Shown here: positions 1-64,000 of the stretch, piece after piece
Numbering within the stretch: the first letter of the stretch is position 1
Layout: each line of letters opens with the position of its first letter
Sequence record: NC_024794.1
Reading direction: 5' to 3' (one strand)
From: Escherichia phage vB_EcoM_PhAPEC2
DNA length: 64,000 nucleotides
Program-made: the position numbers and the translations under genes
The notes under the pieces: generated by a model
What the model saw: the letters and a program-made list of their open reading frames with translations, nothing else
The model's database searches: none
Told to the model about the DNA's origin: nothing

Positions 1-189
1 CAACAAGGCTTCAAGCTTAACGATATCGCTGGTACGTTCAAATTTGCGAGTATCTATCTTACTAGCAAGTTCAGAAATACGTGCTAATAGACTTTCAGCT
101 TCAACCAAAGCTGCACCTAGCTTAGTCGCAAATGTGTCAGTAGCTTCGCTAAGAATAGATTCTGATAAAAATTCACTATATGTTTTCAT
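1..189 (-). CDS. Internal-protein-like gene, N-terminal fragment (runs off window); ipIII-like position downstream of e
   Basis: Minus-strand ATG at 189 overlaps the e stop (ATGA); translation begins [10 protein letters not shown]..., matching the T4 internal-protein capsid-targeting sequence (IPIII: MKTYQEFIAE, recalled). Confidence 0.5.
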
Positions 190-674
190 ATATACGCTTT
201 CCAAGTTCCTGTTTTAAATGTTGAGATTACGCGTTTCGCGCGATTAGGTGTCTGACGATACCATTTAGATTTGGCTAGATTTACTGCCGCTTCGTCCCAA
301 CGTTTCTGTTGAAGCATACGAAGAGAATTAGTAAAACCAGCGACGCCTGCTACACCCATTTGGAAGACCATATTGATCAATGCACATCGACGAACCGCAT
401 CTAAAGAATCATATACCGGTTTAAGTTTAGCATTACCTAAGATTCCGCGAACGGCTTTATCAACGTCTTCATTAAATAGCTTTTCAGCCTCATCAAGGGT
501 AATTGTACCGTTGCATTTACGACCGATCATTCTGTCAAGTTCAGCTTTAGCTACGGCTAAAGACGGGTTCTTTGTTACTAAATGGCCTATGCCAATCGTC
601 CAAAAGCCTTCAGTGTCTTTGTATAAAGTCAGTCTAAGACCTTCGTCGTTACGAAGCATTTCAAATATATTCAT
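186..674 (-). CDS. e: Endolysin (T4 lysozyme)
   Basis: [32 protein letters not shown]... is near-identical to T4 lysozyme; GGAGG Shine-Dalgarno before the ATG at 674 (the ORF track extends to a GTG at 686). Confidence 0.95.
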
Positions 675-708
675 AATACCTCCCACGTTTATAGGAGGTA
701 TTTATTAC

Positions 709-1167
709 TTATAGGAGGGTAGTGAGCACCTTATATAATGATTTGCCCATTACATATTCCCATTGAGAAGGTTTAATTAAAGCGAATGCATCAAATTCAG
801 GAATCTGACGTCCATCTGGGAATGTATGATAGGAATTACAAATACTGTTTCTGAATTGCTCGTGCTCTACAGGGATGGTATATAGGAACAGATGAATATT
901 CTTATTGTCTGAGTAATGATGTTCGCCTAGGTCTTTCAGGAAGGCAGGGTCATATTGTGTAAACCCAGTTTCTTCTTCGCATTCACGAATAGCGGCTTCG
1001 ATAGGAGATTCGCCAGGTTCGACACGGCCTTTAGGAATATCCCACCGATGAGCTAATGCACCTTTAGGACGAGAACCAGTTACACGGCCCATGAATAACT
1101 CTTTATCTTTTGTCATGAAGATAATACCGGCTGATAGTTCTTTCACTTTATTTTTCTTACTCATCAT
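709..1167 (-). CDS. nudE: Nudix hydrolase
   Basis: Nudix box GRVEPGESPIEAAIRECEEETGF; adjacent to e as T4 e.1/nudE. Confidence 0.8.
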   Translation of the reverse strand: MMSKKNKVKELSAGIIFMTKDKELFMGRVTGSRPKGALAHRWDIPKGRVEPGESPIEAAIRECEEETGFTQYDPAFLKDLGEHHYSDNKNIHLFLYTIPVEHEQFRNSICNSYHTFPDGRQIPEFDAFALIKPSQWEYVMGKSLYKVLTTLL

Positions 1168-1408
1168 CTCGGTCCCATGATTTGGCCATTAATTCGGACA
1201 TAAATTCTTCAATGCGCGTTTCTTTAGACGGACTTTCACTATTAGAGACCGCAAGTTTGTAATCTGCAATAGGACGGAACAAATCAAGGTCCATATTAAG
1301 ATCGTCTTTGATTTTTTCTTCTGACACATCTTTATCGTATGTGTACAGATAACTATCACATGATTCTGATTTAATGTAAATTGCTATACTCATCTCAAAT
1401 TCCTGCAT
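1157..1408 (-). CDS. Hypothetical early protein (83 aa)
   Basis: ORF in the minus-strand early operon; start overlaps the upstream stop. Confidence 0.45.
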   Translation of the reverse strand: MQEFEMSIAIYIKSESCDSYLYTYDKDVSEEKIKDDLNMDLDLFRPIADYKLAVSNSESPSKETRIEEFMSELMAKSWDRDDE

Positions 1409-1881
1409 TCGGTAATAAAACGTTCAACTTCATTATTCTTGGCTTTTATCTTGTCTTTATGTTCTTGTAAACTACTTTTAATAAGATTAATAATGATGGC
1501 AGCGGTACCACCGCCAATGATGCCACCAACAACACTTATGATACTAGATGCTAATAAGATAGCAATAATATCAACAAAACCGAAAGAACTCACCTTAGTA
1601 CTAAAAAACCACACTGACGGTACAAATATAATCCATCCTGTTATCCATTGGCACTTATTGAAAAACTTTTCAAGCTCAGCTTGAGTTGTTCGTATTACTT
1701 CATCGATAGGTTGATATCCGTTAATGTATCTGTTCACAATAATACCTGCTGGCTGGTCGATTTTAAATTCTTGGCAAATATGTTTCACTAAGTAGGATGG
1801 ACATCCTGTCCAATCTACTGAATAGTATGAAATACCTTCATTGCCATCGTCTATATTAGACCAATATGTTTTGTTAATCAT
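1390..1881 (-). CDS. Membrane protein with C-terminal ExFIxECR tail
   Basis: Gly/Ile-rich predicted TM segment; C-terminus ERFITECRNLR; TAATG overlap with the upstream gene. Confidence 0.5.
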   Translation of the reverse strand: MINKTYWSNIDDGNEGISYYSVDWTGCPSYLVKHICQEFKIDQPAGIIVNRYINGYQPIDEVIRTTQAELEKFFNKCQWITGWIIFVPSVWFFSTKVSSFGFVDIIAILLASSIISVVGGIIGGGTAAIIINLIKSSLQEHKDKIKAKNNEVERFITECRNLR

Positions 1882-2567
1882 TACCAGCCTTCCATAGGGA
1901 ATTCCAGATAAACTTGAGCATTGACACGAATTTCATTGGTAATCTTTTTAACTCGATCTGTATTACGAGATACACGTCCGAACCAACGCCATCCGTTACT
2001 AATTGCACGAGAACCAGTGTGCCATGTTTGCCAATCAAACTGAAGAAGAGTACGGTCTGGAGCTTCCCATTTCTCTAGTTCGCCTTTTTCGATTTTTTCG
2101 AGGACTTCTTTGTGCCACTGACGATAGATAAGTTCGCCATCAGGAATCTGACTGAACTCTGCAGTTCCTGTTGCAAAATGAGTAGGACACACACCAGCGT
2201 TAACAAGACCAAGAATATGTTCAGAATGGTAACGAGGGTTGTCATAGTCAGGTTGTCCTGCAGTAATAAAGTGTTGACCAACTGGAATATCAGGGCGTGG
2301 TACGTCATCATGGTGATAGCCTGGGATTGCAGGATACCAACCAGGCATCAGCATGTGGACTCGTGAATCAAATACAACCTGGTCGGTGTTCCAATCATCA
2401 GGCAAGTTCATAATGAAAGAGCGAGTAATAGGACCGCCGTTATTATAAGCAAATTCTAAACTACAGTTGAAGAACATAGGCTCGTTCTTGATTTTATCAT
2501 TAGAAATGCTACCGGCAAAACCACCTACTGCACGAGCTTGACTATTAAACACTTTAGAACTATTCAT
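1881..2567 (-). CDS. Hypothetical protein (228 aa)
   Basis: Long ORF with His/Asp-rich segments; no family recognised. Confidence 0.5.
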   Translation of the reverse strand: MNSSKVFNSQARAVGGFAGSISNDKIKNEPMFFNCSLEFAYNNGGPITRSFIMNLPDDWNTDQVVFDSRVHMLMPGWYPAIPGYHHDDVPRPDIPVGQHFITAGQPDYDNPRYHSEHILGLVNAGVCPTHFATGTAEFSQIPDGELIYRQWHKEVLEKIEKGELEKWEAPDRTLLQFDWQTWHTGSRAISNGWRWFGRVSRNTDRVKKITNEIRVNAQVYLEFPMEGW

Positions 2568-2568
2568 A

Positions 2569-2874
2569 TTATTTTCCTCGACATTCTTTAATGAAATTTT
2601 CTAGATTGGTAGATTCAATAGCTTTTTTACGAGCTTCTGCGTGTTCTTCTTCAGACAATTTACGTTTATAATTGACCCAGACATTATGGTCTAAACCAGT
2701 TGTGGCATATAATATCAAAGCTCCGACGAATAATAAAAACGGTGATAAAAATATACAACCAGGAACACCATCCATACTGTAAGCCTTTTGTAATACGGCA
2801 ACAGAAAGAGCTGCGTAAAAAAGCGATGCAAATATTGTAAAAAGACCGATTCGGTTGGTTTCGCCTAATTTCAT
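2569..2874 (-). CDS. Small membrane protein with C-terminal ENFIKECR tail
   Basis: Two hydrophobic segments; C-terminus ENFIKECRGK; early promoter cassette upstream at 2903-2931. Confidence 0.55.
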   Translation of the reverse strand: MKLGETNRIGLFTIFASLFYAALSVAVLQKAYSMDGVPGCIFLSPFLLFVGALILYATTGLDHNVWVNYKRKLSEEEHAEARKKAIESTNLENFIKECRGK

Positions 2875-2902
2875 AATATTCTCCTCATGTTTTAATAGGA
2901 CT

Positions 2903-2931
2903 ACTATAACATAGTCCTATAATTGTGTAAA
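2903..2931 (-). promoter_or_regulatory. Early promoter cassette (PeSL-like) with palindrome
   Basis: Minus strand: TTTACA, 17 bp, TATAGT; the -10 is embedded in palindrome ATAGGACTA-N7-TAGTCCTAT. Confidence 0.6.
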
Positions 2932-2944
2932 CAGTTTTGTGAAG

Positions 2945-3901
2945 TTATTTGAAAGGTTTTACCATATGGAAATTTTGTTTGAAACGTTTTACGTAATCGT
3001 CGTGTCCTAAGCTTTGGTACATACTTACAACTTTGCTGTAGTTTTCCCAGGCGTATTCACGGAACCAACCGGAGGTGATGCTTGTGCAGACTTTTTCTAA
3101 TGCCATCATGAAACTGGCTTCAGGGTTAATTTTAAAGTCATTAGGAATCTGAGAACGTTCTAACGCTAGTACACATGATTCTTCGTATACACCGGCCAAT
3201 TTGACCATTTCTGGTAACGATTCGAACTTCTCGCGTGAGGTCATGACTTCAGAACCGTCTTTCATGTAAAACGTATAAGCCGGACGGTCTGTTAGTGCAA
3301 TGGCTTCATGAATAGTATCATGGTCATATGTATAGATGTCATCTTTAAAGAACGCACTTTTAGAAGTGTCAAGAACTGGGTGAGCATAGTTCAAAGTTTC
3401 TTTCTGGCGTTTCAGCATAATTTCAGTAAGTTCATCGTTCAGTGTAACACCTTTACCACGAAGATACTGGATATGGTTCATAGTCTTTAAAAAGAATGGA
3501 TTATTTTTCTTGAAACGATGAGACATTTTAATTGCAAGACATATCTCAGGAGTTGCCCAGTAAAACCCGGTCAAACGATCTTTAGTCAAATTTTTCTTGG
3601 CGTATTTTAAAAGGTCATAAGAAGACGTGAAATCTTCAGGAGTGAGTTCGCCGATTAATTCACGGACATTAGTGATTGCCGGAACAATATACGCTTCAAA
3701 ATGAGTTTCGCGTCCGTTATGGAAGCATTTGAAAACTTGGACATCAGGGTTATCTTGGTGAACATATACACCCATCATTTGATTTTTGAATGCATTCCAA
3801 GAACATTGGTCTGCAATAAAGTCCCAGTCACTATTTTTGATAGCGTTAGAATCAATAAGACCATGATAGTGAAGTGCACGAGAACCAATAACTAACATCA
3901 T
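2945..3901 (-). CDS. Putative Pol-beta-superfamily nucleotidyltransferase (318 aa)
   Basis: N-terminal hGS...SDxDh signature (VIGSRALHYHGLIDSNAIKNSDWDFIA) typical of minimal nucleotidyltransferases; no T4 counterpart recalled. Confidence 0.5.
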   Translation of the reverse strand: MMLVIGSRALHYHGLIDSNAIKNSDWDFIADQCSWNAFKNQMMGVYVHQDNPDVQVFKCFHNGRETHFEAYIVPAITNVRELIGELTPEDFTSSYDLLKYAKKNLTKDRLTGFYWATPEICLAIKMSHRFKKNNPFFLKTMNHIQYLRGKGVTLNDELTEIMLKRQKETLNYAHPVLDTSKSAFFKDDIYTYDHDTIHEAIALTDRPAYTFYMKDGSEVMTSREKFESLPEMVKLAGVYEESCVLALERSQIPNDFKINPEASFMMALEKVCTSITSGWFREYAWENYSKVVSMYQSLGHDDYVKRFKQNFHMVKPFK

Positions 3902-3929
3902 AATATTTTCCTCGGATTAATTCATTAAC

Positions 3930-4169
3930 TTAAATTTCACGACATGCGATATTATATTCATCCCAGAGGTCATCATGTGAAGCCTCTACCAATGGAACGA
4001 TTGTACCGTTTATGTCTTCATTATAAGGGCAAATTGTACAGTGCGCGTCTTCGAATCGGATGCCTTTGTGTTCAGATTTTTTATAACGCATATCGAATAT
4101 CTTTGCAAACTTTTCACGAGTAATGGTTTTAGCAACCACTTTGGTTCCAATACTTTCGTAATAAATCAT
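3930..4169 (-). CDS. Hypothetical early protein (79 aa)
   Basis: ORF directly downstream of the early promoter cassette at 4198-4226. Confidence 0.45.
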   Translation of the reverse strand: MIYYESIGTKVVAKTITREKFAKIFDMRYKKSEHKGIRFEDAHCTICPYNEDINGTIVPLVEASHDDLWDEYNIACREI

Positions 4170-4197
4170 TGTGGACTCCGTTTAATTTGATAGGACT

Positions 4198-4226
4198 ACT
4201 ATAACATAGCCCTATCTTGTTGTAAA
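4198..4226 (-). promoter_or_regulatory. Early promoter cassette (PeSL-like)
   Basis: Same architecture and near-identical sequence to 2903-2931 and 11747-11775. Confidence 0.6.
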
Positions 4227-4231
4227 CTGTT

Positions 4232-4429
4232 TTAGCAAGAATAACTAGATGATACCCAGCCTTGAACAGTGATACTATTGTGGGATAATGAGATCGCGTC
4301 CTGGAGATTCAGACCTGCGTTATCTTCAATCCATAATGTAACTTCTTCGCGTTCTTCTGTTGCAATTTGGAACAGGTTTTCCAGGGCAGCTACTGCCGTA
4401 CGTACAGCACAATCTAATTCACGAGACAT
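4232..4429 (-). CDS. Paralog family member, C-terminus GWVSSSYSC
   Basis: Third of three tandem paralogs ending GxWVxSSxxC-stop. Confidence 0.5.
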   Translation of the reverse strand: MSRELDCAVRTAVAALENLFQIATEEREEVTLWIEDNAGLNLQDAISLSHNSITVQGWVSSSYSC

Positions 4430-4438
4430 ATGATTTCC

Positions 4439-4711
4439 TTAACAAGTGTGAGAAGATGCAACCCAACCACCAGTTTCGAGGCTCAGGTTGTAGTCGTATT
4501 GGTAAACGTCGGCCCATTCAGCATAGCCGTTTTTTGTACAACGTTCAAGATCGGCTTTAAGATGTCCTGGTGAATGATAGGTTCCACCCATACCATAAGC
4601 TGGGTACAAGTCGAATGTTGTGTTTTGTTTATCAGCAATTTCTTTGGCAGCCTCAATAGCTGCATAGATTTTTGCTACGGCTTCAGCCAGTTCGGTTTGT
4701 TCTTTAGACAT
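4439..4711 (-). CDS. Paralog family member, C-terminus GGWVASSHTC
   Basis: Shares GGTYHSPG and C-terminal motifs with 4721-5026; the conserved codons differ at synonymous sites. Confidence 0.55.
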   Translation of the reverse strand: MSKEQTELAEAVAKIYAAIEAAKEIADKQNTTFDLYPAYGMGGTYHSPGHLKADLERCTKNGYAEWADVYQYDYNLSLETGGWVASSHTC

Positions 4712-4720
4712 AATGATTCC

Positions 4721-5026
4721 TTAGCACAACGCAGAAGACGAAACCCAAGCACCTTCAGTAATAACGTAACCATTACCTTCACGCTTAACATCGCCACCAT
4801 TATTTTCAATTTCATCTTTCATCCACTGGGATACGATTTCACCCTTAGGATAATAAGTACGACCGCTACCATAATCACCTACAGAAAATGATACGGCATA
4901 TTGGTCTGCGATCTTTGTTGCTTCTTCTTCGATACGTTCAGCTTGATTCAGAAGTTTATAAATTGCATCTGAAGCGGATTTGGCATCATTAAACTCTGGT
5001 ACTTTAATTTCAATAATCTTACTCAT
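4721..5026 (-). CDS. Paralog family member, C-terminus GAWVSSSALC
   Basis: Shares GRTYYPKG and C-terminal motifs; start overlaps the upstream stop (ATGA). Confidence 0.55.
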   Translation of the reverse strand: MSKIIEIKVPEFNDAKSASDAIYKLLNQAERIEEEATKIADQYAVSFSVGDYGSGRTYYPKGEIVSQWMKDEIENNGGDVKREGNGYVITEGAWVSSSALC

Positions 5027-5382
5027 TTTCTACATTCCTTAATAAAGTTTTCAATTGTTTCATTTTCACGTCTAGCTAGGAGTTCATTATAACTAATCAT
5101 TTGAGAAGCGTAAACCTTTTTATTTTTCTTGTTATGGTTTATAAAATCGTAGTAAAAATAGACTACAGTACAAAATGATGCGATGGATGCAAAGGCTTGG
5201 GTGTATCTTAGGTCCTGCCATTGGTCTGTGAATCCACCGGTATTCCCTATAAATCCTAACACAACTCCGTCAATAAGAAATCCAACTAATCCAAAGGCAA
5301 ATCCCATGCCAATACTCATAATAAAAATTAGAATGTTCTCACCAAGAGACGGCCATACGGTTAAGAGTTGAGGCTTTTGCAT
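5023..5382 (-). CDS. Small membrane protein with C-terminal ENFIKECRK tail
   Basis: N-terminal TM helices, charged C-terminal half, terminal ENFIKECRK. Confidence 0.55.
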   Translation of the reverse strand: MQKPQLLTVWPSLGENILIFIMSIGMGFAFGLVGFLIDGVVLGFIGNTGGFTDQWQDLRYTQAFASIASFCTVVYFYYDFINHNKKNKKVYASQMISYNELLARRENETIENFIKECRK

Positions 5383-5756
5383 CTTATTTCCTTAACGAAT
5401 TCCATAGCTTCTTCATATTCATATTTTTTAACAGCTTCATCATACTGAGCTTGGGCTTTTGCGCACTGAACTTTCCACTCGCGAACTCGAGCTCTGTGAT
5501 GACGGCCTTGGTGCCAATATCCTGCCCAATTAATAGGCATTAATAAAAACGGTACAATAAGTGGTGCGACGAACATTAATGAAAACGCTGCATCAGACGA
5601 TATAACTTTATTGGAATCTAAAATAGCTCCTATAATCATAAAGATTAAAAATGCTAAAGCTAAAATAGGGCCAAATAGTACTTCGTTTGGGATTAATTTA
5701 CGTTTGTATTCGTATGCCCATGGCTTAATTGGCATGTACAGGGTTGGCTTTGACAT
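5361..5756 (-). CDS. Small membrane protein with EFVKEIRC tail
   Basis: Likely ATG at 5756 (MSKPTLYM...; the track starts at a TTG at 5786); two TM segments. Confidence 0.5.
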   Translation of the reverse strand: MSKPTLYMPIKPWAYEYKRKLIPNEVLFGPILALAFLIFMIIGAILDSNKVISSDAAFSLMFVAPLIVPFLLMPINWAGYWHQGRHHRARVREWKVQCAKAQAQYDEAVKKYEYEEAMEFVKEIRCKSLNS

Positions 5757-6327
5757 ATTCTCTACATTCCATAATAAATTGCTCAAGGATTAAATTGTTA
5801 GTGAAATTAGGACTAACAACCATAGTTTCATAAAGCGCATCAATAGCACTTAAAGCATCAACTCTTTTAAGCAAAGGCTTGCCTTCATACATAGTTTCAG
5901 AATCGACGATTAACGTAAAGTAATATTTTTTATTATCGACTAGAACTTCTGTGTCGATATAAAACATATTAGACCTCAGAAGCTTATCTCTAAAACCATA
6001 ATAATCTTCTGAACGTTCGCTGATATATTCCAATTCAGTGTTTAAACAACAAACAGACCACGTAGGAGCAACGAAATCAGTGAATCTAATATCATGGTCT
6101 GCAACTAGTTTAGCAATAGCTCCGATATCATGAATCATAATACCTGGGGCTAATAAAGATTTTCTGCTATGGCTAGCAGTTTTCTCAGTGGTCTCATAAG
6201 AAGCTGACCAGTACCATTTACGTCCGGTTGCAACATATCGTAATGAATCAACTAAAGACGTAGGTGGATTTACCTTATCTCGGAACTCTTCGAACATTGA
6301 GTCAATATCATTATTTTGGTTTCGCAT
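5725..6327 (-). CDS. Hypothetical protein with C-terminal EQFIMECR motif
   Basis: Likely start MRNQNN at 6327 with an AAGGAG Shine-Dalgarno; the track start at 6372 lies inside the terminator hairpin. Confidence 0.5.
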   Translation of the reverse strand: MRNQNNDIDSMFEEFRDKVNPPTSLVDSLRYVATGRKWYWSASYETTEKTASHSRKSLLAPGIMIHDIGAIAKLVADHDIRFTDFVAPTWSVCCLNTELEYISERSEDYYGFRDKLLRSNMFYIDTEVLVDNKKYYFTLIVDSETMYEGKPLLKRVDALSAIDALYETMVVSPNFTNNLILEQFIMECREYVKANPVHAN

Positions 6328-6344
6328 GTTAACTCCTTTATTAT

Positions 6345-6368
6345 CCAAAAGGAGGACCGGAGTCCTCC
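6345..6368 (-). terminator. Rho-independent terminator
   Basis: GGAGGAC-UCCG-GUCCUCC hairpin followed by UUUUGG on the minus strand. Confidence 0.6.
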
Positions 6369-6376
6369 GCATTATT

Positions 6377-6985
6377 TTATTTCAAAGAGTTAATATATTC
6401 TTGTACATCAGCAGAAGTGGTTTCGACACCGGCTGGAGTGCCATTGAACGTTTCAACACGAGTCAGAGTGTCTTCGATATCAACCTTAGTCAGTGCAGCG
6501 ATTTCAATTACATCATCGGCTGTAGAGATACCAAGGGCATTGGCTGCTCGAGTTTCACGAATGTATTCGAGTTTAATTGCCAGGTTCTGACGAGCATCGT
6601 CAAGTTCAACCACCTTACGAGCAATTTCAATTCGCATAGCGGCATACCCGTCGGCTTTTGTATTAAGTTGTTCGGCAGTTCGACGATACAGAAGACCAAG
6701 TTTAGCATGCATAGTAACATCTTGTCCTTCAGCCAGGAGCTTGCGAATTTCACGTTCCTTAGAAGCGGCTTGCTTGTTCTTTTCATTAACAAGTTCGCGA
6801 ATACGTTTTTCTTCATTAATAGATTTAACAGAAGCCGTTTTTAGTTCTTTGATTTGGGTAATCAACTTATCTGCAGCTGCGTTATACTGTTCTTCGACAG
6901 TCAGATTTTTAGCCATAGCAGTACCCAGTTTAGTGCGGATGAATTCAACAAGTTTCTTCAGTGTGTTCATATTATTACCTTTCAA
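6377..6985 (-). CDS. Coiled-coil protein, possibly PspA/IM30-like
   Basis: About 200 aa, predicted all-helical with heptad-like charged repeats and a PspA-like N-terminal pattern; weak call. Confidence 0.3.
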
Positions 6986-7011
6986 TTGGTGGTTTATTAT
7001 CCAATGAGAGC

Positions 7012-7040
7012 ATTATACTCTGCTCTCAAGAGTTTGTAAA
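7012..7040 (-). promoter_or_regulatory. Early promoter
   Basis: Minus strand: TTTACA, 17 bp, TATAAT, with inverted repeat GAGAGC/GCTCTC around the -10; upstream of 6377-6985. Confidence 0.55.
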
Positions 7041-7268
7041 TTATTTTTTAATCAAATTGACATAAAACTTGGCGTCTTCCGGGTGCATGCCTTCACAGTA
7101 TTCTTCAACCATGAACTTCTTAACAGCTTCATAAGGACCACTCAGATTAAGCTCAGTTGTCCAGAACTTGGAATCTTGGGCTGAATCGATACGAACTTCA
7201 GGGTGACGGTTGCGAATAACTTCTTCGGTATATTCATAATCAACGACATCAATACTAACTTTAGCCAT
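7041..7268 (-). CDS. Hypothetical early protein (75 aa)
   Basis: Preceded by early promoter cassette 7299-7327 and Shine-Dalgarno AGAGGAG. Confidence 0.5.
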   Translation of the reverse strand: MAKVSIDVVDYEYTEEVIRNRHPEVRIDSAQDSKFWTTELNLSGPYEAVKKFMVEEYCEGMHPEDAKFYVNLIKK

Positions 7269-7298
7269 TTTGTTTCTCCTCTGTAGTTGATAAGTCTA

Positions 7299-7327
7299 TA
7301 GTATCACCATCCTTGGTGCTTGTACAT
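7299..7327 (-). promoter_or_regulatory. Early promoter cassette (PeSL-like)
   Basis: Minus strand: TGTACA, 17 bp, TGaTACTAT; leader duplicated at 44504-44535. Confidence 0.55.
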
Positions 7328-7334
7328 CATTATT

Positions 7335-7640
7335 TTATTTTTTCCAACTTAACAACTTGTAGTGTCCTTCATTCGTACGAGGTTTATCCCAAGAAACACT
7401 AATATATGATTCGCTGTCAATAGAAGTCGCCGGGTTTTTCTCTACCGTAAGACCTTCACTTTCCAACCATTCAATAGTATTTGCACATAAATCAGAAGAA
7501 CACCTAATCGGGAACCGGCAAGATTTTTCACCTTTAGCTGCAGTGTTATACATCTTTTCTAAAATACGCTTTTGCACGTTTTTAAAAATAGTTTCAGCAG
7601 ATTCTTCAGATTTTTTATTCAGTTCAGTATAAAGACTCAT
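7335..7640 (-). CDS. Hypothetical early protein (about 101 aa)
   Basis: Start chosen at MSLYTELN; the first ATG (7667) lies inside the 3' arm of the hairpin at 7660-7687. Confidence 0.4.
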   Translation of the reverse strand: MSLYTELNKKSEESAETIFKNVQKRILEKMYNTAAKGEKSCRFPIRCSSDLCANTIEWLESEGLTVEKNPATSIDSESYISVSWDKPRTNEGHYKLLSWKK

Positions 7641-7659
7641 AACATTCTTCTCATTAATA

Positions 7660-7687
7660 GGGCTCATAATATCTTAATCATGAGCCC
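7660..7687 (-). terminator. Hairpin between early genes that sequesters a start codon
   Basis: 8-bp stem GGGCTCAT/ATGAGCCC with 12-nt loop; the first ATG of the downstream ORF lies in the 3' arm. Confidence 0.4.
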
Positions 7688-7697
7688 ATGTACACAT

Positions 7698-7973
7698 TTA
7701 TTTCATATTATTGAAATAATCTTCCGCATCAAAATCGTTATCATGGTAAACTTTGGTAGACGATTTGGCGTAGCCTTCGGCCGAGAACATATTAATCACA
7801 ACTTTAATTGTATACCACTGTCCGTCTTCATTACCCATTACTGCGTAAGTTTCAAACATCGGATGGTCAGGTCCAATAACTTTAATATCATTCACCGTAC
7901 GTCCGAAATCTTCTGGAACACATTTCATAAAGAAGTTGAACAGTTCACCGTAATTATCCATTTCATTCTCCAA
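7698..7973 (-). CDS. Hypothetical early protein (91 aa)
   Basis: Downstream of early promoter cassette 8004-8032. Confidence 0.5.
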   Translation of the reverse strand: MENEMDNYGELFNFFMKCVPEDFGRTVNDIKVIGPDHPMFETYAVMGNEDGQWYTIKVVINMFSAEGYAKSSTKVYHDNDFDAEDYFNNMK

Positions 7974-8003
7974 GTTTTTTCTGTATCGGTAGTTGATAGT
8001 TGT

Positions 8004-8032
8004 ATAGTACCACGGAAGAACAGGGATGTAAA
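8004..8032 (-). promoter_or_regulatory. Early promoter cassette
   Basis: Minus strand: TTTACA, 17 bp, TGgTACTAT. Confidence 0.55.
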
Positions 8033-8101
8033 CAGTTTTGTGAAAAAATTTTTAAAAAGTTCTGGGGAATTCTAGGGCAGGGAGAGGAAAGGCCTAGATA
8101 C

Positions 8102-8129
8102 CAAAAAGCCCTATCATTTAGATAGGGCT
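8102..8129 (-). terminator. Rho-independent terminator after ip-like gene
   Basis: AGCCCUAUC-loop-GAUAGGGCU followed by a U-run on the minus strand. Confidence 0.6.
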
Positions 8130-8135
8130 TTAAAA

Positions 8136-8699
8136 TTATTTACCTAGTTTAGTTATTATAGCTTCGGCAGCAGCTTTTAGCTTAGATGCAGTGTTAATAC
8201 GATTTTTAATTTCAGTATACGCATCGCCAAGAACATCAAGGCTATCAGAATAAACACTTACACTATTGCGTTCGCTATTTGAAATAGAACCTTTAGTTTT
8301 ACGATCAAAATCAGTGTACACGTCTTGAAGATCACGGGCTGCCTTCTTTGCATCATCCAATGCGTCAAGAGCTTTATTCAAAGCATTGACATATTTTTTA
8401 GTGTCAAACATATTCTTAGAAATTTTAACAGGTGCACGTTCAGGAGTAGCTAAGGCGGATTTAGGAACCTGCGTGCCAGATGCCAGTTTCTTAGAAATTT
8501 TGAAAAACGCTTTATTGAAACTATTTTCTTGACTCATCGTAAAAGAACTAGTATCGATGTTATACATTTCAATAGCTTTAGCTTTCCACTTAAGAAAATC
8601 GCCACGGTCTTTTGGATCCAAGTGGAAGAATACTTTAGTAAGATCTGCTTCAGATGGTAATTTTGCTGCTTCGGTTAAAAATTCGGCATAGGTTTTCAT
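8136..8699 (-). CDS. Internal-protein-like (capsid-targeted) protein, 187 aa
   Basis: N-terminus MKTYAEFLTE|A matches the IP capsid-targeting sequence and gp21 L-x-E cleavage pattern; followed by a rho-independent terminator. Confidence 0.6.
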   Translation of the reverse strand: MKTYAEFLTEAAKLPSEADLTKVFFHLDPKDRGDFLKWKAKAIEMYNIDTSSFTMSQENSFNKAFFKISKKLASGTQVPKSALATPERAPVKISKNMFDTKKYVNALNKALDALDDAKKAARDLQDVYTDFDRKTKGSISNSERNSVSVYSDSLDVLGDAYTEIKNRINTASKLKAAAEAIITKLGK

Positions 8700-8789
8700 T
8701 TAAAATCCTTGAAATAATTTATCGGTTTGTTATTAATTATTTATTACTTTGGTATTATCAGTAACAGCATTCTCCGAGTGAGTCAAACT

Positions 8790-8816
8790 AAAAAGCCCCA
8801 ACCTTTCGGAAGGGGC
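8790..8816 (-). terminator. Rho-independent terminator after ip-like gene
   Basis: GCCCC...GGGGC hairpin followed by a U-run; same element as 9332-9363. Confidence 0.6.
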
Positions 8817-8822
8817 ATTCTA

Positions 8823-9287
8823 TTATTTAATTTGTTTAGCAGACCAGATACGGTCTTTAATAAGTTTTTGGATATCTTCAACATACTCAAGGCTATGAGC
8901 GTGAGGATTATCTTTGAAGCTATGTGCTCGTGCCAGTTTCTGGCCTTCTGTTTTGATTACTAAAAGCTCTTTAAGAATTGCTTCATACTTAGAAATAATT
9001 CCTTTGGCGATATTTTTTTCTTGAGCGGCTTTAGGGTCCGCTTTTGGCACAGGTGCTTTACCTGTAGCTTTCTGGAACAATTCACCTGATGCAGCTAGGC
9101 TTTTAAAAACTCGGCTAACAGTATTAGCATTAGTAAAACCTTCGGCTTTAAAATCTCTAATAAAACGGAAACGTTCTTCATCAGAGGCGTCTTTGTAAGA
9201 ATATTTACCTGCTTGAATTGCTGCAATCGCAGCGGCTTTTACATCTGAACTAGATTGTTCAGTCAAAAATTCAGCGTATGATTTCAT
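8823..9287 (-). CDS. Internal-protein-like (capsid-targeted) protein, 154 aa
   Basis: N-terminus MKSYAEFLTE|Q; same terminator hairpin downstream as the neighbouring ip-like gene. Confidence 0.6.
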   Translation of the reverse strand: MKSYAEFLTEQSSSDVKAAAIAAIQAGKYSYKDASDEERFRFIRDFKAEGFTNANTVSRVFKSLAASGELFQKATGKAPVPKADPKAAQEKNIAKGIISKYEAILKELLVIKTEGQKLARAHSFKDNPHAHSLEYVEDIQKLIKDRIWSAKQIK

Positions 9288-9331
9288 GTTGCTTTTCCTA
9301 AGTTAATTAACTTATCTATTTATTATTATGC

Positions 9332-9363
9332 CAAAAAAAAAGCCCCAACCTTTCGGAAGGGGC
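9332..9363 (-). terminator. Rho-independent terminator closing the tRNA/small-RNA transcription unit
   Basis: Same hairpin as 8790-8816 followed by nine U. Confidence 0.65.
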
Positions 9364-9365
9364 TA

Positions 9366-9520
9366 TGCCTTGCGGCAACCTTGTCGGGGTTCCACCTGCT
9401 AAGGCAAGTGTTTGTACGAAACGCCGGGATTCGAACCCGGTTATTAAGTAGTTGACGCTACTCAATATTTTTAAAAGGCCATATCTCGACCATATCCGAA
9501 CGTTCCGTCAAAAACGCTAC
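9366..9520 (-). ncRNA. tRNA-like structured RNA (T4 rnaC/rnaD-like?)
   Basis: Canonical T-arm CCGGGTTCGAATCCCGG (plus 9424-9440) and a 7-bp acceptor-like pairing (CGGAACG/CGTTTCG), but no canonical D or anticodon arm; 310-nt ORF-free interval ending in the terminator at 9332-9363. Confidence 0.3.
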
Positions 9521-9675
9521 TCGGCTTACGGCAAAGATATTTCCTCGAATCGATAATTCGGTGCGCCGTTTCTGCTGTGATGTAAGGGGATATTAACAAA
9601 TCGTAAAGATTTATTAAGACCAGTCCTTACTCAGGGAACATCAGTCCGACGACTTACCGGTAGCGACCCGGCTTC

Positions 9676-10020
9676 TTATTTTGACATATCATCAATTTGC
9701 TCTCGACGCCGACGCCATAGATTAATCACTTCATTACCACATTCGGCGTTTGGTATATGACGGCAATAATATAATGATTCGCGTTTCTGGAACCGATGTT
9801 GCAATGGGATTTCGTTTAAAAGGTCTTTACGGTCAAAGTATTCAAAACTAGTTAACCCAGAACGATTTTTAATGAACTTCCAATGTCCAAATTCATTTTG
9901 AACATAGATGTAATCGGCATGCTGATACAACGAATTAATCAATCGGTCTGAAATAACTGTATCATGTTCGTTAAAATAAAACGTTAAATCATGAACTACT
10001 AAGTAAACATTACCTTTCAT
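9676..10020 (-). CDS. Hypothetical protein (114 aa) in the tRNA region
   Basis: ORF with a GAGGAAA Shine-Dalgarno, 20 nt downstream of the tRNA-Arg 3' end. Confidence 0.5.
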   Translation of the reverse strand: MKGNVYLVVHDLTFYFNEHDTVISDRLINSLYQHADYIYVQNEFGHWKFIKNRSGLTSFEYFDRKDLLNEIPLQHRFQKRESLYYCRHIPNAECGNEVINLWRRRREQIDDMSK

Positions 10021-10039
10021 ATTTTCCTCACTTATTAAA

Positions 10040-10115
10040 TGGTCGAGACAGTAGGGATCGAACCTACGACCTAGGACTTAGAAGGTCCTTGCTCTTCCTT
10101 CTGAGCTATGCCTCG
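10040..10115 (-). tRNA. tRNA-Arg (anticodon TCT)
   Basis: Hand-folded cloverleaf: acceptor CGAGGCA/TGTCTCG, anticodon loop CTTCTAA, T-arm GTAGGTTCGATCCCTAC, CCA encoded. Confidence 0.8.
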
Positions 10116-10119
10116 TATT

Positions 10120-10194
10120 TGGCGGACGTGCATGGATTCGAACCATGGGCCAATTGATTAACAGTCAACTGCTCTACCACTGAGCTACACATCC
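10120..10194 (-). tRNA. tRNA-Asn (anticodon GTT)
   Basis: Acceptor GGATGTG/CACGTCC, D-arm GCTCAGTGGTAGAGC, anticodon loop CTGTTAA, T-arm CATGGTTCGAATCCATG, CCA encoded. Confidence 0.75.
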
Positions 10195-10198
10195 AAAT

Positions 10199-10273
10199 TG
10201 GTGGCCCTGGCTGGTTTCGATCCAGCTACCTATCAGTTATGAGCTGACAGCTCTCCCATTGAGCTACAGGGCC
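10199..10273 (-). tRNA. tRNA with anticodon CAT (Met, or Ile if lysidine-modified)
   Basis: Perfect acceptor GGCCCTG/CAGGGCC, anticodon loop CTCATAA, CCA encoded. Confidence 0.7.
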
Positions 10274-10335
10274 TAAATAACTTTCTATTATGAAAGGCAC
10301 TTTAGAGCACCTTTGGTAATAGAGGGTATGAATTA

Positions 10336-10362
10336 ATAATAACACATAATTCTTAAAGCAAA
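10336..10362 (-). promoter_or_regulatory. Putative T4-type middle promoter for the tRNA cluster
   Basis: Minus strand reads MotA box TTGCTTTA, 12-bp spacer, TATTAT; about 60 nt upstream of the tRNA cluster. Confidence 0.4.
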
Positions 10363-10868
10363 TCAATCATTTTAACAGTCGGCAAAACGATTTCTTCTTC
10401 AATATAAGCAAATTCGACACGTTCAACTACACGCAAGAAATCATAATCATAATATTCAGAAGCATGGCCAAGAATATCAGTGAGACCTTCTGATACCAAA
10501 TATCCGTTCTCACGGAACAGGTCAAATACACGTGATTCGTCTTCTTCAGATTTATTGCCGAGGTCGACTTCAATATCAAAGACCTTTTTAATGAATTCTG
10601 GATAAAGCTGGTCTGAGAACAGTCCTTCAACCAAGTATTCATAGATTAAAAGCGAGCAATCACTGAATAGTGTATTACCACAGTAACGTTCAGCTTTAGT
10701 GCTGGAATGACGACTCTTAAATTTCTTCAAGAGATATTTAAACTGCTGGAGCTCATGCTCTTCCACACCAAATAATGTTTTGGTTTTATAGTTGTCACCA
10801 TCATTTTCGTAGGTAGTGACATCAATTACGTAGCCCTTAGGAATTGTACTGCCTAAACAAATATTCAT
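10353..10868 (-). CDS. Hypothetical early protein (171 aa)
   Basis: ORF in a coupled operon. Confidence 0.5.
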   Translation of the reverse strand: MNICLGSTIPKGYVIDVTTYENDGDNYKTKTLFGVEEHELQQFKYLLKKFKSRHSSTKAERYCGNTLFSDCSLLIYEYLVEGLFSDQLYPEFIKKVFDIEVDLGNKSEEDESRVFDLFRENGYLVSEGLTDILGHASEYYDYDFLRVVERVEFAYIEEEIVLPTVKMIDLL

Positions 10869-10872
10869 TTAC

Positions 10873-11163
10873 TCACCGTACCATATTAATGTAATTATAT
10901 TCAATGCAACGTAATTTCAAAGGATTCTTGAAAATATCATATTCAAGAGGGCCTTTTTCTGTTTCAATAAAGAAATCAAAGTTAACTGTGTTAAATTTAT
11001 CATCTTCACAGAGTAATTTAACTTGCGAAGATGAACGGTCGATATAAACCTTTTCAACCTCAAAGTTAGTCAGAATACCATAGTCATTAACTAGTGCTTT
11101 AGCTGCACGTTGATCGCTTTCATATCCATTCTCGACAGATTTTACTTTAGCATAAAGAATCAT
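10873..11163 (-). CDS. Hypothetical early protein (96 aa)
   Basis: ORF; start overlaps the upstream stop (ATGA). Confidence 0.45.
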   Translation of the reverse strand: MILYAKVKSVENGYESDQRAAKALVNDYGILTNFEVEKVYIDRSSSQVKLLCEDDKFNTVNFDFFIETEKGPLEYDIFKNPLKLRCIEYNYINMVR

Positions 11164-11540
11164 GAGTGTTCCACCACTTCAAAGGTATGAGCATCAACAA
11201 TATGATACCAGTCAAAATTTTCTTCTGCGTTTTTATAAATTTCGCGAAGAGCCTCAACAGTTTTTCCTGTAGCAACAAGGTCGTCAATACCACCAAGAGG
11301 ATAACAGTCATAACCAGCAAACAGAAGGAAATTAATAGTTTCTGTAGGTTCTGGATGCAGAACTCCGTTATCGTCTACCACTTCAAAGAAAGTGTAAGAA
11401 GGAGTACAAGTTTTAATCCAGGCCCATGCTTGAGCCGCTGAATCAAATGGTCTGCGTATCAAACGACAATCAGGGTCTTTAGAAGGATTTGCTTCAAAAT
11501 CCGCATATACATGATATTTCATTTTACTCACCTTTTGCAA
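11160..11540 (-). CDS. Hypothetical early protein (about 120 aa)
   Basis: ORF; two alternative ATG starts (MQKVSK / MKYHVY). Confidence 0.45.
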   Translation of the reverse strand: MQKVSKMKYHVYADFEANPSKDPDCRLIRRPFDSAAQAWAWIKTCTPSYTFFEVVDDNGVLHPEPTETINFLLFAGYDCYPLGGIDDLVATGKTVEALREIYKNAEENFDWYHIVDAHTFEVVEHS

Positions 11541-11730
11541 TTTTATCCATAACGATAGCGATTAAGCCGATTAGAAATGCTACTACCAATGAGATAGAGT
11601 TTTCAGTTGTTGTCAGTAGTCCACAAATGAATCCTACAAACATCGAAAAACTAAAAGCCATTGAAGCAATTACTACAGCAACATTACGAATCAGTTCAGC
11701 GCGTTTCATTTTATTTCTCCATTTACTCAT
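11524..11730 (-). CDS. Small membrane protein (62-68 aa)
   Basis: Two hydrophobic segments; the likely start is the second ATG (MKRAEL, GGAG Shine-Dalgarno); early promoter cassette 11747-11775 upstream. Confidence 0.45.
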   Translation of the reverse strand: MSKWRNKMKRAELIRNVAVVIASMAFSFSMFVGFICGLLTTTENSISLVVAFLIGLIAIVMDKIAKGE

Positions 11731-11746
11731 TTGTTTTGATAGGACT

Positions 11747-11775
11747 ACTATAACATAGTCCTATCGTGTTGTAAA
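11747..11775 (-). promoter_or_regulatory. Early promoter cassette (PeSL-like)
   Basis: Third copy of the TAGGACTA palindrome cassette: TTTACA, 17 bp, TATAGT. Confidence 0.6.
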
Positions 11776-11779
11776 CTAC

Positions 11780-12067
11780 TTACAGAAGAGTTTTTGCAAT
11801 AATTTTAAGCTGAGCTACAGAAATATGCTTAGCTTTAAACAGTGCGGTCTCTTCAGCCGGAGAGATAACAATAGTAGCGCCGTCTTTCTTAGCAGACCAT
11901 CCGTCCCCTAAGTAAACAGTACCTTTTACTTCTTCACCGTCAACCAGACTAATCATTGGTTTACCCTCACGTCCTTTATTTGTTTTAATAACTTCAGAAG
12001 TAAGGGATGCTTCGGTCAGAGTAGAAACGTTAGCAACAGGTGATATAAATTCTTTATAGGTTTTCAT
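11780..12067 (-). CDS. Internal protein I-like (capsid-targeted), 95 aa
   Basis: N-terminus MKTYKEFIS... with LTE at residues 17-19; same size and position as T4 ipI next to 57B; own early promoter at 12102-12130. Confidence 0.6.
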   Translation of the reverse strand: MKTYKEFISPVANVSTLTEASLTSEVIKTNKGREGKPMISLVDGEEVKGTVYLGDGWSAKKDGATIVISPAEETALFKAKHISVAQLKIIAKTLL

Positions 12068-12101
12068 TTTATTTCCTTGAGGCTGTTTATTTGATAGGAT
12101 G

Positions 12102-12130
12102 ATAGTATCACACCATCATCCTTATGTAAA
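12102..12130 (-). promoter_or_regulatory. Early promoter cassette upstream of ipI-like gene
   Basis: Minus strand: TTTACA, 17 bp, TGaTACTAT, with inverted repeat AGGATGAT/ATCATCCT. Confidence 0.55.
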
Positions 12131-12144
12131 CTGTTTTGTGAAAA

Positions 12145-12830
<686 letters not shown>

Positions 12831-12834
12831 TTTA

Positions 12835-13569
12835 TTACCTTAAGATTTTTTCAATTTTAGAATAAAGCTCTTCTAAAGAGCCGTCGTTTGTAATAACTAA
12901 ATCGCCTTCTTCAATAGGCAACCCAGCTTCTGTAATATGTTTATCAGTGGATTCCGTACCAGAGCGAACCACATGAATAACTGTAGCACCCATCGCTCTA
13001 GCGGTTTCCATTTCATGGACTTGGCGTGTATCGGTCACAACGTAGTAATCGAAATCACTTCCAATATAATCCATATAGTTTAATGCAAAAAGCTTAACCC
13101 AATACATACGGTCAAATAAATTAACGACAACATCCGTACCGAGGGCTTGCATAAGACGGCGGATTGACCATGTGTCGTTGATATTATTTATAGCTTCACG
13201 CAGGGCTTCGTACGGTTTAATATCTAGATATGAATATCCACCTTCTAGTGATGATAATACGTTAACACCGTTAATTGGCAGGTATTGTCGTTGTAAATAA
13301 ATTAGCGTTTCTTCCATTAATTCAATAACATCCAATTTATTGAGATTTAATGGTGTTTCACGGTCGTATCCAATGCCTTCAAAGTATTCATATTTCAACT
13401 CGGTGAATACATCCGGGTTTTCGGCATGTTTACGCTCCCAAGCTATTGCTAGAGCGTCTTTAATTGGATATGCTAATTGATATTTTATGGATTTAAAGTT
13501 TGAATTGATGTAATCAGCAGTAGTGTCTTTACCACTACGTTTGATGCCGCTTAAAAAGATTAGCTCCAT
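12835..13569 (-). CDS. 1: dNMP kinase
   Basis: MELIFLSGIKRSGKDTTADY... P-loop; near-identical to T4 gp1. Confidence 0.95.
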   Translation of the reverse strand: MELIFLSGIKRSGKDTTADYINSNFKSIKYQLAYPIKDALAIAWERKHAENPDVFTELKYEYFEGIGYDRETPLNLNKLDVIELMEETLIYLQRQYLPINGVNVLSSLEGGYSYLDIKPYEALREAINNINDTWSIRRLMQALGTDVVVNLFDRMYWVKLFALNYMDYIGSDFDYYVVTDTRQVHEMETARAMGATVIHVVRSGTESTDKHITEAGLPIEEGDLVITNDGSLEELYSKIEKILR

Positions 13570-13623
13570 AGGTTTTTCCTCATATAATTTATGAACGATT
13601 ATAACATATGGAGCTAGAAGCGA

Positions 13624-14214
13624 TTAGCGCAAGGAAGGGTGTCTAGAAATGGATTTAGATTCGACTGCTTGACGTGGTTGTTGAGATACAATGACTTCGC
13701 CATCTTTTTCTATCGTCATATACGCGTAGTGAATAGTTGCTACGCACGTAACGGCAGGGTCAGAGTCTTCAGTGTAACTAAATTCAATTTCACTCAAATC
13801 AGAAATCCATGGTTTATAGAAATTTGCCGTCAAAACTACTTCTGTCTTATTGTTGTTTAAAATGTGCAAAGTAACAAACTCAGGACCATCGGAGTGGGCC
13901 GTATTATGTCCGGTTATATAGTTATTAGTGCTGAGCATCCATTTATACATGTTCATCCAGGACGTCATGTCTTCATCAACTATAAATCGTACAACAAAAG
14001 GGTCATATTCAAATGTGGTGCCTGCACGCATTGCACGTCCTAACCCCATTGTGCCTGTCACAGTTTCAACAACAGGAATTCTCACACCTGGCAATGGTGC
14101 CGTTTGGGCATTGAGCACAAAACCTGAAGTTCGTGTACTATCCGGGATATCCACAACAAAGTTTGTTATATTTGTTTGGTTAAAAATCTGTCTCGTTGGA
14201 CGAGTCATAAGCAC
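13624..14214 (-). CDS. 3: Tail completion / sheath stabiliser gp3
   Basis: Position between genes 1 and 2 and size; GAGGTG Shine-Dalgarno; exact start (14214 or 14208) uncertain. Confidence 0.75.
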   Translation of the reverse strand: MLMTRPTRQIFNQTNITNFVVDIPDSTRTSGFVLNAQTAPLPGVRIPVVETVTGTMGLGRAMRAGTTFEYDPFVVRFIVDEDMTSWMNMYKWMLSTNNYITGHNTAHSDGPEFVTLHILNNNKTEVVLTANFYKPWISDLSEIEFSYTEDSDPAVTCVATIHYAYMTIEKDGEVIVSQQPRQAVESKSISRHPSLR

Positions 14215-14318
14215 CTCAAAAACGCTTTAATAAAAATGCAGTATAATGGTTTTAGGTCTCTTCCATTAATCCGGTTCAACAGAATATCAGAATATCAGAC
14301 GAACGGAAGAGAATAGAA

Positions 14319-15140
14319 TTAAGATTTCCAAACAGTATTCGCAGAGAAACGTTTTCCTTTTGACATAAATTGCTGAGTAGGTAACATGATTATGTTAGCC
14401 CAGTCTTTAGGAGCTATTTCTGTTATTGTTCCTCTAATGTGGCCTGGCAGGTATGCTTTAATCATTTTGTCAGCACCTTGAAATCCTTTCACCTTGCTCC
14501 AGTCTATCTTCAACTTTGTGTTATTAGTAATAGTAGTTGTGCTAGCATATTGCTTCAGCAATTCTTCAAGAAACTGTTGACGTGCTTTAGGTGGGATATA
14601 GTGCAAGTTTAGCCCATACATCAAATTATGTTTACCTAATCCTAAATAAATAATCAAAGGATATCGGTCCCAATATGGCAGAGTATCTTTATGTTTAGCA
14701 TCATACACGTAAGTATAAATTTTGCCTGGCGTAGGCTTAACTACTTTATGACCTTTTACACTTTTCTTAATTGTTTCAACAAACCACTTAGATGATTTGT
14801 TGTTTACTGCTGCGCCTTCATTTCTAATCTTTTCTCGTATTGAACTGCGAAACGAGTTTATCATCAGAAGTTGACGTTCTTGCTTATTGAGTTTATTTTT
14901 AGGTTTAGATTCAAGCGTTTCAATTTTCTGTGCAGTCTTAATAGATGATGCATATCTAGACATTGCAGATGTAAACGATGAGTATTTTATTCCTTTTGAT
15001 TCTGCAAATGCTTTTGCAGTGATTCCTTTCTCTTTAGCTTTCTTGTATTCTAATCCTATCTCAATCCATTTTCTTTCATTTATAGACTGAGCAATCTTAG
15101 GGGCTTGTACGCCTTCAGATATAATTTGGAATATGCTCAT
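14319..15140 (-). CDS. 2: DNA end-protector gp2
   Basis: 273 aa, basic; T4 order 3-2-4. Confidence 0.8.
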
Positions 15141-15142
15141 AA

Positions 15143-15592
15143 TTACCCCTTGTATCCGAGTTTCCTAAGTCCGTCTTCGGTTAGAACTCGAAATTTTATA
15201 TTTCTCTTTTCAGCAACAGCTGAGGCAGCTTTCCATTTGTCACAGTTCACAGACCAGGTATATATTTCATTCATATAACGTTTCTTTGCTGCAGTCGTAA
15301 GATTTGCAGGCTTAATAGGCGGCTGAGTTTCTTTCTTTGGTTTTATTTCTACAAAGAACTCTTGACCTGATGCATCTTTCATCCATATATCCATAAAGTA
15401 TCTACGTTTTTTACCTTCTGCGTTACAGAAATATGGAATTACTGCTGTTTCGCTGCCCCATGCAATAATTTCTGGATTTTTATCTAACCATTCGAAAAAG
15501 AATTTTTCCCAGTTTGAACGATACGTTATTTTGGTATGGTCTCCACGGTATTTTTTTAAATTTTTTGGGACCCATTTACCAGAGTAGGCCAT
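15143..15592 (-). CDS. 4: Head completion protein gp4
   Basis: [18 protein letters not shown]... matches the T4 gp4 N-terminus (150 aa); the longer track ORF overlapping gp53 is rejected. Confidence 0.9.
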
Positions 15593-15603
15593 GTTGTCCT
15601 CCT

Positions 15604-15611
15604 TATAAATA
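15604..15611 (+). promoter_or_regulatory. Late promoter (TATAAATA) for gp53 and downstream
   Basis: Exact T4 late consensus 43 nt upstream of the gp53 ATG; divergent from the gp4 promoter. Confidence 0.6.
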
Positions 15612-15616
15612 GTATT

Positions 15617-15624
15617 ATTATTTA
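15617..15624 (-). promoter_or_regulatory. Late promoter (TATAAATA) for gp4
   Basis: Minus strand reads TATAAATA about 25 nt upstream of the gp4 ATG. Confidence 0.6.
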
Positions 15625-15653
15625 TACCAATTTCATATTGGAAGGAGACTATC

Positions 15654-16229
15654 TTGTTATTTACATTCTTCGACCCAATAGGATATAGTGCTAAAACCAT
15701 TAATAAGAATGCACCTACTATTCCTATGACAGACATATTTCGTAACTATAAAGAGTACTTTAAGCGTGTTGCTGCCAATTATAGATTACGTTCTTATTAT
15801 ATTAAAGGCTCTCCGCGTCCTGAAGAACTAGCAAACATAATTTATGGAAACCCTCAATTATACTGGGTCCTTTTGATGTGTAATGATAACTATGATCCGT
15901 ATTATGGTTGGATTACATCTCAGGAAGCAGCATATCAAGCTTCTATTCAGAAATATGCAAATGCCGGCGGAGACCAAATTCTTTATCATATTAACGAAAA
16001 ACGCGAGAAATTTTATAACTTAGTTTCATATCCAGATGAGCCATTAGTATGGTATGATAAAGGCGATAAAGCTCGTAAGTATCCACAATATAAAGGACCT
16101 TTAGCTGCAGTAGATACTTATGAAGCGGCAGTATTAGATAATGAAAAACTTCGTAAAATAAAAATTGTTGCAAAAGAAGATATAAACTCGTTTATCACAG
16201 ATTTGATTCGTGAGATGGAGATTGCATAA
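15654..16229 (+). CDS. 53: Baseplate wedge protein gp53
   Basis: MLFTFFDPIGYSAKTINKNAPTIPMTDIFRNYK... near-identical to T4 gp53. Confidence 0.95.
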   Translation: MLFTFFDPIGYSAKTINKNAPTIPMTDIFRNYKEYFKRVAANYRLRSYYIKGSPRPEELANIIYGNPQLYWVLLMCNDNYDPYYGWITSQEAAYQASIQKYANAGGDQILYHINEKREKFYNLVSYPDEPLVWYDKGDKARKYPQYKGPLAAVDTYEAAVLDNEKLRKIKIVAKEDINSFITDLIREMEIA

Positions 16230-17962
16230 TGGAAATGATTAGCAGTAGCCTTAATTGGTTCGTGGGTGTTGTCGAGGACAGAATGGACCCATTAAAACAA
16301 GGGCGAGTTCGAGTGCGAGTAGTTGGTCTTCATCCGGCACAGAGAGCACAAGGTGATGTACAAGGTATTCCTACAGAAAAACTTCCATGGATGACTGTTA
16401 TTCAACCTATTACGTCTGCATCAATGTCTGGTATTGGCGGATCTGTTACAGGCCCTGTCGAAGGAACTCGAGTATATGGTCATTTCTTAGACAAATGGAA
16501 AACAAACGGTATTGTACTTGGTACATATGGTGGAATTGTACGTGAAAAGCCTAATAGACTCGAAGGTTTTTCCGACCCTACAGGTCAATATCCGCGACGT
16601 TTAGGTAATGATACGAACGTATTAAACCAAGGTGGTGAAGCTGGTTATTATTCGAACTCTAACGTAATTCAAGATAACAACTTAGATTATGGTATAAACC
16701 CGGACGATACAGATTTAGCAAATATTCCAGAAGATGATGACCCTAATTTTACAATAACAGAAATGTTACGTCGTGACGAAGGTCTTCGTGATAAAGTGTA
16801 TTGGGACCATCTCGGATATCCTACCGTAGGTATTGGACACCTTATCGTAATGGAAAAGACCCGAGATATGTCTCGAATTAATAAATTGCTATCCGATCAA
16901 GTAGGGCGTGAAGTAACAGGAAATCCCGGGACTATTACATTAGAAGAAGCAACAGCTCTATTTGAGAAGGACCTTGCTAAGATGCAGAAAGACATTCGTT
17001 CTAATTCTAAAGTAGGTCCTGTTTATGCTAAAATGAACAGATCTCGCCAAATGGCATTAGAAAACATGTGCTTCCAAATGGGCGTTGGTGGTGTAGCAAA
17101 ATTCAATACTATGCTTAAAGCAATGGCCTCAGGCGATTGGAAAACTGCATACAAATCTGGACGCGATTCGTTATGGTTCCAACAGACTAAAGGACGCGCT
17201 TCACGTGTAACAACAATTATTTTAACCGGTAACATGGAATCATACGGTGTTCCTGTTAAAACACCACCTTCACCAGGAGTTGGTGCCGATTTAGTTACTA
17301 GAAATACCGATTCAGAAGACCCGGCTGGTCCTCCTGTTCCATTAGATTCACGCATCCTTTTTAAAGAACCGGAATCAAGTTATCGTGGTGAATACCCGTA
17401 TGTTCATGCTATGGAAACAGAAAGTGGTCATATCCAAGAATTTGACGATACTCCAGGTAATGAACGTTATCGCTTAGTTCATCCAACAGGGTCATATGAG
17501 GAAGTTTCTCCGTCAGGGCGTCGTACTCGTAAAACTGTAGAAGACCTTTTTGACATCACTAATGGTGATGGGAACTTCTTGATTTCTGGCGATAAGCTTG
17601 TTAACGTTGGTGCTAATGAAATATATTATAACATGGCAGACCGCCTCCATCAAATAGACGGCAATGACACAATCTTTATTCGCGGTAACCAATCTAAAAC
17701 TGTTGAAGGCGATGGAACTCTTTACGTTAAGGGTAATATCAAAATAGTTGTTGACGGAAATGCAGATATTCTTGTTAAAGGTGATGCCAAAACTCAGGTC
17801 GAAGGGAATCATGATTACACCGTCAACGGAAACGTTAAATGGACTGTTAATGGTAATGTTGATATGACTGTTGCTGGCAATTGGTCGGAGTCAATGTCTA
17901 CAATGAGCTCAATAGCTTCAGGACAATATACTGTTGACGGATCTCGTATTGATATTGGGTAA
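16229..17962 (+). CDS. 5: Baseplate central spike with tail lysozyme gp5
   Basis: 577 aa; lysozyme domain (ITEMLRRDEGLRDKVYWDHLGYPTVGIGHL) and C-terminal VxGxxxxx beta-helix repeats. Confidence 0.95.
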   Translation: MEMISSSLNWFVGVVEDRMDPLKQGRVRVRVVGLHPAQRAQGDVQGIPTEKLPWMTVIQPITSASMSGIGGSVTGPVEGTRVYGHFLDKWKTNGIVLGTYGGIVREKPNRLEGFSDPTGQYPRRLGNDTNVLNQGGEAGYYSNSNVIQDNNLDYGINPDDTDLANIPEDDDPNFTITEMLRRDEGLRDKVYWDHLGYPTVGIGHLIVMEKTRDMSRINKLLSDQVGREVTGNPGTITLEEATALFEKDLAKMQKDIRSNSKVGPVYAKMNRSRQMALENMCFQMGVGGVAKFNTMLKAMASGDWKTAYKSGRDSLWFQQTKGRASRVTTIILTGNMESYGVPVKTPPSPGVGADLVTRNTDSEDPAGPPVPLDSRILFKEPESSYRGEYPYVHAMETESGHIQEFDDTPGNERYRLVHPTGSYEEVSPSGRRTRKTVEDLFDITNGDGNFLISGDKLVNVGANEIYYNMADRLHQIDGNDTIFIRGNQSKTVEGDGTLYVKGNIKIVVDGNADILVKGDAKTQVEGNHDYTVNGNVKWTVNGNVDMTVAGNWSESMSTMSSIASGQYTVDGSRIDIG

Positions 17963-17965
17963 TAT

Positions 17966-18481
17966 ATGGCACAAATACTTCCTTTAAACACCGACTTAGG
18001 AGAAGACATGGAAGGGGCGTCTATTGACGTCCTTTTTACTCCACAGTTAGAAACAACCGAAACTTTAGTGTCAATAAATATAACAGATTATGAACCAACA
18101 CAAGGCATTACGGTAGATGGTAATCGTTTATATGGAACATATGAAAGTGTGTTTAGCTTTTCTTCGGATGCATTGAAATACCGATTAAATGATGATTTTG
18201 AAACCGCATCTTCATGGGACGATTTACCAAAAGATGAATCCACACAGTTATATTTGTGGAGAGCTCCTCAGAATCTTCGTAAAGTGTTTAGTTATACGGT
18301 TGAAATGATTTATAACTACCAAGAAGAAAGTTCATCAGGCGGTTCTAGAAGTGACTCTGGTACAGAACCTCCACCGGCTCCAGTACAAAAAACTCTTACT
18401 AAGGTTTATACAAAAACTATAGTAGGAAATTGGAGCAAATGGGCTCAACAATTACGAAACTATGTTTATGTGAGGCCGTGA
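17966..18481 (+). CDS. 5.1: gp5.1
   Basis: 171-aa ORF after gp5, as in T4. Confidence 0.7.
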
Positions 18482-18483
18482 AA

Positions 18484-18777
18484 ATGTCTGGCTTAAGTTA
18501 CGACAAGTGCATTACAACAGGCCATGAAGCATGGCCTCCTACTGTAATAAATGCTTCCCAATCTAAAGTATTCACCGGCGGTATTCCTGTTCTTGTGGCA
18601 GGAGACCAAATAACACCTCATACAGAAATTAAAAAACCATACGAGACTCATGGAGGTGTTACTGAACCTCGTACATCTAAAGTATATGTCACCGGTAAAA
18701 AGGCCGTTCAAATGGCTGACCCAATTTCATGCGGGGATACTGTTTCTCAGGCCTCGTCAAAAGTCTTTATAAAATAG
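18484..18777 (+). CDS. 5.4: PAAR-repeat spike tip protein gp5.4
   Basis: 97 aa from [19 protein letters not shown]...; size and position as T4 gp5.4. Confidence 0.8.
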
Positions 18778-18785
18778 GAATTAAA

Positions 18786-20756
18786 ATGGCAAACACTCCT
18801 GTAAATTATCAATTAACCCGAACAGCGAATGCTATTCCCGAGATTTTTATCGGGGGCACATTTGCCGAAATCAAACAGAACATTATTGAATGGCTCAATG
18901 GACAGAATGAATTTCTTGATTATGATTTTGAAGGTTCACGCTTAAACGTATTGTGCGACCTTTTAGCATATAACACTCTTTACATCCAACAGTTCAGTAA
19001 TAGTGCAGTGTATGAAAGTTTTATGCGTACTGCAAACTTGCGTAGTTCTGTTGTACAAGCGGCTCAAGATAACGGATATCTGCCTTCATCTAAATCAGCA
19101 GCACAAACAGAAATTATGCTCACGTGTACGGATGCATTAAATAGAAACTATATCACCATTCCACGCGGCACTCGTTTCTTAGCATACGCTAAAGATACTT
19201 CTGTTAACCCGTATAACTTTGTTTCTACTGAAGATGACATTGTAGTTAAAGACAAAAATAACCAATATTTTCCACGTCTTCGATTAGCTCAAGGACGCAT
19301 TGTTCGCACTGAATTAACATTTGATAGATTAAAACCTATCATTATTCGTGATAAGAATATTGACCGTAATTTGGTTAAGTTGTATGTTGACGGAGCAGAA
19401 TGGATTAATTGGACTCGCAAATCAATGGTTCATGCTGGTTCTACTTCAACCATTTATTATATGCGAGAAACTGTTGACGGGAACACTGAATTTTATTTTG
19501 GTGAAGGTGAAATCTCTATTAGCACATCAGAAGGTGCTTTAACATCCAACTACATTGGTGGCCTTAAACCTGTCCAGGGTTCTAAAATCGTAATTGAATA
19601 TATTTCTACTAATGGTGCTGAAGCAAACGGTGCAGTAGGATTCTCTTATGCTGATACATTAGCTAATATCACAGTTATTGGAATTAATGAAAACCCAAGT
19701 AATAACCCTGACTTCGTTGGTGCGGATGGCGGCGGCGACCCTGAAGATATTGAACGTATCCGTGAATTAGGTACAATTAAACGCGAAACTCAACAACGAT
19801 GTGTGACTGCGACTGATTACGACACATTCGTCTCTGAACGATTTGGTTCTATTATTCAAGCGGTTCAGACATTTACGGATTCATCTAAGCCTGGGTACGC
19901 ATTTATTGCTGCTAAACCTAAGTCCGGGTTATATTTGACTTCAGTCCAACGAGATGATATTAAAAATTATCTTAATGAGTATAACTTAGGGACGATAACT
20001 CCTGTTGTTATTTCTCCTGATTATTTGTTTATTAAAATGAATATTCGCGTTACGTACGCATTGAACAAATTACAAGAATCTGAACAATGGTTAGAAGGCC
20101 AAATTATTAATAAAATCGACCGTTATTATATTGAAGACGTGGAAATTTTTAACTCGTCATTCGCAAAATCTAAAATGTTAACGTATGTCGATGACGCAGA
20201 TATTTCTATCATTGGTTCGTCTGCGACTATTCAAATGGTTCGCGAGGTACAGAACTTCTACAAAACACCTGAAACAGGTATTAAATACAATAACCAGATT
20301 AAAGATAGAACATTAGAATCTAACGTGTTTTCATTTGATAGTTTACGCGTTGACCCTGAAACGGAAGCTACTATTAAATACGACGTTCGCATTGTAGGTT
20401 CAGATAGAAATGACCGCGGCATTGGACAAGTTATTATTGGCCCGTTTGCAGATGGCGACGTTATAGAAAACGCTTATATTCAACCATATACTGGTGACGA
20501 TTTTAATAAACTTCATGTTACGGACGGAAGAAACAAATATTACTCTATAGGTGAAGTAAATTATCCGGCTGATTCAATTTATTGGAATATAGCTAAAATT
20601 GATTTAACTTCTGATAGGTTTGAAGTTCAAACTATTGAACTCTATTCAGACCCAGCTGATGATGTTATCTTTACTAAAGACGGGTCGTTAATTGTATTTG
20701 AAAATGACTTACGTCCGCAATATTTAACCATAGATTTGGAGCCTATTTCACAATGA
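18786..20756 (+). CDS. 6: Baseplate wedge gp6
   Basis: MANTPVNYQLTRTANAIPEIF... matches the T4 gp6 start. Confidence 0.95.
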   Translation: MANTPVNYQLTRTANAIPEIFIGGTFAEIKQNIIEWLNGQNEFLDYDFEGSRLNVLCDLLAYNTLYIQQFSNSAVYESFMRTANLRSSVVQAAQDNGYLPSSKSAAQTEIMLTCTDALNRNYITIPRGTRFLAYAKDTSVNPYNFVSTEDDIVVKDKNNQYFPRLRLAQGRIVRTELTFDRLKPIIIRDKNIDRNLVKLYVDGAEWINWTRKSMVHAGSTSTIYYMRETVDGNTEFYFGEGEISISTSEGALTSNYIGGLKPVQGSKIVIEYISTNGAEANGAVGFSYADTLANITVIGINENPSNNPDFVGADGGGDPEDIERIRELGTIKRETQQRCVTATDYDTFVSERFGSIIQAVQTFTDSSKPGYAFIAAKPKSGLYLTSVQRDDIKNYLNEYNLGTITPVVISPDYLFIKMNIRVTYALNKLQESEQWLEGQIINKIDRYYIEDVEIFNSSFAKSKMLTYVDDADISIIGSSATIQMVREVQNFYKTPETGIKYNNQIKDRTLESNVFSFDSLRVDPETEATIKYDVRIVGSDRNDRGIGQVIIGPFADGDVIENAYIQPYTGDDFNKLHVTDGRNKYYSIGEVNYPADSIYWNIAKIDLTSDRFEVQTIELYSDPADDVIFTKDGSLIVFENDLRPQYLTIDLEPISQ

Positions 20757-23700
20757 CAGTAAAAGCGCCAGCAGTCACGAGTCTCAGATTATCTAAATTG
20801 TCCGCAAACCAAGTTCAAATTCGCTGGGATGAGGTTGGCGCTAATTTCTACTATTTTGTGGAAATAGCTGAGACCAAAACAGCTAATGGGGAAGAAATTC
20901 CCCGTAATAGTTATAGATGGACTAATTTAGGATATACCGCTGATAACAATTTCTTTGAGTCTGGTTTAAATTCATTAACAACATATATGATGCGTGTGGC
21001 TACAGCAGCGGAGGGATTTGAGCAGTCTGATTGGAGATACACCGAAGAGTTTGAAACATTTGAAATAAACGCTTATACATTCCAACATATGATTGAAATG
21101 CAATTAGCTAACGAGTTTATTTCTGAAAAATTTACAAAAAATAATACAAACTACGTCGATTTTAATAATGACACGATCATGGCAGCACTGATGAGCGAGT
21201 CGTTCCAATTTAGTCCTGCGTACACCGATGTGTCATCGATTAGAAATTTTATAATTGGTGAAAATCAGTATCATGAAATCCAGGGGCATATCCAGGACGT
21301 ATGTAAAGATATAAATCGAGTATATCTAATGGAATCTGAAGGAATTCTTTACCTTTTTGAAAGATTCCAACCTATTGTAAAAGTGTCTAATGATAAAGGC
21401 CAAACATGGAAAGCGGTTAAATTGCTTAATGACCGTGTAGGATATCCACTTTCACGAACTGTATATTACCAATCAGAATATACGACGTATTTGCTCGGCT
21501 ATGATAAGATTTTTTACGGGCGTAAATCATCCGATATTCGTTGGTCTGCTGATGATGTTCGTTTCAGTTCACAAGATGTAACATTTGCTAAAATCGGGGA
21601 CCGATTAAATTTAGGTTTTGATGTAGAGATTTTCGGTACATACGCGTCATTACCAGGAAACGTATCACGTATTGCAGAAGCTATTACTTGTAATGACGAC
21701 TATGTTTATATTGCGGCCAGAGATAAAGTTCGCTTCGTTAAAACCAGTAACGCTCCTATTGATTCAGATCCATTATCTCCGACCTATTCCGAACGGTTGT
21801 TTGAACCTGAGACGTTTACAATAACAGGCAACCCTAAAGCAGTTTGTTATAAAATGGATTCTGTTGGTGGAAGAATATTCGCTCTTATTATTGGTGAAGT
21901 CGAAAATGTTAATGACGACCCAAGAACAAAGCCTATTTTGGATTCCGTTGATAAAGGTGTATACGTTTTAGACCATGACGCTGGAACATTTAAAAGGATA
22001 TTTGGTAATACCGAAGAAGAACGCCGTCGTATAGAACCGGCTTTCACTAATATGTCTACTGATGGTGTTGAGCTTTATATCTCTTCTAGTAATTTTAAAT
22101 TTTTAGAATCTGATATTGTTGACGACCCAGAAACGCAATCTAAGTATGGACTTTTAAGAGCAGTTAAGTATGAATATCCTAGAGAATGGCTCGCAGATAA
22201 ACATTACCATATGATGATTTTCGCATCAAACGAAGAAAGTAATTGGGAAACTTTTTCACCAACTCCTATGCAGTATTATGCAGAACCTTTCTTTAGTTAT
22301 TCTAGAAAATCAGGCACACGTTCTTGGATTAATAACTCTGATAGAGCGGTAGTGATTTATTCTGATTTGCTTTACACAAAGGTAGTGGAAAGCCACCCTA
22401 GCACTTCACCTGATCGTAAAGTTCATGAATACTGGAATGATGGCGATTGTAAGATTGTTATGCCGAATATAGAATTCACTGGATTTAAAAAATACGCATC
22501 TGGTATGTTGTTTTATAAATCATCAGGTGAAATAATTTCATATTACGATTTTAGTTATCGTGTTAGAGATAACGTTTCTATAATTTGGAAGCCCACTAAC
22601 GTATTCTTGACCGCCTCATTACAAAACCAAGAAAAAGAAACTTCTTGGGTTCCTGTTGAAGAGACAGGTCTAGCTGACCCGGATTTACGCCCATTACTCA
22701 CTACAATGATGCCAGAGTCTTATCTGTTGGATAATACAAACTTTGAAGCATTTTGTGAAGCGTATATTCAATATCTTTCTGATGGATACGGGACTCATTA
22801 TAATAACTTATTGAATTTGATTAAAAATAAATACCCACGAGAAGAACACGCATGGGAATATCTTTGGTCCGAAATTTATAAACGGAACATTTATTTGAAT
22901 GCTGAGAAACGTGATTTAGTTTCTAGGTTCTTTGAGTCCAGAAGTTATGATTTTTATTCTACTAAAGGAACTGAAGCGTCGTATAAGTTTTTGTTTAAAG
23001 TTCTTTATAACGAAGACGTTGAAGTGGAAATTGAGTCATCTGCTGGAACAGAGTACGATATCATAATTCAATCTGATTCTATAAGTGAAGATTTGGTTGG
23101 ACAAACTATATATACCGCTACAGGTAGATGTAATGTTACATATTTAGAAAGAAGCTATTCTAAAGGTAGATTACAATGGACTGTGACTATTCATAACCTT
23201 TTAGGTAGGCTTTTAGTCGGTCAAGAAGTAAAAGCCGAAAGACTAGCAGATTTTGAAGGTGAAATAGTTCGCGGTATTAAAGGTAAAGAACTTGCCCAAA
23301 ACACTATTGATTATTTTAATCGTGGTAGAGCTTATTACGTCATGAAAATAAAGTCAAATCTTCCGTCCTCTCGTTGGAAATCTGACGTACTACGTTTTGT
23401 ACATCCGGTAGGATTTGGATTTATTGCAATAACCTTATTAACAATGTTTATTAATACAGGATTAACGCTTAAACATGTTGAAACTATTATTAATAAATAT
23501 AAAAATTATAAATGGGATTCCGGACTGCCTACGGAATATGCAGACCGCGTCGCTCGTTTAGACCCTCAAGGTAATGTAGAATTCAATCCTGTTACAGGTG
23601 AAGTAATTTATGATGCTGGACCTTATGCCGGTATCGAATACCCTTTACCTGCAAATTATAACGAAGAAAATGATAACTCTATTTTCCAAGGACAATTACC

Positions 23701-23851
23701 GTCTGAACGACGCAAGCCAATGAGCCCATTATTTGATGCATCAGGTACAACGTTCTCTAGATTTAGAGAGCTTGTTAATGAAAGATTGTTAGATAACGTG
23801 GGAAATCCTAGAGACCCGATTAATCCACCACAGGTTAAATTAGATGAATGA
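20753..23851 (+). CDS. 7: Baseplate wedge gp7
   Basis: 1032 aa as in T4; ATGA overlap with gp6. Confidence 0.9.
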   Translation: MTVKAPAVTSLRLSKLSANQVQIRWDEVGANFYYFVEIAETKTANGEEIPRNSYRWTNLGYTADNNFFESGLNSLTTYMMRVATAAEGFEQSDWRYTEEFETFEINAYTFQHMIEMQLANEFISEKFTKNNTNYVDFNNDTIMAALMSESFQFSPAYTDVSSIRNFIIGENQYHEIQGHIQDVCKDINRVYLMESEGILYLFERFQPIVKVSNDKGQTWKAVKLLNDRVGYPLSRTVYYQSEYTTYLLGYDKIFYGRKSSDIRWSADDVRFSSQDVTFAKIGDRLNLGFDVEIFGTYASLPGNVSRIAEAITCNDDYVYIAARDKVRFVKTSNAPIDSDPLSPTYSERLFEPETFTITGNPKAVCYKMDSVGGRIFALIIGEVENVNDDPRTKPILDSVDKGVYVLDHDAGTFKRIFGNTEEERRRIEPAFTNMSTDGVELYISSSNFKFLESDIVDDPETQSKYGLLRAVKYEYPREWLADKHYHMMIFASNEESNWETFSPTPMQYYAEPFFSYSRKSGTRSWINNSDRAVVIYSDLLYTKVVESHPSTSPDRKVHEYWNDGDCKIVMPNIEFTGFKKYASGMLFYKSSGEIISYYDFSYRVRDNVSIIWKPTNVFLTASLQNQEKETSWVPVEETGLADPDLRPLLTTMMPESYLLDNTNFEAFCEAYIQYLSDGYGTHYNNLLNLIKNKYPREEHAWEYLWSEIYKRNIYLNAEKRDLVSRFFESRSYDFYSTKGTEASYKFLFKVLYNEDVEVEIESSAGTEYDIIIQSDSISEDLVGQTIYTATGRCNVTYLERSYSKGRLQWTVTIHNLLGRLLVGQEVKAERLADFEGEIVRGIKGKELAQNTIDYFNRGRAYYVMKIKSNLPSSRWKSDVLRFVHPVGFGFIAITLLTMFINTGLTLKHVETIINKYKNYKWDSGLPTEYADRVARLDPQGNVEFNPVTGEVIYDAGPYAGIEYPLPANYNEENDNSIFQGQLPSERRKPMSPLFDASGTTFSRFRELVNERLLDNVGNPRDPINPPQVKLDE

Positions 23852-24848
23852 TTCAAGTGTTGTCTATCGTGCGATAGTTACTTCAAAATTTAGAACTGAA
23901 AAAATGTTGAATTTCTACAATTCAATAGGTGATGGTGATAATAAAAACACCATCTTTATAACGTTTGGTCGGTCTGAACCATGGGCTGCTAATGAAAATG
24001 AGGTGGGCTTCGCCCCACCGTATCCAACAGACTCGGTTTTAGGTGTAACAGATATGTGGACTAACATGATGGGTTTAGTTAAAGTTATCCCATCTATGTT
24101 AGACTCGGTTATTCCTAGACGTGACTGGGGAGATATTCGTTATCCAGACCCTTATACATTCAAAATAAATGATATAGTCGTATGTAATACAGCCCCTTAT
24201 AATGCTACTGAAGTCGGGGCCGGATGGTTAGTATATCGTTGCGTAGATGTTCCTGATGTTGGGATGTGTTCTATTGAGTCTCTCGACAACAAAGAAGAAT
24301 GTCTTAAATTAGGTGGTAAATGGACTCCATCTGTTAGGTCTTTAACCCCTCCTGAAGGCCGTGGAGATGCTGAAGGGATTATCGAAGTTGGTGATGGATA
24401 TATATGGGAGTATCTTTATGAGATTCCACCTGATGTGTCTATAAACCGATGTACTAATGAATATATAGTCGTTCCATGGCCTGAAGAAGTTAAAGAAGAC
24501 CCTGCTCGTTGGGGATATGAAAACAATCTAACCTGGCAACAAGATGATTTTGGCCTTGTGTATAGAGTTAAAGCAAACATAATTCGTTTTAAAGCCTATT
24601 TAGACTCAGTTTATTTCCCTAATGCAGCACTGCCTGGTAATAAAGGATTTAGACAAATTTCTATTATCACAAACCCCTTGGAAGCTAAACTCCGTCCTAA
24701 TGACCCTAATATAAAGGCTGAAAAGGATTATTATGACCCTAGAGATTTACAGCGTCATTCTGGTGAAATGATTTATATGGAAAACCGTCCACCTATTATT
24801 ATGGCAATGGACCAAACCGAAGAGATCAATATTTTGTTTATGTTCTAA
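23844..24848 (+). CDS. 8: Baseplate wedge gp8
   Basis: 334 aa as in T4; order 7-8-9. Confidence 0.9.
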   Translation: MNDSSVVYRAIVTSKFRTEKMLNFYNSIGDGDNKNTIFITFGRSEPWAANENEVGFAPPYPTDSVLGVTDMWTNMMGLVKVIPSMLDSVIPRRDWGDIRYPDPYTFKINDIVVCNTAPYNATEVGAGWLVYRCVDVPDVGMCSIESLDNKEECLKLGGKWTPSVRSLTPPEGRGDAEGIIEVGDGYIWEYLYEIPPDVSINRCTNEYIVVPWPEEVKEDPARWGYENNLTWQQDDFGLVYRVKANIIRFKAYLDSVYFPNAALPGNKGFRQISIITNPLEAKLRPNDPNIKAEKDYYDPRDLQRHSGEMIYMENRPPIIMAMDQTEEINILFMF

Positions 24849-24852
24849 TTTA

Positions 24853-24870
24853 GGGAGACTTCGGTCTCCC
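24853..24870 (+). terminator. Stem-loop GGGAGAC-UUCG-GUCUCCC after gp8
   Basis: Perfect 7-bp stem with UUCG tetraloop followed by TTTCG; identical hairpin after gp23. Confidence 0.6.
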
Positions 24871-24877
24871 TTTCGTG

Positions 24878-24885
24878 TATAAATA
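24878..24885 (+). promoter_or_regulatory. Late promoter (TATAAATA) for gp9
   Basis: Exact consensus 26 nt upstream of the gp9 ATG. Confidence 0.65.
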
Positions 24886-24910
24886 GTATAAACTATTAAG
24901 GATTAGCCAC

Positions 24911-25774
24911 ATGTATATTCAAACTCCAAAACAATTGATTGACGTTGGCGAAATTGGTAACGCTTCTACAGGCGATATCCTTTTTGACGGCGGTGTTAAA
25001 ATAAACAATGATATAAATGCTATTTACAATGCGTTTGGTGACCAACGAAAAATGGCAACTGCTAATGGGACAGGACCAAATGGACAAATAATCCATGCCA
25101 CTGGATACTACCAAAAAGGAGGCCCTACTGATTATTTCACCCCTGTTCCAGTAGGAAGTAGACACGACATAGATGCTTCTACCGGTGGTGTTATTGTTAC
25201 TGTTGCTAGAGGTGAACTCGGCGATTCCGTGGAATTTATAAATTCAAACGGATCAATTTCGGTAAACAACCCATTAAGTATCCAAGCATTAGATTCTATT
25301 AAAGGTGTTGCAGGTAATTTAGTTATAACCACACCTTATACTAAAGTTACTCTTCGTTGTATTTCTTCTGGTGCAGGCGGTTCAATATGGGATTATTCTA
25401 CAGAAAGTATGTTTAGTCATACCGAAATTCCTGTAGACGGGACATGGAATATTATTTCAGACTATGTCAATATTCCTCTATTTTATAAAACTGAATATAA
25501 CGCTGCTAAACTTTTGGTTACATGCCAATCTGCCAACGGTAGAAAAATTAAATCATGTGAAATAAATATTCTAATAGATACAATTAATTCAAGAGTTATT
25601 TCAACCGAATACGCAGTGATGCGCGTTGGTAATGATAACGAAGAAGATGAAATTGCGAATATTAGTTTTTCAATAATTAACAATTTTGCCACTATGACAG
25701 TTTCTTCACATATAAATGGTCTTCGAGTGGCAGCTAAAGTTATTTCAACTCAGAAAATTAGGGTCGCTCAATAA
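24911..25774 (+). CDS. 9: Long-tail-fibre socket gp9
   Basis: MYIQTPKQLIDVGEIGNASTGDILFDGG... near-identical to T4 gp9. Confidence 0.95.
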   Translation: MYIQTPKQLIDVGEIGNASTGDILFDGGVKINNDINAIYNAFGDQRKMATANGTGPNGQIIHATGYYQKGGPTDYFTPVPVGSRHDIDASTGGVIVTVARGELGDSVEFINSNGSISVNNPLSIQALDSIKGVAGNLVITTPYTKVTLRCISSGAGGSIWDYSTESMFSHTEIPVDGTWNIISDYVNIPLFYKTEYNAAKLLVTCQSANGRKIKSCEINILIDTINSRVISTEYAVMRVGNDNEEDEIANISFSIINNFATMTVSSHINGLRVAAKVISTQKIRVAQ

Positions 25775-27588
25775 TGAAACAAAATATTAAAATTGGGAAC
25801 GTCGTTGATGACGGACAAGGCGATTACCTTCGTCGTGGTGGTGCAAAAATTAATGAAAACTTTGATGAGTTGTATTATGAATTAGGCGATGGCGAAGTTC
25901 CGTATTCCGCTGGTGCCTGGAAAACATACCATTCTTCAGATGGACTTAATTTAGCTGCTGAATGGGGTAAATCATACGCAATTGATACTTCAACAGGGCG
26001 TGTTTCTATAAATTTACCTAAAGGAACAGTGGAAGATTATAATAAAGTAATTAGAGCCCGTGATGTATTCGCCACATGGAATATTAACCCTGTAACATTA
26101 ATTGCTGCCAGCGGTGATACTATTAAAGGTTCTTCTAACCCAGTAGAAATCAATGTGCAGTTTTCAGACTTAGAATTAGTTTACTGTTCTCCTGGGCGCT
26201 GGGAATACGTTAAAAATAAACAAATAGACAAAATTACTAGTTCTGATATTAGTAGTGTAGCTCGTAAAGAATTTTTAGTCGAAGTTCAAGGTCAAACTGA
26301 TTTTCTTGATGTATTTGGGCCTGTTTCTTATAATGTGAATAATATCCGTGTAAAACATCGTGGTAACGAATTATACTACGGTGACGTGTTCAGTGACAAT
26401 AGTGACTTTGGTTCTCCAGGAGCTAATCCTGGTGAAATCGTTGCATTAGATGGTAAAAACATCCGTTTAAGACAACCATGTAATATCGGCGACACCGTAC
26501 AAATTGAAACCTTTTTAGATGGGATTACACAATTACGTAGTTCTTATTCTCGCCGCCAAATACGTATTTTAGATTCGAAATTAACAACCCGTCCTTCCTT
26601 AGAAGGAAGTGTATATGTCGCGGATTTGTCAACTTTGAAATCTATTCCTTTTTCGGCATTTGGAGTTAATCCTTCAGAACCGGTCAATACCAATTCTTTA
26701 GAAGTTCGTTTTAACGGTATTCTTCAAGAATTAGCTGGTACTGTTGGTTTACCTATGTTCAGATGTGAAGGTGCTGATGCAGAAACTTCTACCGAGTGTT
26801 CAGCTTTAGGTGGGACTTGGGTTACATCTAACACCGATTATTCTATTGAATATGATGATAACGATGCAACTATTGCACGTGCTTTAGTCTTTGACCGTAA
26901 GTTTGAAGACCAAGACATTATTGATATTACATGGTTTAATAACGATTTAGGCACTTTATTAAGTATCGATGACATTTTAGATACAACTGATGAAAGGTAT
27001 GTCGCACAAGGTGCAACCGTAAATGTGACCGGCGATGTGGCTTTGACAGATTTCAATAATATCGGATGGCCTAATGTAGAATCTGTTCCTGCATATAGCA
27101 GGGAATTCTCGTCTATTGCAAATATTTTTAACACCATTTACCCTGTCGGTACTATTTACGAAAATGCAGTGAACCCTAATAACCCAGCCACGTATTTAGG
27201 ATTTGGCTCTTGGAAATTATGGGGACAAGGAAAAGTATTAGTTGGATGGAACGACGATATTAGCGATCCTAATTTTGCATTAAATAATAACGACCTTGAT
27301 TCTAGCGGGAATCCTACACATACCGCTGGTGGAACAGTCGGAACAACGTCTAACACACTAACTAATTCTGATTTACCTCCTACTCAAACTGACGAGAAAG
27401 TTCTTATTTCCGATGAGAACGGTACAATTATTATTGGTGGTTGTCAATACGACCCTGATGCAGAAGGTCCTATATACACCAAATACCGTGAAGGCCACGC
27501 CACAACGAATAGTACACACATACCGCCTCAAGCCGTAAATAATATTCAACCGTCAATTACCGTATATCGTTGGGTAAGGATTGCATAA
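25774..27588 (+). CDS. 10: Baseplate wedge / short-fibre attachment gp10
   Basis: 604 aa (T4 602); order. Confidence 0.9.
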
Positions 27589-28247
27589 TGACCATACTTA
27601 ATACTAAAGCGGGAGTAATATCCCGCGAAGCAGATTTTTTAGGATTTAGAAAAAATCCTACTCAAATTGATATTTTAAACAACCAAGGCGTAGGTTCTGT
27701 AACCATTTCTCAATTGGCAAAAGGATTCTATGATGATAACGTAGAATCTGCAATAAACGATGTTCATAATATTGCTAGAGCAGATGTAGGAACAGTTACA
27801 ATTAACACCTCAGGTGTATCTCCTGAAGGAACTTCACAGGTAGATTATTGGTCCTTTAGTGGAAGTGTAACTGACCCTAGTTTGCCCGATGGAAGCCCTG
27901 TTATTGTAAAAGTTTACGGGCTTCCTGTTAATGCTACTGTAGGTATGACAGCCGACGAATTTGTTGTACAATTACGTACTACTCTCCGGAATGCGATTTC
28001 CGACCAATTGGCTATTGCAGAGTATAAAGATGACCCTAATGTTGGGACTAGATTACAAATAACATATTTAGATAACCAAAGACACGTACTCCCAACGTAT
28101 TCCTCTTATGGTATCACGGTTTCTCAAGAAATAGTGTCTCAGGCTAAGTCCGGGTACGGCACTTGGAATTTACTAGGTGCGCAAACCATTACTCTTGACA
28201 ACCATACTTCACCTACAACCTTTTATTATTTTGTGAGAACCGCATGA
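27588..28247 (+). CDS. 11: Baseplate wedge gp11
   Basis: 219 aa from [13 protein letters not shown]...; TAATG overlap with gp10. Confidence 0.9.
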
Positions 28248-29794
28248 GTAACAATACATATCAACACGTTTCGAACGAATCGGTATATGTTGAATTTGAC
28301 CCGGTAGGGTCAAATTTTGATAGTTCAATAACCAATGTCCAGGCAGCCTTAGCCTCAATTAGCGCATATGGTGTTAAAGGTGTTCCAGACGCAAGCGAAG
28401 CAGAAAAAGGTGTAATTCAATTAGCGACAGAACAAGAAGTTCTTGATGGATTTAATAGTACTAAAGCCGTTACTCCCGCCACATTAAATGCAAGACTTCA
28501 GTATCCTAACGCGTCAGAAACACAGTACGGCGTAACTAAATATGCAACACAAGAGGAGGCCATTGCTGGCACTTTAGACACTGTTTCTATTACTCCGCTT
28601 AAATTAAACCAAACTATTGATAACACGTTCTCTACTCGTTATTCAACAGAAACAACTAACGGTGTTATTAAAATTGCAACTCAAACCGCTGCACTTGCCG
28701 GGTCTGATGACACCACAGCAATGACTCCGCTTAAAACGCAGCAATTAGCAATAAAATTAATTTCTCAAATAGCTCCTAATAACGACCCGGCTTCAGAATC
28801 TATTACCGGTGTTGTGCGTTTAGCTACAGTGGCTCAAACACGTCAAGGAACTCTTCGCGAAGGATATGCAATTTCCCCATATACCTTTATGAATTCTGTT
28901 GCAACACAAGAATATAAAGGTGTTATACGTCTAGGAACACAAACGGAAATTAATAGTAATTTGGGAGATGTTGCTGTAACAGGTGAAACGCTAAATGGTA
29001 GAGGAGCTACCGGTTCTATGCGTGGAGTCGTAAAATTAACGACGCAGGCCGGTGTTGCACCCGAAGGCGATAGCTCTGGAGCATTAGCATGGAACGCAGA
29101 TGTAATTAATACACGCGGTGGGCAAACTATTAATGGTTCTTTAAATTTAGATCACCTCACAGCAAATGGAATTTGGTCGCGTGGCGGAATGTGGAAAAAC
29201 GGTGACCAGCCAGTTGCAACAGAGAGATATGCATCTGAACGTGTTCCTGTTGGAACAATTCAAATGTTCGCAGGTGATAGTGCTCCTCCAGGTTGGGTTT
29301 TATGTCATGGTGGGACCATTTCTGGAGACCAATTTCCGGACTATCGAAATGTGGTTGGAACGAGATTTGGCGGTGATTGGAATAATCCTGGAATTCCAGA
29401 CATGCGAGGTCTTTTTGTTAGAGGAGCTGGCACAGGCAGCCATATTTTAAATAATCGCGGTCAAGACGGCTATGGAAAGGATAGATTAGGCGTAGGATGT
29501 GACGGCATGCATGTTGGCGGTGTCCAAGCACAGCAAATGTCATATCATAAACACGCTGGTGGATGGGGCGAATATCAACGTCATGAGGCACCATTCGGAG
29601 CATCCGTATATCAAGGTTATTTGGGTACTAGAAAATACTCTGATTGGGATAATGCGTCATATTTCACAAATGACGGCTTCGAATTAGGTGGTCACCGTGA
29701 CGCAACAGGCACTCTTAACCGTGAAGGACTTATCGGATATGAGACTCGTCCATGGAATATATCTTTAAATTATATTATTAAAGTCCATTACTAA
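28244..29794 (+). CDS. 12: Short tail fibre gp12
   Basis: 516 aa with repetitive GVIxLAT motifs; order. Confidence 0.9.
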
Positions 29795-29803
29795 GGGTAA
29801 AAA

Positions 29804-31246
29804 ATGATCGAATTAAAAAGTCTACCATACGTTGATGGCCCTCCTGATGAGGGTCAAAAACGTTTAAACTGGATTAAAAATTCAGAAGAAATAACTGGCG
29901 CTGATACGTTATACGGTTCTGAAGGAGTAATGAACCGTCCAATAACAGAAGTTCAACGAAATGTAGAAACAATTAACGATAACGTTAAGACTATCGCAGA
30001 ATCTTTAGATACCGCTAATGCTGATATTGTCACAATTAAAAGTATCTTGGATGTTTCTGGTGACGTAGATGCTTTAGCACAAATTGGACATAACACTGAT
30101 GATATTGAAGTATTAAAACACACTGTAAATTCACACGGTGTTGATATTTTAAACACTGAAGAAAAACTAGATGATACTATTGCTAATATCGGAGTAGTTA
30201 ATCCAGAAACAGATTCGGTGTATCGTACGGTGCGTAACGACCTTCTTTGGATTAAAACCGAATTAGGGCAATATACTGGACAAGATATTAATGGTGTCCC
30301 AACCGAAGGTAATGAAAGCACCGGGATGAAACGACGTATTATTACTAACAGTTCAGTGTTGGTCGACCAAGGCGTTCGTTTAACCGAGTTAGAAAATAAA
30401 TTTGCCGATTCTGACGTTGGGGCTCTGACAACCGAAGTTGAAAACCTCCGTCAAGAAATAGGTCCTAGACCATCGTTAACAGTACCGATTTACACTCGTT
30501 TATCCGGTATTGATTCATCCATTTCTATCCAAACTAGAGATATTGCGGCATTAAAAGATTTTGTTGGATATCCTAATTCAACCGCTAGTAAAACTCAAGT
30601 CGAGGCCAATCGTCTTTCTATATCAACAATAAATTCAGACATTAACTCGCCTGGCGGTATTAAACCACGTTTGACAACGTTAGAAACTACTATAGGCTCT
30701 CCAGATTTACCAACTACTCTTCAGGGTAAGATCAAATTAAATACTGATTCTATTTCAGGTATTAACACAGTTTTAGGTGTTGATTCTTCTAGTGGTTTAC
30801 GTTTTAACGTAGCATGGCTCAATCAGGTGGTTGGCGTTGATTCAAATGGTGGACAACCTGAACCGGCTGGTTCACTTTTATATAGGACTCGTATTCTTGA
30901 AACTGGTGTTACTGACCTAGGCAATAACATTCAAAACGTTCAAACCGAATTGGGAACTAATTCGTCCGGTATTAAAGGACAAGTGACTAGTTTAAATAAA
31001 CTTATAAGCGGCACTAACCCAAACGGTCAAACCATAGAAGAACGTGGTATATTGCCAACAGTTAAAAACCATGACACAACAATTATGGCTTTAACTACGC
31101 GTGTTACCACTTTAGAAACAGACCTTGCTGCAGCAGAAGCAGAAATTCAGGCCCTTAAAGAGGCTGGATATATCGAAGATGCTCCTTCAGACGGTAAATT
31201 CTATGTTCGCAAAGATGGTGCATGGGTTGAACTTCCTACAGCTTAA
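29804..31246 (+). CDS. wac: Fibritin (whisker)
   Basis: Coiled-coil protein ending in foldon GYIEDAPSDGKFYVRKDGAWVELPTA. Confidence 0.95.
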   Translation: MIELKSLPYVDGPPDEGQKRLNWIKNSEEITGADTLYGSEGVMNRPITEVQRNVETINDNVKTIAESLDTANADIVTIKSILDVSGDVDALAQIGHNTDDIEVLKHTVNSHGVDILNTEEKLDDTIANIGVVNPETDSVYRTVRNDLLWIKTELGQYTGQDINGVPTEGNESTGMKRRIITNSSVLVDQGVRLTELENKFADSDVGALTTEVENLRQEIGPRPSLTVPIYTRLSGIDSSISIQTRDIAALKDFVGYPNSTASKTQVEANRLSISTINSDINSPGGIKPRLTTLETTIGSPDLPTTLQGKIKLNTDSISGINTVLGVDSSSGLRFNVAWLNQVVGVDSNGGQPEPAGSLLYRTRILETGVTDLGNNIQNVQTELGTNSSGIKGQVTSLNKLISGTNPNGQTIEERGILPTVKNHDTTIMALTTRVTTLETDLAAAEAEIQALKEAGYIEDAPSDGKFYVRKDGAWVELPTA

Positions 31247-31251
31247 TGAAA

Positions 31252-31267
31252 AGGGCCTTCGGGCCCT
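31252..31267 (+). terminator. Stem-loop GGGCC-UUCG-GGCCC after wac
   Basis: GC-rich hairpin with UUCG tetraloop immediately after the wac stop. Confidence 0.5.
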
Positions 31268-31278
31268 AAAGGATTTAT

Positions 31279-32205
31279 ATGTCAGGTTATAATGCACAAA
31301 ACCCTAAAGAATTAAAGGATGTAATATTACGTCGTTTAGGCGCTCCTATTGTAAATGTTGAATTAACTACAGACCAAATTTATGATTGTATTTCACGAGC
31401 GTTAGAACTTTATGGTGAATACCATTTTGACGGGTTGAATAAAGGTTTCCATGTATTTTTTGTTGATGACGAAGAAAAATACCGTCACGGCGTATTTGAT
31501 ATGCGTGGTTCTAACGTATTTGCTGTAACAAGAATTATAAGAACAAATGTTGGCTCTATTACTTCAATGGATGGTAATGCAACTTATCCGTGGTTCACTG
31601 ATTTCCTTTTAGGAATGGCTGGTGTTTCAGGTGGTATGGGTAGTAATTGTGGTAAATTCTACGGTCCGAACGCTTTTGGCGCTGATCTAGGGTATTATTC
31701 TCAATTAGTATCTTATATGGGTATGCTTCAAGATATGATTGCTCCTCTTCCAGATTTTTGGTTTAACTCTGCAAACGAGCAATTAAAAGTAATGGGTAAC
31801 TTTAGACAGAAAGATGTCATTATCGTTGAATCATATGTTCGCTCTTATATCGAGACCCATAAGATGGTAGGAAATACAGTAGGTTATGGGCAGGTCGGTC
31901 CTCGTGATTCATGGTCTATTTCTGAGCGGTATGACAACCCGGACCATAATTTGGTCGGACGACGAGTTGGTGAAGATCCTGCAACCAAACAAGGCGCATA
32001 TAACAACCGCTGGGTTAAAGATTATGCAACTGCATTAGCTAAAGAGCTTAATGGACAAATTCTTGCTAAACATCAAGGTATGATGTTACCTGGTGGTGTC
32101 ACTGTTGACGGTGTTCGATTAATTGAAGAAGCCCGTTTAGAGAAAGAAGCTTTACGAGAAGAGTTATATTTACTAGACCCTCCTGCAGGTATTTTGGTAG
32201 GTTAA
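31279..32205 (+). CDS. 13: Neck protein gp13
   Basis: 308 aa (T4 309); order. Confidence 0.9.
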
Positions 32206-32206
32206 T

Positions 32207-32971
32207 ATGGCAACTTATGATAAAAATCTTTTCGCCAAACTAGAAAATCGCGGTGGGTATTCTCAGACAAATGAGACCGAAATCCTCAATCCATTTGTCA
32301 ATTTTAATAACTATGAGAATAGTCAGACATTAGCCGATGTTCTAGTGGCAGAAAGCATACAAATGCGCGGTATTGAGTGTTTTTATGTTCCACGTGAATA
32401 TGTTGCCGTGGACCTTATCTTTGGTGAAGACCTTAAAAATAAATTTACTAAAGCATGGAAATTTGCTGCATATCTGAACTCTTTTGAAGGTTATGAAGGA
32501 GCGAAATCGTTCTTCAGCAACTTCGGAATGCAAGTTCAAGACGAAGTTACATTATCTATTAACCCGGGTCTTTTCAAACACCAGGTCAACAATCAGGAGC
32601 CTAAGGAAGGTGATTTAATATACTTCCCAATGGACAACAGTTTGTTTGAGATTAACTGGGTTGAACCATATGACCCATTCTATCAAGTAGGTAAAAATGC
32701 GATTCGTAAAATTACTGCAGGCAAGTTTATTTACTCTGGCGAAGAAATCAATCCGGTGCTTCAGAAAAATGAAGGTATCAATATACCTGAATTTAGTGAC
32801 TTGGAACTTAACCCTGTTAGAAATCTTGACGGTATCCATGACATTAATATCGATGAATATTCTGAAGTTGAGCAAATCAATTCAGAGGCAAGTGAATACG
32901 TTGAACCGTACGTAGTAGTTAACAACCGTGGTAGACAAAATTCACCATTTGACGATGGGTTTATGAATTAA
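32207..32971 (+). CDS. 14: Neck protein gp14
   Basis: 254 aa (T4 256); order. Confidence 0.9.
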
Positions 32972-33023
32972 TAAATAAATAAGATAAAGCAAACACCGGT
33001 CGAAAGGCCGGTTAGGAGAAATG

Positions 33024-33845
33024 ATGTTTGGCTATTTTTACAACTCGTCGTTCAGGCGATATATCACAATGATGGGCGATTTGTTTTCAAATATCCAAGT
33101 TAACCGTCAATTGTCTACAGGCAATAAATTAATTAGAGTTCCTATTACGTATGCATCTAAAGAGCACTTTATGATGAAACTTAATAAATGGACCTCTATA
33201 AACTCACAAGAAGATGTGGCTAAAGTCGAAACTATTCTACCACGTATAAATCTCCAAATGGTAGATTTCGTTTATAACCCAACGTTTAAAACGAATATAT
33301 TGAATAACTCTCTTTTGAGTAAATCGACTAAGGATATTGTAGACCAATACAACCCATCACCAATTAAAATGATTTTTGAACTGAGCATCTTTACTCGTTA
33401 TGAAGATGATATGTTCCAAATCGTCGAGCAAATTATTCCATATTTTCAGCCGCATTTTAATACGACTATGATTGAGCAATATGGGCAGGATATTCCATTT
33501 GAAAGGGATATTAAAGTCGTATGGATGGCAGCAGCAATGGATGAACAAATAGACGGTGATAATTTATCTCGTCGACGTTTAGAGTGGTCATTAACATTTG
33601 AAGTAAATGGATGGATGTATCCTCCGGTAGGCGCAGCTGAAGGCCTTATTAAAACGACTTATCTTGATTTTCATGCTAATGAACGAGACCTTCAAACAGC
33701 CGCCAGTGTTTTTGAATCAGTTGATACAGAAATTAAACCGAGAGACGTTGAAGCACAAGATTGGAATGGCGAAGTTGAACAAACTTATACTCATGATATT
33801 CCAATCCCGACTCCACCAACCCCTCCTGGTCCTAGAAAACAATAA
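33024..33845 (+). CDS. 15: Tail terminator / sheath stabiliser gp15
   Basis: MFGYFYNSSFRRY... matches the T4 gp15 start. Confidence 0.9.
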   Translation: MFGYFYNSSFRRYITMMGDLFSNIQVNRQLSTGNKLIRVPITYASKEHFMMKLNKWTSINSQEDVAKVETILPRINLQMVDFVYNPTFKTNILNNSLLSKSTKDIVDQYNPSPIKMIFELSIFTRYEDDMFQIVEQIIPYFQPHFNTTMIEQYGQDIPFERDIKVVWMAAAMDEQIDGDNLSRRRLEWSLTFEVNGWMYPPVGAAEGLIKTTYLDFHANERDLQTAASVFESVDTEIKPRDVEAQDWNGEVEQTYTHDIPIPTPPTPPGPRKQ

Positions 33846-33854
33846 GAGGTAAAT

Positions 33855-36171
<2,317 letters not shown>

Positions 36172-36198
36172 AAATAAAGCAAATTAAGAGGAATTAAA

Positions 36199-38181
36199 AT
36201 GGCACTTCTCTCTCCGGGCGTTGAGCTCAAAGAAACTACCGTACAGAGTACTGTAGTTAATAACTCCACTGGTACTGCTGCCCTGGCTGGAAAATTCCAA
36301 TGGGGACCGGCATTCCAGATTAAACAAATCACTGATGAAGTTGCATTAGTTGATATGTTTGGTACTCCTAATACGGATACAGCAGATTATTTCATGTCTG
36401 CTATGAACTTCCTTCAATATGGTAACGACCTTCGTGTTGTACGCGCAGTCGATCGTGATACTGCTAAGAACTCATCTCCTGTAGCAGGTAATATTGAATT
36501 CACAATCTCTGCCACTGGTAGTAACTATGCGGTTGGTGATAAAATTATCGTTAAGTATTTGACCGAAACTGTTGAAGCAGATGGTTATGTCACTTCAGTT
36601 GATGTCGATGGTAAAATTCTTAACATTTATATCCCAACTGGTAAAATTATTGCTAAAGCGAAAGAAATCGGCGAATATCCTGAATTAGGTTCTAACTGGA
36701 CCGCCGAAGTTGCCAGTTCTTCTTCTGGACTCTCTGGCGTTATTACAATTGGTTCTATCGTAACCGATTCTGGTATTCTGTTAACTGAAGTTGAAACTTC
36801 TGAAGAAGCTATTACTTCTCTAACTTTCCAAGAATCTATTAAAAAATATGGCGTCCCGGGCGTAGTTGCTCTTTATCCTGGTGAACTTGGCGACCAGCTC
36901 GAAATTGAAATCGTATCTAAAGCAGAATATGACAAAGGTGCTTCGGCCCAGTTAAAAATTTATCCTGACGGTGGCACTCGTGCATCTACTGCTAAAGCAA
37001 TCTTTGGGTACGGCCCACAGACTGATGACCAATATGCAATTATCGTTCGTCGCAACGACGCGGTAGTCCAGAGCGTAGTTCTTTCTACTAAACGTGGTGA
37101 ACGCGATATTTATGGTAGCAATATCTTCATTGATGATTTCTTTGCTAAAGGCGCAAGCAATTATATTTTCGCTACGGCACAAGGTTGGCCAAAAGGTTTC
37201 TCTGGTGTAATCAAACTGAATGGTGGCTTATCATCTAATGAAACGGTTGAAGCCGGTGATTTAATGGAAGCTTGGGATTTGTTTGCTGACCGTGAATCGG
37301 TTAATGCACAGTTGTTTATTGCTGGTTCTTGTGCTGGTGAATCTTTAGAAGTTGCTTCTACAGTTCAGAAACATGTTGTAGCAATTGGTGATTCTCGTCA
37401 AGATTGCTTGGTTCTTTGCTCACCGCCACGTGCAACTATAGTCGGTATTCCTGTTAATCGTGCAGTTGATAATCTGGTTGATTGGCGTACAGCGTCAGGA
37501 ACTTACACTGATAATAACTTTAATATAAGTTCTACTTATGCTGCTATTGATGGTAACTATAAATATCAATATGACAAATATAACGATGTGAATCGTTGGG
37601 TTCCATTAGCTGCTGATATCGCCGGTCTTTGTGCTCGAACAGACAATATTTCTCAGCCTTGGATGTCTCCAGCCGGTTATAACCGTGGACAAATTCTTAA
37701 CGTTATTAAGCTTGCAATTGAAACTCGTCAAGCACAAAGAGATCGTTTGTACCAGGAAGCTATTAACCCTGTTACTGGTACCGGTGGTGATGGATATGTT
37801 CTGTATGGTGATAAAACTGCCACTTCTGTTCCTTCGCCATTTGACCGTATTAACGTACGTCGTTTGTTTAACATGGTTAAAACGAACATTGGTTCGGCAT
37901 CCAAATACCGCCTATTTGAATTGAACAACGCGTTTACCCGTTCTTCTTTCCGTACAGAGACTTCTCAATATCTACAGGGTATTAAAGCTCTTGGTGGTGT
38001 ATATAACTTTAAAGTTGTTTGTGATACTACCAATAACACCCCAGCAGTTATCGACCGTAATGAATTTGTAGCTACTTTCTACTTACAACCTGCCCGCTCG
38101 ATAAATTATATTACGTTGAACTTTGTAGCAACAGCAACTGGCGCTGATTTCGACGAACTGATTGGTGCTGTAGGTGGCTAA
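36199..38181 (+). CDS. 18: Tail sheath gp18
   Basis: 660 aa; MALLSPGVELKETTVQS... Confidence 0.97.
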   Translation: MALLSPGVELKETTVQSTVVNNSTGTAALAGKFQWGPAFQIKQITDEVALVDMFGTPNTDTADYFMSAMNFLQYGNDLRVVRAVDRDTAKNSSPVAGNIEFTISATGSNYAVGDKIIVKYLTETVEADGYVTSVDVDGKILNIYIPTGKIIAKAKEIGEYPELGSNWTAEVASSSSGLSGVITIGSIVTDSGILLTEVETSEEAITSLTFQESIKKYGVPGVVALYPGELGDQLEIEIVSKAEYDKGASAQLKIYPDGGTRASTAKAIFGYGPQTDDQYAIIVRRNDAVVQSVVLSTKRGERDIYGSNIFIDDFFAKGASNYIFATAQGWPKGFSGVIKLNGGLSSNETVEAGDLMEAWDLFADRESVNAQLFIAGSCAGESLEVASTVQKHVVAIGDSRQDCLVLCSPPRATIVGIPVNRAVDNLVDWRTASGTYTDNNFNISSTYAAIDGNYKYQYDKYNDVNRWVPLAADIAGLCARTDNISQPWMSPAGYNRGQILNVIKLAIETRQAQRDRLYQEAINPVTGTGGDGYVLYGDKTATSVPSPFDRINVRRLFNMVKTNIGSASKYRLFELNNAFTRSSFRTETSQYLQGIKALGGVYNFKVVCDTTNNTPAVIDRNEFVATFYLQPARSINYITLNFVATATGADFDELIGAVGG

Positions 38182-38194
38182 TAAGACGCCTGAT

Positions 38195-38212
38195 GGGCTA
38201 TTTCGGTAGCCC
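38195..38212 (+). terminator. Stem-loop GGGCUAU-UUCG-GUAGCCC after gp18
   Basis: 7-bp stem with one G-U pair and UUCG loop. Confidence 0.5.
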
Positions 38213-38213
38213 A

Positions 38214-38221
38214 TATAAATA
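38214..38221 (+). promoter_or_regulatory. Late promoter (TATAAATA), possibly for gp19
   Basis: Exact consensus between gp18 and gp19; 73-nt leader. Confidence 0.45.
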
Positions 38222-38293
38222 TACTATATCGTTTAAAAATTAATTCTATGGGCATCCGGTTAATCCTAAGCCCATATTACTACAGAGGCTAAT

Positions 38294-38785
38294 ATGTTTG
38301 TAGATGACGTAACTCGTGCCTTCGAATCTGGTGATTTCGCTCGCCCTAACCTGTTCGAAGTAGAAATCTCTTATCTTGGGCAAAACTTTAGCTTCCAGTG
38401 TCGTGCTACGGCTCTTCCTGCTGCGATCGTTGAAAAGGTTCCTGTTTCTTATATGAACCGTAAAATTAACGTGGCCGGTGATCGTACATTCGATGATTGG
38501 ACTATTACAGTAATGAACGATGATGCTCATAGCATTCGTCAGAAATTTGTTGATTGGCAAGGTATTGCAGCAGGACAAGGTAATGAAATTACCGGTGGTA
38601 AACCTGCTGAATATAAAAAGTCTGCTATCGTTCGTCAATTTGCTCGTGATGCTAAAACAGTCACTAAAGAAGTTGAAATTGTCGGCTTGTGGCCTACTAA
38701 CGTTGGCGAAGTATCTCTTGACTGGGACAGCAATAACGAGATTGAAACGTTCGAAGTAACTCTTGCTCTTGATTGGTGGGAATAA
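38294..38785 (+). CDS. 19: Tail tube gp19
   Basis: 163 aa as in T4. Confidence 0.95.
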   Translation: MFVDDVTRAFESGDFARPNLFEVEISYLGQNFSFQCRATALPAAIVEKVPVSYMNRKINVAGDRTFDDWTITVMNDDAHSIRQKFVDWQGIAAGQGNEITGGKPAEYKKSAIVRQFARDAKTVTKEVEIVGLWPTNVGEVSLDWDSNNEIETFEVTLALDWWE

Positions 38786-38792
38786 TCTTGTT

Positions 38793-38806
38793 GGGGAGAA
38801 ATCCCC
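38793..38806 (+). terminator. Stem-loop GGGGA-GAAA-UCCCC after gp19
   Basis: GNRA-tetraloop hairpin just after the gp19 stop. Confidence 0.4.
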
Positions 38807-38833
38807 AGCTTCCCGTGATGACGGAGAAGTCCA

Positions 38834-38841
38834 TATAAATA
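38834..38841 (+). promoter_or_regulatory. Late promoter (TATAAATA) for gp20
   Basis: Consensus 29 nt upstream of the portal ATG. Confidence 0.65.
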
Positions 38842-38869
38842 TAACTATAATTCCCATTCGGAGAATACA

Positions 38870-40441
38870 ATGAAATTTAATATCTTAAGTTTGTTTGCTC
38901 CATGGGCAAAAATGGACGAACGTGATTACAAAGACCAAGAAAAAGAAAATTTAGAATCGATCACCTCACCAAAATTAGATGACGGCGCTAAAGAATACGA
39001 AGTATCTGAAAATGAAGCACAGCAAACATATAATGCTATGTTTCAGAGAATGTTCGGTAGTCAAGAACCAGGGCTCAAATCAACCCGTGAATTAATCGAT
39101 ACGTATCGAAATTTGATGACGAACTATGAAGTGGATAATGCAGTCTCTGAAATAGTTTCCGATGCTATTGTATATGAAGATGATACAGAAGTCGTTTCTA
39201 TAAATTTAGACAACACAAAATTTAGTCCAAATATAAAATCAATGGTGTTGGATGAATTTAACGAAGTGTTGAATCATTTATCTTTCCAACGTAAAGGTTC
39301 AGACCATTTTAGGCGTTGGTATGTAGATTCTCGAATTTTCTTCCATAAAATTATTGACCCTAAACGCCCTAAAGAAGGTATTAAAGAGCTTCGTCGTTTA
39401 GACCCACGTCAAGTTCAATATGTCCGTGAAGTTATTACAACCACTGAAGCCGGTGTTAAAATAGTCAAGGGTTATAAAGAATATTTCATTTATGACACAT
39501 CACACGAATCTTATGCTTGTGATGGACGCATATATGAAGCTGGCACAAAAATAAAAATCCCTAAAGCCGCGATTGTTTATGCCCATTCTGGTTTAGTCGA
39601 TTGTTGTGGTAAAAATATCATTGGTTATTTGCATCGGGCTATTAAGCCGGCGAACCAATTAAAACTTCTTGAAGACGCCGTCGTAATTTATCGTATTACT
39701 CGTGCTCCCGATCGTCGTGTATGGTACGTTGATACAGGTAATATGCCTTCAAGAAAAGCAGCAGAACATATGCAACATGTTATGAATACGATGAAAAACC
39801 GTATTGCATATGATGCTACTACAGGCAAGATTAAAAACCAGCAGCATATTATGTCGATGACCGAAGATTATTGGTTACAACGACGTGATGGTAAAGCAGT
39901 AACAGAAGTTGATACATTACCAGGTGCAGATAATACTGGAAATATGGAAGATGTACGTTGGTTCCGTAATGCGCTTTATATGGCTTTACGTATTCCTATT
40001 ACCCGTATTCCAAGTGACCAAGGTGGTATACAGTTTGATGCTGGTACTTCTATTACACGAGATGAATTGACATTTGGCAAATTTATTCGTGAGCTGCAAC
40101 ATAAATTTGAAGAGATATTCCTAGACCCGCTTAAAACCAATTTAATTCTTAAAGGAATTATTACAGAAGATGAGTGGAATGATGAAATAAATAATATTAA
40201 GATAAAATTTCATCGGGATAGTTATTTCTCGGAATTAAAGGATGCTGAGATTCTGGAGCGTCGCATTAATATGCTTCAGATGGCCGAACCATTTATTGGT
40301 AAATATATTTCTCACAGAACAGCTATGAAAGATATTCTTCAGATGTCTGACGAGGAAATTGAACAAGAGGCTAAGCAAATTGAAGAAGAGTCGAAAGAGG
40401 CTCGTTTCCAAGACCCCGACCAAGAACAAGAGGATTTTTAA
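38870..40441 (+). CDS. 20: Portal vertex protein gp20
   Basis: 523 aa (T4 524); order. Confidence 0.95.
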
Positions 40442-40674
40442 TGGACGATTTAATTCAAGCTATTAAATCAAACGACCTCGTTGCTACTCGAAAGTTTTTT
40501 GAAAGTGCAATGGCAGAAAAAACGGTTCGTTTGATTGAAGCACGCAAAGCAGAAATCGCTTCTCAATTTTTGATTGAAGGCGAAGAACCTGAAGAAGAAG
40601 AAAAGAACGCTTCGGAAGACGACGCTGATGAAGGCGATGACGACGAAGACGAAGATGATGAGGACGATGAATAA
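40441..40674 (+). CDS. 67: Prohead core protein gp67
   Basis: 77 aa with acidic tail; position. Confidence 0.8.
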
Positions 40675-41099
40675 TGTATCTTATCCCTGAATCTTATGAA
40701 TTGGTACTCGAAAATGTCGAAGCACTTATTCCTGAAGCACAGGGCCGAATCGATGCATTGTCTTCTGCTCTCGATATTGACGATATAAATACTATTATCG
40801 AGAACATGCTTGAAACTGAAACGGATTTAGCTGTTGCAATGGCTTCCATTATTAATGAAGAACAGTTAAATGAGTTTATCGTTAAACATGTTTCTTCTCG
40901 TGGTGAAGTCACTCGCACTAAAGACCGTAAAACTCGTGAACGTAACGCGTTCCAAACAACTGGTCTTTCTAAAGCAAAACGTAGACAAATCGCTCGTAAG
41001 GTCGTTAAAGCTAAAAAAGCTAACCCTTCAGGCCAAGTTAAAGGCTTGCGTAAGCGTAAAAAAGCTCTTAAACGTCGTAAAGCATTAGGATTAAGCTAA
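40674..41099 (+). CDS. 68: Prohead core protein gp68
   Basis: 141 aa as in T4. Confidence 0.8.
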
Positions 41100-41740
41100 T
41101 GAATAAACCCGAGTTACTTATTGAAACTTGGGGTCAACCCGGTGAGATTATTGATGGCGTTCCAATGTTGGAATCTCATGATGGAAAAGATTCTGGCTTA
41201 AAACCAGGGCTTTATATAGAAGGTATTTTTCTTCAGGCAGAGGTTGTTAACCGAAATAAACGTTTATATCCTAAACGCGTTTTAGAAAAAGCGGTAAGTG
41301 ACTATATTAAAGAACAAGTCGCAACCAAACAAGCCCTTGGAGAATTAAACCATCCACCTCGTGCAAATGTTGACCCCATGCAAGCCGCTATCATTATTGA
41401 AGATATGTGGTGGAAAGGAAACGATGTATATGGACGTGCTAGAATTATTGAAGGCGACCATGGTCCCGGCGATAAATTAGCCGCTAATATACGAGCTGGT
41501 TGGATTCCAGGTGTTTCCTCTCGTGGTCTTGGTTCTTTAACCGACACCAATAAAGGGTACCGTATCGTGAACGAAGGATTTAAATTAACCGTCGGCGTAG
41601 ATGCCGTATGGGGACCTTCTGCTCCAGATGCTTGGGTTACTCCTAAACAAATATCAGAATCAGAAAATTCGGTGGAAATCACCAAAAACAGTGCTGACGA
41701 AGCATTTAAAGCTCTCGCAGAGAGTTTAAAAGCATTATAA
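41099..41740 (+). CDS. 21: Prohead protease gp21
   Basis: 213 aa; position between 68 and 22. Confidence 0.9.
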   Translation: MNKPELLIETWGQPGEIIDGVPMLESHDGKDSGLKPGLYIEGIFLQAEVVNRNKRLYPKRVLEKAVSDYIKEQVATKQALGELNHPPRANVDPMQAAIIIEDMWWKGNDVYGRARIIEGDHGPGDKLAANIRAGWIPGVSSRGLGSLTDTNKGYRIVNEGFKLTVGVDAVWGPSAPDAWVTPKQISESENSVEITKNSADEAFKALAESLKAL

Positions 41741-41774
41741 ATAATAATGTAATCTTAAACCACAGGACACTAAA

Positions 41775-42587
41775 ATGATCAAAGAACAACTTTTGAAAGA
41801 AGCTCAGAACATCGAGACTTCAGTTGCTCTTAATAGTGTTTTCGAATCAGTAGAACTGTCTCCGGACGTTAAAGCTAATTTCAGCACTGTATTCGAAGCC
41901 ACCGTTAAGCAGGAAGCAGTCAAACTGGCTGAATCTCATATCAAAGCCATCGCCGAAAAGGCCGAAGAAGAAGTTGAAAAGGCTAAAGAAGATGCTGAAG
42001 AGAAAGCTGATAAAAAATTGACTGAACAAGCTTCTAAATTCCTAGACCATCTTGCAAAAGAATGGCTCGCAGAAAACCAAATCGCAGTTGATAAAGGCAT
42101 TAAAGCTGATTTGTTCGAATCCATGCTTGGTGGTCTGAAAGAACTGTTTGTTGAACATAACGTTGTTGTTCCAGAAGAATCTGTAGATGTTGTAGCAGAA
42201 ATGGAAGAAGAGCTGGCCGAACATAAAGAAGAAACCGCTCGTTTGTTCGAAGAAGTTACCAAACGTGATGCATATATCAATTACGTTCAGCGTGAAACCG
42301 CTATTAATGAAAGCGTAAAAGACCTGACTGAATCTCAGAAAGAAAAAGTTATTGGCCTGGTTGAAGGTATGGATTATTCTGACGCATTTGGTACTAAGTT
42401 AACTGCTATTGTAGAAATGGTTAAAGGTTCTACTAAAGAAGAAGCCGCTATTACCGAAAATATAAATACAGTTGACAATGACGCTGCCGGTCTTAATTTT
42501 GTTGCCGAAGCAGTTGACACTACCACAACTCAGGTAGAACAGAATTCTAATGTAAGTTTATATGCGAAAGTCGCATCTCGTTTCTAA
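41775..42587 (+). CDS. 22: Major prohead scaffold gp22
   Basis: 270 aa, acidic and helical; order. Confidence 0.9.
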   Translation: MIKEQLLKEAQNIETSVALNSVFESVELSPDVKANFSTVFEATVKQEAVKLAESHIKAIAEKAEEEVEKAKEDAEEKADKKLTEQASKFLDHLAKEWLAENQIAVDKGIKADLFESMLGGLKELFVEHNVVVPEESVDVVAEMEEELAEHKEETARLFEEVTKRDAYINYVQRETAINESVKDLTESQKEKVIGLVEGMDYSDAFGTKLTAIVEMVKGSTKEEAAITENINTVDNDAAGLNFVAEAVDTTTTQVEQNSNVSLYAKVASRF

Positions 42588-42604
42588 TTTAAAGGTTAAC
42601 ACAA

Positions 42605-44173
42605 ATGACTACTATCAAAACTAAAGCTCAGCTCGTAGACAAATGGAAAGAACTGCTGGAAGGTGAAGGCCTGCCGGAAATCGCTAATAGCAAGCAGGCT
42701 ATTATCGCTAAAATCTTCGAAAACCAGGAAAAAGATTTCGAAGTATCCCCTGAATATAAAGACGAGAAAATCGCTCAGGCATTTGGTTCTTTCTTGACCG
42801 AAGCTGAAATTGGTGGTGACCACGGTTATAACGCTCAGAACATCGCAGCAGGTCAAACCTCTGGTGCAGTAACCCAAATTGGGCCGGCAGTTATGGGTAT
42901 GGTTCGTCGTGCTATTCCTAATCTGATCGCTTTTGATATTTGTGGTGTTCAGCCTATGAACAGCCCTACCGGTCAGGTATTTGCTCTCCGTGCAGTATAT
43001 GGTAAAGACCCTATCGCTGCTGGCGCTAAAGAAGCTTTCCATCCGATGTATGCCCCAGACGCGATGTTCTCTGGACAGGGTGCTGCTAAGAAATTCCCAG
43101 CTCTGGCTGCCGACACTACTACTGTTGTAGGTGATATCTATACTCACTTCTTCCAAGAAACTGGTACTGTATATCTGCAAGCTTCTGCTGTCGTAACACT
43201 TGATTCTAGTGCGACTGATGCAGCTAAATTAGATGCCGAAGTTAAGAAACAAATGGAAGCTGGTGCACTGGTAGAAATCGCTGAAGGTATGGCTACTTCT
43301 ATCGCTGAACTCCAGGAAGGTTTCAATGGTTCTACCGATAATCCATGGAATGAAATGGGCTTCCGTATCGATAAACAAGTTATCGAAGCTAAATCTCGCC
43401 AGCTGAAAGCTGCTTACTCTATCGAATTAGCACAAGACCTCCGTGCAGTACACGGTATGGATGCTGATGCTGAACTGAGCGGTATTCTGGCTACAGAAAT
43501 TATGCTAGAAATCAACCGTGAAGTTGTTGATTGGATTAACTACTCGGCACAGGTTGGTAAATCTGGTATGACCCTGACTCCGGGTTCTAAAGCTGGCGTA
43601 TTTGACTTCCAGGACCCGATTGATATCCGTGGTGCTCGTTGGGCCGGTGAAAGCTTTAAATCTCTATTGTTCCAGATTGATAAAGAAGCAGTTGAAATTG
43701 CTCGTCAAACCGGTCGTGGTGAAGGTAACTTCATTATCGCTTCCCGTAACGTAGTTAACGTACTGGCTTCAGTTGATACTGGTATTTCTTACGCTGCACA
43801 GGGTCTGGCTTCTGGTTTTAATACCGACACTACTAAGTCTGTATTTGCAGGTGTACTTGGTGGTAAATACCGCGTATACATCGACCAGTATGCTAAACAG
43901 GATTACTTCACCGTTGGTTACAAAGGCGCTAACGAAATGGATGCAGGTATTTACTATGCTCCTTACGTTGCACTTACCCCACTGCGTGGTTCCGATCCTA
44001 AGAACTTCCAGCCGGTAATGGGCTTTAAAACTCGTTACGGTATCGGTGTTAACCCGTTTGCTGAAAGTTCCCTGCAGGCTCCAGGTGCTCGCATCCAGTC
44101 CGGTATGCCGTCTATCCTGAACAGCCTTGGTAAGAACGCTTACTTCCGCCGTGTATATGTAAAAGGCATCTAA
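42605..44173 (+). CDS. 23: Major capsid protein gp23
   Basis: 522 aa; MTTIKTKAQLVDKWKELLEGEGLPEIANSKQ... Confidence 0.97.
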   Translation: MTTIKTKAQLVDKWKELLEGEGLPEIANSKQAIIAKIFENQEKDFEVSPEYKDEKIAQAFGSFLTEAEIGGDHGYNAQNIAAGQTSGAVTQIGPAVMGMVRRAIPNLIAFDICGVQPMNSPTGQVFALRAVYGKDPIAAGAKEAFHPMYAPDAMFSGQGAAKKFPALAADTTTVVGDIYTHFFQETGTVYLQASAVVTLDSSATDAAKLDAEVKKQMEAGALVEIAEGMATSIAELQEGFNGSTDNPWNEMGFRIDKQVIEAKSRQLKAAYSIELAQDLRAVHGMDADAELSGILATEIMLEINREVVDWINYSAQVGKSGMTLTPGSKAGVFDFQDPIDIRGARWAGESFKSLLFQIDKEAVEIARQTGRGEGNFIIASRNVVNVLASVDTGISYAAQGLASGFNTDTTKSVFAGVLGGKYRVYIDQYAKQDYFTVGYKGANEMDAGIYYAPYVALTPLRGSDPKNFQPVMGFKTRYGIGVNPFAESSLQAPGARIQSGMPSILNSLGKNAYFRRVYVKGI

Positions 44174-44197
44174 TCTTAATTGATTAAATCTTATTTT

Positions 44198-44215
44198 GGG
44201 AGACTTCGGTCTCCC
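44198..44215 (+). terminator. Stem-loop GGGAGAC-UUCG-GUCUCCC after gp23
   Basis: Same 18-nt hairpin as after gp8, followed by ATTTTT. Confidence 0.65.
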
Positions 44216-44225
44216 ATTTTTGGTT

Positions 44226-44495
44226 TTATTTCTGTGCAATTTCGATGTAAGTTTTCAAAATATTTTGCCAATTAGGCATACCTTCTTGGACATATGCTGG
44301 AGAACCGTCTTTGTTTTTGAATGATGCAAGTTTATCAGTGGCCCAATAACCTTTAGCTCGAGCTTCAGAATCAACTTTCATCCATACTTTGTTGAAGGCA
44401 TTACCATTAACTTTTGCACCATATTTTTCTACTAACTTAACTGCTTCAGCTTCCAGAACTTTTAAAGTATCTCGTAAGAAACGTGCTTTAGTCAT
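44226..44495 (-). CDS. Hypothetical early protein (89 aa) inserted between gp23 and gp24
   Basis: Minus-strand ORF with GAGGAG Shine-Dalgarno and its own early promoter cassette (44526-44554); T4 carries segD at this position. Confidence 0.55.
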   Translation of the reverse strand: MTKARFLRDTLKVLEAEAVKLVEKYGAKVNGNAFNKVWMKVDSEARAKGYWATDKLASFKNKDGSPAYVQEGMPNWQNILKTYIEIAQK

Positions 44496-44525
44496 TTTGT
44501 TTACTCCTCTGTAGTTGATAAGTCT

Positions 44526-44554
44526 ATAGTATCACATACCAAATACGTTGTAAA
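44526..44554 (-). promoter_or_regulatory. Early promoter cassette (sigma70-like, PeSL-like)
   Basis: Minus strand: TTTACA, 17 bp, TGnTACTAT; 32 nt (44504-44535) identical to 7277-7308. Confidence 0.6.
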
Positions 44555-44561
44555 CAATCTT

Positions 44562-44569
44562 TATAAATA
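44562..44569 (+). promoter_or_regulatory. Late promoter (TATAAATA) for gp24
   Basis: Consensus 28 nt upstream of the gp24 ATG. Confidence 0.6.
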
Positions 44570-44596
44570 ATCTATATCACATAAGGAAAAAATGCA

Positions 44597-45880
44597 ATGA
44601 GTAAAATCCAAAAATTATTGCGTGAATCTACAACGTCTACTAGCAACTCAATTGGTCGCCCAAATCTCGTTGCTTTGACTCGCGCTACGACTAAATTAAT
44701 ATATTCTGACATTGTAGCAACACAAAGAACTAATCAACCTGTTGCTGCTTTTTATGGTATCAAATATCTTAACCCAGATAACGAATTCACATTTAAAACT
44801 GGTGCTACTTATGCGGGTGAAGTTGGATATGTAGACCGAGAAAAAATTACTGAGCTCACAGAAGAATCAAAAGTCACACTAAATAAAGGCGATTTTTTCA
44901 AATATAATAATATCGTCTATAAAGTGTTAGAAGATACACCATTTGCAGATATTCAAGAAAGTGATCTAGAATTAGCTCTTCAGATTGCAGTCGTTCATTT
45001 AAAGGTACGGTTATTTTCAGATGCAGCGGTAACAAGCAAATTTGAAAGCTCTGGTAGCGAAATTTCTGATGCAAGATTCCAGATTAATAAATGGCAAACT
45101 TCAGTCAAATCTCGTAAACTTAAAACCGGCCTCACGGTTGAATTAGCGCAAGATTTGGAAGCGAATGGATTTGATGCCCCTAACTTTTTAGAAGATTTGC
45201 TTGCTACTGAAATGGCTGATGAAATTAATAAAGATATTCTTCAGTCTTTAATTACTGTATCGAAACGTTATAAAGTTACTGGAATTACTGACACTGGATT
45301 TATTGACTTGAGCTATGCATCCGCTCCAGAAGCAGGTCGTTCATTATATCGAATGGTGTGTGAAATGGTATCACACATTCAAAAAGAGACAACTTATACT
45401 GCGACGTTTTGTGTAGCCTCAGCTCGTGCAGCTGCTATTCTTGCTGCTTCTGGTTGGTTAAAACATAAGCCAGAAGATGACAAGTATCTTTCACAAAATG
45501 CTTATGGATTCTTGGCAAATGGATTACCTCTTTACTGCGATACTAACAGTCCGTTAGATTATGTTATTGTGGGTGTTGTAGAAAATATCGGCGAAAAAGA
45601 AATTGTAGGGTCCATCTTTTATGCTCCATACACTGAAGGAGTAGATTTAGATGACCCGGAACATGTTGGTGCTTTTAAAGTTGTAGTTGATCCAGAAAGC
45701 TTGCAACCGTCTATCGGATTACTGGTTAGATATGCTTTATCAGCAAATCCTTACACAGTAGCAAAAGACGAAAAAGAAGCGAGAATAATTGATGGCGGGG
45801 ACATGGATAAAATGGCAGGACGTTCAGACTTGTCTGTTTTACTCGGTGTTAAATTGCCTAAAATTATTATAGATGAATAA
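44597..45880 (+). CDS. 24: Capsid vertex protein gp24
   Basis: 427 aa as in T4; gp23-like fold. Confidence 0.95.
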   Translation: MSKIQKLLRESTTSTSNSIGRPNLVALTRATTKLIYSDIVATQRTNQPVAAFYGIKYLNPDNEFTFKTGATYAGEVGYVDREKITELTEESKVTLNKGDFFKYNNIVYKVLEDTPFADIQESDLELALQIAVVHLKVRLFSDAAVTSKFESSGSEISDARFQINKWQTSVKSRKLKTGLTVELAQDLEANGFDAPNFLEDLLATEMADEINKDILQSLITVSKRYKVTGITDTGFIDLSYASAPEAGRSLYRMVCEMVSHIQKETTYTATFCVASARAAAILAASGWLKHKPEDDKYLSQNAYGFLANGLPLYCDTNSPLDYVIVGVVENIGEKEIVGSIFYAPYTEGVDLDDPEHVGAFKVVVDPESLQPSIGLLVRYALSANPYTVAKDEKEARIIDGGDMDKMAGRSDLSVLLGVKLPKIIIDE

Positions 45881-45890
45881 ACAAAAAAAA

Positions 45891-45906
45891 GGGACCGTAA
45901 GGTCCC
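45891..45906. terminator. Bidirectional terminator between gp24 and rnlB
   Basis: GGGACC-GUAA-GGUCCC hairpin flanked by an A-run and a T-run. Confidence 0.6.
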
Positions 45907-45913
45907 TTTTTCG

Positions 45914-46912
45914 TTATGATACTAATTCAATCCATGCAGGACGCAGAACATCTTGCACCATTCGGACTAATTCTTTCTTAACAAGATTCGGATTATCAGA
46001 TGATGTTAATACAATACCTTCACGAGAAGTTTCTTCCAGAATATCTTGAACAGTTAATCCCATCACTTTGCCAAAATCTTTTGGCGTTACAGCCCCAATC
46101 TTAGAAATCACATTATTAACACGATTTAATGTAACATAACAAGCTAGAACATCAAGCAGGTTTTTGTCAATTTCTGTTAATGGAACCTGAGTTTTAATAG
46201 GCTTATCAGACTTTTTCTTTTCACTGAATTTAGAGTTCTTGCACTTAATAGCTACACGAGTACCGTTTGGCAGCCATTTAGGGAAACAGGGCTTCAGAAC
46301 ATAACCTTCTGCCGTATTATCGCCAATAACATTAGCATCAAATACACAATTATTTGCTTCTACAAGGTCTTCTGACGCAGTAGCATTATAAGCGGCTAAG
46401 ACAGAATCAAGGTCGTTTGGAATCATGATAAGAGAATCAAATGTTCCACGTCCAAGCATTGGTGCCATTTTAAAACCGAATTCATTACAGAAATCTTGCA
46501 TTTCGTAATCGGTCAAATACGTATTATCACCACTTTCTGTATTGATAAGGATATCGAACACATAAAAATCTTTTTCACCGTAGTCAACACCTTTCTGGAT
46601 TCCACCACCAGCGAATTCACCGAATACTTGATATGATACGGCTCGAGCTGTGTACATGAATTCCTGAACGGCTTTAATAGCTTTATCATACTTCTTGAGT
46701 ACGATTTCATAACCATAAAAATCTTCTGCTGGAAGAATAGGGCCTGTGCGCTTGGCGCATGTGACGTTGTCACGTTCAATTATTAACGAGAAGTTAGTCC
46801 CATGGATTTTCTCACGTGCTACCCAAACACCAGTAGTCAAACCATTAGTGTAGAGTTTTTCAATAAACTTAGAGTTGTAGTGGTTTTCAAGACTGCTGTA
46901 TTTCTTAAACAT
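45914..46912 (-). CDS. rnlB: RNA ligase 2
   Basis: [21 protein letters not shown]...[10 protein letters not shown] (KxHGxN lysine); near-identical to T4 Rnl2. Confidence 0.95.
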
Positions 46913-47003
46913 AAATCACCATTATAAATAATAATATCAAAATAATTAGCAGAGACTCTATCTCTGGCCCGATGTTTAATTTGAATGGATAGAACCTAGA
47001 TTC

Positions 47004-47030
47004 ATTATACCATCAAAAAATGTAAAGCAT
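47004..47030 (-). promoter_or_regulatory. T4-type middle promoter upstream of rnlB
   Basis: Minus strand: MotA box ATGCTTTAC, 12 bp, TATAAT. Confidence 0.5.
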
Positions 47031-47031
47031 A

Positions 47032-47283
47032 TTAGAACTTGATTTCTATCCAATGACCATCGCGCTGGTCGTGATTAATTTTATACTGAAAGCCATTATC
47101 ACGTAACCACTGCCCGACTTGCTCGGTGATAGTTAAATCATTCTTTGACGGGTAGTACGTGAATTGTGTCTGACCTTTATCAGCGGCTTTCTCTGCCATC
47201 ACAGAGAAGTTAGTAATAAAATCTTTCAACAAATTGGCTTTAGTGGCCAGGGCCCTTTCTCTTAATTCCTGTGCAAAACTCAT
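47032..47283 (-). CDS. Hypothetical protein (83 aa; 24.2-like position)
   Basis: ORF between rnlB and hoc. Confidence 0.5.
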   Translation of the reverse strand: MSFAQELRERALATKANLLKDFITNFSVMAEKAADKGQTQFTYYPSKNDLTITEQVGQWLRDNGFQYKINHDQRDGHWIEIKF

Positions 47284-47480
47284 TTCTTCACCTTTTTGTT
47301 AATCAAACGTTTACGGTATACAACTTTTTCTTTTGCTTTAAACTTTGACCGAGCTGTCTCGGCTTTAGTCCATAATAATCCAACTTCTTTAGGTTGTAAA
47401 CCGATTTTTTGAGCAATTTCTACGAATGAAAATCCCGCCTCATGTAATGTATAAACTTCAACTTCAGCTCTCATAATCAA
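47280..47480 (-). CDS. Small putative DNA-binding protein (66 aa; 24.3-like position)
   Basis: HTH-like segment FSFVEIAQKIGLQPKEVG; basic tail. Confidence 0.5.
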   Translation of the reverse strand: MIMRAEVEVYTLHEAGFSFVEIAQKIGLQPKEVGLLWTKAETARSKFKAKEKVVYRKRLINKKVKK

Positions 47481-47554
47481 TCCCGTATTATTTGGTTTGT
47501 GCCATTATATACATCAATCTCAAGTTGTGTTTTGTATGCTTTAAAAACGAAGAA

Positions 47555-47570
47555 AGGGGCCGAAGCCCCT
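47555..47570 (-). terminator. Terminator after hoc
   Basis: Minus strand: GGGGCUUCGGCCCC hairpin followed by a U-rich tract. Confidence 0.5.
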
Positions 47571-47575
47571 TACGT

Positions 47576-48706
47576 TTATGGATATGTATAGATGATACCA
47601 GTTTCCAAAGCAGTTTTATGGATGATGTATCCATTACGTGATTCTTGAACATCAACTTCTGGATAGTCTTTCATCATCTTCTGAAGAGTGTAACGATGCA
47701 GGTAGTATTTACTATCTGGATCTTCAGTTTTCCAATCTTTACCTTCTTCAGTCATTTTTTGGATTTCATCCATAACCCACCAACCGCACCAGATGTAAGC
47801 TGAAGTACGATGTGGAAGAGGATGAACATAAGGTAGTTCACCTTCTGGTTCCGGCGCAACTTTATCAGTCACTTGAACTTGACCTTCTGCTGTGATAGTT
47901 TTGCTATCATAATCAGTGGCAGTAACAGTTGCAGTAACTTCAATAGTTTGACTTCCAATAGATGATGTATCAACGGTGTATACATTAGTTGACCCTTCTA
48001 CAGGAGAAGAATCTTTCTTCCATGAATAAGTAATTTGTGCTTCTTCTGGTGCACCAGTAACATTGGCTGTAAATGTAGCCGAAGCATCTTGTTGAACGTT
48101 AATAGAAGGAGGAGTCAATGTAACCTGTGGATTCATTGTCTTCTTATTAACTGTTAATGATACTTCATTAGAAGTAACTGTTTTTGCGTCATAATCCGTT
48201 GCTGTTACTTGGGCTACGCATTTAATTCTTTTTACTCCACTTGTAGTTGGAGTGTAATTGAACGTAGCATTAGTTTCTCCACCAACCTGTGAATCATCTA
48301 CATACCATTGATAAGTAGCGTTTGCGCCTGATGGCTGCGAAGCTAAAGCGGCCGTAAATTGAACTGTGGTTCCAATTACTCCTGCTGGAGGACTATCAGG
48401 AGTTACTGCCAAAGTAGTCGTTTGTGTCTTGTTTTGAACTGTGATAGTCGTAGTAATTTCTGCTGTTTCAACGTCAGTATCAGGAATAGTATTTGTTGCA
48501 ACAACTTTAATTGTTTTTGTTCCAGCAGGTCCTTTTAACACATAATCAAAAGTTTCTGCCGATCCTACTTGAGGAGCATCGTCTACACTCCATGCATAGG
48601 TAATAGTTCCACCTCCAGTTTCACCACTGGGAGTAGCAGTAAACTGCTTAGTCTCATCTATAACTCCAGTAGGTGTTTTAGGAGTTATATCAACTGTAAA
48701 AGCCAT
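47576..48706 (-). CDS. hoc: Highly immunogenic outer capsid protein Hoc
   Basis: 376 aa, near-identical to T4 Hoc (Ig-like repeats, C-terminal ...GIIYTYP). Confidence 0.95.
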   Translation of the reverse strand: MAFTVDITPKTPTGVIDETKQFTATPSGETGGGTITYAWSVDDAPQVGSAETFDYVLKGPAGTKTIKVVATNTIPDTDVETAEITTTITVQNKTQTTTLAVTPDSPPAGVIGTTVQFTAALASQPSGANATYQWYVDDSQVGGETNATFNYTPTTSGVKRIKCVAQVTATDYDAKTVTSNEVSLTVNKKTMNPQVTLTPPSINVQQDASATFTANVTGAPEEAQITYSWKKDSSPVEGSTNVYTVDTSSIGSQTIEVTATVTATDYDSKTITAEGQVQVTDKVAPEPEGELPYVHPLPHRTSAYIWCGWWVMDEIQKMTEEGKDWKTEDPDSKYYLHRYTLQKMMKDYPEVDVQESRNGYIIHKTALETGIIYTYP

Positions 48707-48715
48707 AAGTTATCC

Positions 48716-49384
48716 TTATTTTAATGTTACGAAAGAAGAATTACGAGTTTCACGAATTAGAACTGATCCATCGCGATTAATATAATAAATTAAGCTAAAT
48801 AATGTTTGGTGAGCAGAAGCATGCACAAAACTAGTTGGGCGAGATTTCCAATCTGGGGTTTCGGCTATCCATTGATAAATCCACCAAGGAACAGTAACAT
48901 ACCCTGGGCCTTTGCCTAATTTAATGAGTGTAGGACTAAAATTTTCAGGCAGAACAAAATTTACTTCTTTATTTACCTCTGTCTCAGGCTCTTTTTCAGA
49001 TTCAACAACCTGAGTAATTGCTTCTTCAAATTTATCATGGTCGAATTCTTTTTCTTGTTCGACAACTTCTAATACTTCAACTTGTTCTGTTGGAGAATCA
49101 AACAACAGAATAGCTTCTTCTTTAACTTCTTCGTTGGTGAAATTAACACCGTCCACATCATCTGCGGCAGTAATTAAATCGGTGATAGATAATCCATCAG
49201 TTTCAGGTAATGGTTCATCAGCCAGTGCGTTAAGAGCTTCTTCGATATCAATAACAATATTATCGAATGATTTTGTTTTCTTAACACTAATGCCAAATTG
49301 TTTCGCATATTCGAACAGTTTAGCTTTGGCTTCCTTTTTATCAGAAAGAGCACGTAACTCTTCAATATAGTCTTTATCGATCAT
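48716..49384 (-). CDS. inh: Prohead protease inhibitor Inh
   Basis: 222-aa acidic protein adjacent to hoc (T4 inh about 226 aa). Confidence 0.7.
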   Translation of the reverse strand: MIDKDYIEELRALSDKKEAKAKLFEYAKQFGISVKKTKSFDNIVIDIEEALNALADEPLPETDGLSITDLITAADDVDGVNFTNEEVKEEAILLFDSPTEQVEVLEVVEQEKEFDHDKFEEAITQVVESEKEPETEVNKEVNFVLPENFSPTLIKLGKGPGYVTVPWWIYQWIAETPDWKSRPTSFVHASAHQTLFSLIYYINRDGSVLIRETRNSSFVTLK

Positions 49385-49397
49385 GGTATTTCCTCAT

Positions 49398-49405
49398 TAT
49401 AAATA
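49398..49405 (+). promoter_or_regulatory. TATAAATA late-promoter-like element upstream of uvsW
   Basis: Exact consensus 30 nt upstream of the uvsW ATG. Confidence 0.5.
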
Positions 49406-49434
49406 TAACTATATTTATTACATGGTAATTTGAC

Positions 49435-50949
49435 ATGACTGACATTAAAGTACATTTTTATGATTTTAGTCACGTGCGCATTGAATGCGACGAAAGTACG
49501 TTTTACGAACTTCGTGACTTTTTTAGCTTTGAAGCTGACGGGTATAAATTTAACCCAAAATATCGCTATGGGAACTGGGATGGTAGAATTCGACTTTTAG
49601 ATTACAACCGTTTGTTACCATATGGACTTGTAGGACAAATAAAAAAGTTCTGTAACAATATGAGTTATTCCGTATGGATTGACCCTAAAATCTTTGAGAC
49701 TGAAGACCTTACCAGGGAAGATTTTGACGCATGGCTTTCTAAACAAGAGATTTATTCAGGCAACTCCAAAATAGAACCACATTGGTATCAAAAAGATGCA
49801 GTATACGAAGGACTAGTTAATCGTCGTCGAATTTTAAACCTTCCGACATCAGCAGGTAAATCACTAATCCAAGCACTTTTAGCTCGGTATTATCTAGAGA
49901 ACTATGAAGGTAAAATTCTCATTATCGTCCCTACAACAGCATTGACAACCCAGATGGCTAATGATTTTGTTGATTATCGCTTGTTTAGTCATTCGATGAT
50001 TAAGAAAATTGGTGGTGGTGCTGATAAAGCTGACAAATCTAAAAACGACGCTCCAATTATTGTTGGCACATGGCAAACGGTAGTTAAGCAGCCTAAAGAA
50101 TGGTTCTCTCAGTTCGGTATGATGATGAACGATGAATGCCACTTAGCAACAGGCAAAAGTATTTCTTCAATCATCTCAGGATTAAATAATTGCATGTTTA
50201 AATTCGGTTTATCTGGCTCATTAAGAGACGGAAAAGCCAATGTAATGCAGTACGTAGGTATGTTCGGCGAAATCTTCCGTCCTGTTAGCACGTCTAAATT
50301 AATGGAAGACGGACAGGTAACTGAGCTTAAGATTAATAGTATTTTCCTTCGTTATCCAGACGAATTCACTGTTAAATTAAAAGGTAAAACATACCAAGAA
50401 GAAGTTAAAATTATTACCGGACTAAAACGACGTACAAAGTGGATTGCTCAACTTTCAGTCAAATTGGCTAAGAAAGACGAGAACGCCTTTGTAATGTTTA
50501 AACACGTTACACACGGTAAAGAAATATTTGAAGCTATTAAAGAGCTTGGATACGAAAAAGTTTATTACGTATCAGGTGAAGTTGATACTGAAACACGTAA
50601 CGCGCTTAAAGTCATGGCAGAAAATGGTAAAGGCATTATTATTGTTGCATCATATGGAGTATTCTCTACTGGTATTTCAGTCAAGAATCTTCATCATGTT
50701 ATTTTTGCCCATGGTGTTAAATCAAAAATTATCGTACTTCAAACCGTAGGTCGTGTGCTTCGTAAGCATGGTTCTAAAGCTGTTGCTACAGTTTGGGATC
50801 TAATCGATGACGCAGGTGTAAAACCTAAATCATTAAATACTAAAAAGAAGTATACTCATCTTAATTACTTGTTAAAACACGGTATTGATCGTATCCAACG
50901 TTACGCTGATGAGAAATTTAACTATGTAATGAAAACAATTAATTTATAA
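49435..50949 (+). CDS. uvsW: UvsW SF2 DNA helicase
   Basis: 504 aa; Walker A LPTSAGKSL, DECH box (MNDECHL); matches T4 UvsW. Confidence 0.95.
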   Translation: MTDIKVHFYDFSHVRIECDESTFYELRDFFSFEADGYKFNPKYRYGNWDGRIRLLDYNRLLPYGLVGQIKKFCNNMSYSVWIDPKIFETEDLTREDFDAWLSKQEIYSGNSKIEPHWYQKDAVYEGLVNRRRILNLPTSAGKSLIQALLARYYLENYEGKILIIVPTTALTTQMANDFVDYRLFSHSMIKKIGGGADKADKSKNDAPIIVGTWQTVVKQPKEWFSQFGMMMNDECHLATGKSISSIISGLNNCMFKFGLSGSLRDGKANVMQYVGMFGEIFRPVSTSKLMEDGQVTELKINSIFLRYPDEFTVKLKGKTYQEEVKIITGLKRRTKWIAQLSVKLAKKDENAFVMFKHVTHGKEIFEAIKELGYEKVYYVSGEVDTETRNALKVMAENGKGIIIVASYGVFSTGISVKNLHHVIFAHGVKSKIIVLQTVGRVLRKHGSKAVATVWDLIDDAGVKPKSLNTKKKYTHLNYLLKHGIDRIQRYADEKFNYVMKTINL

Positions 50950-50974
50950 GGGCTTCGGCCCTTAGGAGATAAAA

Positions 50975-51208
50975 ATGGTACTTGAATTTAAACAATTTTT
51001 ATACGAAGCATCTATTGACGAATTCATGGGTAAAATTGCTAATTGTCATACCTTAGAAGGGCTTGAAGAATTGGAAGCTTATTACAAGAAACGTATAAAA
51101 GAAACGGAATTAAAAGATACAGATGATATTTCTGTCAGGGATGCCTTAGCAGGTAAGCGTGCCGAACTTGAAGGGGACGATGATGAGGATGAGGAAGAAG
51201 ACTTCTAA
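50975..51208 (+). CDS. uvsW.1: UvsW.1 small acidic protein
   Basis: 77 aa with acidic tail, immediately after uvsW. Confidence 0.8.
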   Translation: MVLEFKQFLYEASIDEFMGKIANCHTLEGLEELEAYYKKRIKETELKDTDDISVRDALAGKRAELEGDDDEDEEEDF

Positions 51209-51235
51209 TTAAAAAAGGCCCGACCTTTTTGGAAG
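51208..51235. terminator. Bidirectional hairpin terminator
   Basis: GGCCC...GGGCC stem flanked by A and T runs between convergent genes. Confidence 0.45.
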
Positions 51236-51267
51236 GGCCAAAAACCATAGGCAAAAAAAAGGTAACA

Positions 51268-51435
51268 CTATAGTAAAAGTTGGGTTTCGTTCAATTGCTC
51301 TTCTGAACTTTCTGAAACCGGCAATTGTTGGACATAATTATAACAAGGACCAGGATGTGCTGGACCTTTGTCTGTTTCAACAACCAATGCAGAATCGATT
51401 GGAGTTTTACAGACAACACAAATCTTATCTGACAT
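51268..51435 (-). CDS. Small Cys-containing ORF (55 aa), not in the ORF track
   Basis: MSDKICVVCKTPIDS...GPCYNY; GGAGG Shine-Dalgarno; minus-strand TATAAATA at 51465-51472. Confidence 0.4.
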   Translation of the reverse strand: MSDKICVVCKTPIDSALVVETDKGPAHPGPCYNYVQQLPVSESSEEQLNETQLLL

Positions 51436-51467
51436 GATTGCCTCCTAAGTTGAAATTACATATCTAT

Positions 51468-51692
51468 TTATACCACTCGCATGCACATATCGATACCCAT
51501 ATCTTTTGTATAAAAATACTCGTCGATGTACCCGGCAAATTTTCCTTTAATATAAAGGACATCTTCACCACATGGGTGGTCGGCCAGGATACGAATATCC
51601 TGACGACGTAGACGATACTTTTCCATTAAGAATTTAATTTCAGTTTCAAATTCTTCATCATTATTAAAGGCATCTTCAATTGAGTACCGCAT
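51468..51692 (-). CDS. UvsY.-2-like protein (74 aa)
   Basis: ORF immediately downstream of uvsY as in T4. Confidence 0.6.
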   Translation of the reverse strand: MRYSIEDAFNNDEEFETEIKFLMEKYRLRRQDIRILADHPCGEDVLYIKGKFAGYIDEYFYTKDMGIDMCMRVV

Positions 51693-52105
51693 TATTGCCC
51701 CGCTTCAAATTCACGCATATCCTGGATATGTTTAAGTGCAAAACTACGAGACTTAACTGCGTCAAGTGCACCACTACAGAACTCAAGTAAAATTCCCCAG
51801 TATTGTAAAGTAGTCTCTATTTTAAGCACATCTTTATCTGCAGCCAGGACAGTTTTCATTTCAGATTTCTCGTATCGGTCCATACTGAATTCATCACCAT
51901 CACCTCGTCCCGAGTAGTAGTCTAATCTTGCTTTTAGAGCAGTTTTCTTCTGAGTCTCTATACGCAACATTTCTTTACGAATAAATGAATGCTTACGTAG
52001 CCATTTGCTGTATAACTTAACATTATTCGCCGTCTCATATTGCAACTTTGTCGTATCAATAGCTAAGTCTGCGTCTAACTCTTCCTGTAAATCTTCCAGC
52101 TTCAT
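51692..52105 (-). CDS. uvsY: Recombination mediator UvsY
   Basis: MKLEDLQEELDADLAIDTTKLQYETANNV... matches T4 UvsY (137 aa); the track ORF carries an N-terminal extension. Confidence 0.95.
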   Translation of the reverse strand: MKLEDLQEELDADLAIDTTKLQYETANNVKLYSKWLRKHSFIRKEMLRIETQKKTALKARLDYYSGRGDGDEFSMDRYEKSEMKTVLAADKDVLKIETTLQYWGILLEFCSGALDAVKSRSFALKHIQDMREFEAGQ

Positions 52106-52160
52106 AATATTCTCTCTTTTAACTAATAATCTCCCGGCTGTATCGGAAGGACCTAAAACC

Positions 52161-52187
52161 ATTATACACAGGTTGCCTTGAAGCATT
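52161..52187 (-). promoter_or_regulatory. Middle promoter P-uvsY
   Basis: Minus strand: MotA box ATGCTTCA, 12 bp, TATAAT, upstream of uvsY (T4 uvsY is a classic middle gene). Confidence 0.6.
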
Positions 52188-52584
52188 ACACTCTATTGCT
52201 TGACGCTAACTGAAGTTTAATTTGTTCAATATCGTCAGGGTTGTCTACGACCGAAAATCTAATCTCTACTATAACCGTATAGTCGTCATATACTGGCGTT
52301 ACACTTACAGAAAGTTTGTCGATGCGCGGCTCATAGTTACGGACGGCTGCTTGGATATTACGCTCAATCGTATCGGCTGTAAGCGGTGTCATGTTCTCGA
52401 AAAGTTCATCAACCAAATCGCATCCAAATTCAGGGTCGAAGGGGCGTGAGCCTTTTCTAGTTGTCACTATGCCAAGAAGACTATTTTTAATAGAACGAAG
52501 TCCTACAGAACGAGCAACGTCCTTGTTCCAATCCATACGCATTTCTGGGTCGATATCTGAATAAAGTTTATTGATATTAGACAT
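52186..52584 (-). CDS. 25: Baseplate wedge gp25
   Basis: 132 aa; MSNINKLYSDIDPEMRMDWNKDVARS... near-identical to T4 gp25. Confidence 0.95.
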   Translation of the reverse strand: MSNINKLYSDIDPEMRMDWNKDVARSVGLRSIKNSLLGIVTTRKGSRPFDPEFGCDLVDELFENMTPLTADTIERNIQAAVRNYEPRIDKLSVSVTPVYDDYTVIVEIRFSVVDNPDDIEQIKLQLASSNRV

Positions 52585-53210
52585 TATAGTAACTCAAAGA
52601 ATTCTTTGAGGCCTCGTATTGTGTGAACGTGTGACGCCCCGCATTTGGGACATTTAATAGGGGTTGCCAGATAAATTGATGGCGATACCAAAAGATTTTT
52701 AATATTGATCATGTCATCTTCTGTTATAAGGCCGTAAAGGTCATTTATTTCTGCTTCAGTTAAATCTTCAACAGGGATGGACTCTCCATTGACAAAAACA
52801 GCCTCAATACATGAAGCAATCATTAATGCGATATTTTTATCATCGAATAATTTAGGTTGACGGAACTTAATTTTAATACCGCTGAACGAATACCAGGGAT
52901 CGGCCTGTTCATCCAATTGAGTGTGCAATAAATTCATATAGACTTGAAATGAATGCCCACAGGAACAATTCCAGGTGTGTTCTTGATTCACTTCACCTAA
53001 CGAATGTGCCCACAGATTTACCAACAATAGCTCGGCTTCTTGTTTAGTCAAGTTTTTAGCATTAGAGCAATTAGTGATAATATTGTTCACTGCTGATTCA
53101 ATAGTACCGGTAGCCCGCGCACCTATGAGTCCTAAATATTCTTTTAAAGTAAAGGCTCTACAATTCACTTCTTTATCGCCTAAACGTACGGTAAACGTAT
53201 ATTTGTACAT
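52584..53210 (-). CDS. 26: Baseplate hub gp26
   Basis: 208 aa as in T4; order. Confidence 0.85.
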   Translation of the reverse strand: MYKYTFTVRLGDKEVNCRAFTLKEYLGLIGARATGTIESAVNNIITNCSNAKNLTKQEAELLLVNLWAHSLGEVNQEHTWNCSCGHSFQVYMNLLHTQLDEQADPWYSFSGIKIKFRQPKLFDDKNIALMIASCIEAVFVNGESIPVEDLTEAEINDLYGLITEDDMINIKNLLVSPSIYLATPIKCPKCGASHVHTIRGLKEFFELL

Positions 53211-53228
53211 GTTAACTCCTTTATTGTG

Positions 53229-53240
53229 TATTTATAAATA
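53229..53240. promoter_or_regulatory. Overlapping divergent late promoters (TATTTATAAATA)
   Basis: TATAAATA on the plus strand (53233-53240, gp51) and on the minus strand (53229-53236, gp26). Confidence 0.55.
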
Positions 53241-53257
53241 ATAGAAAAGGAGTAATT

Positions 53258-54010
53258 ATGGCTAATATAATTCGTTGTAAATTACCGGATGGTGTTCATC
53301 GTTTCAAGCCGTTCACCGTGGCGGATTATAGAGACTTTTTACTAGTTAGAAATGATATCGAACATCGTTCGCCGCAAGAACAAAAAGAAATAATTGCCGA
53401 TCTGATTGATGATTATTTTGGCGAGTACCCTAAAACATGGCAACCATTTATATTCCTGCAAGTTTTTGCAGGCTCTATAGGCAAAACAAAAGTTCCCGTT
53501 ATTTTCACTTGCCCTAAATGCTCTAAAGAAAAAACTGCACCATTTGAGATATATCAAAAAGAACTAGTCGAACCTGAACTTGATGTTGCTGGTATAAAAA
53601 TACGTTTTTCTTTCCCTGAAAAGTTTTATGACAATAAAGCATTAATGATAAGTGAAAACATAAAAGAAATATATTATAATGATGAATGGTACCCATGGAA
53701 TGATTTGACTGAAGAGAACCAAATCCAAGTAATAGAAGCAATAGACATTGACTCGCTCGAGAAGGTTATTGCTTCTATGAACCCTATTAATTTGACCCTT
53801 AGATTAGGTTGTTGTGAACGTCATGTTAAAACATATACTGATATCTTAGAGGTTTTTAAATTGTTAGTTAACCCTGATGAGATTTTTACATTCTATCAGA
53901 TAAACCATTCACTAGTAAAGAGTCAATACACATTGGATTCTATTATGCAAATGATTCCTGTTGAACGTGGTATTGCTTTAACATTAGTAGAAAAGGACCA
54001 TAAAAAATGA
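53258..54010 (+). CDS. 51: Baseplate hub assembly catalyst gp51
   Basis: 250 aa (T4 249); order. Confidence 0.85.
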
Positions 54011-55179
54011 CAGTATTCCAACGTCCAGGATATCCTAACTTAAGCGTTAAATTATACCAAGATTATTCGGCTTGGCAAGAAAATAGATACGTTGAACTCG
54101 CAGCAACAATAACAACTTTAACCATGCGAGATTCGCTATACGGAAGAAATGAAGGGATTCTTCAATTTTATGACACTAAAAACATCCACACTAAAATGGA
54201 TGGTAGACAGATAGTCCAAATCTCTGTTTCAAATTCAAACACACCTCTCCAAGTTAGAACTCGAATTTACGGATGCAGACATTATTCTGTGTCTGTGGAC
54301 TCAAAAGGTGACAATATTATTGCAATTGAGCTTGGAACAATACATTCTATAGAGAACCTTAAATTTGGGCGACCATTCTTCCCAGACGCAGGAGAATCTA
54401 TACGTGAAATGTTAGGTGTCATATATAAAGACCGTACATTAATTACTCCGCCAATAAACACTATTAATGCTTATGTTCCTGATATTCCTTGGACAAGCAC
54501 ATTTGATGATTATTTGGCATATGTCAGAGAATTAGGACTTGCTACAGCGAGTGATAAGTTCGTATTCGTATGGCAAGATATTTTAGGCGTAAACATGATT
54601 GACTACGATACTCTTATTGGTCAGGAAGGCATTAAGATGATTGTAGGCGAGCCAAATACCGTAGGTCAGTATATTCAAGAGCTTGAGTATCCATTGGTAT
54701 GGGATTTCACCTGGATGACTAAAGCTAACCAATTTACAAGAGACCCTATTAAAAACGCCACGATATTCGCCCATTCATTTTTAGATACATCTATTCCGGT
54801 TATTGTTACAGGTGATGGTGATAACGCTATTGTTGTGTCAAGATCCGGTGGATATTCCGAAATGACCTATCGTAATGGATTTGAAGAAGCAAGTCGTCTT
54901 CAGACAATGGCTCAATATGACGGATATGCTAAATGCACTACTACAGGTAATTTTAACATAACGCCTGCTACTAAAATTATATTTGTTGACCAAAAGAACC
55001 AATTCAAATCTGAATTTTACGTAGATGAAGTTATTCATGAGTTATCAAATAACAACTCACAAACTCATCTATACATGTTTACCAACTCAATGGTGTTAGA
55101 ACCTGTTAACCCAGTTAAGGTTAAAAATGAACTTAAATCTGATTCTACCTCTAAAGAAAATAATTCTACCACAGTCTAA
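54007..55179 (+). CDS. 27: Baseplate hub gp27
   Basis: 390 aa (T4 391). Confidence 0.9.
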
Positions 55180-55660
55180 TAAAAAGGTAATGATTCCCAA
55201 ATTAGGGCTCAAACATTACAATCTTTTAAAGGACGTTAAAGGTCCTGATGAAAACATGAAAATCTTAGCTGATTCTATTTGTAAAAATATGAGTCCAGCA
55301 GATTTTGATTTTGCATGTCTACACATATTGGAATTTAATAACAAACTTAAGTCTGAAGTTGAAAAAGATGGATTCACTTATAAACTAGATGACGTCTATG
55401 TATGCCAACGAACAGAATTCCAATTTCAAGGTAATACTTTTTATTTTAGACCCCCAGGCAAATTTGAACAATTCGCTACAATCAGTGAAATGCTATCAAA
55501 TTGCTTAATAAAAGTTAATGACGAAGAGAAAGAAATTTCTTTCCTTGAGATGCCTGCTTTTGTAATCAAATGGGCAGAAGACCTTTCGACAACTATTGCT
55601 ATTCCAGGCCCTAATGGCCCTATTAAGGGTATAGCAGAAATTATTGGATTGCTTGAATGA
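55127..55660 (+). CDS. 28: Baseplate hub distal subunit gp28
   Basis: 177 aa as in T4; overlaps the gp27 3' end. Confidence 0.8.
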
Positions 55661-57429
55661 AACCTGAAGAAATGAAATCCATGCGTAGAAATAAGGTCAT
55701 TGCCGATAATAAACCACAAAAAGTAGCTGCAACAGCAGCTACCGATTCATTAGAAGCATTGAATAACATTTCATCAAAACTAGACGATGTCCAAGCCGCG
55801 TCTGAACTCACATCACAAAGTGTAGAAGATAAAGGCAATGGAATTATTGAATCAATTGGAGACTTAAAGAATTCGACAGATAATACTGCTGAAGGCACAG
55901 AGCTTATCGCAGAAGTTATTGAAAAACAAACTGAAGTCACTAAAAGTATAAACGAAGTTTCTAGTGCAATAAGCTCTAAGTTAGACAGATTAGCTACATT
56001 ATTAGAGCAAAAATTACAAACATCTACCGCTATTCAAAATACAGGAGGCACCTCTCTTGAAGTAATTGAGAACGCGATACCTGTTAAAGTGGTTGAGAAC
56101 GAAACTTCTGATGAGTTGTTTAAAGCATTACCTACACCTGAAAAGATTGATAATAAGCCAGACGAAGATTTCTTCCCGGTCCCGGTTCAAGAAAGTGCTA
56201 ATTCTACTTCCGATTCTAAAGGCGGAATTAGCTTTAAATTGAGCGATAAAATTGCAATGCTCACCAAAACAGTTCAAACCGGGTTTAATAAATCAATATC
56301 AATTTCAGACAGAATTGCTGGAATGCTTTTCAAATACACTATAACGGCTGCTATTGAAGCAGCAAAAATGGCCGCACTTATTCTTGGTATTGTTATCGGT
56401 ATTGATTTATTGATAGTCCATTTCAAATATTGGACAGACAAGTTCACTTCTGCCTGGGATTTATTTGATGAAAACTTTACTAAATTCTCCGACGAAGCTA
56501 AAGAGTGGGGTAAATTCTTAAGTGATATATTCACTTCTATTGACTCGATAAAACAATTGTGGGAAGCTGGAGACTGGGGTGGTTTAACCGTTGCTATTGT
56601 CAAAGGTGTAGGAACAGCATTAATGAACTTAGGTGAACTAATTCAATTAGGAATGGCTAAACTCTCCGCGTCTATATTGCGTGCTATAGGTTTTGGTGAT
56701 ACCGCGGACGAAATAGAAGGACGTGCTTTGGAAGGATTCCAAGAAACTACTGGGAACAAATTAAAGAAAGAAGACCAAGAGAAAGTCGCTAAATATCAAA
56801 TGAAGCGTGACGATGGGGAATTAGGAACCGTTTCTAAAGGTCTTGATATGTTACAGCGCGGCAAAACATTCGTTACTAACTGGGTTCGTGGTAATGACAA
56901 TAAAGAAGAGTTTAGTACAAGCGATGAGCGTGCTGCGGAATCAGCAAAATTAAAAGAGTTACCTGAAGAGGAGCGTAAAGAAGCGTATATAAAAGCTAAT
57001 GAAACTCGTGCGGCACTTGTTAGATTTGAGGATTATATCGATAAAATCGATATGACTAATCCGGAAAATGCTAAAAACGTCGAGAAGTCTTATGCTGATT
57101 TAAGTAAACTTATTAAAGACCCTGAACTTAATAAAACTCCTGTTGTTAAAAAGGAATTAGATGCTAGATTTGAAAAGCTAAATAATAAAATGGCTGAAGC
57201 CAAAAAGGCTCAGACAACAGTTAAGCCTGAATCTTCGTCTAAATCTCCGGAAGCAAAACAAGTTCAGTCAATAGAGAAAGGACGTGCTTCTGAATCTAAA
57301 CAACAGCAACCGGTAGCGGCGATTAGTAACACAAATAATGTCGTCAAAAAGAATACCGTAGTCCAGAATATGACCCCTGTAACAAGTACAACGGCTCCTG
57401 GAATTTTCCATGCCACCGGTGTTAATTAA
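55657..57429 (+). CDS. 29: Tail tape measure / hub gp29
   Basis: 590 aa as in T4; order. Confidence 0.9.
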   Translation: MKPEEMKSMRRNKVIADNKPQKVAATAATDSLEALNNISSKLDDVQAASELTSQSVEDKGNGIIESIGDLKNSTDNTAEGTELIAEVIEKQTEVTKSINEVSSAISSKLDRLATLLEQKLQTSTAIQNTGGTSLEVIENAIPVKVVENETSDELFKALPTPEKIDNKPDEDFFPVPVQESANSTSDSKGGISFKLSDKIAMLTKTVQTGFNKSISISDRIAGMLFKYTITAAIEAAKMAALILGIVIGIDLLIVHFKYWTDKFTSAWDLFDENFTKFSDEAKEWGKFLSDIFTSIDSIKQLWEAGDWGGLTVAIVKGVGTALMNLGELIQLGMAKLSASILRAIGFGDTADEIEGRALEGFQETTGNKLKKEDQEKVAKYQMKRDDGELGTVSKGLDMLQRGKTFVTNWVRGNDNKEEFSTSDERAAESAKLKELPEEERKEAYIKANETRAALVRFEDYIDKIDMTNPENAKNVEKSYADLSKLIKDPELNKTPVVKKELDARFEKLNNKMAEAKKAQTTVKPESSSKSPEAKQVQSIEKGRASESKQQQPVAAISNTNNVVKKNTVVQNMTPVTSTTAPGIFHATGVN

Positions 57430-57437
57430 GGATTATT

Positions 57438-58547
57438 ATGATTAGTGTAAAAGAAATAGTAGTAGATGCAAAGGATTTAAATAAAGCAATCCCAGTCTCA
57501 GAAAGTGCTGGGCAAAGCACTAAAACCGAAACAACTACTAAAACTTATGTTGCTCAATTTCCTACAGGAAGAGCAGCCGGAAATGACTCCACAGGAGACT
57601 TCCAGGTAACAGACCTTTATAAGAATGGATTATTATTTACCGCGTACAATATGTCTGCACGCGATTCAGGATCCCTCAGGAATTTACGTCCAGCATACGC
57701 CGGGACTTCATCTAACGGTATCATATCAGATTTAACTGATAATGTGAAAGATGCAGTGACTAAATTCTCAAACGGATTGCTTCCTGCTGGAGCTAATAAA
57801 TCTACCATAAATAAAACTCCTGTTGCTAATATACTTTTGCCGCGTTCCAAATCTGACGTTGATACAACTTCACATCGTTTTAATGATATCGGTGATAGTC
57901 TTATTACTAAAGGTGGAGGTACTGCTACGGGTGTTTTAAGTAACATTGCTTCTACTGCAGTTTTTGGTGCATTAGATTCTATTACCCAAGGGCTTATGGC
58001 TGATAATAACGAACAGATTTATACGACTTCTCGTAGTATGTATGGTGGTGCCGAGAACCGTACTAAAGTCTTTACATGGGATTTAACTCCACGTTCAACT
58101 GAAGACCTTATGGCTATTATAAACATTTACCAGTATTTTAACTATTTCTCATATGGTGAGACCGGTAAATCACAGTACGCCCAAGAGATTAAAAGTTATT
58201 TAGACGAATGGTACCGTTCAACGTTTATTGAGCCTATGACACCAGACGATGCTGTAAAAAATAAGACATTGTTTGAAAAGATTACTGCGTCGTTAACAAA
58301 CGTATTAGTTGTAAGCAACCCTACGATTTGGATGGTTAAAAACTTTGGACACACATCTAAATTTGACGGGTTAACTGATGTATTTGGCCCATGTCAAATT
58401 CAAAGCGTACGTTTTGATAAAACTCCAAATGGACAATTTAATGGTCTCGCTGTTGCTCCTAACTTACCGTCAACATTTACGTTAGAGATAACAATGCGAG
58501 AAATTATTACATTAAACCGTTCTTCACTTTATGCGGGGACTTTCTAA
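57438..58547 (+). CDS. 48: Baseplate-tail tube junction gp48
   Basis: 369 aa (T4 364). Confidence 0.9.
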   Translation: MISVKEIVVDAKDLNKAIPVSESAGQSTKTETTTKTYVAQFPTGRAAGNDSTGDFQVTDLYKNGLLFTAYNMSARDSGSLRNLRPAYAGTSSNGIISDLTDNVKDAVTKFSNGLLPAGANKSTINKTPVANILLPRSKSDVDTTSHRFNDIGDSLITKGGGTATGVLSNIASTAVFGALDSITQGLMADNNEQIYTTSRSMYGGAENRTKVFTWDLTPRSTEDLMAIINIYQYFNYFSYGETGKSQYAQEIKSYLDEWYRSTFIEPMTPDDAVKNKTLFEKITASLTNVLVVSNPTIWMVKNFGHTSKFDGLTDVFGPCQIQSVRFDKTPNGQFNGLAVAPNLPSTFTLEITMREIITLNRSSLYAGTF

Positions 58548-59509
58548 TGTACTCTTTAGAAGAATTTAATAACCAAGCTATAAATGCAGATTTCCAACGA
58601 AACAATATGTTTAGTTGTGTATTTGCTACTACACCATCAACCAAATCGTCTTCACTAATTTCGTCAATTGGTAGTTTTGCTTATAATAACTTAGGGTTGG
58701 ATTCTGATTGGCTAGGATTGACTCAAGGTGATATCAATCAGGGCGTAACAACCCTGATTACAGCAGGAACACAGAAATTAATTCGAAAATCAGGTATAAG
58801 TAAATATCTGATTGGAGCAATGAGTCAACGTACGGTACAAAGCTTGTTAGGTGAGTTCACAGTAGGAGCTTATCTGATAGACTTCTTCAATATGGCATAT
58901 AATAATACAGGTTTAATGATTTATTCTGTAAAAATGCCTGAGAACCGATTATCTTATGAAACGGATTTCAACTATAACTCACCGAACATCCGAATTACCG
59001 GTCGTGAAATGGACCCGTTAGTAATAAGCTTTAGAATGGATTCTGAAGCATCTAACTTTAGAGCAATGCAAGACTGGGTAAACTCAGTCCAAGACCCTGT
59101 AACAGGTCTTCGTGCTTTACCACAAGACGTCGAAGCAGATATTCAGGTTAATTTACATGCACGAAATGGTTTACCACATACCGCTGTCATGTTCACCGGA
59201 TGTATTCCTGTTAGTGTCTCTTCTCCTGAGTTAACGTATGATGGTGATAATCAGATAACAGTTTTTGATGTAACATTTGCTTATCGCGTTATGCAATCAG
59301 GTGCTGTAAATAGACAGGCTGCTTTAGAATGGCTGGAATCAGGACTTATTAGTAGTGTTTCAGGAATGTTTGGAAATAATCAGAATGATTCTGGACTAGG
59401 AAGTGCAGTATCAAGACTTTCTAGATTAGGTGGGACTGCTGGTGGTGTGTCTAATATAAACACATTGACAGGTGTGGTGAATTCTGCGTCAAGAGTTTTA
59501 GGACTATAA
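58547..59509 (+). CDS. 54: Baseplate-tail tube initiator gp54
   Basis: 320 aa as in T4. Confidence 0.9.
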   Translation: MYSLEEFNNQAINADFQRNNMFSCVFATTPSTKSSSLISSIGSFAYNNLGLDSDWLGLTQGDINQGVTTLITAGTQKLIRKSGISKYLIGAMSQRTVQSLLGEFTVGAYLIDFFNMAYNNTGLMIYSVKMPENRLSYETDFNYNSPNIRITGREMDPLVISFRMDSEASNFRAMQDWVNSVQDPVTGLRALPQDVEADIQVNLHARNGLPHTAVMFTGCIPVSVSSPELTYDGDNQITVFDVTFAYRVMQSGAVNRQAALEWLESGLISSVSGMFGNNQNDSGLGSAVSRLSRLGGTAGGVSNINTLTGVVNSASRVLGL

Positions 59510-59516
59510 GAAAAAA

Positions 59517-59533
59517 GGGAGACGTTGTCTCCC
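59517..59533. terminator. Bidirectional terminator GGGAGAC-GUUG-GUCUCCC
   Basis: Variant of the gp8/gp23 hairpin flanked by an A-run and T-rich sequence. Confidence 0.55.
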
Positions 59534-59542
59534 TTTAGGGGT

Positions 59543-59836
59543 TTATTTACGGAATGAAAGGAATGCTGGTGCTCTGAATGGAGTATCATCTTTAGAGTAT
59601 TTAACTAATACGACCATTGGTACCTCTGTTTCTAAATGACCTGTCAATACACCGATAAAAATTTGATCAGTGTGCTCAGGGTCACGAAAGTTTTTAAGAG
59701 GTTCCATAGCAATATGGAATGCACCTGGGAATACTCGATTCAATTCGTCAATCACAGCTTCGTTAAAAGCATCATCCGCTGGGATAACATCTTCAACTAC
59801 TAGTTCTTGACCATTAAAGCGAAGCATAGATTTCAT
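59543..59836 (-). CDS. Hypothetical early protein (97 aa) between gp54 and alt
   Basis: Start MKSMLRFNG with GAGGA Shine-Dalgarno (the track starts at a TTG); early promoter cassette at 59866-59894. Confidence 0.5.
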   Translation of the reverse strand: MKSMLRFNGQELVVEDVIPADDAFNEAVIDELNRVFPGAFHIAMEPLKNFRDPEHTDQIFIGVLTGHLETEVPMVVLVKYSKDDTPFRAPAFLSFRK

Positions 59837-59865
59837 AACGTTTTCCTCATGTTGTTGATGGGATG

Positions 59866-59894
59866 ATAGTATCACACATCCATGTGTTTGTAAA
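59866..59894 (-). promoter_or_regulatory. Early promoter cassette (PeSL-like)
   Basis: Minus strand: TTTACA, 17 bp, TGaTACTAT; spacer related to the cassette at 12102-12130. Confidence 0.55.
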
Positions 59895-61982
59895 CTATCC
59901 TTGGACAAATTTAAACGGAACTGATTCTAAATCCATTAAAGATGCTAACAATTTCAATCCTTTAGGAGCACTAGTTTTTTCTACAAATGAGGAGAACGAT
60001 ACCGGCTCATCTGATTCGATTTCACCCGCCATAGCAACCACCTCGCCTGTTTCCATGAGAACATCGCCGTCGTAAATGACAGCTTCATCCAACTGGTCCG
60101 AGGACATGACTTCAGCTTGAATAAATTTAAGGTTGGATTCTAAACCTGCACCGGTGTCAGATGACGCATCTGTAATTTTATTTATCTGCAAGAGAATGCC
60201 TCTAGGCAAAATAATTTCTTGCTCATTAGGGTGATTACTCAACTGTCCTGGATAAATCACGTTAACTTTATGAGCGCCATCAATAGCCCATCCAACGTTA
60301 ACACGGATTTGTTCTGGTGCATGCATAGCTGTTCTTACTTGACTCGGAGAAATAGTAACACCTTCGTCATTATTATCAATGTTAAGCTCTTTGCGAACTT
60401 CTTCAGGAGCAAGTCCAAGGGCAACGTTCTCTTTAAACCCACCGAAAATAATAGGAGCTAGTGAAGTGGAAACATAGTTTCTGAAGTAGAATACCTTATT
60501 TTTAACCATTGCTTCGTAAATAGGCATTCTGATAGACTGAGCTCTATATAACGTTAGTCCTTCAGGTAAACGGTCTCCATTTAAAAACGCCGAATCAAGA
60601 CCATCAATAGCGCGTTTAACTTCATCTTCATCCGCAACATCATAAAAATCTGGTTTATAACGACCTAACAACATATTATTGATATCGGTATACGCAGAAG
60701 AGGCATATTCACGAATAGCTCGTTTTTCAGCAACAGAGTATTGTTTAGGGTCCCGATTCATTGTTATATTAAAGGTGCCTTTAGCCGATTCTCGTGCATA
60801 AGTATACATCACATTAGACAAGAACGCTGATTTACGTTGTTTCCAAGTTTTTTCAGATACTTCAGCTAAAACGTCGTCAGCCAGTTGGAAATTATCTCGT
60901 CTAAAATCTTCAAACCATTCGTCTTTAATAGAGTCTGCAATTTCATTTGCAGCTTCAACAAAAGCAGCTAATGCTTTAACAGATGTTGTTTTTTCAGTTT
61001 TAATTTTCTTAGCAAACTTTTCTAAAGTTGGTTTAATAACACTACCATAAGAAACTTCATCAGCAAATCTAAAGGATTCATCAATACGATTATAAATCTT
61101 ATTTTCGATATCAGCAACTAAAGTGCCTTTTGCTGTGGATGATGCTTGGGCTAGTACGATTTCATATGCTTCAGGAAGTAATTCGGCTGTAGCCGGGCCA
61201 CTAACTTCTTTAGCAGAATTTTCGTATTTCTGGAATAACTCACCTTCTTGGCGGTCAGCTTCTAAAGATTGGCTTGCGGCAATAGCGCGCCGAGAAATTT
61301 TAGTACGAGCAATAACAGGCTTATCTTTACGTTTTTCTTCTACAGCAGCAATAGAACCAGCGATAGCCGTTTCTTTGGTGACCTTTTCGCCAGTCTTTTT
61401 ACTCACATAAACTTCGCCAACATCAGAATCTACTTTCGTGTACAACTCTGTGTTAATGTTAGGGATGCCTTTAATATCTTCAATGTTGGCATTTTTACGA
61501 ACCATCATCACATAGGTGTGTTTACCTGTGAATTGATACATTGCAGACAATACTTTAAAACGACCACCGGTTTTAGTAGAAACTAAACGAGCAAGAAGAG
61601 TTTGAAGTTGTTGTCCGCGTCCTTTCAATTTCTTGGTAGGGAATCGGAACAGAACTGCATCCATACGAAGAGCTTTAACCTGTTCATATACCGTATTGAA
61701 AATGGTGTTGATTGCATCAATAGGAGCAGGACCAAGGCCATTTTTCAATTCAGCGAGATTACCCTTTTCAGACAGACTCATAATAACAACATGAGCGTAT
61801 TTGTCGCCAAGTTTAACTTGTTTTACAGCGTCGCCTTCGGAAAGGTAAGAGAATAAACGAACTACGATGTTTGTATCGATATCACCAATTTTCCAGACTT
61901 GTGGAACTTTAGCTTTAGGGTTCAAATTGACGACAGGAAGACTGCCTTCAGATTCAAACACTTCATTTAATTGTTCAGACAT
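59895..61982 (-). CDS. alt: ADP-ribosyltransferase Alt
   Basis: 695 aa between 54 and 30 as in T4; R-S-E fingerprint (LYRAQ, YVSTSLAP, EQEIILP). Confidence 0.8.
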   Translation of the reverse strand: MSEQLNEVFESEGSLPVVNLNPKAKVPQVWKIGDIDTNIVVRLFSYLSEGDAVKQVKLGDKYAHVVIMSLSEKGNLAELKNGLGPAPIDAINTIFNTVYEQVKALRMDAVLFRFPTKKLKGRGQQLQTLLARLVSTKTGGRFKVLSAMYQFTGKHTYVMMVRKNANIEDIKGIPNINTELYTKVDSDVGEVYVSKKTGEKVTKETAIAGSIAAVEEKRKDKPVIARTKISRRAIAASQSLEADRQEGELFQKYENSAKEVSGPATAELLPEAYEIVLAQASSTAKGTLVADIENKIYNRIDESFRFADEVSYGSVIKPTLEKFAKKIKTEKTTSVKALAAFVEAANEIADSIKDEWFEDFRRDNFQLADDVLAEVSEKTWKQRKSAFLSNVMYTYARESAKGTFNITMNRDPKQYSVAEKRAIREYASSAYTDINNMLLGRYKPDFYDVADEDEVKRAIDGLDSAFLNGDRLPEGLTLYRAQSIRMPIYEAMVKNKVFYFRNYVSTSLAPIIFGGFKENVALGLAPEEVRKELNIDNNDEGVTISPSQVRTAMHAPEQIRVNVGWAIDGAHKVNVIYPGQLSNHPNEQEIILPRGILLQINKITDASSDTGAGLESNLKFIQAEVMSSDQLDEAVIYDGDVLMETGEVVAMAGEIESDEPVSFSSFVEKTSAPKGLKLLASLMDLESVPFKFVQG

Positions 61983-62011
61983 AGTGTTTTCCTTTTAGTA
62001 ATAATTTATAT

Positions 62012-62038
62012 TTATGCCAAAAAGAGCCCGAAGGCTCT
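62012..62038 (-). terminator. Terminator upstream of alt
   Basis: AGAGCC-CGAA-GGCUCU hairpin followed by a U-run on the minus strand. Confidence 0.5.
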
Positions 62039-62226
62039 TAATCCACAATCGGGAGCAAAGTACGATAAACTTCAAAATTAGGGCCTTTTTCGTACCCATT
62101 AACGTTATCTACGAAAACCCGATACGAATTTTCATTAGGAAAATCTAATATAATCTGAGAGCAAGAGGTGGAAACATCTCCACCATCCTTCTTAGCTACA
62201 ATAACTGTTTCTAAATAAGCTTTCAT
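62038..62226 (-). CDS. Hypothetical small protein (62 aa)
   Basis: MKAYLETV...; TAATG overlap with the gp30 stop. Confidence 0.45.
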   Translation of the reverse strand: MKAYLETVIVAKKDGGDVSTSCSQIILDFPNENSYRVFVDNVNGYEKGPNFEVYRTLLPIVD

Positions 62227-63719
62227 TATAAACCTGTCTGGGACCACGGTCCAAATACGTCTTCAAATGAATCCGCTTCTGTTTTATCAAAACGGAACCC
62301 TTTAATAATTGGAAGAAAAATACCTACAGTACCTTCACGGCCTTTAGAATGAACCCAACCGTTACATTCACAATCAGCGATACGTCCAATTAATTTACCT
62401 TCACGAGCTTCGGTCATTAATCGTTCACGGTCTAAATCATGACGCTCGTCTAAAGGAATAAGAACCTTTACACCATCAACTGTTTTATGAGTTGTATCTT
62501 TAAAACCTGAACCACAATCGGTTGTAATACGACGACAACGTGATACGAGTTCGACACCACCTAATTTGTTAGGGTCTTTAGAGTGTTCATAGTATCCTAC
62601 AACTTCTAAAGCGATATCAATAACTTCTTTAAATTTAATTAGGTTCTTAGAGCGTTTGTTTTCCCAATATGAATCACGGTTTTTAAGGATAATACCTTCA
62701 AGACCTTGGTCAACATATTTTTTATAAACCACTTTAGCTTCGTCAAGATTACGAACTAACTGATTTTCAATTGGCTCAATTCGCTTAAAGCCTTCAGCCA
62801 TATTTTCAAGAGCAGCAAAACGAACATCGTATTTCTGACCTTTAATTTTGCCATCAGAATAGACTTCATCTAAAGGAACATAGTCCCAGGCTTGAAGAAC
62901 CATACCTTCCGCTTCTTTAGGAGAAATAGTCCCTTGAAGAGATTTATTTGCTAAACCATTTGAAGTGCTACGGTCTGCAACTTGTACTTCTTCGGATTCT
63001 TCATTATCACCAAATAAGAACGACAGGTCATTTCCTGAGCTCACAGCCTTTTTAATATCAAATGAATGATAAACTAATTCACCGTCGATTAAAACCCCAT
63101 TAGGGTGTCTTTCACGAGCTTCTTTAGTCATTTCCATTAGTTCATCTGCTAATAGGGTAAGACCATGGTATTCATTACCAGCACGAGAAAAGAATTGAAC
63201 ACCAGCATCGCGAACTTCAGCGAAACAACGAGCACCATCGGCTTTTAATTGAGCAAATGCAGGCCATTTAATATTTTTAGTAATCAATTTCTCATCATAT
63301 GCAGATGCTAACATCTGTGGTTGCAATTGAATAAGTCCAGGCCACACCTTATTCGCGATAGACACTGAAGCACCTACTTCAAGGTCGCGCATCATTACAC
63401 GACGAAGGACTTCTACATCATCAGGTTTACCGTCAGCGATATAACCCATGAGCTCTTTAATTGCAGCATTACCAGTGAGTTTACGAGTGGCTAATGTGAA
63501 CTCAATAAAATCCAACATGTCATCTAATTCAAGAAGACCATATGCTTGAGACCTTTCACCTGGTCCTGGCCATTTCTTAATATAATACTGGATACCACGT
63601 GCATATGCTAAACGATACACACGTTCAAGTAATTTGTTGTCCTTATTTTTCTTAAGGATTTCTTGTTTTGTTTTAGTAGAACCGATCGCAGCTATTTGGT
63701 TTAAAATATCTAAAATCAT
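62226..63719 (-). CDS. 30: ATP-dependent DNA ligase gp30
   Basis: 497 aa; adenylation motif LKADGARCF; near-identical to T4 ligase. Confidence 0.95.
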   Translation of the reverse strand: MILDILNQIAAIGSTKTKQEILKKNKDNKLLERVYRLAYARGIQYYIKKWPGPGERSQAYGLLELDDMLDFIEFTLATRKLTGNAAIKELMGYIADGKPDDVEVLRRVMMRDLEVGASVSIANKVWPGLIQLQPQMLASAYDEKLITKNIKWPAFAQLKADGARCFAEVRDAGVQFFSRAGNEYHGLTLLADELMEMTKEARERHPNGVLIDGELVYHSFDIKKAVSSGNDLSFLFGDNEESEEVQVADRSTSNGLANKSLQGTISPKEAEGMVLQAWDYVPLDEVYSDGKIKGQKYDVRFAALENMAEGFKRIEPIENQLVRNLDEAKVVYKKYVDQGLEGIILKNRDSYWENKRSKNLIKFKEVIDIALEVVGYYEHSKDPNKLGGVELVSRCRRITTDCGSGFKDTTHKTVDGVKVLIPLDERHDLDRERLMTEAREGKLIGRIADCECNGWVHSKGREGTVGIFLPIIKGFRFDKTEADSFEDVFGPWSQTGL

Positions 63720-63985
63720 TTGATGTCCTCGATTTTGGTTACGGTTCTATTATAAGCCACTTCATCTAGAAGCGATTTCAGCGTTTTCTGATAAGTGGTA
63801 ATCCATTTACCGAGCCCTTCAACATAATATTCTGAAATGTAGATGAACCCTTGTTCAACACACTCTTTAAATATTTCTGCGTCTTTTACTGAACGAAACA
63901 ATGGCCAGTCTCGAAAGAACATGTTAACGTGACCGTAGTCACGTGTGGTATTTTTGCCATCTGTAATATCATGAACTACAAACAT
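63716..63985 (-). CDS. Hypothetical protein (30.1-like position)
   Basis: 89-aa ORF upstream of ligase; ATGA overlap. Confidence 0.5.
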   Translation of the reverse strand: MFVVHDITDGKNTTRDYGHVNMFFRDWPLFRSVKDAEIFKECVEQGFIYISEYYVEGLGKWITTYQKTLKSLLDEVAYNRTVTKIEDIK

Positions 63986-64000
63986 AATTAACCCTTAACA

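Follow-up and report, generated by a model that had tools for sequence, protein, structure and literature searches.

A 32-nt promoter-leader repeat at two distant loci of phage PhAPEC2 is probably a recombinationally copied joint between early cassettes

The early cassettes of frd.3 and of a small open reading frame (ORF) between genes 23 and 24 of Escherichia phage vB_EcoM_PhAPEC2 share an exact 32-nt segment. This repeat probably represents the 3' two-thirds of two related sigma-70 early cassettes, which would owe their identity to recombinational copying and have been reused as a joint for gene shuffling. Within the window, the 64,000-nt stretch of NC_024794.1 analyzed here, the 32-mer CTCCTCTGTAGTTGATAAGTCTATAGTATCAC occurs twice on the plus strand, at positions 7276-7307 (copy A) and 44504-44535 (copy B). 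Since the two neighboring ORFs are encoded on the minus strand, the element reads in their direction as GTGATACTATAGACTTATCAACTACAGAGGAG, the reverse complement of the 32-mer. A preceding sequence-only reading of this DNA had reported the exact 32-nt duplicate, and both copies were located; its coordinates for copy B are right, while those for copy A (7277-7308) are one base too high.

The match is the longest exact repeat in the 64-kb window, direct and inverted repeats both counted. The next-longest, of 27, 26 and 24 nt, are likewise promoter or terminator elements of the early region. No match to the 32-mer, with up to three mismatches allowed, was found in 100 dinucleotide-preserving shuffles. 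Similarity extends beyond the repeat toward the genes. Read on the minus strand, the 32-mer is followed by a one-nucleotide indel (a T present in copy B only), the stretch AAACAAAATG, which is identical at both loci and includes the start codon, a G/A mismatch, and CTAAAG. On the A side the continuation is AAACAAAATG, G and CTAAAG (7259..7275), spanning the start codon and codons 2-3; on the B side it is T, AAACAAAATG, A and CTAAAG (44486..44503). Pairwise alignment of 7259-7307 with 44486-44535 gives 48 identical columns out of 50. Upstream of the 32-mer, spacer and -35 box differ between the two loci. Besides the two exact copies, the window holds three diverged ones; over 40 nt, the identity of these other family members is only 65-70%.

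The window belongs to a Mosigvirus, an RB69-like T-even phage, and both regions are 96-99% identical to RB69-like phages. The two ORFs named by the sequence-only reading are both present on the minus strand. One, at 7041..7268, is frd.3 (75 aa; Pfam Phage_FRD3, 3.2e-38; RB69 annotation), and the other, at 44226..44495, encodes 89 aa (phrog_6003) and occupies the slot between gene 23 (42605-44173) and gene 24 (44597-45880). Both are of unknown function, and function searches with the two proteins returned Pfam Phage_FRD3 and function-unknown PHROGs only, with no relatives in the PDB. Paralogy was considered and ruled out; the proteins are unrelated (BLASTP E = 5.4). In the 23-24 slot, a T4-type late-promoter motif of gene 24, TATAAATA (44562..44569, plus strand; T4 consensus as quoted in PMC1524935), stands back to back with the promoter of the 89-aa ORF. 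A GC-rich hairpin with a T-run, detected by terminator scan at 44197..44216 on the plus strand as the gene 23 terminator, adjoins the 3' end of the same ORF. The terminator hairpin sequence GGGAGACTTCGGTCTCCC (44189-44218) has a 90% identical copy 19 kb away, at 24844-24873.

Both copies are embedded in complete early-promoter cassettes, all elements of which lie on the minus strand. At locus A, the extended -10 element TGaTACTAT (7298..7306) is preceded, 17 nt upstream and outside the repeat, by the -35 box TGTACA (7321..7326). The predicted start lies at about 7291, the A of TTATCAA, and the Shine-Dalgarno (SD) sequence GAGGAG of frd.3, which contains GGAG, at 7276..7281, ahead of the start codon at 7268. 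At locus B the corresponding elements are the -35 box TTTACA (44549..44554, with GTTTAC at 44555-44550), a 17-nt spacer, the extended -10 TGaTACTAT (44526..44534), a predicted start at about 44519, the SD sequence GAGGAG (44504-44509) and the start codon at 44495. The distance from GAGGAG to ATG is 6-7 nt at both loci, and the leaders are 23 nt (A) and 24 nt (B) long. A consensus promoter scan detected promoter B (TTTACA-17-TACTAT with TG), while promoter A fell one match below the scan threshold. The sequence-only reading had assigned the -10 box, leader and SD to the 32-mer, an assignment that agrees with the sequence at both loci and with the scan at B. The features given for T4-type early promoters in PMC1524935 (GTTTAC-like -35, TAnnnT -10, GT-rich 5' of -12, A-rich UP) are present at A and B. 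AT-rich stretches upstream of the -35 boxes, GGAAAAAATAAAATAATGA at A and ATAGATTATTTATAAAGAT at B, were judged by eye and carry no background comparison.

Nolan et al. 2006 (PMC1524935, Additional file 3) list the orthologous sites in RB69, Pe:72567 (score 33) for A and Pe:109605 (score 29.9) for B, as early promoters predicted by HMM, so the promoter call itself is prior knowledge. Our start for promoter A is the 3' end of Pe:72567 mapped onto the RB69 locus, and that for promoter B derives from its RB69 equivalent, Pe:109605. The same study predicts a separate early promoter, Pe:72354, for RB69 frd.3; Pe:72567 drives ORF145c in RB69, whereas promoter A drives frd.3 here. A term search of the main text of PMC1524935 found no mention of the 29-47 nt common to Pe:72567 and Pe:109605, nor of junctions. 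Both cassettes are predicted immediate-early promoters, in start site as in early timing, and the 23-24 ORF and frd.3 are probably immediate-early genes.

Comparison with related phages accounts for the length of the exact repeat. In RB69, ST2 and phi25-307, an extra 54-aa gene, ORF145c, separates the cassette from frd.3, which lies behind a promoter of its own (TTTACA-17-TATAGT); ORF145c is missing from the PhAPEC2 window. In RB69-type genomes the ORF145c leader equals the locus-B leader over 47 nt, into codon 3. These 47 nt comprise the 32-mer and the 15-nt extension TAAACAAAATGACTA, which lies at 44489-44503 (minus strand) in the window; the 47 nt are matched at 100% in H121-H126. This 47-nt form, with ORF145c downstream, is the majority state among Mosigvirus records. 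Because PhAPEC2 lacks ORF145c and its cassette is fused to frd.3 at the SD sequence, the exact repeat is trimmed to 32 nt. Joining the frd.3 leader of ST2 (...TCAAGAGGAGAAACAAAATGG) to the ORF145c leader (...ACAGAGGAG|T...) within AGAGGAG gives the window sequence exactly. The comparison shows the 32-nt length to be secondary, the repeat apparently being trimmed by a cassette-frd.3 join inside AGAGGAG. Among a spread sample of 40 records searched with junction-spanning queries, frd.3 lies directly behind a cassette in about 8, of which only two (NHEP36 and CCU7) match at 97% or more; these are rough counts, since BLAST joins both pieces.

The same module has been joined differently elsewhere. 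ORF145c stands behind the same -35 box, spacer and core in most Mosigviruses and in many Tequatroviruses (T2, RB3 and others; 98% aa), although in T2 the leader is another one. In JS98/VR5-like genomes (Dhakavirus and Gaprivervirus types) and in Jbel, a homologous core and a CTACA... leader stand immediately ahead of frd.3. The direct arrangement seen in PhAPEC2 may be either ancestral or the product of an ORF145c deletion. In phiC120, G53 and LH01, the join between this promoter and frd.3 falls at the end of TATCAA or close to it, with a different leader in each, and the right-hand end of the ORF145c module coincides in T2 and RB69 with the -35 box of the next promoter. The junctions seen in relatives (ST2, RB69, phiC120, G53, LH01, ATK47 and T2) fall at AGAGGAG, the end of TATCAA and -35 boxes; at least four independent junction positions lie within one module of about 60 nt. 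The sequence-only reading had proposed a recent, cassette-mediated mobilization of promoter plus leader, with locus B as an insertion. Recombinational copying is upheld by the unrelated proteins and by the junctions at landmarks, and it is the words "recent" and "insertion" that find no support.

ORF145c (RB69, L001 2316-2480) is 96-98% identical at the amino acid level between Mosigvirus and many Tequatroviruses (T2, RB3, PST-like phages and others). It precedes frd.3 in RB69 and e.6 in T2, and its near-identity in different contexts suggests recent exchange between genera. Just upstream of cassette A, a 110-aa ORF (7335-7667, minus strand) corresponds to a 167-aa protein of phiC120 and JK45, of which it is an allele shortened at the C-terminus. 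The two are 91% identical over about 90 residues and diverge just before the cassette, which makes this another indel abutting the module. In LH01 and G53, 504-nt ORFs are annotated at this position; the correspondence is one of position, the sequence comparison being that with phiC120 and JK45.

We propose that the cassettes would serve host-RNA-polymerase immediate-early transcription and efficient translation of small accessory genes (frd.3 and the 89-aa ORF), and that a patch of one would have been copied into the other through the phage's own homologous recombination. With GGAG in an unstructured, A-rich leader, both mRNAs are also plausible RegB targets. Within the initial 22 nt of the repeat, which run from the extended -10 to +5, lies a 17-nt core (-10/+5), TAYTATAGACYTATCAA, that is common to many T-even early promoters and is the likely seed of such copying. 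In most Mosigviruses the copied patch would be 47 nt long, reaching codon 3 (ATGACTA) of ORF145c at A and of the 89-aa ORF at B. ORF145c of T2 also starts ATGACTA, while the homologues that the 89-aa ORF has in other genera begin with ATGAAC; this weakly suggests copying from A to B in the Mosigvirus lineage, the direction depending on this one character in homologues only about 31-38% identical.

In several respects the cassettes resemble PeSLs, elements composed of an AT-rich region, -35 and -10 boxes, a stem-loop, an SD sequence and an ATG (Arbiol et al. 2010, PMC2839356; Comeau et al. 2014, PMC4122927). Both are composite intergenic AT-rich stretches with a sigma-70-type -35/N17/-10 promoter and the SD and ATG of a small downstream gene, and both are repeated in the genome beside indels or replacements between close relatives. 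The crossovers inferred here lie between -10 and SD or ATG, as do those mapped for PeSLs, and the promoter fits the T4/PST PeSL consensus TTTACW-N17-TAYWAT (PMC2839356, PMC4122927). PeSLs are defined in part by a stem-loop (terminator/attenuator) next to or overlapping the promoter, and in this the two copies depart from them, as no credible stem-loop was found at A or B. As DNA, the copies fold no better than shuffles (z = -1.27 for A and -0.66 for B), the best fold at A is merely a 5-bp CACCA/TGGTG hairpin, and the predicted structure of the shared leader has 0 kcal/mol, that is, the leader is unstructured. An 8-bp complementarity at locus B between the -35 region (TTGTTTAC) and the leader (GTAAACAA) appears in the minimum free energy fold and was rejected as not significant. 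Copy B also differs from typical PeSLs in lying within a structural-gene block (23-24) and not in a hyperplastic region. Demonstrated promoter/terminator activity and mini-circle formation count among the marks of PeSLs, whereas the PhAPEC2 cassettes are predictions from sequence.

Mosigvirus and RB69 are not among the phages analyzed for PeSLs in PMC2839356 and PMC4122927. The present cassettes may be described as PeSL-like early promoter-leaders without a stem-loop, in a genus without catalogued PeSLs, and like the published elements they probably act as portable joints for modular gene shuffling. If so, a PeSL-like joint can work without a stem-loop, which weakly supports plain short homology over a hairpin-specific factor. 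The element is of an already-described T4-type kind, and the repeat leaves current understanding unchanged. It adds a sequence example from the RB69 group of how T4-type phages reuse early-promoter and ribosome-binding motifs as swap joints for small genes, with one copy of the cassette in an otherwise conserved head-gene block.

The early region of the window holds a second early-promoter family, GTTTACA-N-TATAGT, with members on the minus strand at 2886-2933, 4181-4228, 11730-11777 and 12085-12132. Compared over 48 nt, they show 67-92% identity with the reference copy, two of them have 26 nt exactly in common, and a 10-bp inverted repeat (GATAGGACTA...TAGTCCTATC) overlaps the -10 box. The members look like typical PeSLs or like the inverted-repeat early promoters of T-even internal-protein loci; the own frd.3 promoter of RB69 is a half copy of this type. 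A minus-strand ORF at 11780-12067 (95 aa, starting MKTYKEFI...) encodes what we take to be a protein like the T4 internal protein IPI, which would place copy A next to the polymorphic internal-protein locus. Two further minus-strand ORFs, 8136-8699 and 8823-9287, both fall into phrog_2280 and are paralogues; they begin with MKTYAEFLTE and MKSYAEFLTE, N-termini that presumably resemble the capsid-targeting leader of T4 internal proteins. A 27-nt terminator-like hairpin, AAAAAGCCCCAACCTTTCGGAAGGGGC, occurs twice exactly, at 8790-8816 and 9337-9363, flanking ORF 8823-9287. The minus-strand stretch 8042-8164, which takes in a terminator-like hairpin (8105-8131), gives a sub-threshold Rfam match to the rimP leader (29.8 bits, E = 0.017; gathering score 47), probably a chance hit.

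Early-promoter repeats of about 70 bp with an overlapping inverted repeat, flanking the internal-protein genes of T-even phages, are attributed in PMC4122927 to Repoila et al. 1994. Like the present cassettes, they are repeated early-promoter modules for which a role in small-gene shuffling has been proposed. A locus of this type lies near copy A in the window, with the IPI-like ORF and the 10-bp inverted-repeat promoters beginning at 2886, 4181, 11730 and 12085. Copies A and B belong to a separate sub-family, D1, which lacks the inverted repeat.

Of the other explanations for the identity, the one that survives best, although unlikely, is that the leader is a common cis-regulatory site, such as a strong RegB/S1 site or a repressor target, that co-regulates ORF145c/frd.3 and the 23-24 ORF and was copied and kept by selection. 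GGAG is the core of RegB cleavage sites, and strong sites follow the consensus GG*AGRAYARAA (Uzan and Miller 2010, PMC3014915). At both predicted early initiation regions GGAG is unpaired, within GAGGAG of the unstructured, A-rich leader, a setting like that of the RegB-sensitive early regions of T4. The PhAPEC2 leaders, known from their sequence, match the consensus of strong T4 RegB sites only partially, with 5/7 positions of the extended part at A (GGAGAAACAAA) and 4/7 at B (GGAGTAAACAA). RB69, in which the ORF of the 23-24 slot is broken and its cassette carries three changes, fits a selected site. RB69 is reported to have a divergent regB (PMC3014915). Against such a site, frd.3 tolerates at least five different leaders in other Mosigviruses, and a search for known RNA families (Rfam) returned nothing relevant, only sub-threshold chance hits. 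Shared regulation would moreover add to a recombinational origin and not replace it. More specifically, the 32-47-nt leader would be a shared RNA or DNA operator or tuned RegB/S1 site under selection, linking the expression of the 23-24 ORF to that of ORF145c/frd.3, a proposal that is decidedly doubtful; if true, it would account for an identity kept up in more than 100 Mosigvirus genomes, against the free drift of frd.3 leaders in other haplotypes.

Counted at 28 or more exact nt, the cassette has 227 occurrences in about 143 records, every one of them Mosigvirus-like and some with a single occurrence. The pair is not specific to PhAPEC2; it dates to the genus Mosigvirus or has swept through it, a genus-wide presence that speaks against the "recent" mobilization proposed earlier. 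The exact 32-mer has no match in IMG/VR, and the sole Mosigvirus-like locus identified among the fetched IMG/VR stretches carries a SNP in the SD sequence. The core TAYTATAGACYTATCAA, by comparison, is present in 12 of the 15 fetched loci, T2 and JS98 included, and in at least 120 IMG/VR stretches; a JS98-like genome has at least 7-10 copies of it. In T4-like genomes it usually lies between a GTTTAC-type -35 box and an SD with ATG, and the promoters that share it have at least ten different leaders. The sequence-only reading had weighed whether the shared segment is part of a longer block conserved in all T4-like genomes: the core does recur in many early promoters of other T-even genera, but the full 32-mer is specific to Mosigvirus.

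Ongoing gene conversion between the two loci, 37 kb apart, could in principle maintain identity in every genome by concerted evolution. That the copies show no difference at all in the 32 nt of PhAPEC2, or in the 47 nt of many genomes, would suit such a process, as would the short homology that suffices for T4-type recombination (PMC2839356). It is nevertheless highly improbable, for the two copies are seen to go separate ways. RB69 combines a canonical A with a B bearing three substitutions, LH01 a canonical 32-mer at B with a -10 of TAGTAT and a different leader at A. G53 and phiC120 carry other leaders at A, LNA2 has a private SNP in B (the B copy alone being compared), and some records have a single place. 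No co-variation of A and B within genomes was seen (n = 6: RB69, LH01, G53, phiC120, LNA2 and JK45).

Another reading would have the 89-aa ORF enter the 23-24 gap recently as a mobile promoter plus ORF, for instance by integration of a PeSL mini-circle. In its favor, the slot is variable (segD in T4; a different allele and segD in JK45 and ATK47), and the hyperplastic early region has a cassette identical to that of the slot. Dhakavirus JS98 and Gaprivervirus VR7 nevertheless have homologues of the 89-aa ORF in this very slot, 31-38% identical at the amino acid level and each with its own early promoter. Their position marks the ORF, on comparative grounds, as an old occupant of the slot and not the new intergenic insertion that the sequence-only reading had supposed. 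All sampled Mosigviruses that carry the ORF have it at the same position with at least 97% identity, and what locus B has in common with locus A is confined to a patch reaching from about -15 to codon 3, with -35 box, spacer and ORF excluded. A recent arrival is accordingly very unlikely.

The sequence-only reading had suggested checking whether related phages without the ORF are also without the cassette. T4 lacks both the 89-aa ORF and the cassette and has segD in the 23-24 slot under a different early promoter. ATK47 has a distant allele of the ORF and yet retains the 5' 21 nt of the cassette. From gene 24 to TATCAA, ATK47 is 96-100% identical to the window; beyond TATCAA, it is 98-100% identical to JK45 (100% in nearly all 50-nt blocks), whose leader is of the Dhakavirus type and which carries segD and an allele of the 23-24 ORF with 31% identity. 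ATK47 and JK45 carry this Dhakavirus-type allele in an RB69-like backbone. Despite the 98-100% identity, segD is annotated beside the 23-24 ORF in JK45 while no feature is annotated there in ATK47. The label "homing endonuclease" on gp24 of ATK47 and the filing of JK45 under Tequatrovirus both look like annotation slips. In the RB69 reference (L002 1792-2032), the 89-aa ORF is split as ORF188c/189c and its cassette has three substitutions in the 32-mer, a state to be put down to mistakes in the old sequence or else to the decay of a gene that is dispensable.

Independent convergence on an optimal promoter and ribosome-binding site, to which the 17-nt core lends something in being a consensus widespread in several genera, so that the repeat is partly constrained by function, is scarcely credible, as the 11 nt past the core (CTACAGAGGAG) and the next 15 nt in RB69-type genomes lie outside any consensus, promoters sharing the core differ in their leaders, and the other family members in the window have diverged.

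Many early promoters of JS98-like genomes (IMG/VR L016-L135, e.g. L022, L024, L042, L046, L089 and L092) have a spacer complementary to the leader and SD. Across 92 related promoters sharing the core, the spacer is complementary over 9-14 nt to its own leader including the SD, with compensatory variants, in 18, against 3 of 92 mismatched controls; this complementarity constitutes the PeSL stem-loop. At A and at B, the longest spacer/leader complementarity is 3 nt each. In paralogous promoters of JS98-like genomes, the arms differ and yet stay complementary (CTACAGGAGAT, CTAATGGAGATG, CTACTGGAGAA and AACTAAAGGAG). Transcripts initiating within such a hairpin would have a free SD, and in read-through transcripts it would be paired.

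Follow-up and report, generated by a model that had tools for sequence, protein, structure and literature searches.

A comparative structural model of the small stable RNA rnaC at the rnaD-rnaC locus of Escherichia phage vB_EcoM_PhAPEC2

Results

An interval downstream of a tRNA cluster ends in an intrinsic terminator

We analysed a stretch of 64,000 nucleotides from the genome of Escherichia phage vB_EcoM_PhAPEC2 (NC_024794.1), subsequently designated the window. On its minus strand, ARAGORN and Rfam identify a tRNA cluster at 10040-10273, encoding tRNA-Met (CAU; 10199-10273), tRNA-Asn (GUU; 10120-10194) and tRNA-Arg (UCU; 10040-10115). Further downstream, a stretch bounded by an ORF ending at 9676 and an ORF starting at 9287 contains no ORF of 60 aa or more, in agreement with a preliminary description of this DNA that had called the interval ORF-free. 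Only small ORFs with TTG or ATG starts are present there, 28-49 aa in length and located on both strands. The interval harbors homologs of two RNAs, rnaD (species 2 RNA; 9560-9679, minus strand) and rnaC (species 1 RNA; 139 nt, 9415-9553, minus strand). rnaC is encoded on the same strand as the tRNA cluster and 490 nt downstream of it, and this order is the same as in T4. Unlike T4, the window carries a 114-aa ORF (phrog_3355) between tRNA-Arg and rnaD, as is the case in RB69/Mosigvirus-type phages.

The two RNAs are separated by the spacer GAAUUA (9554-9559, minus strand), which was positioned via the T4 annotation. This spacer is A/U-rich and single-stranded and is presumed to be a processing site for an endonuclease of the RNase E type; the older T4 literature describes cleavage of a species 2/species 1 precursor by RNase E. 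Downstream of the mature rnaC end follows a 3' trailer hairpin (CACUUGC-CUUA-GCAGGUG; 9393-9410, minus strand), which is restricted to T4/Mosigvirus-type phages. The strong terminator noticed in the preliminary description is indeed present at 9333-9363 (minus strand), where GCCCCUUCC-GAAA-GGUUGGGGC folds into a GC-rich hairpin (9363-9342) followed by nine U residues (9341-9333). A simple terminator scan missed this element because of an internal U.U loop; the T4 stem has G.U and A-U where the window has U.U. An exact 27-nt copy of the terminator sequence is found at 8790-8816. No T4 late-promoter motif was detected just upstream of rnaD on the minus strand (9680-13185). Presumably, the rnaD-rnaC pair shares a transcript with the tRNA genes on the same strand, and the hairpin with its U9 tract ends this unit.

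The interval corresponds to rnaD and rnaC of phage T4

The rnaD and rnaC species of T4 are small stable RNAs that have been known since the 1970s. In the curated T4 record (NC_000866) they are annotated as two misc_RNAs downstream of tRNA-Arg, i.e. rnaD ("species 2 RNA") at 71053-71171 and rnaC ("species 1 RNA") at 70908-71046, and the interval in the window aligns base for base with rnaD followed by rnaC of this record. The two rnaC copies are near-identical over the full 139 nt, with few point differences (alignment A1), and are located on the same strand in the same order of rnaD, spacer, rnaC, trailer and terminator downstream of tRNA-Arg. The rnaD copies of the two phages adopt the same fold and agree exactly in the 5' hairpin, in the closing helix GUCGUCG/CGGCGCAC and in the 3'-terminal GCGCACC; they diverge at the apex of the long hairpin. 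The RNA ends given here are set by this equivalence with the T4 annotation.

A stretch of 451 bases around the interval matched 806 phage records, among which Escherichia phage ST2 was the best match (99.3% identity), and BLAST searches with the copies from the window, a Moonvirus and a Kanagawavirus returned about 770-821 records. The phage of the window is of the T-even type. In ATK47, RB27, T4T and Kha5h the same stretch carries an rnaC or rnaD annotation. ARAGORN reported neither a tRNA nor a tmRNA in the interval, and the Rfam scan of the interval, which the preliminary description had proposed as a check, matched no known RNA family at the gathering score. In a permissive Rfam scan, the best sub-threshold match was tRNA-Sec with 17 bits (gathering score 47) and an E value of 1.4, which is chance level. 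These results uphold the earlier statement that the region is not a canonical tRNA. Covariance model R1, which was built from alignment A3 (see below), gave a single match in the window, at 9412-9553 on the minus strand with 158.8 bits.

Taken together, we are confident that the interval is the rnaD-rnaC pair of the T-even phages with the anatomy modeled below; this judgment covers identity and anatomy, with function excluded. The preliminary description had likewise named rnaC/rnaD as the most likely identity. Its alternative of a tRNA mimic is no competitor to this identity, because rnaC is itself tRNA-shaped in our model. The limits drawn at that time need correction: the box at 9366-9660 excludes the terminator and truncates rnaD by ~12-19 nt at its 5' end, and what had been taken for a single RNA region holds two RNAs. 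The locus as such is already known and only the structural model may be new; a comparative rnaC structure comprising the acceptor stem, the fixed-length arm and the kissing loop was found neither in Rfam nor in the accessible literature. In T4, Northern blotting revealed rnaC as a stable, abundant RNA, and both RNAs accumulate late in infection (PMC9697503). The roles of rnaC and rnaD were still listed as unknown in 2010, 2022 and 2025 (PMC3014915, PMC9697503, PMC12685909).

Comparative analysis predicts a tRNA-shaped four-way junction for rnaC

To model the fold of rnaC, we used an alignment (A3) of 33 distinct rnaC sequences comprising BLAST representatives as well as IMG/VR and metagenome copies. 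In the resulting comparative fold 91.7% of the cells are paired, as compared to 31-44% when the 3' partners were slid. Changes on both sides were observed for 18 pairs, a number reached by none of 500 shuffles. Five elements are common to all 33 sequences, namely the acceptor stem, the T arm, the arm P3, helix P2c and a loop-loop pairing, and separate models for the two types of the long arm, A and B (see below), are paired to 95% and 89%, respectively. The minimum free energy (MFE) fold of the window rnaC alone recovers the fold of the comparative model (-50.2 kcal/mol, z = -4.05). According to this model, rnaC is predicted to be a tRNA-shaped four-way junction composed of an acceptor stem, a T arm, a hairpin arm of 61-63 nt and a 10-bp arm. 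Neither a standard D arm nor a standard anticodon arm is part of the comparative fold, as had been noted before.

The acceptor stem is formed by CGAUUCG at 9546-9552 (minus strand), which pairs with CGUUUCG at 9423-9417; the 3' strand is followed by U (9416) and ACA (9415-9413), so that this 3' element occupies 9413-9423 in total. The same stem (9552-9546/9423-9417) is predicted independently by the MFE fold. At acceptor pair 3 (A3 columns 4:139), 22 sequences have G-C and 11 have A-U, and 32/33 sequences show a tandem U.U at pairs 4 and 5. The exception is Yersinia phage fHe-Yen9-01, whose U-A and C-G at these two pairs complete a stem of seven perfect pairs. Support for the acceptor stem comes from few independent events in the aligned sequences, i.e. 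one G-C/A-U switch and the fHe-Yen9-01 lineage. The U at the discriminator position after the stem is invariant among the 33 sequences and is followed by N-C-A, in which C-A is invariant and N is A, C or U. Accordingly, the encoded ends read U-CCA in six Marfavirus-type sequences, U-ACA in most sequences including the window, and U-UCA in fHe-Yen9-01. By the T4 annotation, mature rnaC has an additional U at its 5' end, and its 3' end is U-A rather than CCA.

The perfect T arm seen in the preliminary description is CCGGG-UUCGAAU-CCCGG at 9440-9424 (minus strand) and has a canonical T loop in the A3 alignment. Its stem is paired to 99.4%, and compensatory changes are found at two pairs, with the middle pair being G-C, U-A or A-U. 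The 11-mer GGTTCGAATCC of this arm has two copies in the window, one in rnaC and one in tRNA-Asn, as opposed to none in 100 shuffles. Since no nucleotides lie between the acceptor stem and the T arm, the acceptor stem is presumably stacked on the 5-bp T arm in the way known from tRNAs. UCGGUUCGAGGA and GGCC vary little or not at all across A3.

The long arm and arm P3 carry complementary loops

In the window the long arm comprises 61 nt (9481-9541, minus strand), as delineated by covariation and fold. It starts with P1' (9540-9535/9486-9481), which exhibits compensatory changes at 4/6 pairs in type A, continues with P2a (9532-9527/9494-9489) and P2b (9524-9521/9499-9496), both defined in the type A alignment, and ends with P2c (9516-9512/9505-9501) below the apical loop UUGACG (9511-9506). 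P2c is 100% paired with compensatory changes at 5/5 pairs in the full alignment, and P1', P2a and P2b are paired to 99.4% in type A. A local 4-bp hairpin AGGA/UCUU following the acceptor stem was considered and replaced by the long-range P1', which has compensatory changes. At the base of the long arm, AGG (9545-9543) pairs with CCU (9478-9476) in the MFE fold and closes the four-way junction; as these nucleotides are invariant, this helix is a prediction purely of the energy model.

The long arm has a length of 61-63 nt and forms one irregular hairpin with a conserved loop in 25/25 distinct arm sequences. The segment between the invariant AGGA and GGCC occurs in two versions, type A and type B, which are unrelated in sequence. 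Type A is present in this window, T4, EcS1, Moon and several Karamvirus members, and type B in PEi20, Melville, Kosakonia 305, other Karam- and Moonvirus members and Marfavirus; both types are found within one genus. Type B gives the same picture as type A, save for a one-column misalignment in three sequences.

Arm P3 (9442-9467, minus strand; A3 alignment) consists of a 10-bp stem (9467-9458/9451-9442), in which 8/10 pairs show compensatory changes, and the loop CGUCAA (9457-9452). This 6-nt loop and the apical loop UUGACG of the long arm are complementary in 33/33 sequences, corresponding to a 6-bp loop-loop ("kissing") pairing. The pairing switched to UUGGCG:CGCCAA in six Marfavirus-type sequences and, independently, to UUGAUG:CAUCAA in fHe-Yen9-01. 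Judged from their complementarity, the loops can close rnaC into a ring; the pairing could also form between molecules instead of within one rnaC. A further candidate feature, a tRNA-Lys anticodon-loop mimic (CUUUUAA, 9477-9471) acting as decoy for an anticodon nuclease, was ruled out, as it falls into the most variable segment of rnaC.

The preliminary description had proposed an acceptor-like helix with strands about 90 nt apart. Such a helix does exist in the window, where ACGGAACG (9508-9501) can form 8 bp with CGUUUCGU (9423-9416), but it is not a conserved pairing: across the 33 homologs not a single compensatory change was detected. ACGGAACG (9501-9508, minus strand) constitutes part of the apical loop and the 3' strand of P2c, and the two helices are mutually exclusive because they share five columns. 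The true acceptor stem in our model uses the 5' end of rnaC (9552-9546) rather than this internal segment. A reading that retains the 8-bp helix would regard the 3' two-thirds of rnaC (9508-9416) as a self-contained odd tRNA with an 8-bp acceptor, a long insert and the T arm. The helix is perfect in the window and is also used by the weak tRNA-Sec match of Rfam, GenBank record MK327928 annotates a 94-nt tRNA-Lys(UUU) here, and ARAGORN gives a 96-nt tRNA-Phe(GAA) on the homologous stretch of the T4-like viral contig L092. However, apart from the missing covariation, 3/8 pairs are unpaired in 7-19 sequences each, and the 5' strand of the helix belongs to the fully paired and covarying P2c. In fHe-Yen9-01 three central pairs are broken, while the terminal acceptor stem turns perfect. 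Moreover, the supposed anticodon resides in the most variable segment (UUU, GAA, UAC and others), and the 5' end annotated in T4 lies 45 nt upstream of the 8-bp helix. We regard an odd tRNA as very improbable.

The pattern of changes also bears on the idea that the interval encodes small proteins, to which we attach practically no credence. Besides the ORFs of 28-49 aa on both strands, many GenBank records do annotate CDSs under the match (one to four times "hypothetical protein"). Yet, both ORFs contained in rnaC on the minus strand (49 and 42 aa) have TTG as their start codon, the substitutions are paired stem changes and not codon-patterned, the replacement of the type A by the type B arm wrecks any reading frame, and the curated T4 record annotates RNAs at the corresponding site.

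rnaC is usually located within tRNA arrays

The 33 rnaC homologs span at least nine genera: Tequatro-, Mosig-, Karam-, Kagamiyama-, Moon-, Teguna-, Kanagawa-, Gelderland- and Marfavirus. In T4-type phages, the rnaD-rnaC pair is located at the 3' end of the tRNA cluster, immediately preceding the terminator. In phages outside the T4/Mosigvirus group, rnaC usually resides within a tRNA array with tRNA-like spacing, the commonest site being between tRNA-Trp and tRNA-Gly. It is found between tRNAs in Kagamiyama-, Moon-, Karam- and Gelderlandvirus and inside the tRNA-gene region in Tegunavirus. In a metagenome scan yielding 57 stretches, 11 were rnaC, all of them near-identical to known types, and the rest were ordinary tRNAs. 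When a loose loop-based pattern was applied to IMG/VR and GTDB genomes, the covariance model kept 1/240 among the matches listed. This sole locus among those listed is the T4-like viral contig L092; otherwise the pattern gave chance matches. In GenBank, the site of rnaC is often left blank, labeled "hypothetical protein" or mistaken for a tRNA-Lys or tRNA-Phe of 94-96 nt, and neither rnaC nor rnaD has an Rfam family.

rnaD is predicted to form a second, unrelated hairpin RNA

The rnaD homolog was placed at 9560-9679 (minus strand) by alignment with T4 rnaD; its 5' limit at 9679 is the one annotated in T4 and overlaps with the stop codon of the ORF that lies upstream. The modeled RNA, covering about 9672-9560, is unrelated to rnaC and combines a short hairpin at its 5' end with a single long irregular hairpin. 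The former, H1 (GCCGG-GUCGCUA-CCGGU; 9672-9656, minus strand), is supported by RNAalifold and the MFE fold, and the latter (9653-9561, minus strand) is closed by pairing of GUCGUCG (9653-9647) with CGGCG-C-AC (9568-9561). Among 16 rnaD variants the outer thirds are identical, and at least four different, interchangeable apical hairpins occur. Their RNAalifold consensus has 22 pairs, 4 of them with compensatory changes; covariation is seen at the closing pair of the 5' hairpin and in the middle helix of the long hairpin. Single-sequence MFE folding yields the same shape (z = -3.16), which is also adopted by four middle-region variants and by the homologs of UPEC06, EnC15 and pzk-kv19.

Two motif-based readings of rnaD were discarded. 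The hammerhead-like motifs CUGAUG ... GAAAC lie opposite one another in a two-way internal loop within a single long hairpin, with no third stem and no Rfam match, and a kink-turn reading of CUGAUG/GAAA was ruled out on topology. The rnaD hairpin loop CGCUAC is complementary to the 6-mer GUAGCG in rnaC, and no covariation was found between them.

Relatives of rnaD directly follow tRNA-Met in the Vequintavirinae phage UPEC06 and lie between tRNA-Asn and tRNA-Asp in Karamvirus EnC15 and Jiaodavirus pzk-kv19. In view of these relatives outside the T4 group, rnaD is therefore a separate family that is more mobile than the T4 annotation suggests. When a T4-like phage adapted to a semi-permissive E. 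coli strain in a study from 2025, all of its lines acquired a convergent SNP in the rnaD region (PMC12685909).

The interval could also be viewed as a decayed tRNA pseudogene plus spacer that is functionless and transcribed solely by virtue of the tRNA operon. No Rfam family matches, no phenotype is reported in the accessible literature, and descent of rnaC from a tRNA gene is plausible in view of its acceptor stem and T arm. In spite of this, we give decay a very slim chance: rnaC has been retained in at least nine genera, each of its helices and the tertiary loop-loop pairing show compensatory changes, the long arm keeps a constant length of 61-63 nt although its sequence is of two unrelated types, and UCGGUUCGAGGA and GGCC are invariant or nearly so. 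In addition, the RNA is stable and abundant in T4 (PMC9697503), and the convergent SNP mentioned above affects the rnaD region (PMC12685909).

Discussion

In the comparative model rnaC combines an acceptor stem, an arm at the D position, an arm at the anticodon/variable position and a T arm, and therefore has the topology of a tRNA. It shares with canonical and class II tRNAs (RF00005) the 7-bp end-to-end acceptor stem and the 5-bp T stem with the loop UUCGAAU, which conforms to UUCRANY, as well as a discriminator-like nucleotide followed by (N)CA and the place inside tRNA arrays. In contrast to canonical tRNAs, rnaC lacks a D arm and a 5-bp anticodon stem with a 7-nt loop. Instead, a hairpin of 61-63 nt occupies the site of the D loop, and a 10-bp arm with a 6-nt loop is found at the anticodon/variable position. 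Further differences are the tandem U.U in the acceptor stem and the fact that ARAGORN and Rfam are blind to rnaC.

Other RNAs with partial likeness to tRNAs are instructive. Like the tRNA-like domain of tmRNA (SsrA), rnaC has the top half of a tRNA without an anticodon, joined to extra RNA with tertiary structure, and it is presumed to be made by tRNA-processing enzymes as well. On the other hand, it has neither a tag reading frame nor H-type pseudoknots and is less than half the size of tmRNA. A tmRNA-like alanine identity was ruled out, the 3:70 pair of rnaC being A-U or G-C and not G3.U70. Similarly, YrlA, a bacterial Y-RNA-like RNA, is non-coding and carries a tRNA-like T arm and an acceptor-like stem, and both RNAs are likely to be acted on by tRNA enzymes. 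Unlike YrlA, rnaC has no match to Rfam Y RNAs and no recognized Ro-binding stem; E. coli is not known to have Rsr.

The pRNA of phage phi29 is likewise a phage RNA of ~120-170 nt with two mutually complementary loops, in which complementarity is preserved and not sequence. This trait is found in rnaC, whose covarying loops are 100% paired and underwent two compensatory switches. There is no similarity in sequence or fold between the two RNAs, though, and while the loops of pRNA pair between molecules to form a ring on the portal, those of rnaC may pair in cis or in trans. Packaging of T4 DNA in vitro is not known to require RNA. Membership of rnaC in the class of portal-ring packaging pRNAs is unlikely.

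How might rnaC be made and what might it do? The minihelix of acceptor stem and T arm could render rnaC a substrate for host enzymes that mature tRNAs. RNase P would cut the 5' end, trimming of the 3' end would be next, and CCA repair would be possible. Being a substrate of tRNA enzymes would explain both the place of rnaC inside tRNA arrays and its stable accumulation. Having no anticodon and a rigid, ring-closed lower half, rnaC would therefore be unable to decode; the kissing-loop domain would be the part that keeps it out of decoding. For an RNA that cannot decode, the most economical function would therefore be that of a tRNA mimic. We tentatively consider it possible, if doubtful, that rnaC is a non-decoding mimic that occupies a factor recognizing tRNA by its top half or its 3' end. 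Candidate targets would be a host enzyme or a tRNA-directed defense toxin. Any such decoy would face competition from a very large pool of tRNAs, and T4 deletions spanning the rnaC/rnaD region are described in the older literature as growing normally on laboratory strains.

In its most complete form, which we judge unlikely to hold as a whole, this proposal would run as follows. The arm at the anticodon position would be permanently "read" by the long-arm loop of the same rnaC or of a second one, hand in hand as in phi29 pRNA. Maturation would be carried out by RNase P and CCA repair, and the product would act as decoy or inhibitor of a host factor that reads the tRNA top half or 3' end, e.g. 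an anti-phage toxin directed at tRNAs. rnaD would represent a second host-range RNA that moves independently.

Alternatives for rnaC are a role in processing or stability in cis, loop-mediated multimers resembling phi29 pRNA, or no function. If rnaC and rnaD acted in cis only, they would provide RNase entry sites or 3' protection for the tRNA transcript, and the stable products would be by-products. The position of the pair at the 3' end of the cluster before the terminator in T4-type phages, the resemblance of the rnaD-rnaC spacer to an endonuclease site and the rnaD relatives that also directly follow a tRNA are in line with such a role. We nevertheless hold it to be quite improbable, as in most genera rnaC sits in mid-array between tRNA-Trp and tRNA-Gly, where terminal protection is unneeded, as processing does not require a kissing-loop domain of fixed geometry, and as the neighboring tRNAs are processed without such elements.

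Few non-coding RNAs of phages have been known for longer than rnaC and rnaD. If true, the proposal outlined above in its most complete form would assign a first function to two "orphan" RNAs of T4 about 50 years after their discovery. The comparative fold makes the old question of function experimentally concrete by defining the true acceptor stem, the fixed-length arm, a covarying 6-bp contact between the two loops and an invariant U followed by N-C-A.

Variation of rnaC and its annotation in related phages

In the alignment of 33 distinct rnaC homologues (A3), the genus Karamvirus is represented by both type A and type B long arms, which share no sequence relationship, and the same holds for Moonvirus. 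The rows contrasted for long-arm type were loci L005, L019, L086 and L087 versus L080 and L082, as well as L004 and L011 versus L007. Whichever arm is present, rnaC keeps its first 12 nt, its loops and its 3' half. Because both types co-occur within genera while these other parts stay constant, the aligned sequences suggest that recombination swaps the long arm as a fixed-length module.

In several phage records, the 3' two-thirds of rnaC are annotated or called as a tRNA-Lys(UUU) or tRNA-Phe(GAA) of 94–96 nt, e.g. at 1665-1758 of L008 (MK327928), at 7816-7911 of L092 and in the database matches H126, H147 and H216. In many further records, rnaC and rnaD are overlaid by CDSs designated "hypothetical protein". 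These tRNA calls and CDSs are probably annotation errors.

Genomic context and relatives of rnaD

In T4, tRNA-Arg directly adjoins rnaD, whereas in the window both are separated by an ORF of 114 aa (9676-10020, minus strand; phrog_3355, E 3e-50). The stop codon of this ORF abuts the first hairpin of rnaD, which must therefore have a different 5' end here than in T4. The same order, i.e. tRNA-Arg, 114-aa ORF and rnaD, is found in the annotations of phages ATK47 and AlbertHofmann.

An rnaD homologue is also present in Escherichia phage UPEC06 (L331, 1496-1593), which belongs to another subfamily, the Vequintavirinae, and here it directly follows tRNA-Met. Its core is kept, and compensatory changes occur in the 5' hairpin as well as in the middle helix; part of the locus is covered by a "hypothetical protein" CDS in the record. 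In phages EnC15 (L332, 780-916) and pzk-kv19 (L333, 782-906), an unannotated stretch of ~130 nt, which contains the hairpin CGAAAGUUUACUUUCGG, is placed between the rnaD-like element and the downstream tRNA-Asp. This stretch may represent one more structured RNA of these tRNA clusters.

Late-promoter motifs and repeated terminators in the window

Across the whole window, 17 copies of the T4 late-promoter motif TATAAATA are present, versus 8.9 expected. Eleven of these copies reside on the plus strand between 36 and 50 kb (36164-49405), a clustering that fits a block of late genes.

The terminator hairpin of rnaC (9337-9363) recurs as an exact 27-nt copy 547 nt downstream (8790-8816). Both copies are trailed by resembling A/T-rich spacers (9312-9330 and 8733-8751) and each is followed by an ORF with the N-terminus MK(S/T)YAEFLTE (8823-9287 and 8136-8699, respectively). 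The N-terminus of the ORF at 8823-9287 weakly matches an internal virion protein family. In T-even phages, repeat-flanked and shuffled cassettes encoding internal head proteins have been described, and the terminator repeats with their paired ORFs look like such cassettes.

Follow-up and report, generated by a model that had tools for sequence, protein, structure and literature searches.

The gap between the genes for the major capsid protein (gene 23) and the capsid vertex protein (gene 24) of Escherichia phage vB_EcoM_PhAPEC2 holds a short open reading frame that faces the other way, and this raises the question of what a small gene, oriented antisense to the late head genes, does at this place. 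An earlier note on the same DNA had read it as an early cargo gene embedded in the late structural operon and as a likely host-takeover or anti-defence factor. We analysed a stretch of 64,000 nt from the sequence record NC_024794.1 (hereafter, the window). The phage is a Mosigvirus (RB69-like, T4-type), and the 551 bases around the locus are 99.8% identical to those of vB_EcoM_NBG1, phi25-307 and others. The elements of the locus are as follows.

42605-44173 (+): gene 23, major capsid protein, 522 aa, left flank (from the ORF list and the NBG1 and RB69 annotation)
44197-44216 (+): intrinsic terminator hairpin of gene 23, TGGGAGAC-TTCG-GTCTCCCA followed by a T-run; 8-bp stem, UUCG loop, G+C-rich
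44226-44495 (-): 89-aa ORF (MTKARFLRDTLKVLEAEAV...), 10.1 kDa, pI 9.6, PHROG 6003 family
44486-44535 (-): 50-nt module (-10 box, leader, Shine-Dalgarno, first codons), repeated with 96% identity at 7259-7307 (-)
44504-44509 (-): Shine-Dalgarno GAGGAG, 8 nt 5' of the small-gene ATG, read from the sequence
44526-44554 (-): early-type sigma-70 promoter; -35 box TTTACA at 44554-44549, TG at 44534-44533, -10 box TACTAT at 44531-44526, spacer of 17 nt
44562-44569 (+): late promoter of gene 24, TATAAATA, 28 nt before the gene 24 ATG
44597-45880 (+): gene 24, capsid vertex protein gp24, 427 aa, right flank of the slot

The intergenic gap covers exactly 44174-44596 (423 nt), as the earlier note had given it, and the minus-strand ORF and the gene 24 late promoter lie where they had been placed; the gene 23 terminator, proposed at 44198-44215, was found at 44197-44216. 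The hairpin folds at -16.8 kcal/mol (z -4.05, fold computation), and the same hairpin is kept downstream of JS98-type small genes. Read on the minus strand it is followed by AAAATAAG, without a U-run, thus it is not an intrinsic terminator for the transcript of the small gene, and the gap hairpin analysis found no intrinsic terminator after the ORF on the ORF's own strand. The late promoter of gene 24 and the -35 box of the early promoter stand back to back, and the former is present in all compared phages, including those in which the gap is empty. Since the gap holds a terminator and, for gene 24, a late promoter of its own, genes 23 and 24 do not form one operon here; of the phrase "embedded in the late structural operon", the antisense orientation to late head genes stands and the single operon does not. 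An Rfam search of the gap returned noise-level matches only. At its other end gene 24 (+) converges with the RNA ligase 2 gene rnlB (-, 45914-46912) at about 45877-45916, almost without spacer, and the NBG1 annotation places overlapping terminators on both strands at the equivalent gene 24/rnlB junction.

Judging from its sequence and that of its relatives, the ORF is almost certainly a genuine protein gene. Its product matches the PHROG 6003 profile over its full length (E 2.1e-45, residues 1-89 on positions 1-90 of the 90 of the profile), and the gene is a plain member of that family, with no difference in slot, strand, promoter or terminator. By tblastn, members were found in 238 of 50,697 phage records, 119 of them at 80-100% identity and 119 below 60%, with at least 80% of the query covered in 236 of the 238; the ORF is hence not peculiar to one genome. 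JS98 (Dhakavirus) and VR7 (Gaprivervirus) carry ORFs of 88-93 aa, 34-37% identical, in the 23-24 gap, likewise on the opposite strand, and the homologues of the two genera keep the same slot and orientation at 30-38% identity. In an alignment of 15 diverse members, 84-93 aa in length, residues M1, K3, F6, G31, N32, N35 and Q70 are invariant. The dN/dS ratio is 0.07-0.14 in pairs with unsaturated dS (JS98, 04086, LF82-3) and about 0.15 between the window and the 61% identical homologue P0006, a pair whose dS is near saturation; between the two allele classes dS is saturated and the ratio is thus unusable. The GGAG of the Shine-Dalgarno is kept in all homologous upstream regions compared. GC3 of the small gene is 0.23, equal to that of gene 24, and the gene is thus no recent foreign arrival.

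In the 238 GenBank records the family is annotated almost throughout as "hypothetical protein" (annotated relatives are NBG1 gp180, JS98 orf173, VR7ORF190c and RB69ORF188c+189c). It is thus a family already catalogued as hypothetical in more than 200 genomes, and its kind is that of the non-essential early ORFans of T4-type phages. A literature search by family locus tags found no mention of it. Two members, P0006 (JGI) and H65 (phage EAWsc9), are likely mis-annotated, bearing the names "NADPH-dependent curcumin reductase CurA" and "glycosyl hydrolase family 25"; profile searches gave no support to either name.

An early promoter cassette had also been claimed at the locus. A sigma-70-type site with an extended -10 box is indeed present, and it belongs to a class of motifs that stand before small ORFs. 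The extended motif, GTTTACA-N14-TGN-TAYWAT, occurs in seven copies in the 64-kb window, against 0.13 expected, and all seven are on the minus strand, each 17-43 nt 5' of the ATG of a minus-strand ORF of 68-101 aa. Besides the copy in the gap, these are:

2903-2932, 4198-4227, 8004-8033, 11747-11776, 12102-12131 and 59866-59895 (-): six further copies of the early-promoter motif, each just 5' of a small ORF

A stem-loop of 9-11 bp was found around the -10 box in four of these sister promoters (2903, 4198, 11747 and 12102; z -2.1 to -4.1), and none in the small gene's own promoter (fold of 44516-44565 on the minus strand, -1.2 kcal/mol, z +0.64). The eight homologous loci compared, and the region before T4 segD, all keep the -35 and -10 hexamers and their 17-nt spacing, while the sequence of the spacer is free to vary, a pattern that amounts to a phylogenetic footprint; the TG is kept in all compared loci but VR7. 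In T4 (NC_000866, record positions about 107233-107300; locus L005, 4234-4300) the site upstream of segD reads TTTACA-17-TATTAT with TG, and in the BLAST comparison T4 and the window become homologous again from position 44548 of the window, within the -35 box. The small-gene promoter, TTTACA-17-TACTAT with TG, also fits the published consensus of the T4/PST early promoter cassettes, TTTACW-N17-TAYWAT (PMC4122927). As to segD itself, a 2010 review reported no specific promoter for it in T4 and guessed its transcript levels to be very low (PMC2988022), and the supplement of a time-resolved omics study of 2022 lists segD RNA as early and the protein as middle, with measurable protein intensities (PMC9697503). 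Given the class of its promoter and the early RNA of T4 segD behind the same promoter architecture, the small gene is probably transcribed early in infection.

The arrangement recalls the PeSLs, early promoter/stem-loop cassettes that flank non-essential ORFans in T4-type phages (Arbiol et al. 2010, PMC2839356; Comeau et al. 2014, PMC4122927). As in PeSLs, the cassette of the window has a sigma-70-type early promoter, an AT-rich upstream region and a Shine-Dalgarno with start codon at its 3' end, it adjoins a boundary of insertion or replacement (empty gaps in some phages, replacement in LF82-3 and T4), and a module of it is partly repeated elsewhere in the genome. Unlike the published PeSLs, which the four sister promoters resemble in this respect, the promoter of the small gene has no stem-loop of its own, the sole stem-loop of the cassette being the gene 23 terminator downstream of the ORF, thus making the cassette only partly a PeSL; it also sits in a conserved structural block, where PeSLs are said to be rarer. 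The copy of the 50-nt module at 7259-7307 precedes a 75-aa ORF (MAKVSIDVVDYEYTEE...; 7041-7268, minus strand) and has a different -35 box, TGTACA. It is possible that this repeat is a substrate for recombination between promoter cassettes, and short repeats of such kind have been proposed to mediate modular shuffling (PMC2839356).

Comparison of the 23-24 region across T4-like phages, which the earlier note had recommended, showed the small gene to be an insertion relative to gaps of only 81-87 bp. Gaps of this size, with no annotated gene, are found in RB32 (Tequatrovirus), EnA02 (Karamvirus), Klebsiella phage Roth20 and PMBT1 (Slopekvirus), and the two that were read (RB32 and EnA02) contain the terminator hairpin and the late-promoter box only. 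The occurrence of such empty gaps in other T4-like genera marks the slot as an insertion hot spot. One Krischvirus phage has three small same-strand ORFs in the gap; T4, T6, PST and some others have segD there in antisense orientation, so that the statement that T4 carries segD at this position is correct, down to the gap and the opposite strand. The free-standing GIY-YIG homing endonuclease gene segD of T4 shares with the small gene the slot, the antisense orientation and the promoter type, back to back with the gene 24 late promoter. The 89-aa protein differs from it in being unrelated in sequence, in having no GIY-YIG or other nuclease motif, and in being encoded separately from the SegD homologue of LF82-3.

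Indeed, the small gene and segD are not alternatives in the slot, since some phages carry both in tandem. In LF82-3 (Mosigvirus) and 04086 (Dhakavirus) the small ORF is followed, 3 nt on, by a SegD homologue 57% identical to T4 SegD; homologues of the LF82-3 type are present in about 38 phage records, and in both of the two inspected the SegD gene directly follows the small gene within one gap. On the two sides of the slot LF82-3 matches the window at 97% and 96% identity, while window positions 44230-44503 (the ORF and 8 nt of leader) are replaced by a JS98-type allele, whose product is 31-32% identical to the protein of the window, together with segD. Conversely, a window-type allele (61% identical) was found in a phage whose gene 24 is duplicated, like that of JS98 and VR7. 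Taken from sequence comparison, the several states of the slot and the swaps of alleles between backbones indicate that it behaves as a cassette-exchange site, with alleles exchanged between phage genera. A tandem duplicate of gene 24 (24a/24b) lies beside the slot in Dhakavirus and Gaprivervirus (JS98, locus L002; VR7, locus L003; also L009 and L020); the window has a single copy.

The gene is split in two in the RB69 reference (RB69ORF188c and RB69ORF189c; NC_004928, record positions 109291-109531; locus L006, 6292-6532) by two indels of 1 bp each, one an insertion and one a deletion, near which substitutions cluster; this is either a real pseudogene in a laboratory stock or the result of errors in a sequence of the 2003 era. 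Truncated copies occur in phages mogra and 310Ecol104PP, and T4 and many genera have no copy at all. With the split, the truncations and the absence from T4, the sequences indicate a gene that is dispensable for growth. It is also fast-evolving and patchy in its distribution.

A search of 1.84 billion representative proteins with the family HMM gave nine matches, all of which, after removals, are small phage proteins. Removed were P0020, a 160-aa chimera from a 701-nt contig, and the giant Ig-like repeat proteins P0022 (E 1e-15) and P0024 (E 5e-7), whose scores are sums of 9-11 singly insignificant repeats. Membership in Big_2 (bacterial Ig-like) was likewise rejected, as each of those 9-11 repeats scores 2-12 bits and the AlphaFold2 model of the protein is mainly helical; the two cases call for caution with apparently strong E-values of repeat proteins in whole-library HMM searches. 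The most distant members (P0021, P0023, P0026, P0027 and ABPH49) lie outside T4-like phages, mostly amid long arrays of small ORFs that are unannotated and point the same way, in the Vequintavirinae phage ABPH49 and in unclassified metagenomic contigs; one of them follows tail genes on a contig with lambda J-like tail-tip genes. A scan of IMG/VR loci returned only T4-like genomes already known.

The small gene might owe its persistence chiefly to a segD-type mobile cassette, as its passenger or partner: linked to the slot of a homing endonuclease, it would be carried along by co-conversion in homing, or by marker exclusion, and would bring the phage little or nothing of its own, or else it would modulate SegD. 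T4 segD stands behind the same promoter architecture, in a promoter region partly alignable with that of the window, the tandem genes of LF82-3 and 04086 lie within 3 nt of each other in the same orientation, and the divergent allele and segD of LF82-3 replace exactly the ORF interval of the Mosigvirus backbone, as co-conversion predicts. However, about 200 of the 238 records carry the small gene without a close SegD homologue, the ORF is intact and under purifying selection even though most of its carriers have no segD, and no endonuclease gene adjoins the distant members in non-T4 phages. We therefore consider this explanation unlikely as a whole, although the persistence of the gene may in part reflect hitch-hiking with segD, or recombination at the slot, rather than a benefit for the phage.

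What the protein does was addressed, as the earlier note had proposed, by profile-HMM searches and structure prediction, which returned a confident small fold and no function. The AlphaFold2 model, built with 14 sequences in the alignment (pLDDT 88.7, pTM 0.75), has a helix at 3-25, a second helix at 31-48, a beta-hairpin at 56-60/66-70 and a third helix at 76-88, and an independent BFVD model of a 31% identical relative superposes on it with a TM of 0.77. The protein is hydrophilic, of 10 kDa, and has no Cys and no His. A conserved polar patch is formed by N30-G31-N32-x-x-N35, S57 and Q70, in the loop between helices 1 and 2 and in the hairpin. No catalytic motif was found in the 89-aa protein, and neither Pfam nor NCBIfam gave a match to a GIY-YIG domain; the earlier statement that it contains no nuclease motif was borne out, with no Pfam family above threshold. 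Pfam, NCBIfam and PADLOC scans of the protein and its relatives (15 members) returned sub-threshold noise and no recurrent family: DUF4859, at E 0.003, is below the cut-off of that family, and among the PADLOC anti-phage defence profiles the window protein has no match and two relatives have matches at noise level only. The profile search of PDB sequences gave no significant match, Foldseek gave no match at E < 0.1 against PDB, and against BFVD it retrieved a family member only.

Some of these properties would suit a nucleic-acid-binding regulator, that is, a protein that binds phage or host DNA or RNA and modulates early transcription or translation. The pI is basic, 9.2-9.9, in all examined members but P0021 (8.0), the helix-helix-hairpin topology recalls a winged helix, and winged-helix domains (ORC2 C-terminal, DnaD N-terminal, Cdt1 middle and an archaeal regulator) are among the best, non-significant Foldseek matches in PDB. 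Those matches are nevertheless at noise level (E > 0.3, probability at most 0.18, TM about 0.2-0.25), Pfam shows no match to any HTH family, and the invariant residues are Asn, Gly, Gln and Ser instead of Arg or Lys, which leaves a regulator of this type improbable.

The best explanation overall, which we prefer tentatively and hold at close to even strength, is that the locus is a self-contained early cassette coding for a small binding effector. The cassette would consist of a sigma-70-type early promoter, a strong ribosome-binding site and the 89-aa ORF, inserted antisense between the terminator of gene 23 and the late promoter of gene 24. Host RNA polymerase would transcribe it in the first minutes of infection, and its product would be a small, basic, soluble and non-enzymatic protein of predicted helix-helix-beta-hairpin-helix fold, which would bind and block a component of the host, or of host defence, stoichiometrically and early, as do further small, variable early genes of the T-even phages. 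The gene itself would move between phage genera as a cassette, sometimes together with segD. A size of 10 kDa, a basic pI and no Pfam, NCBIfam or PADLOC family favour a binder rather than an enzyme; these same features of the protein, together with the absence of a catalytic motif, the early promoter, dispensability, fast divergence, patchy distribution and mobility, make a binding effector the best-supported function. That it acts early against a host or defence component is, by this reasoning from analogy and context, a serious possibility, if somewhat short of an even one; as to the host-takeover or anti-defence role proposed in the earlier note, Pfam, PHROG and PDB searches and the literature offered no homology, fold match or paper that bears on it. 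T-even phages are known for variable small early counter-defence genes, such as ipI, arn, dmd and tifA. The gene of the window would resemble them in being small, early-type, dispensable, patchy and fast-diverging; it has no similarity to them in sequence or fold, and capsid targeting of the IPI type is absent.

Capsid targeting is relevant because the position of the gene might suggest a role in the head, either in assisting gp23/gp24 assembly or as an internal protein that, like T4 IPI, is packaged and then injected together with the DNA. The T4 internal proteins (IPI, IPII and IPIII) have an N-terminal capsid-targeting consensus resembling MKTYQEFIAE. The 89-aa protein begins with MTKARFLRDT, which is unlike such a sequence, and its identity as an internal protein was thus rejected. 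The conserved 23-24 position in three genera, the small size and basic charge shared with T4 internal proteins, and a very weak PHROG match to an "internal virion protein" family (E 0.09) speak for the head; against it, the promoter belongs to the early class and the ORF has no exact TATAAATA directed towards it, the gene is missing from most T4-like phages with the same capsid genes, and the distant members are found in unrelated contexts, so that we regard a head-related role as very unlikely. Elsewhere in the window, a 95-aa ORF at 11780-12067 (-), lying behind an early-promoter motif, begins with MKTYKEFISP..., a T4-type capsid-targeting sequence, and is probably an internal-protein (IP) gene.

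Least probable of all, to the point of being hardly credible, is that the ORF is non-functional and that an antisense early transcript or the promoter-terminator architecture is what matters, as might be supposed from early transcripts that may read antisense into gene 23, there being no terminator on the ORF strand, and from a slot that takes unrelated cargo (T4 segD) behind the same promoter type, but the frame is kept with its invariant residues at 30-38% protein identity across genera, dN/dS is far below 1, the Shine-Dalgarno is strong, the structure prediction is confident, and the many related phages with an empty gap need no antisense RNA there.

Returning to the early binding effector, a more far-reaching form of it is possible, although we lean against it as a whole: the family may represent a new class of small early effectors, with a previously undescribed fold, that inhibit a specific E. 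coli defence or host function and circulate, as a promoter-equipped cassette, among T4-like, Vequintavirinae-like and other coliphages, sometimes with SegD. On this view an arms race, fought against different targets in the host, could be the reason why the alleles fall into two classes that diverge so deeply, the RB69 type and the JS98 type.

Whatever the small protein does, the locus illustrates cleanly, in natural genomes, how cassettes are exchanged at one fixed position within a conserved block of capsid genes; the slot may be empty, or occupied by the small gene, by the small gene and segD, or by segD alone. It also indicates a conserved sigma-70-type promoter for T4 segD, where the 2010 review had none; these gains are modest and of specialist interest. 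Should the small protein turn out to act in counter-defence or host takeover, the catalogue of the phage-host arms race would gain a new small-protein fold and a target, and differences in host range among therapeutic Mosigvirus and Dhakavirus phages would be easier to explain.
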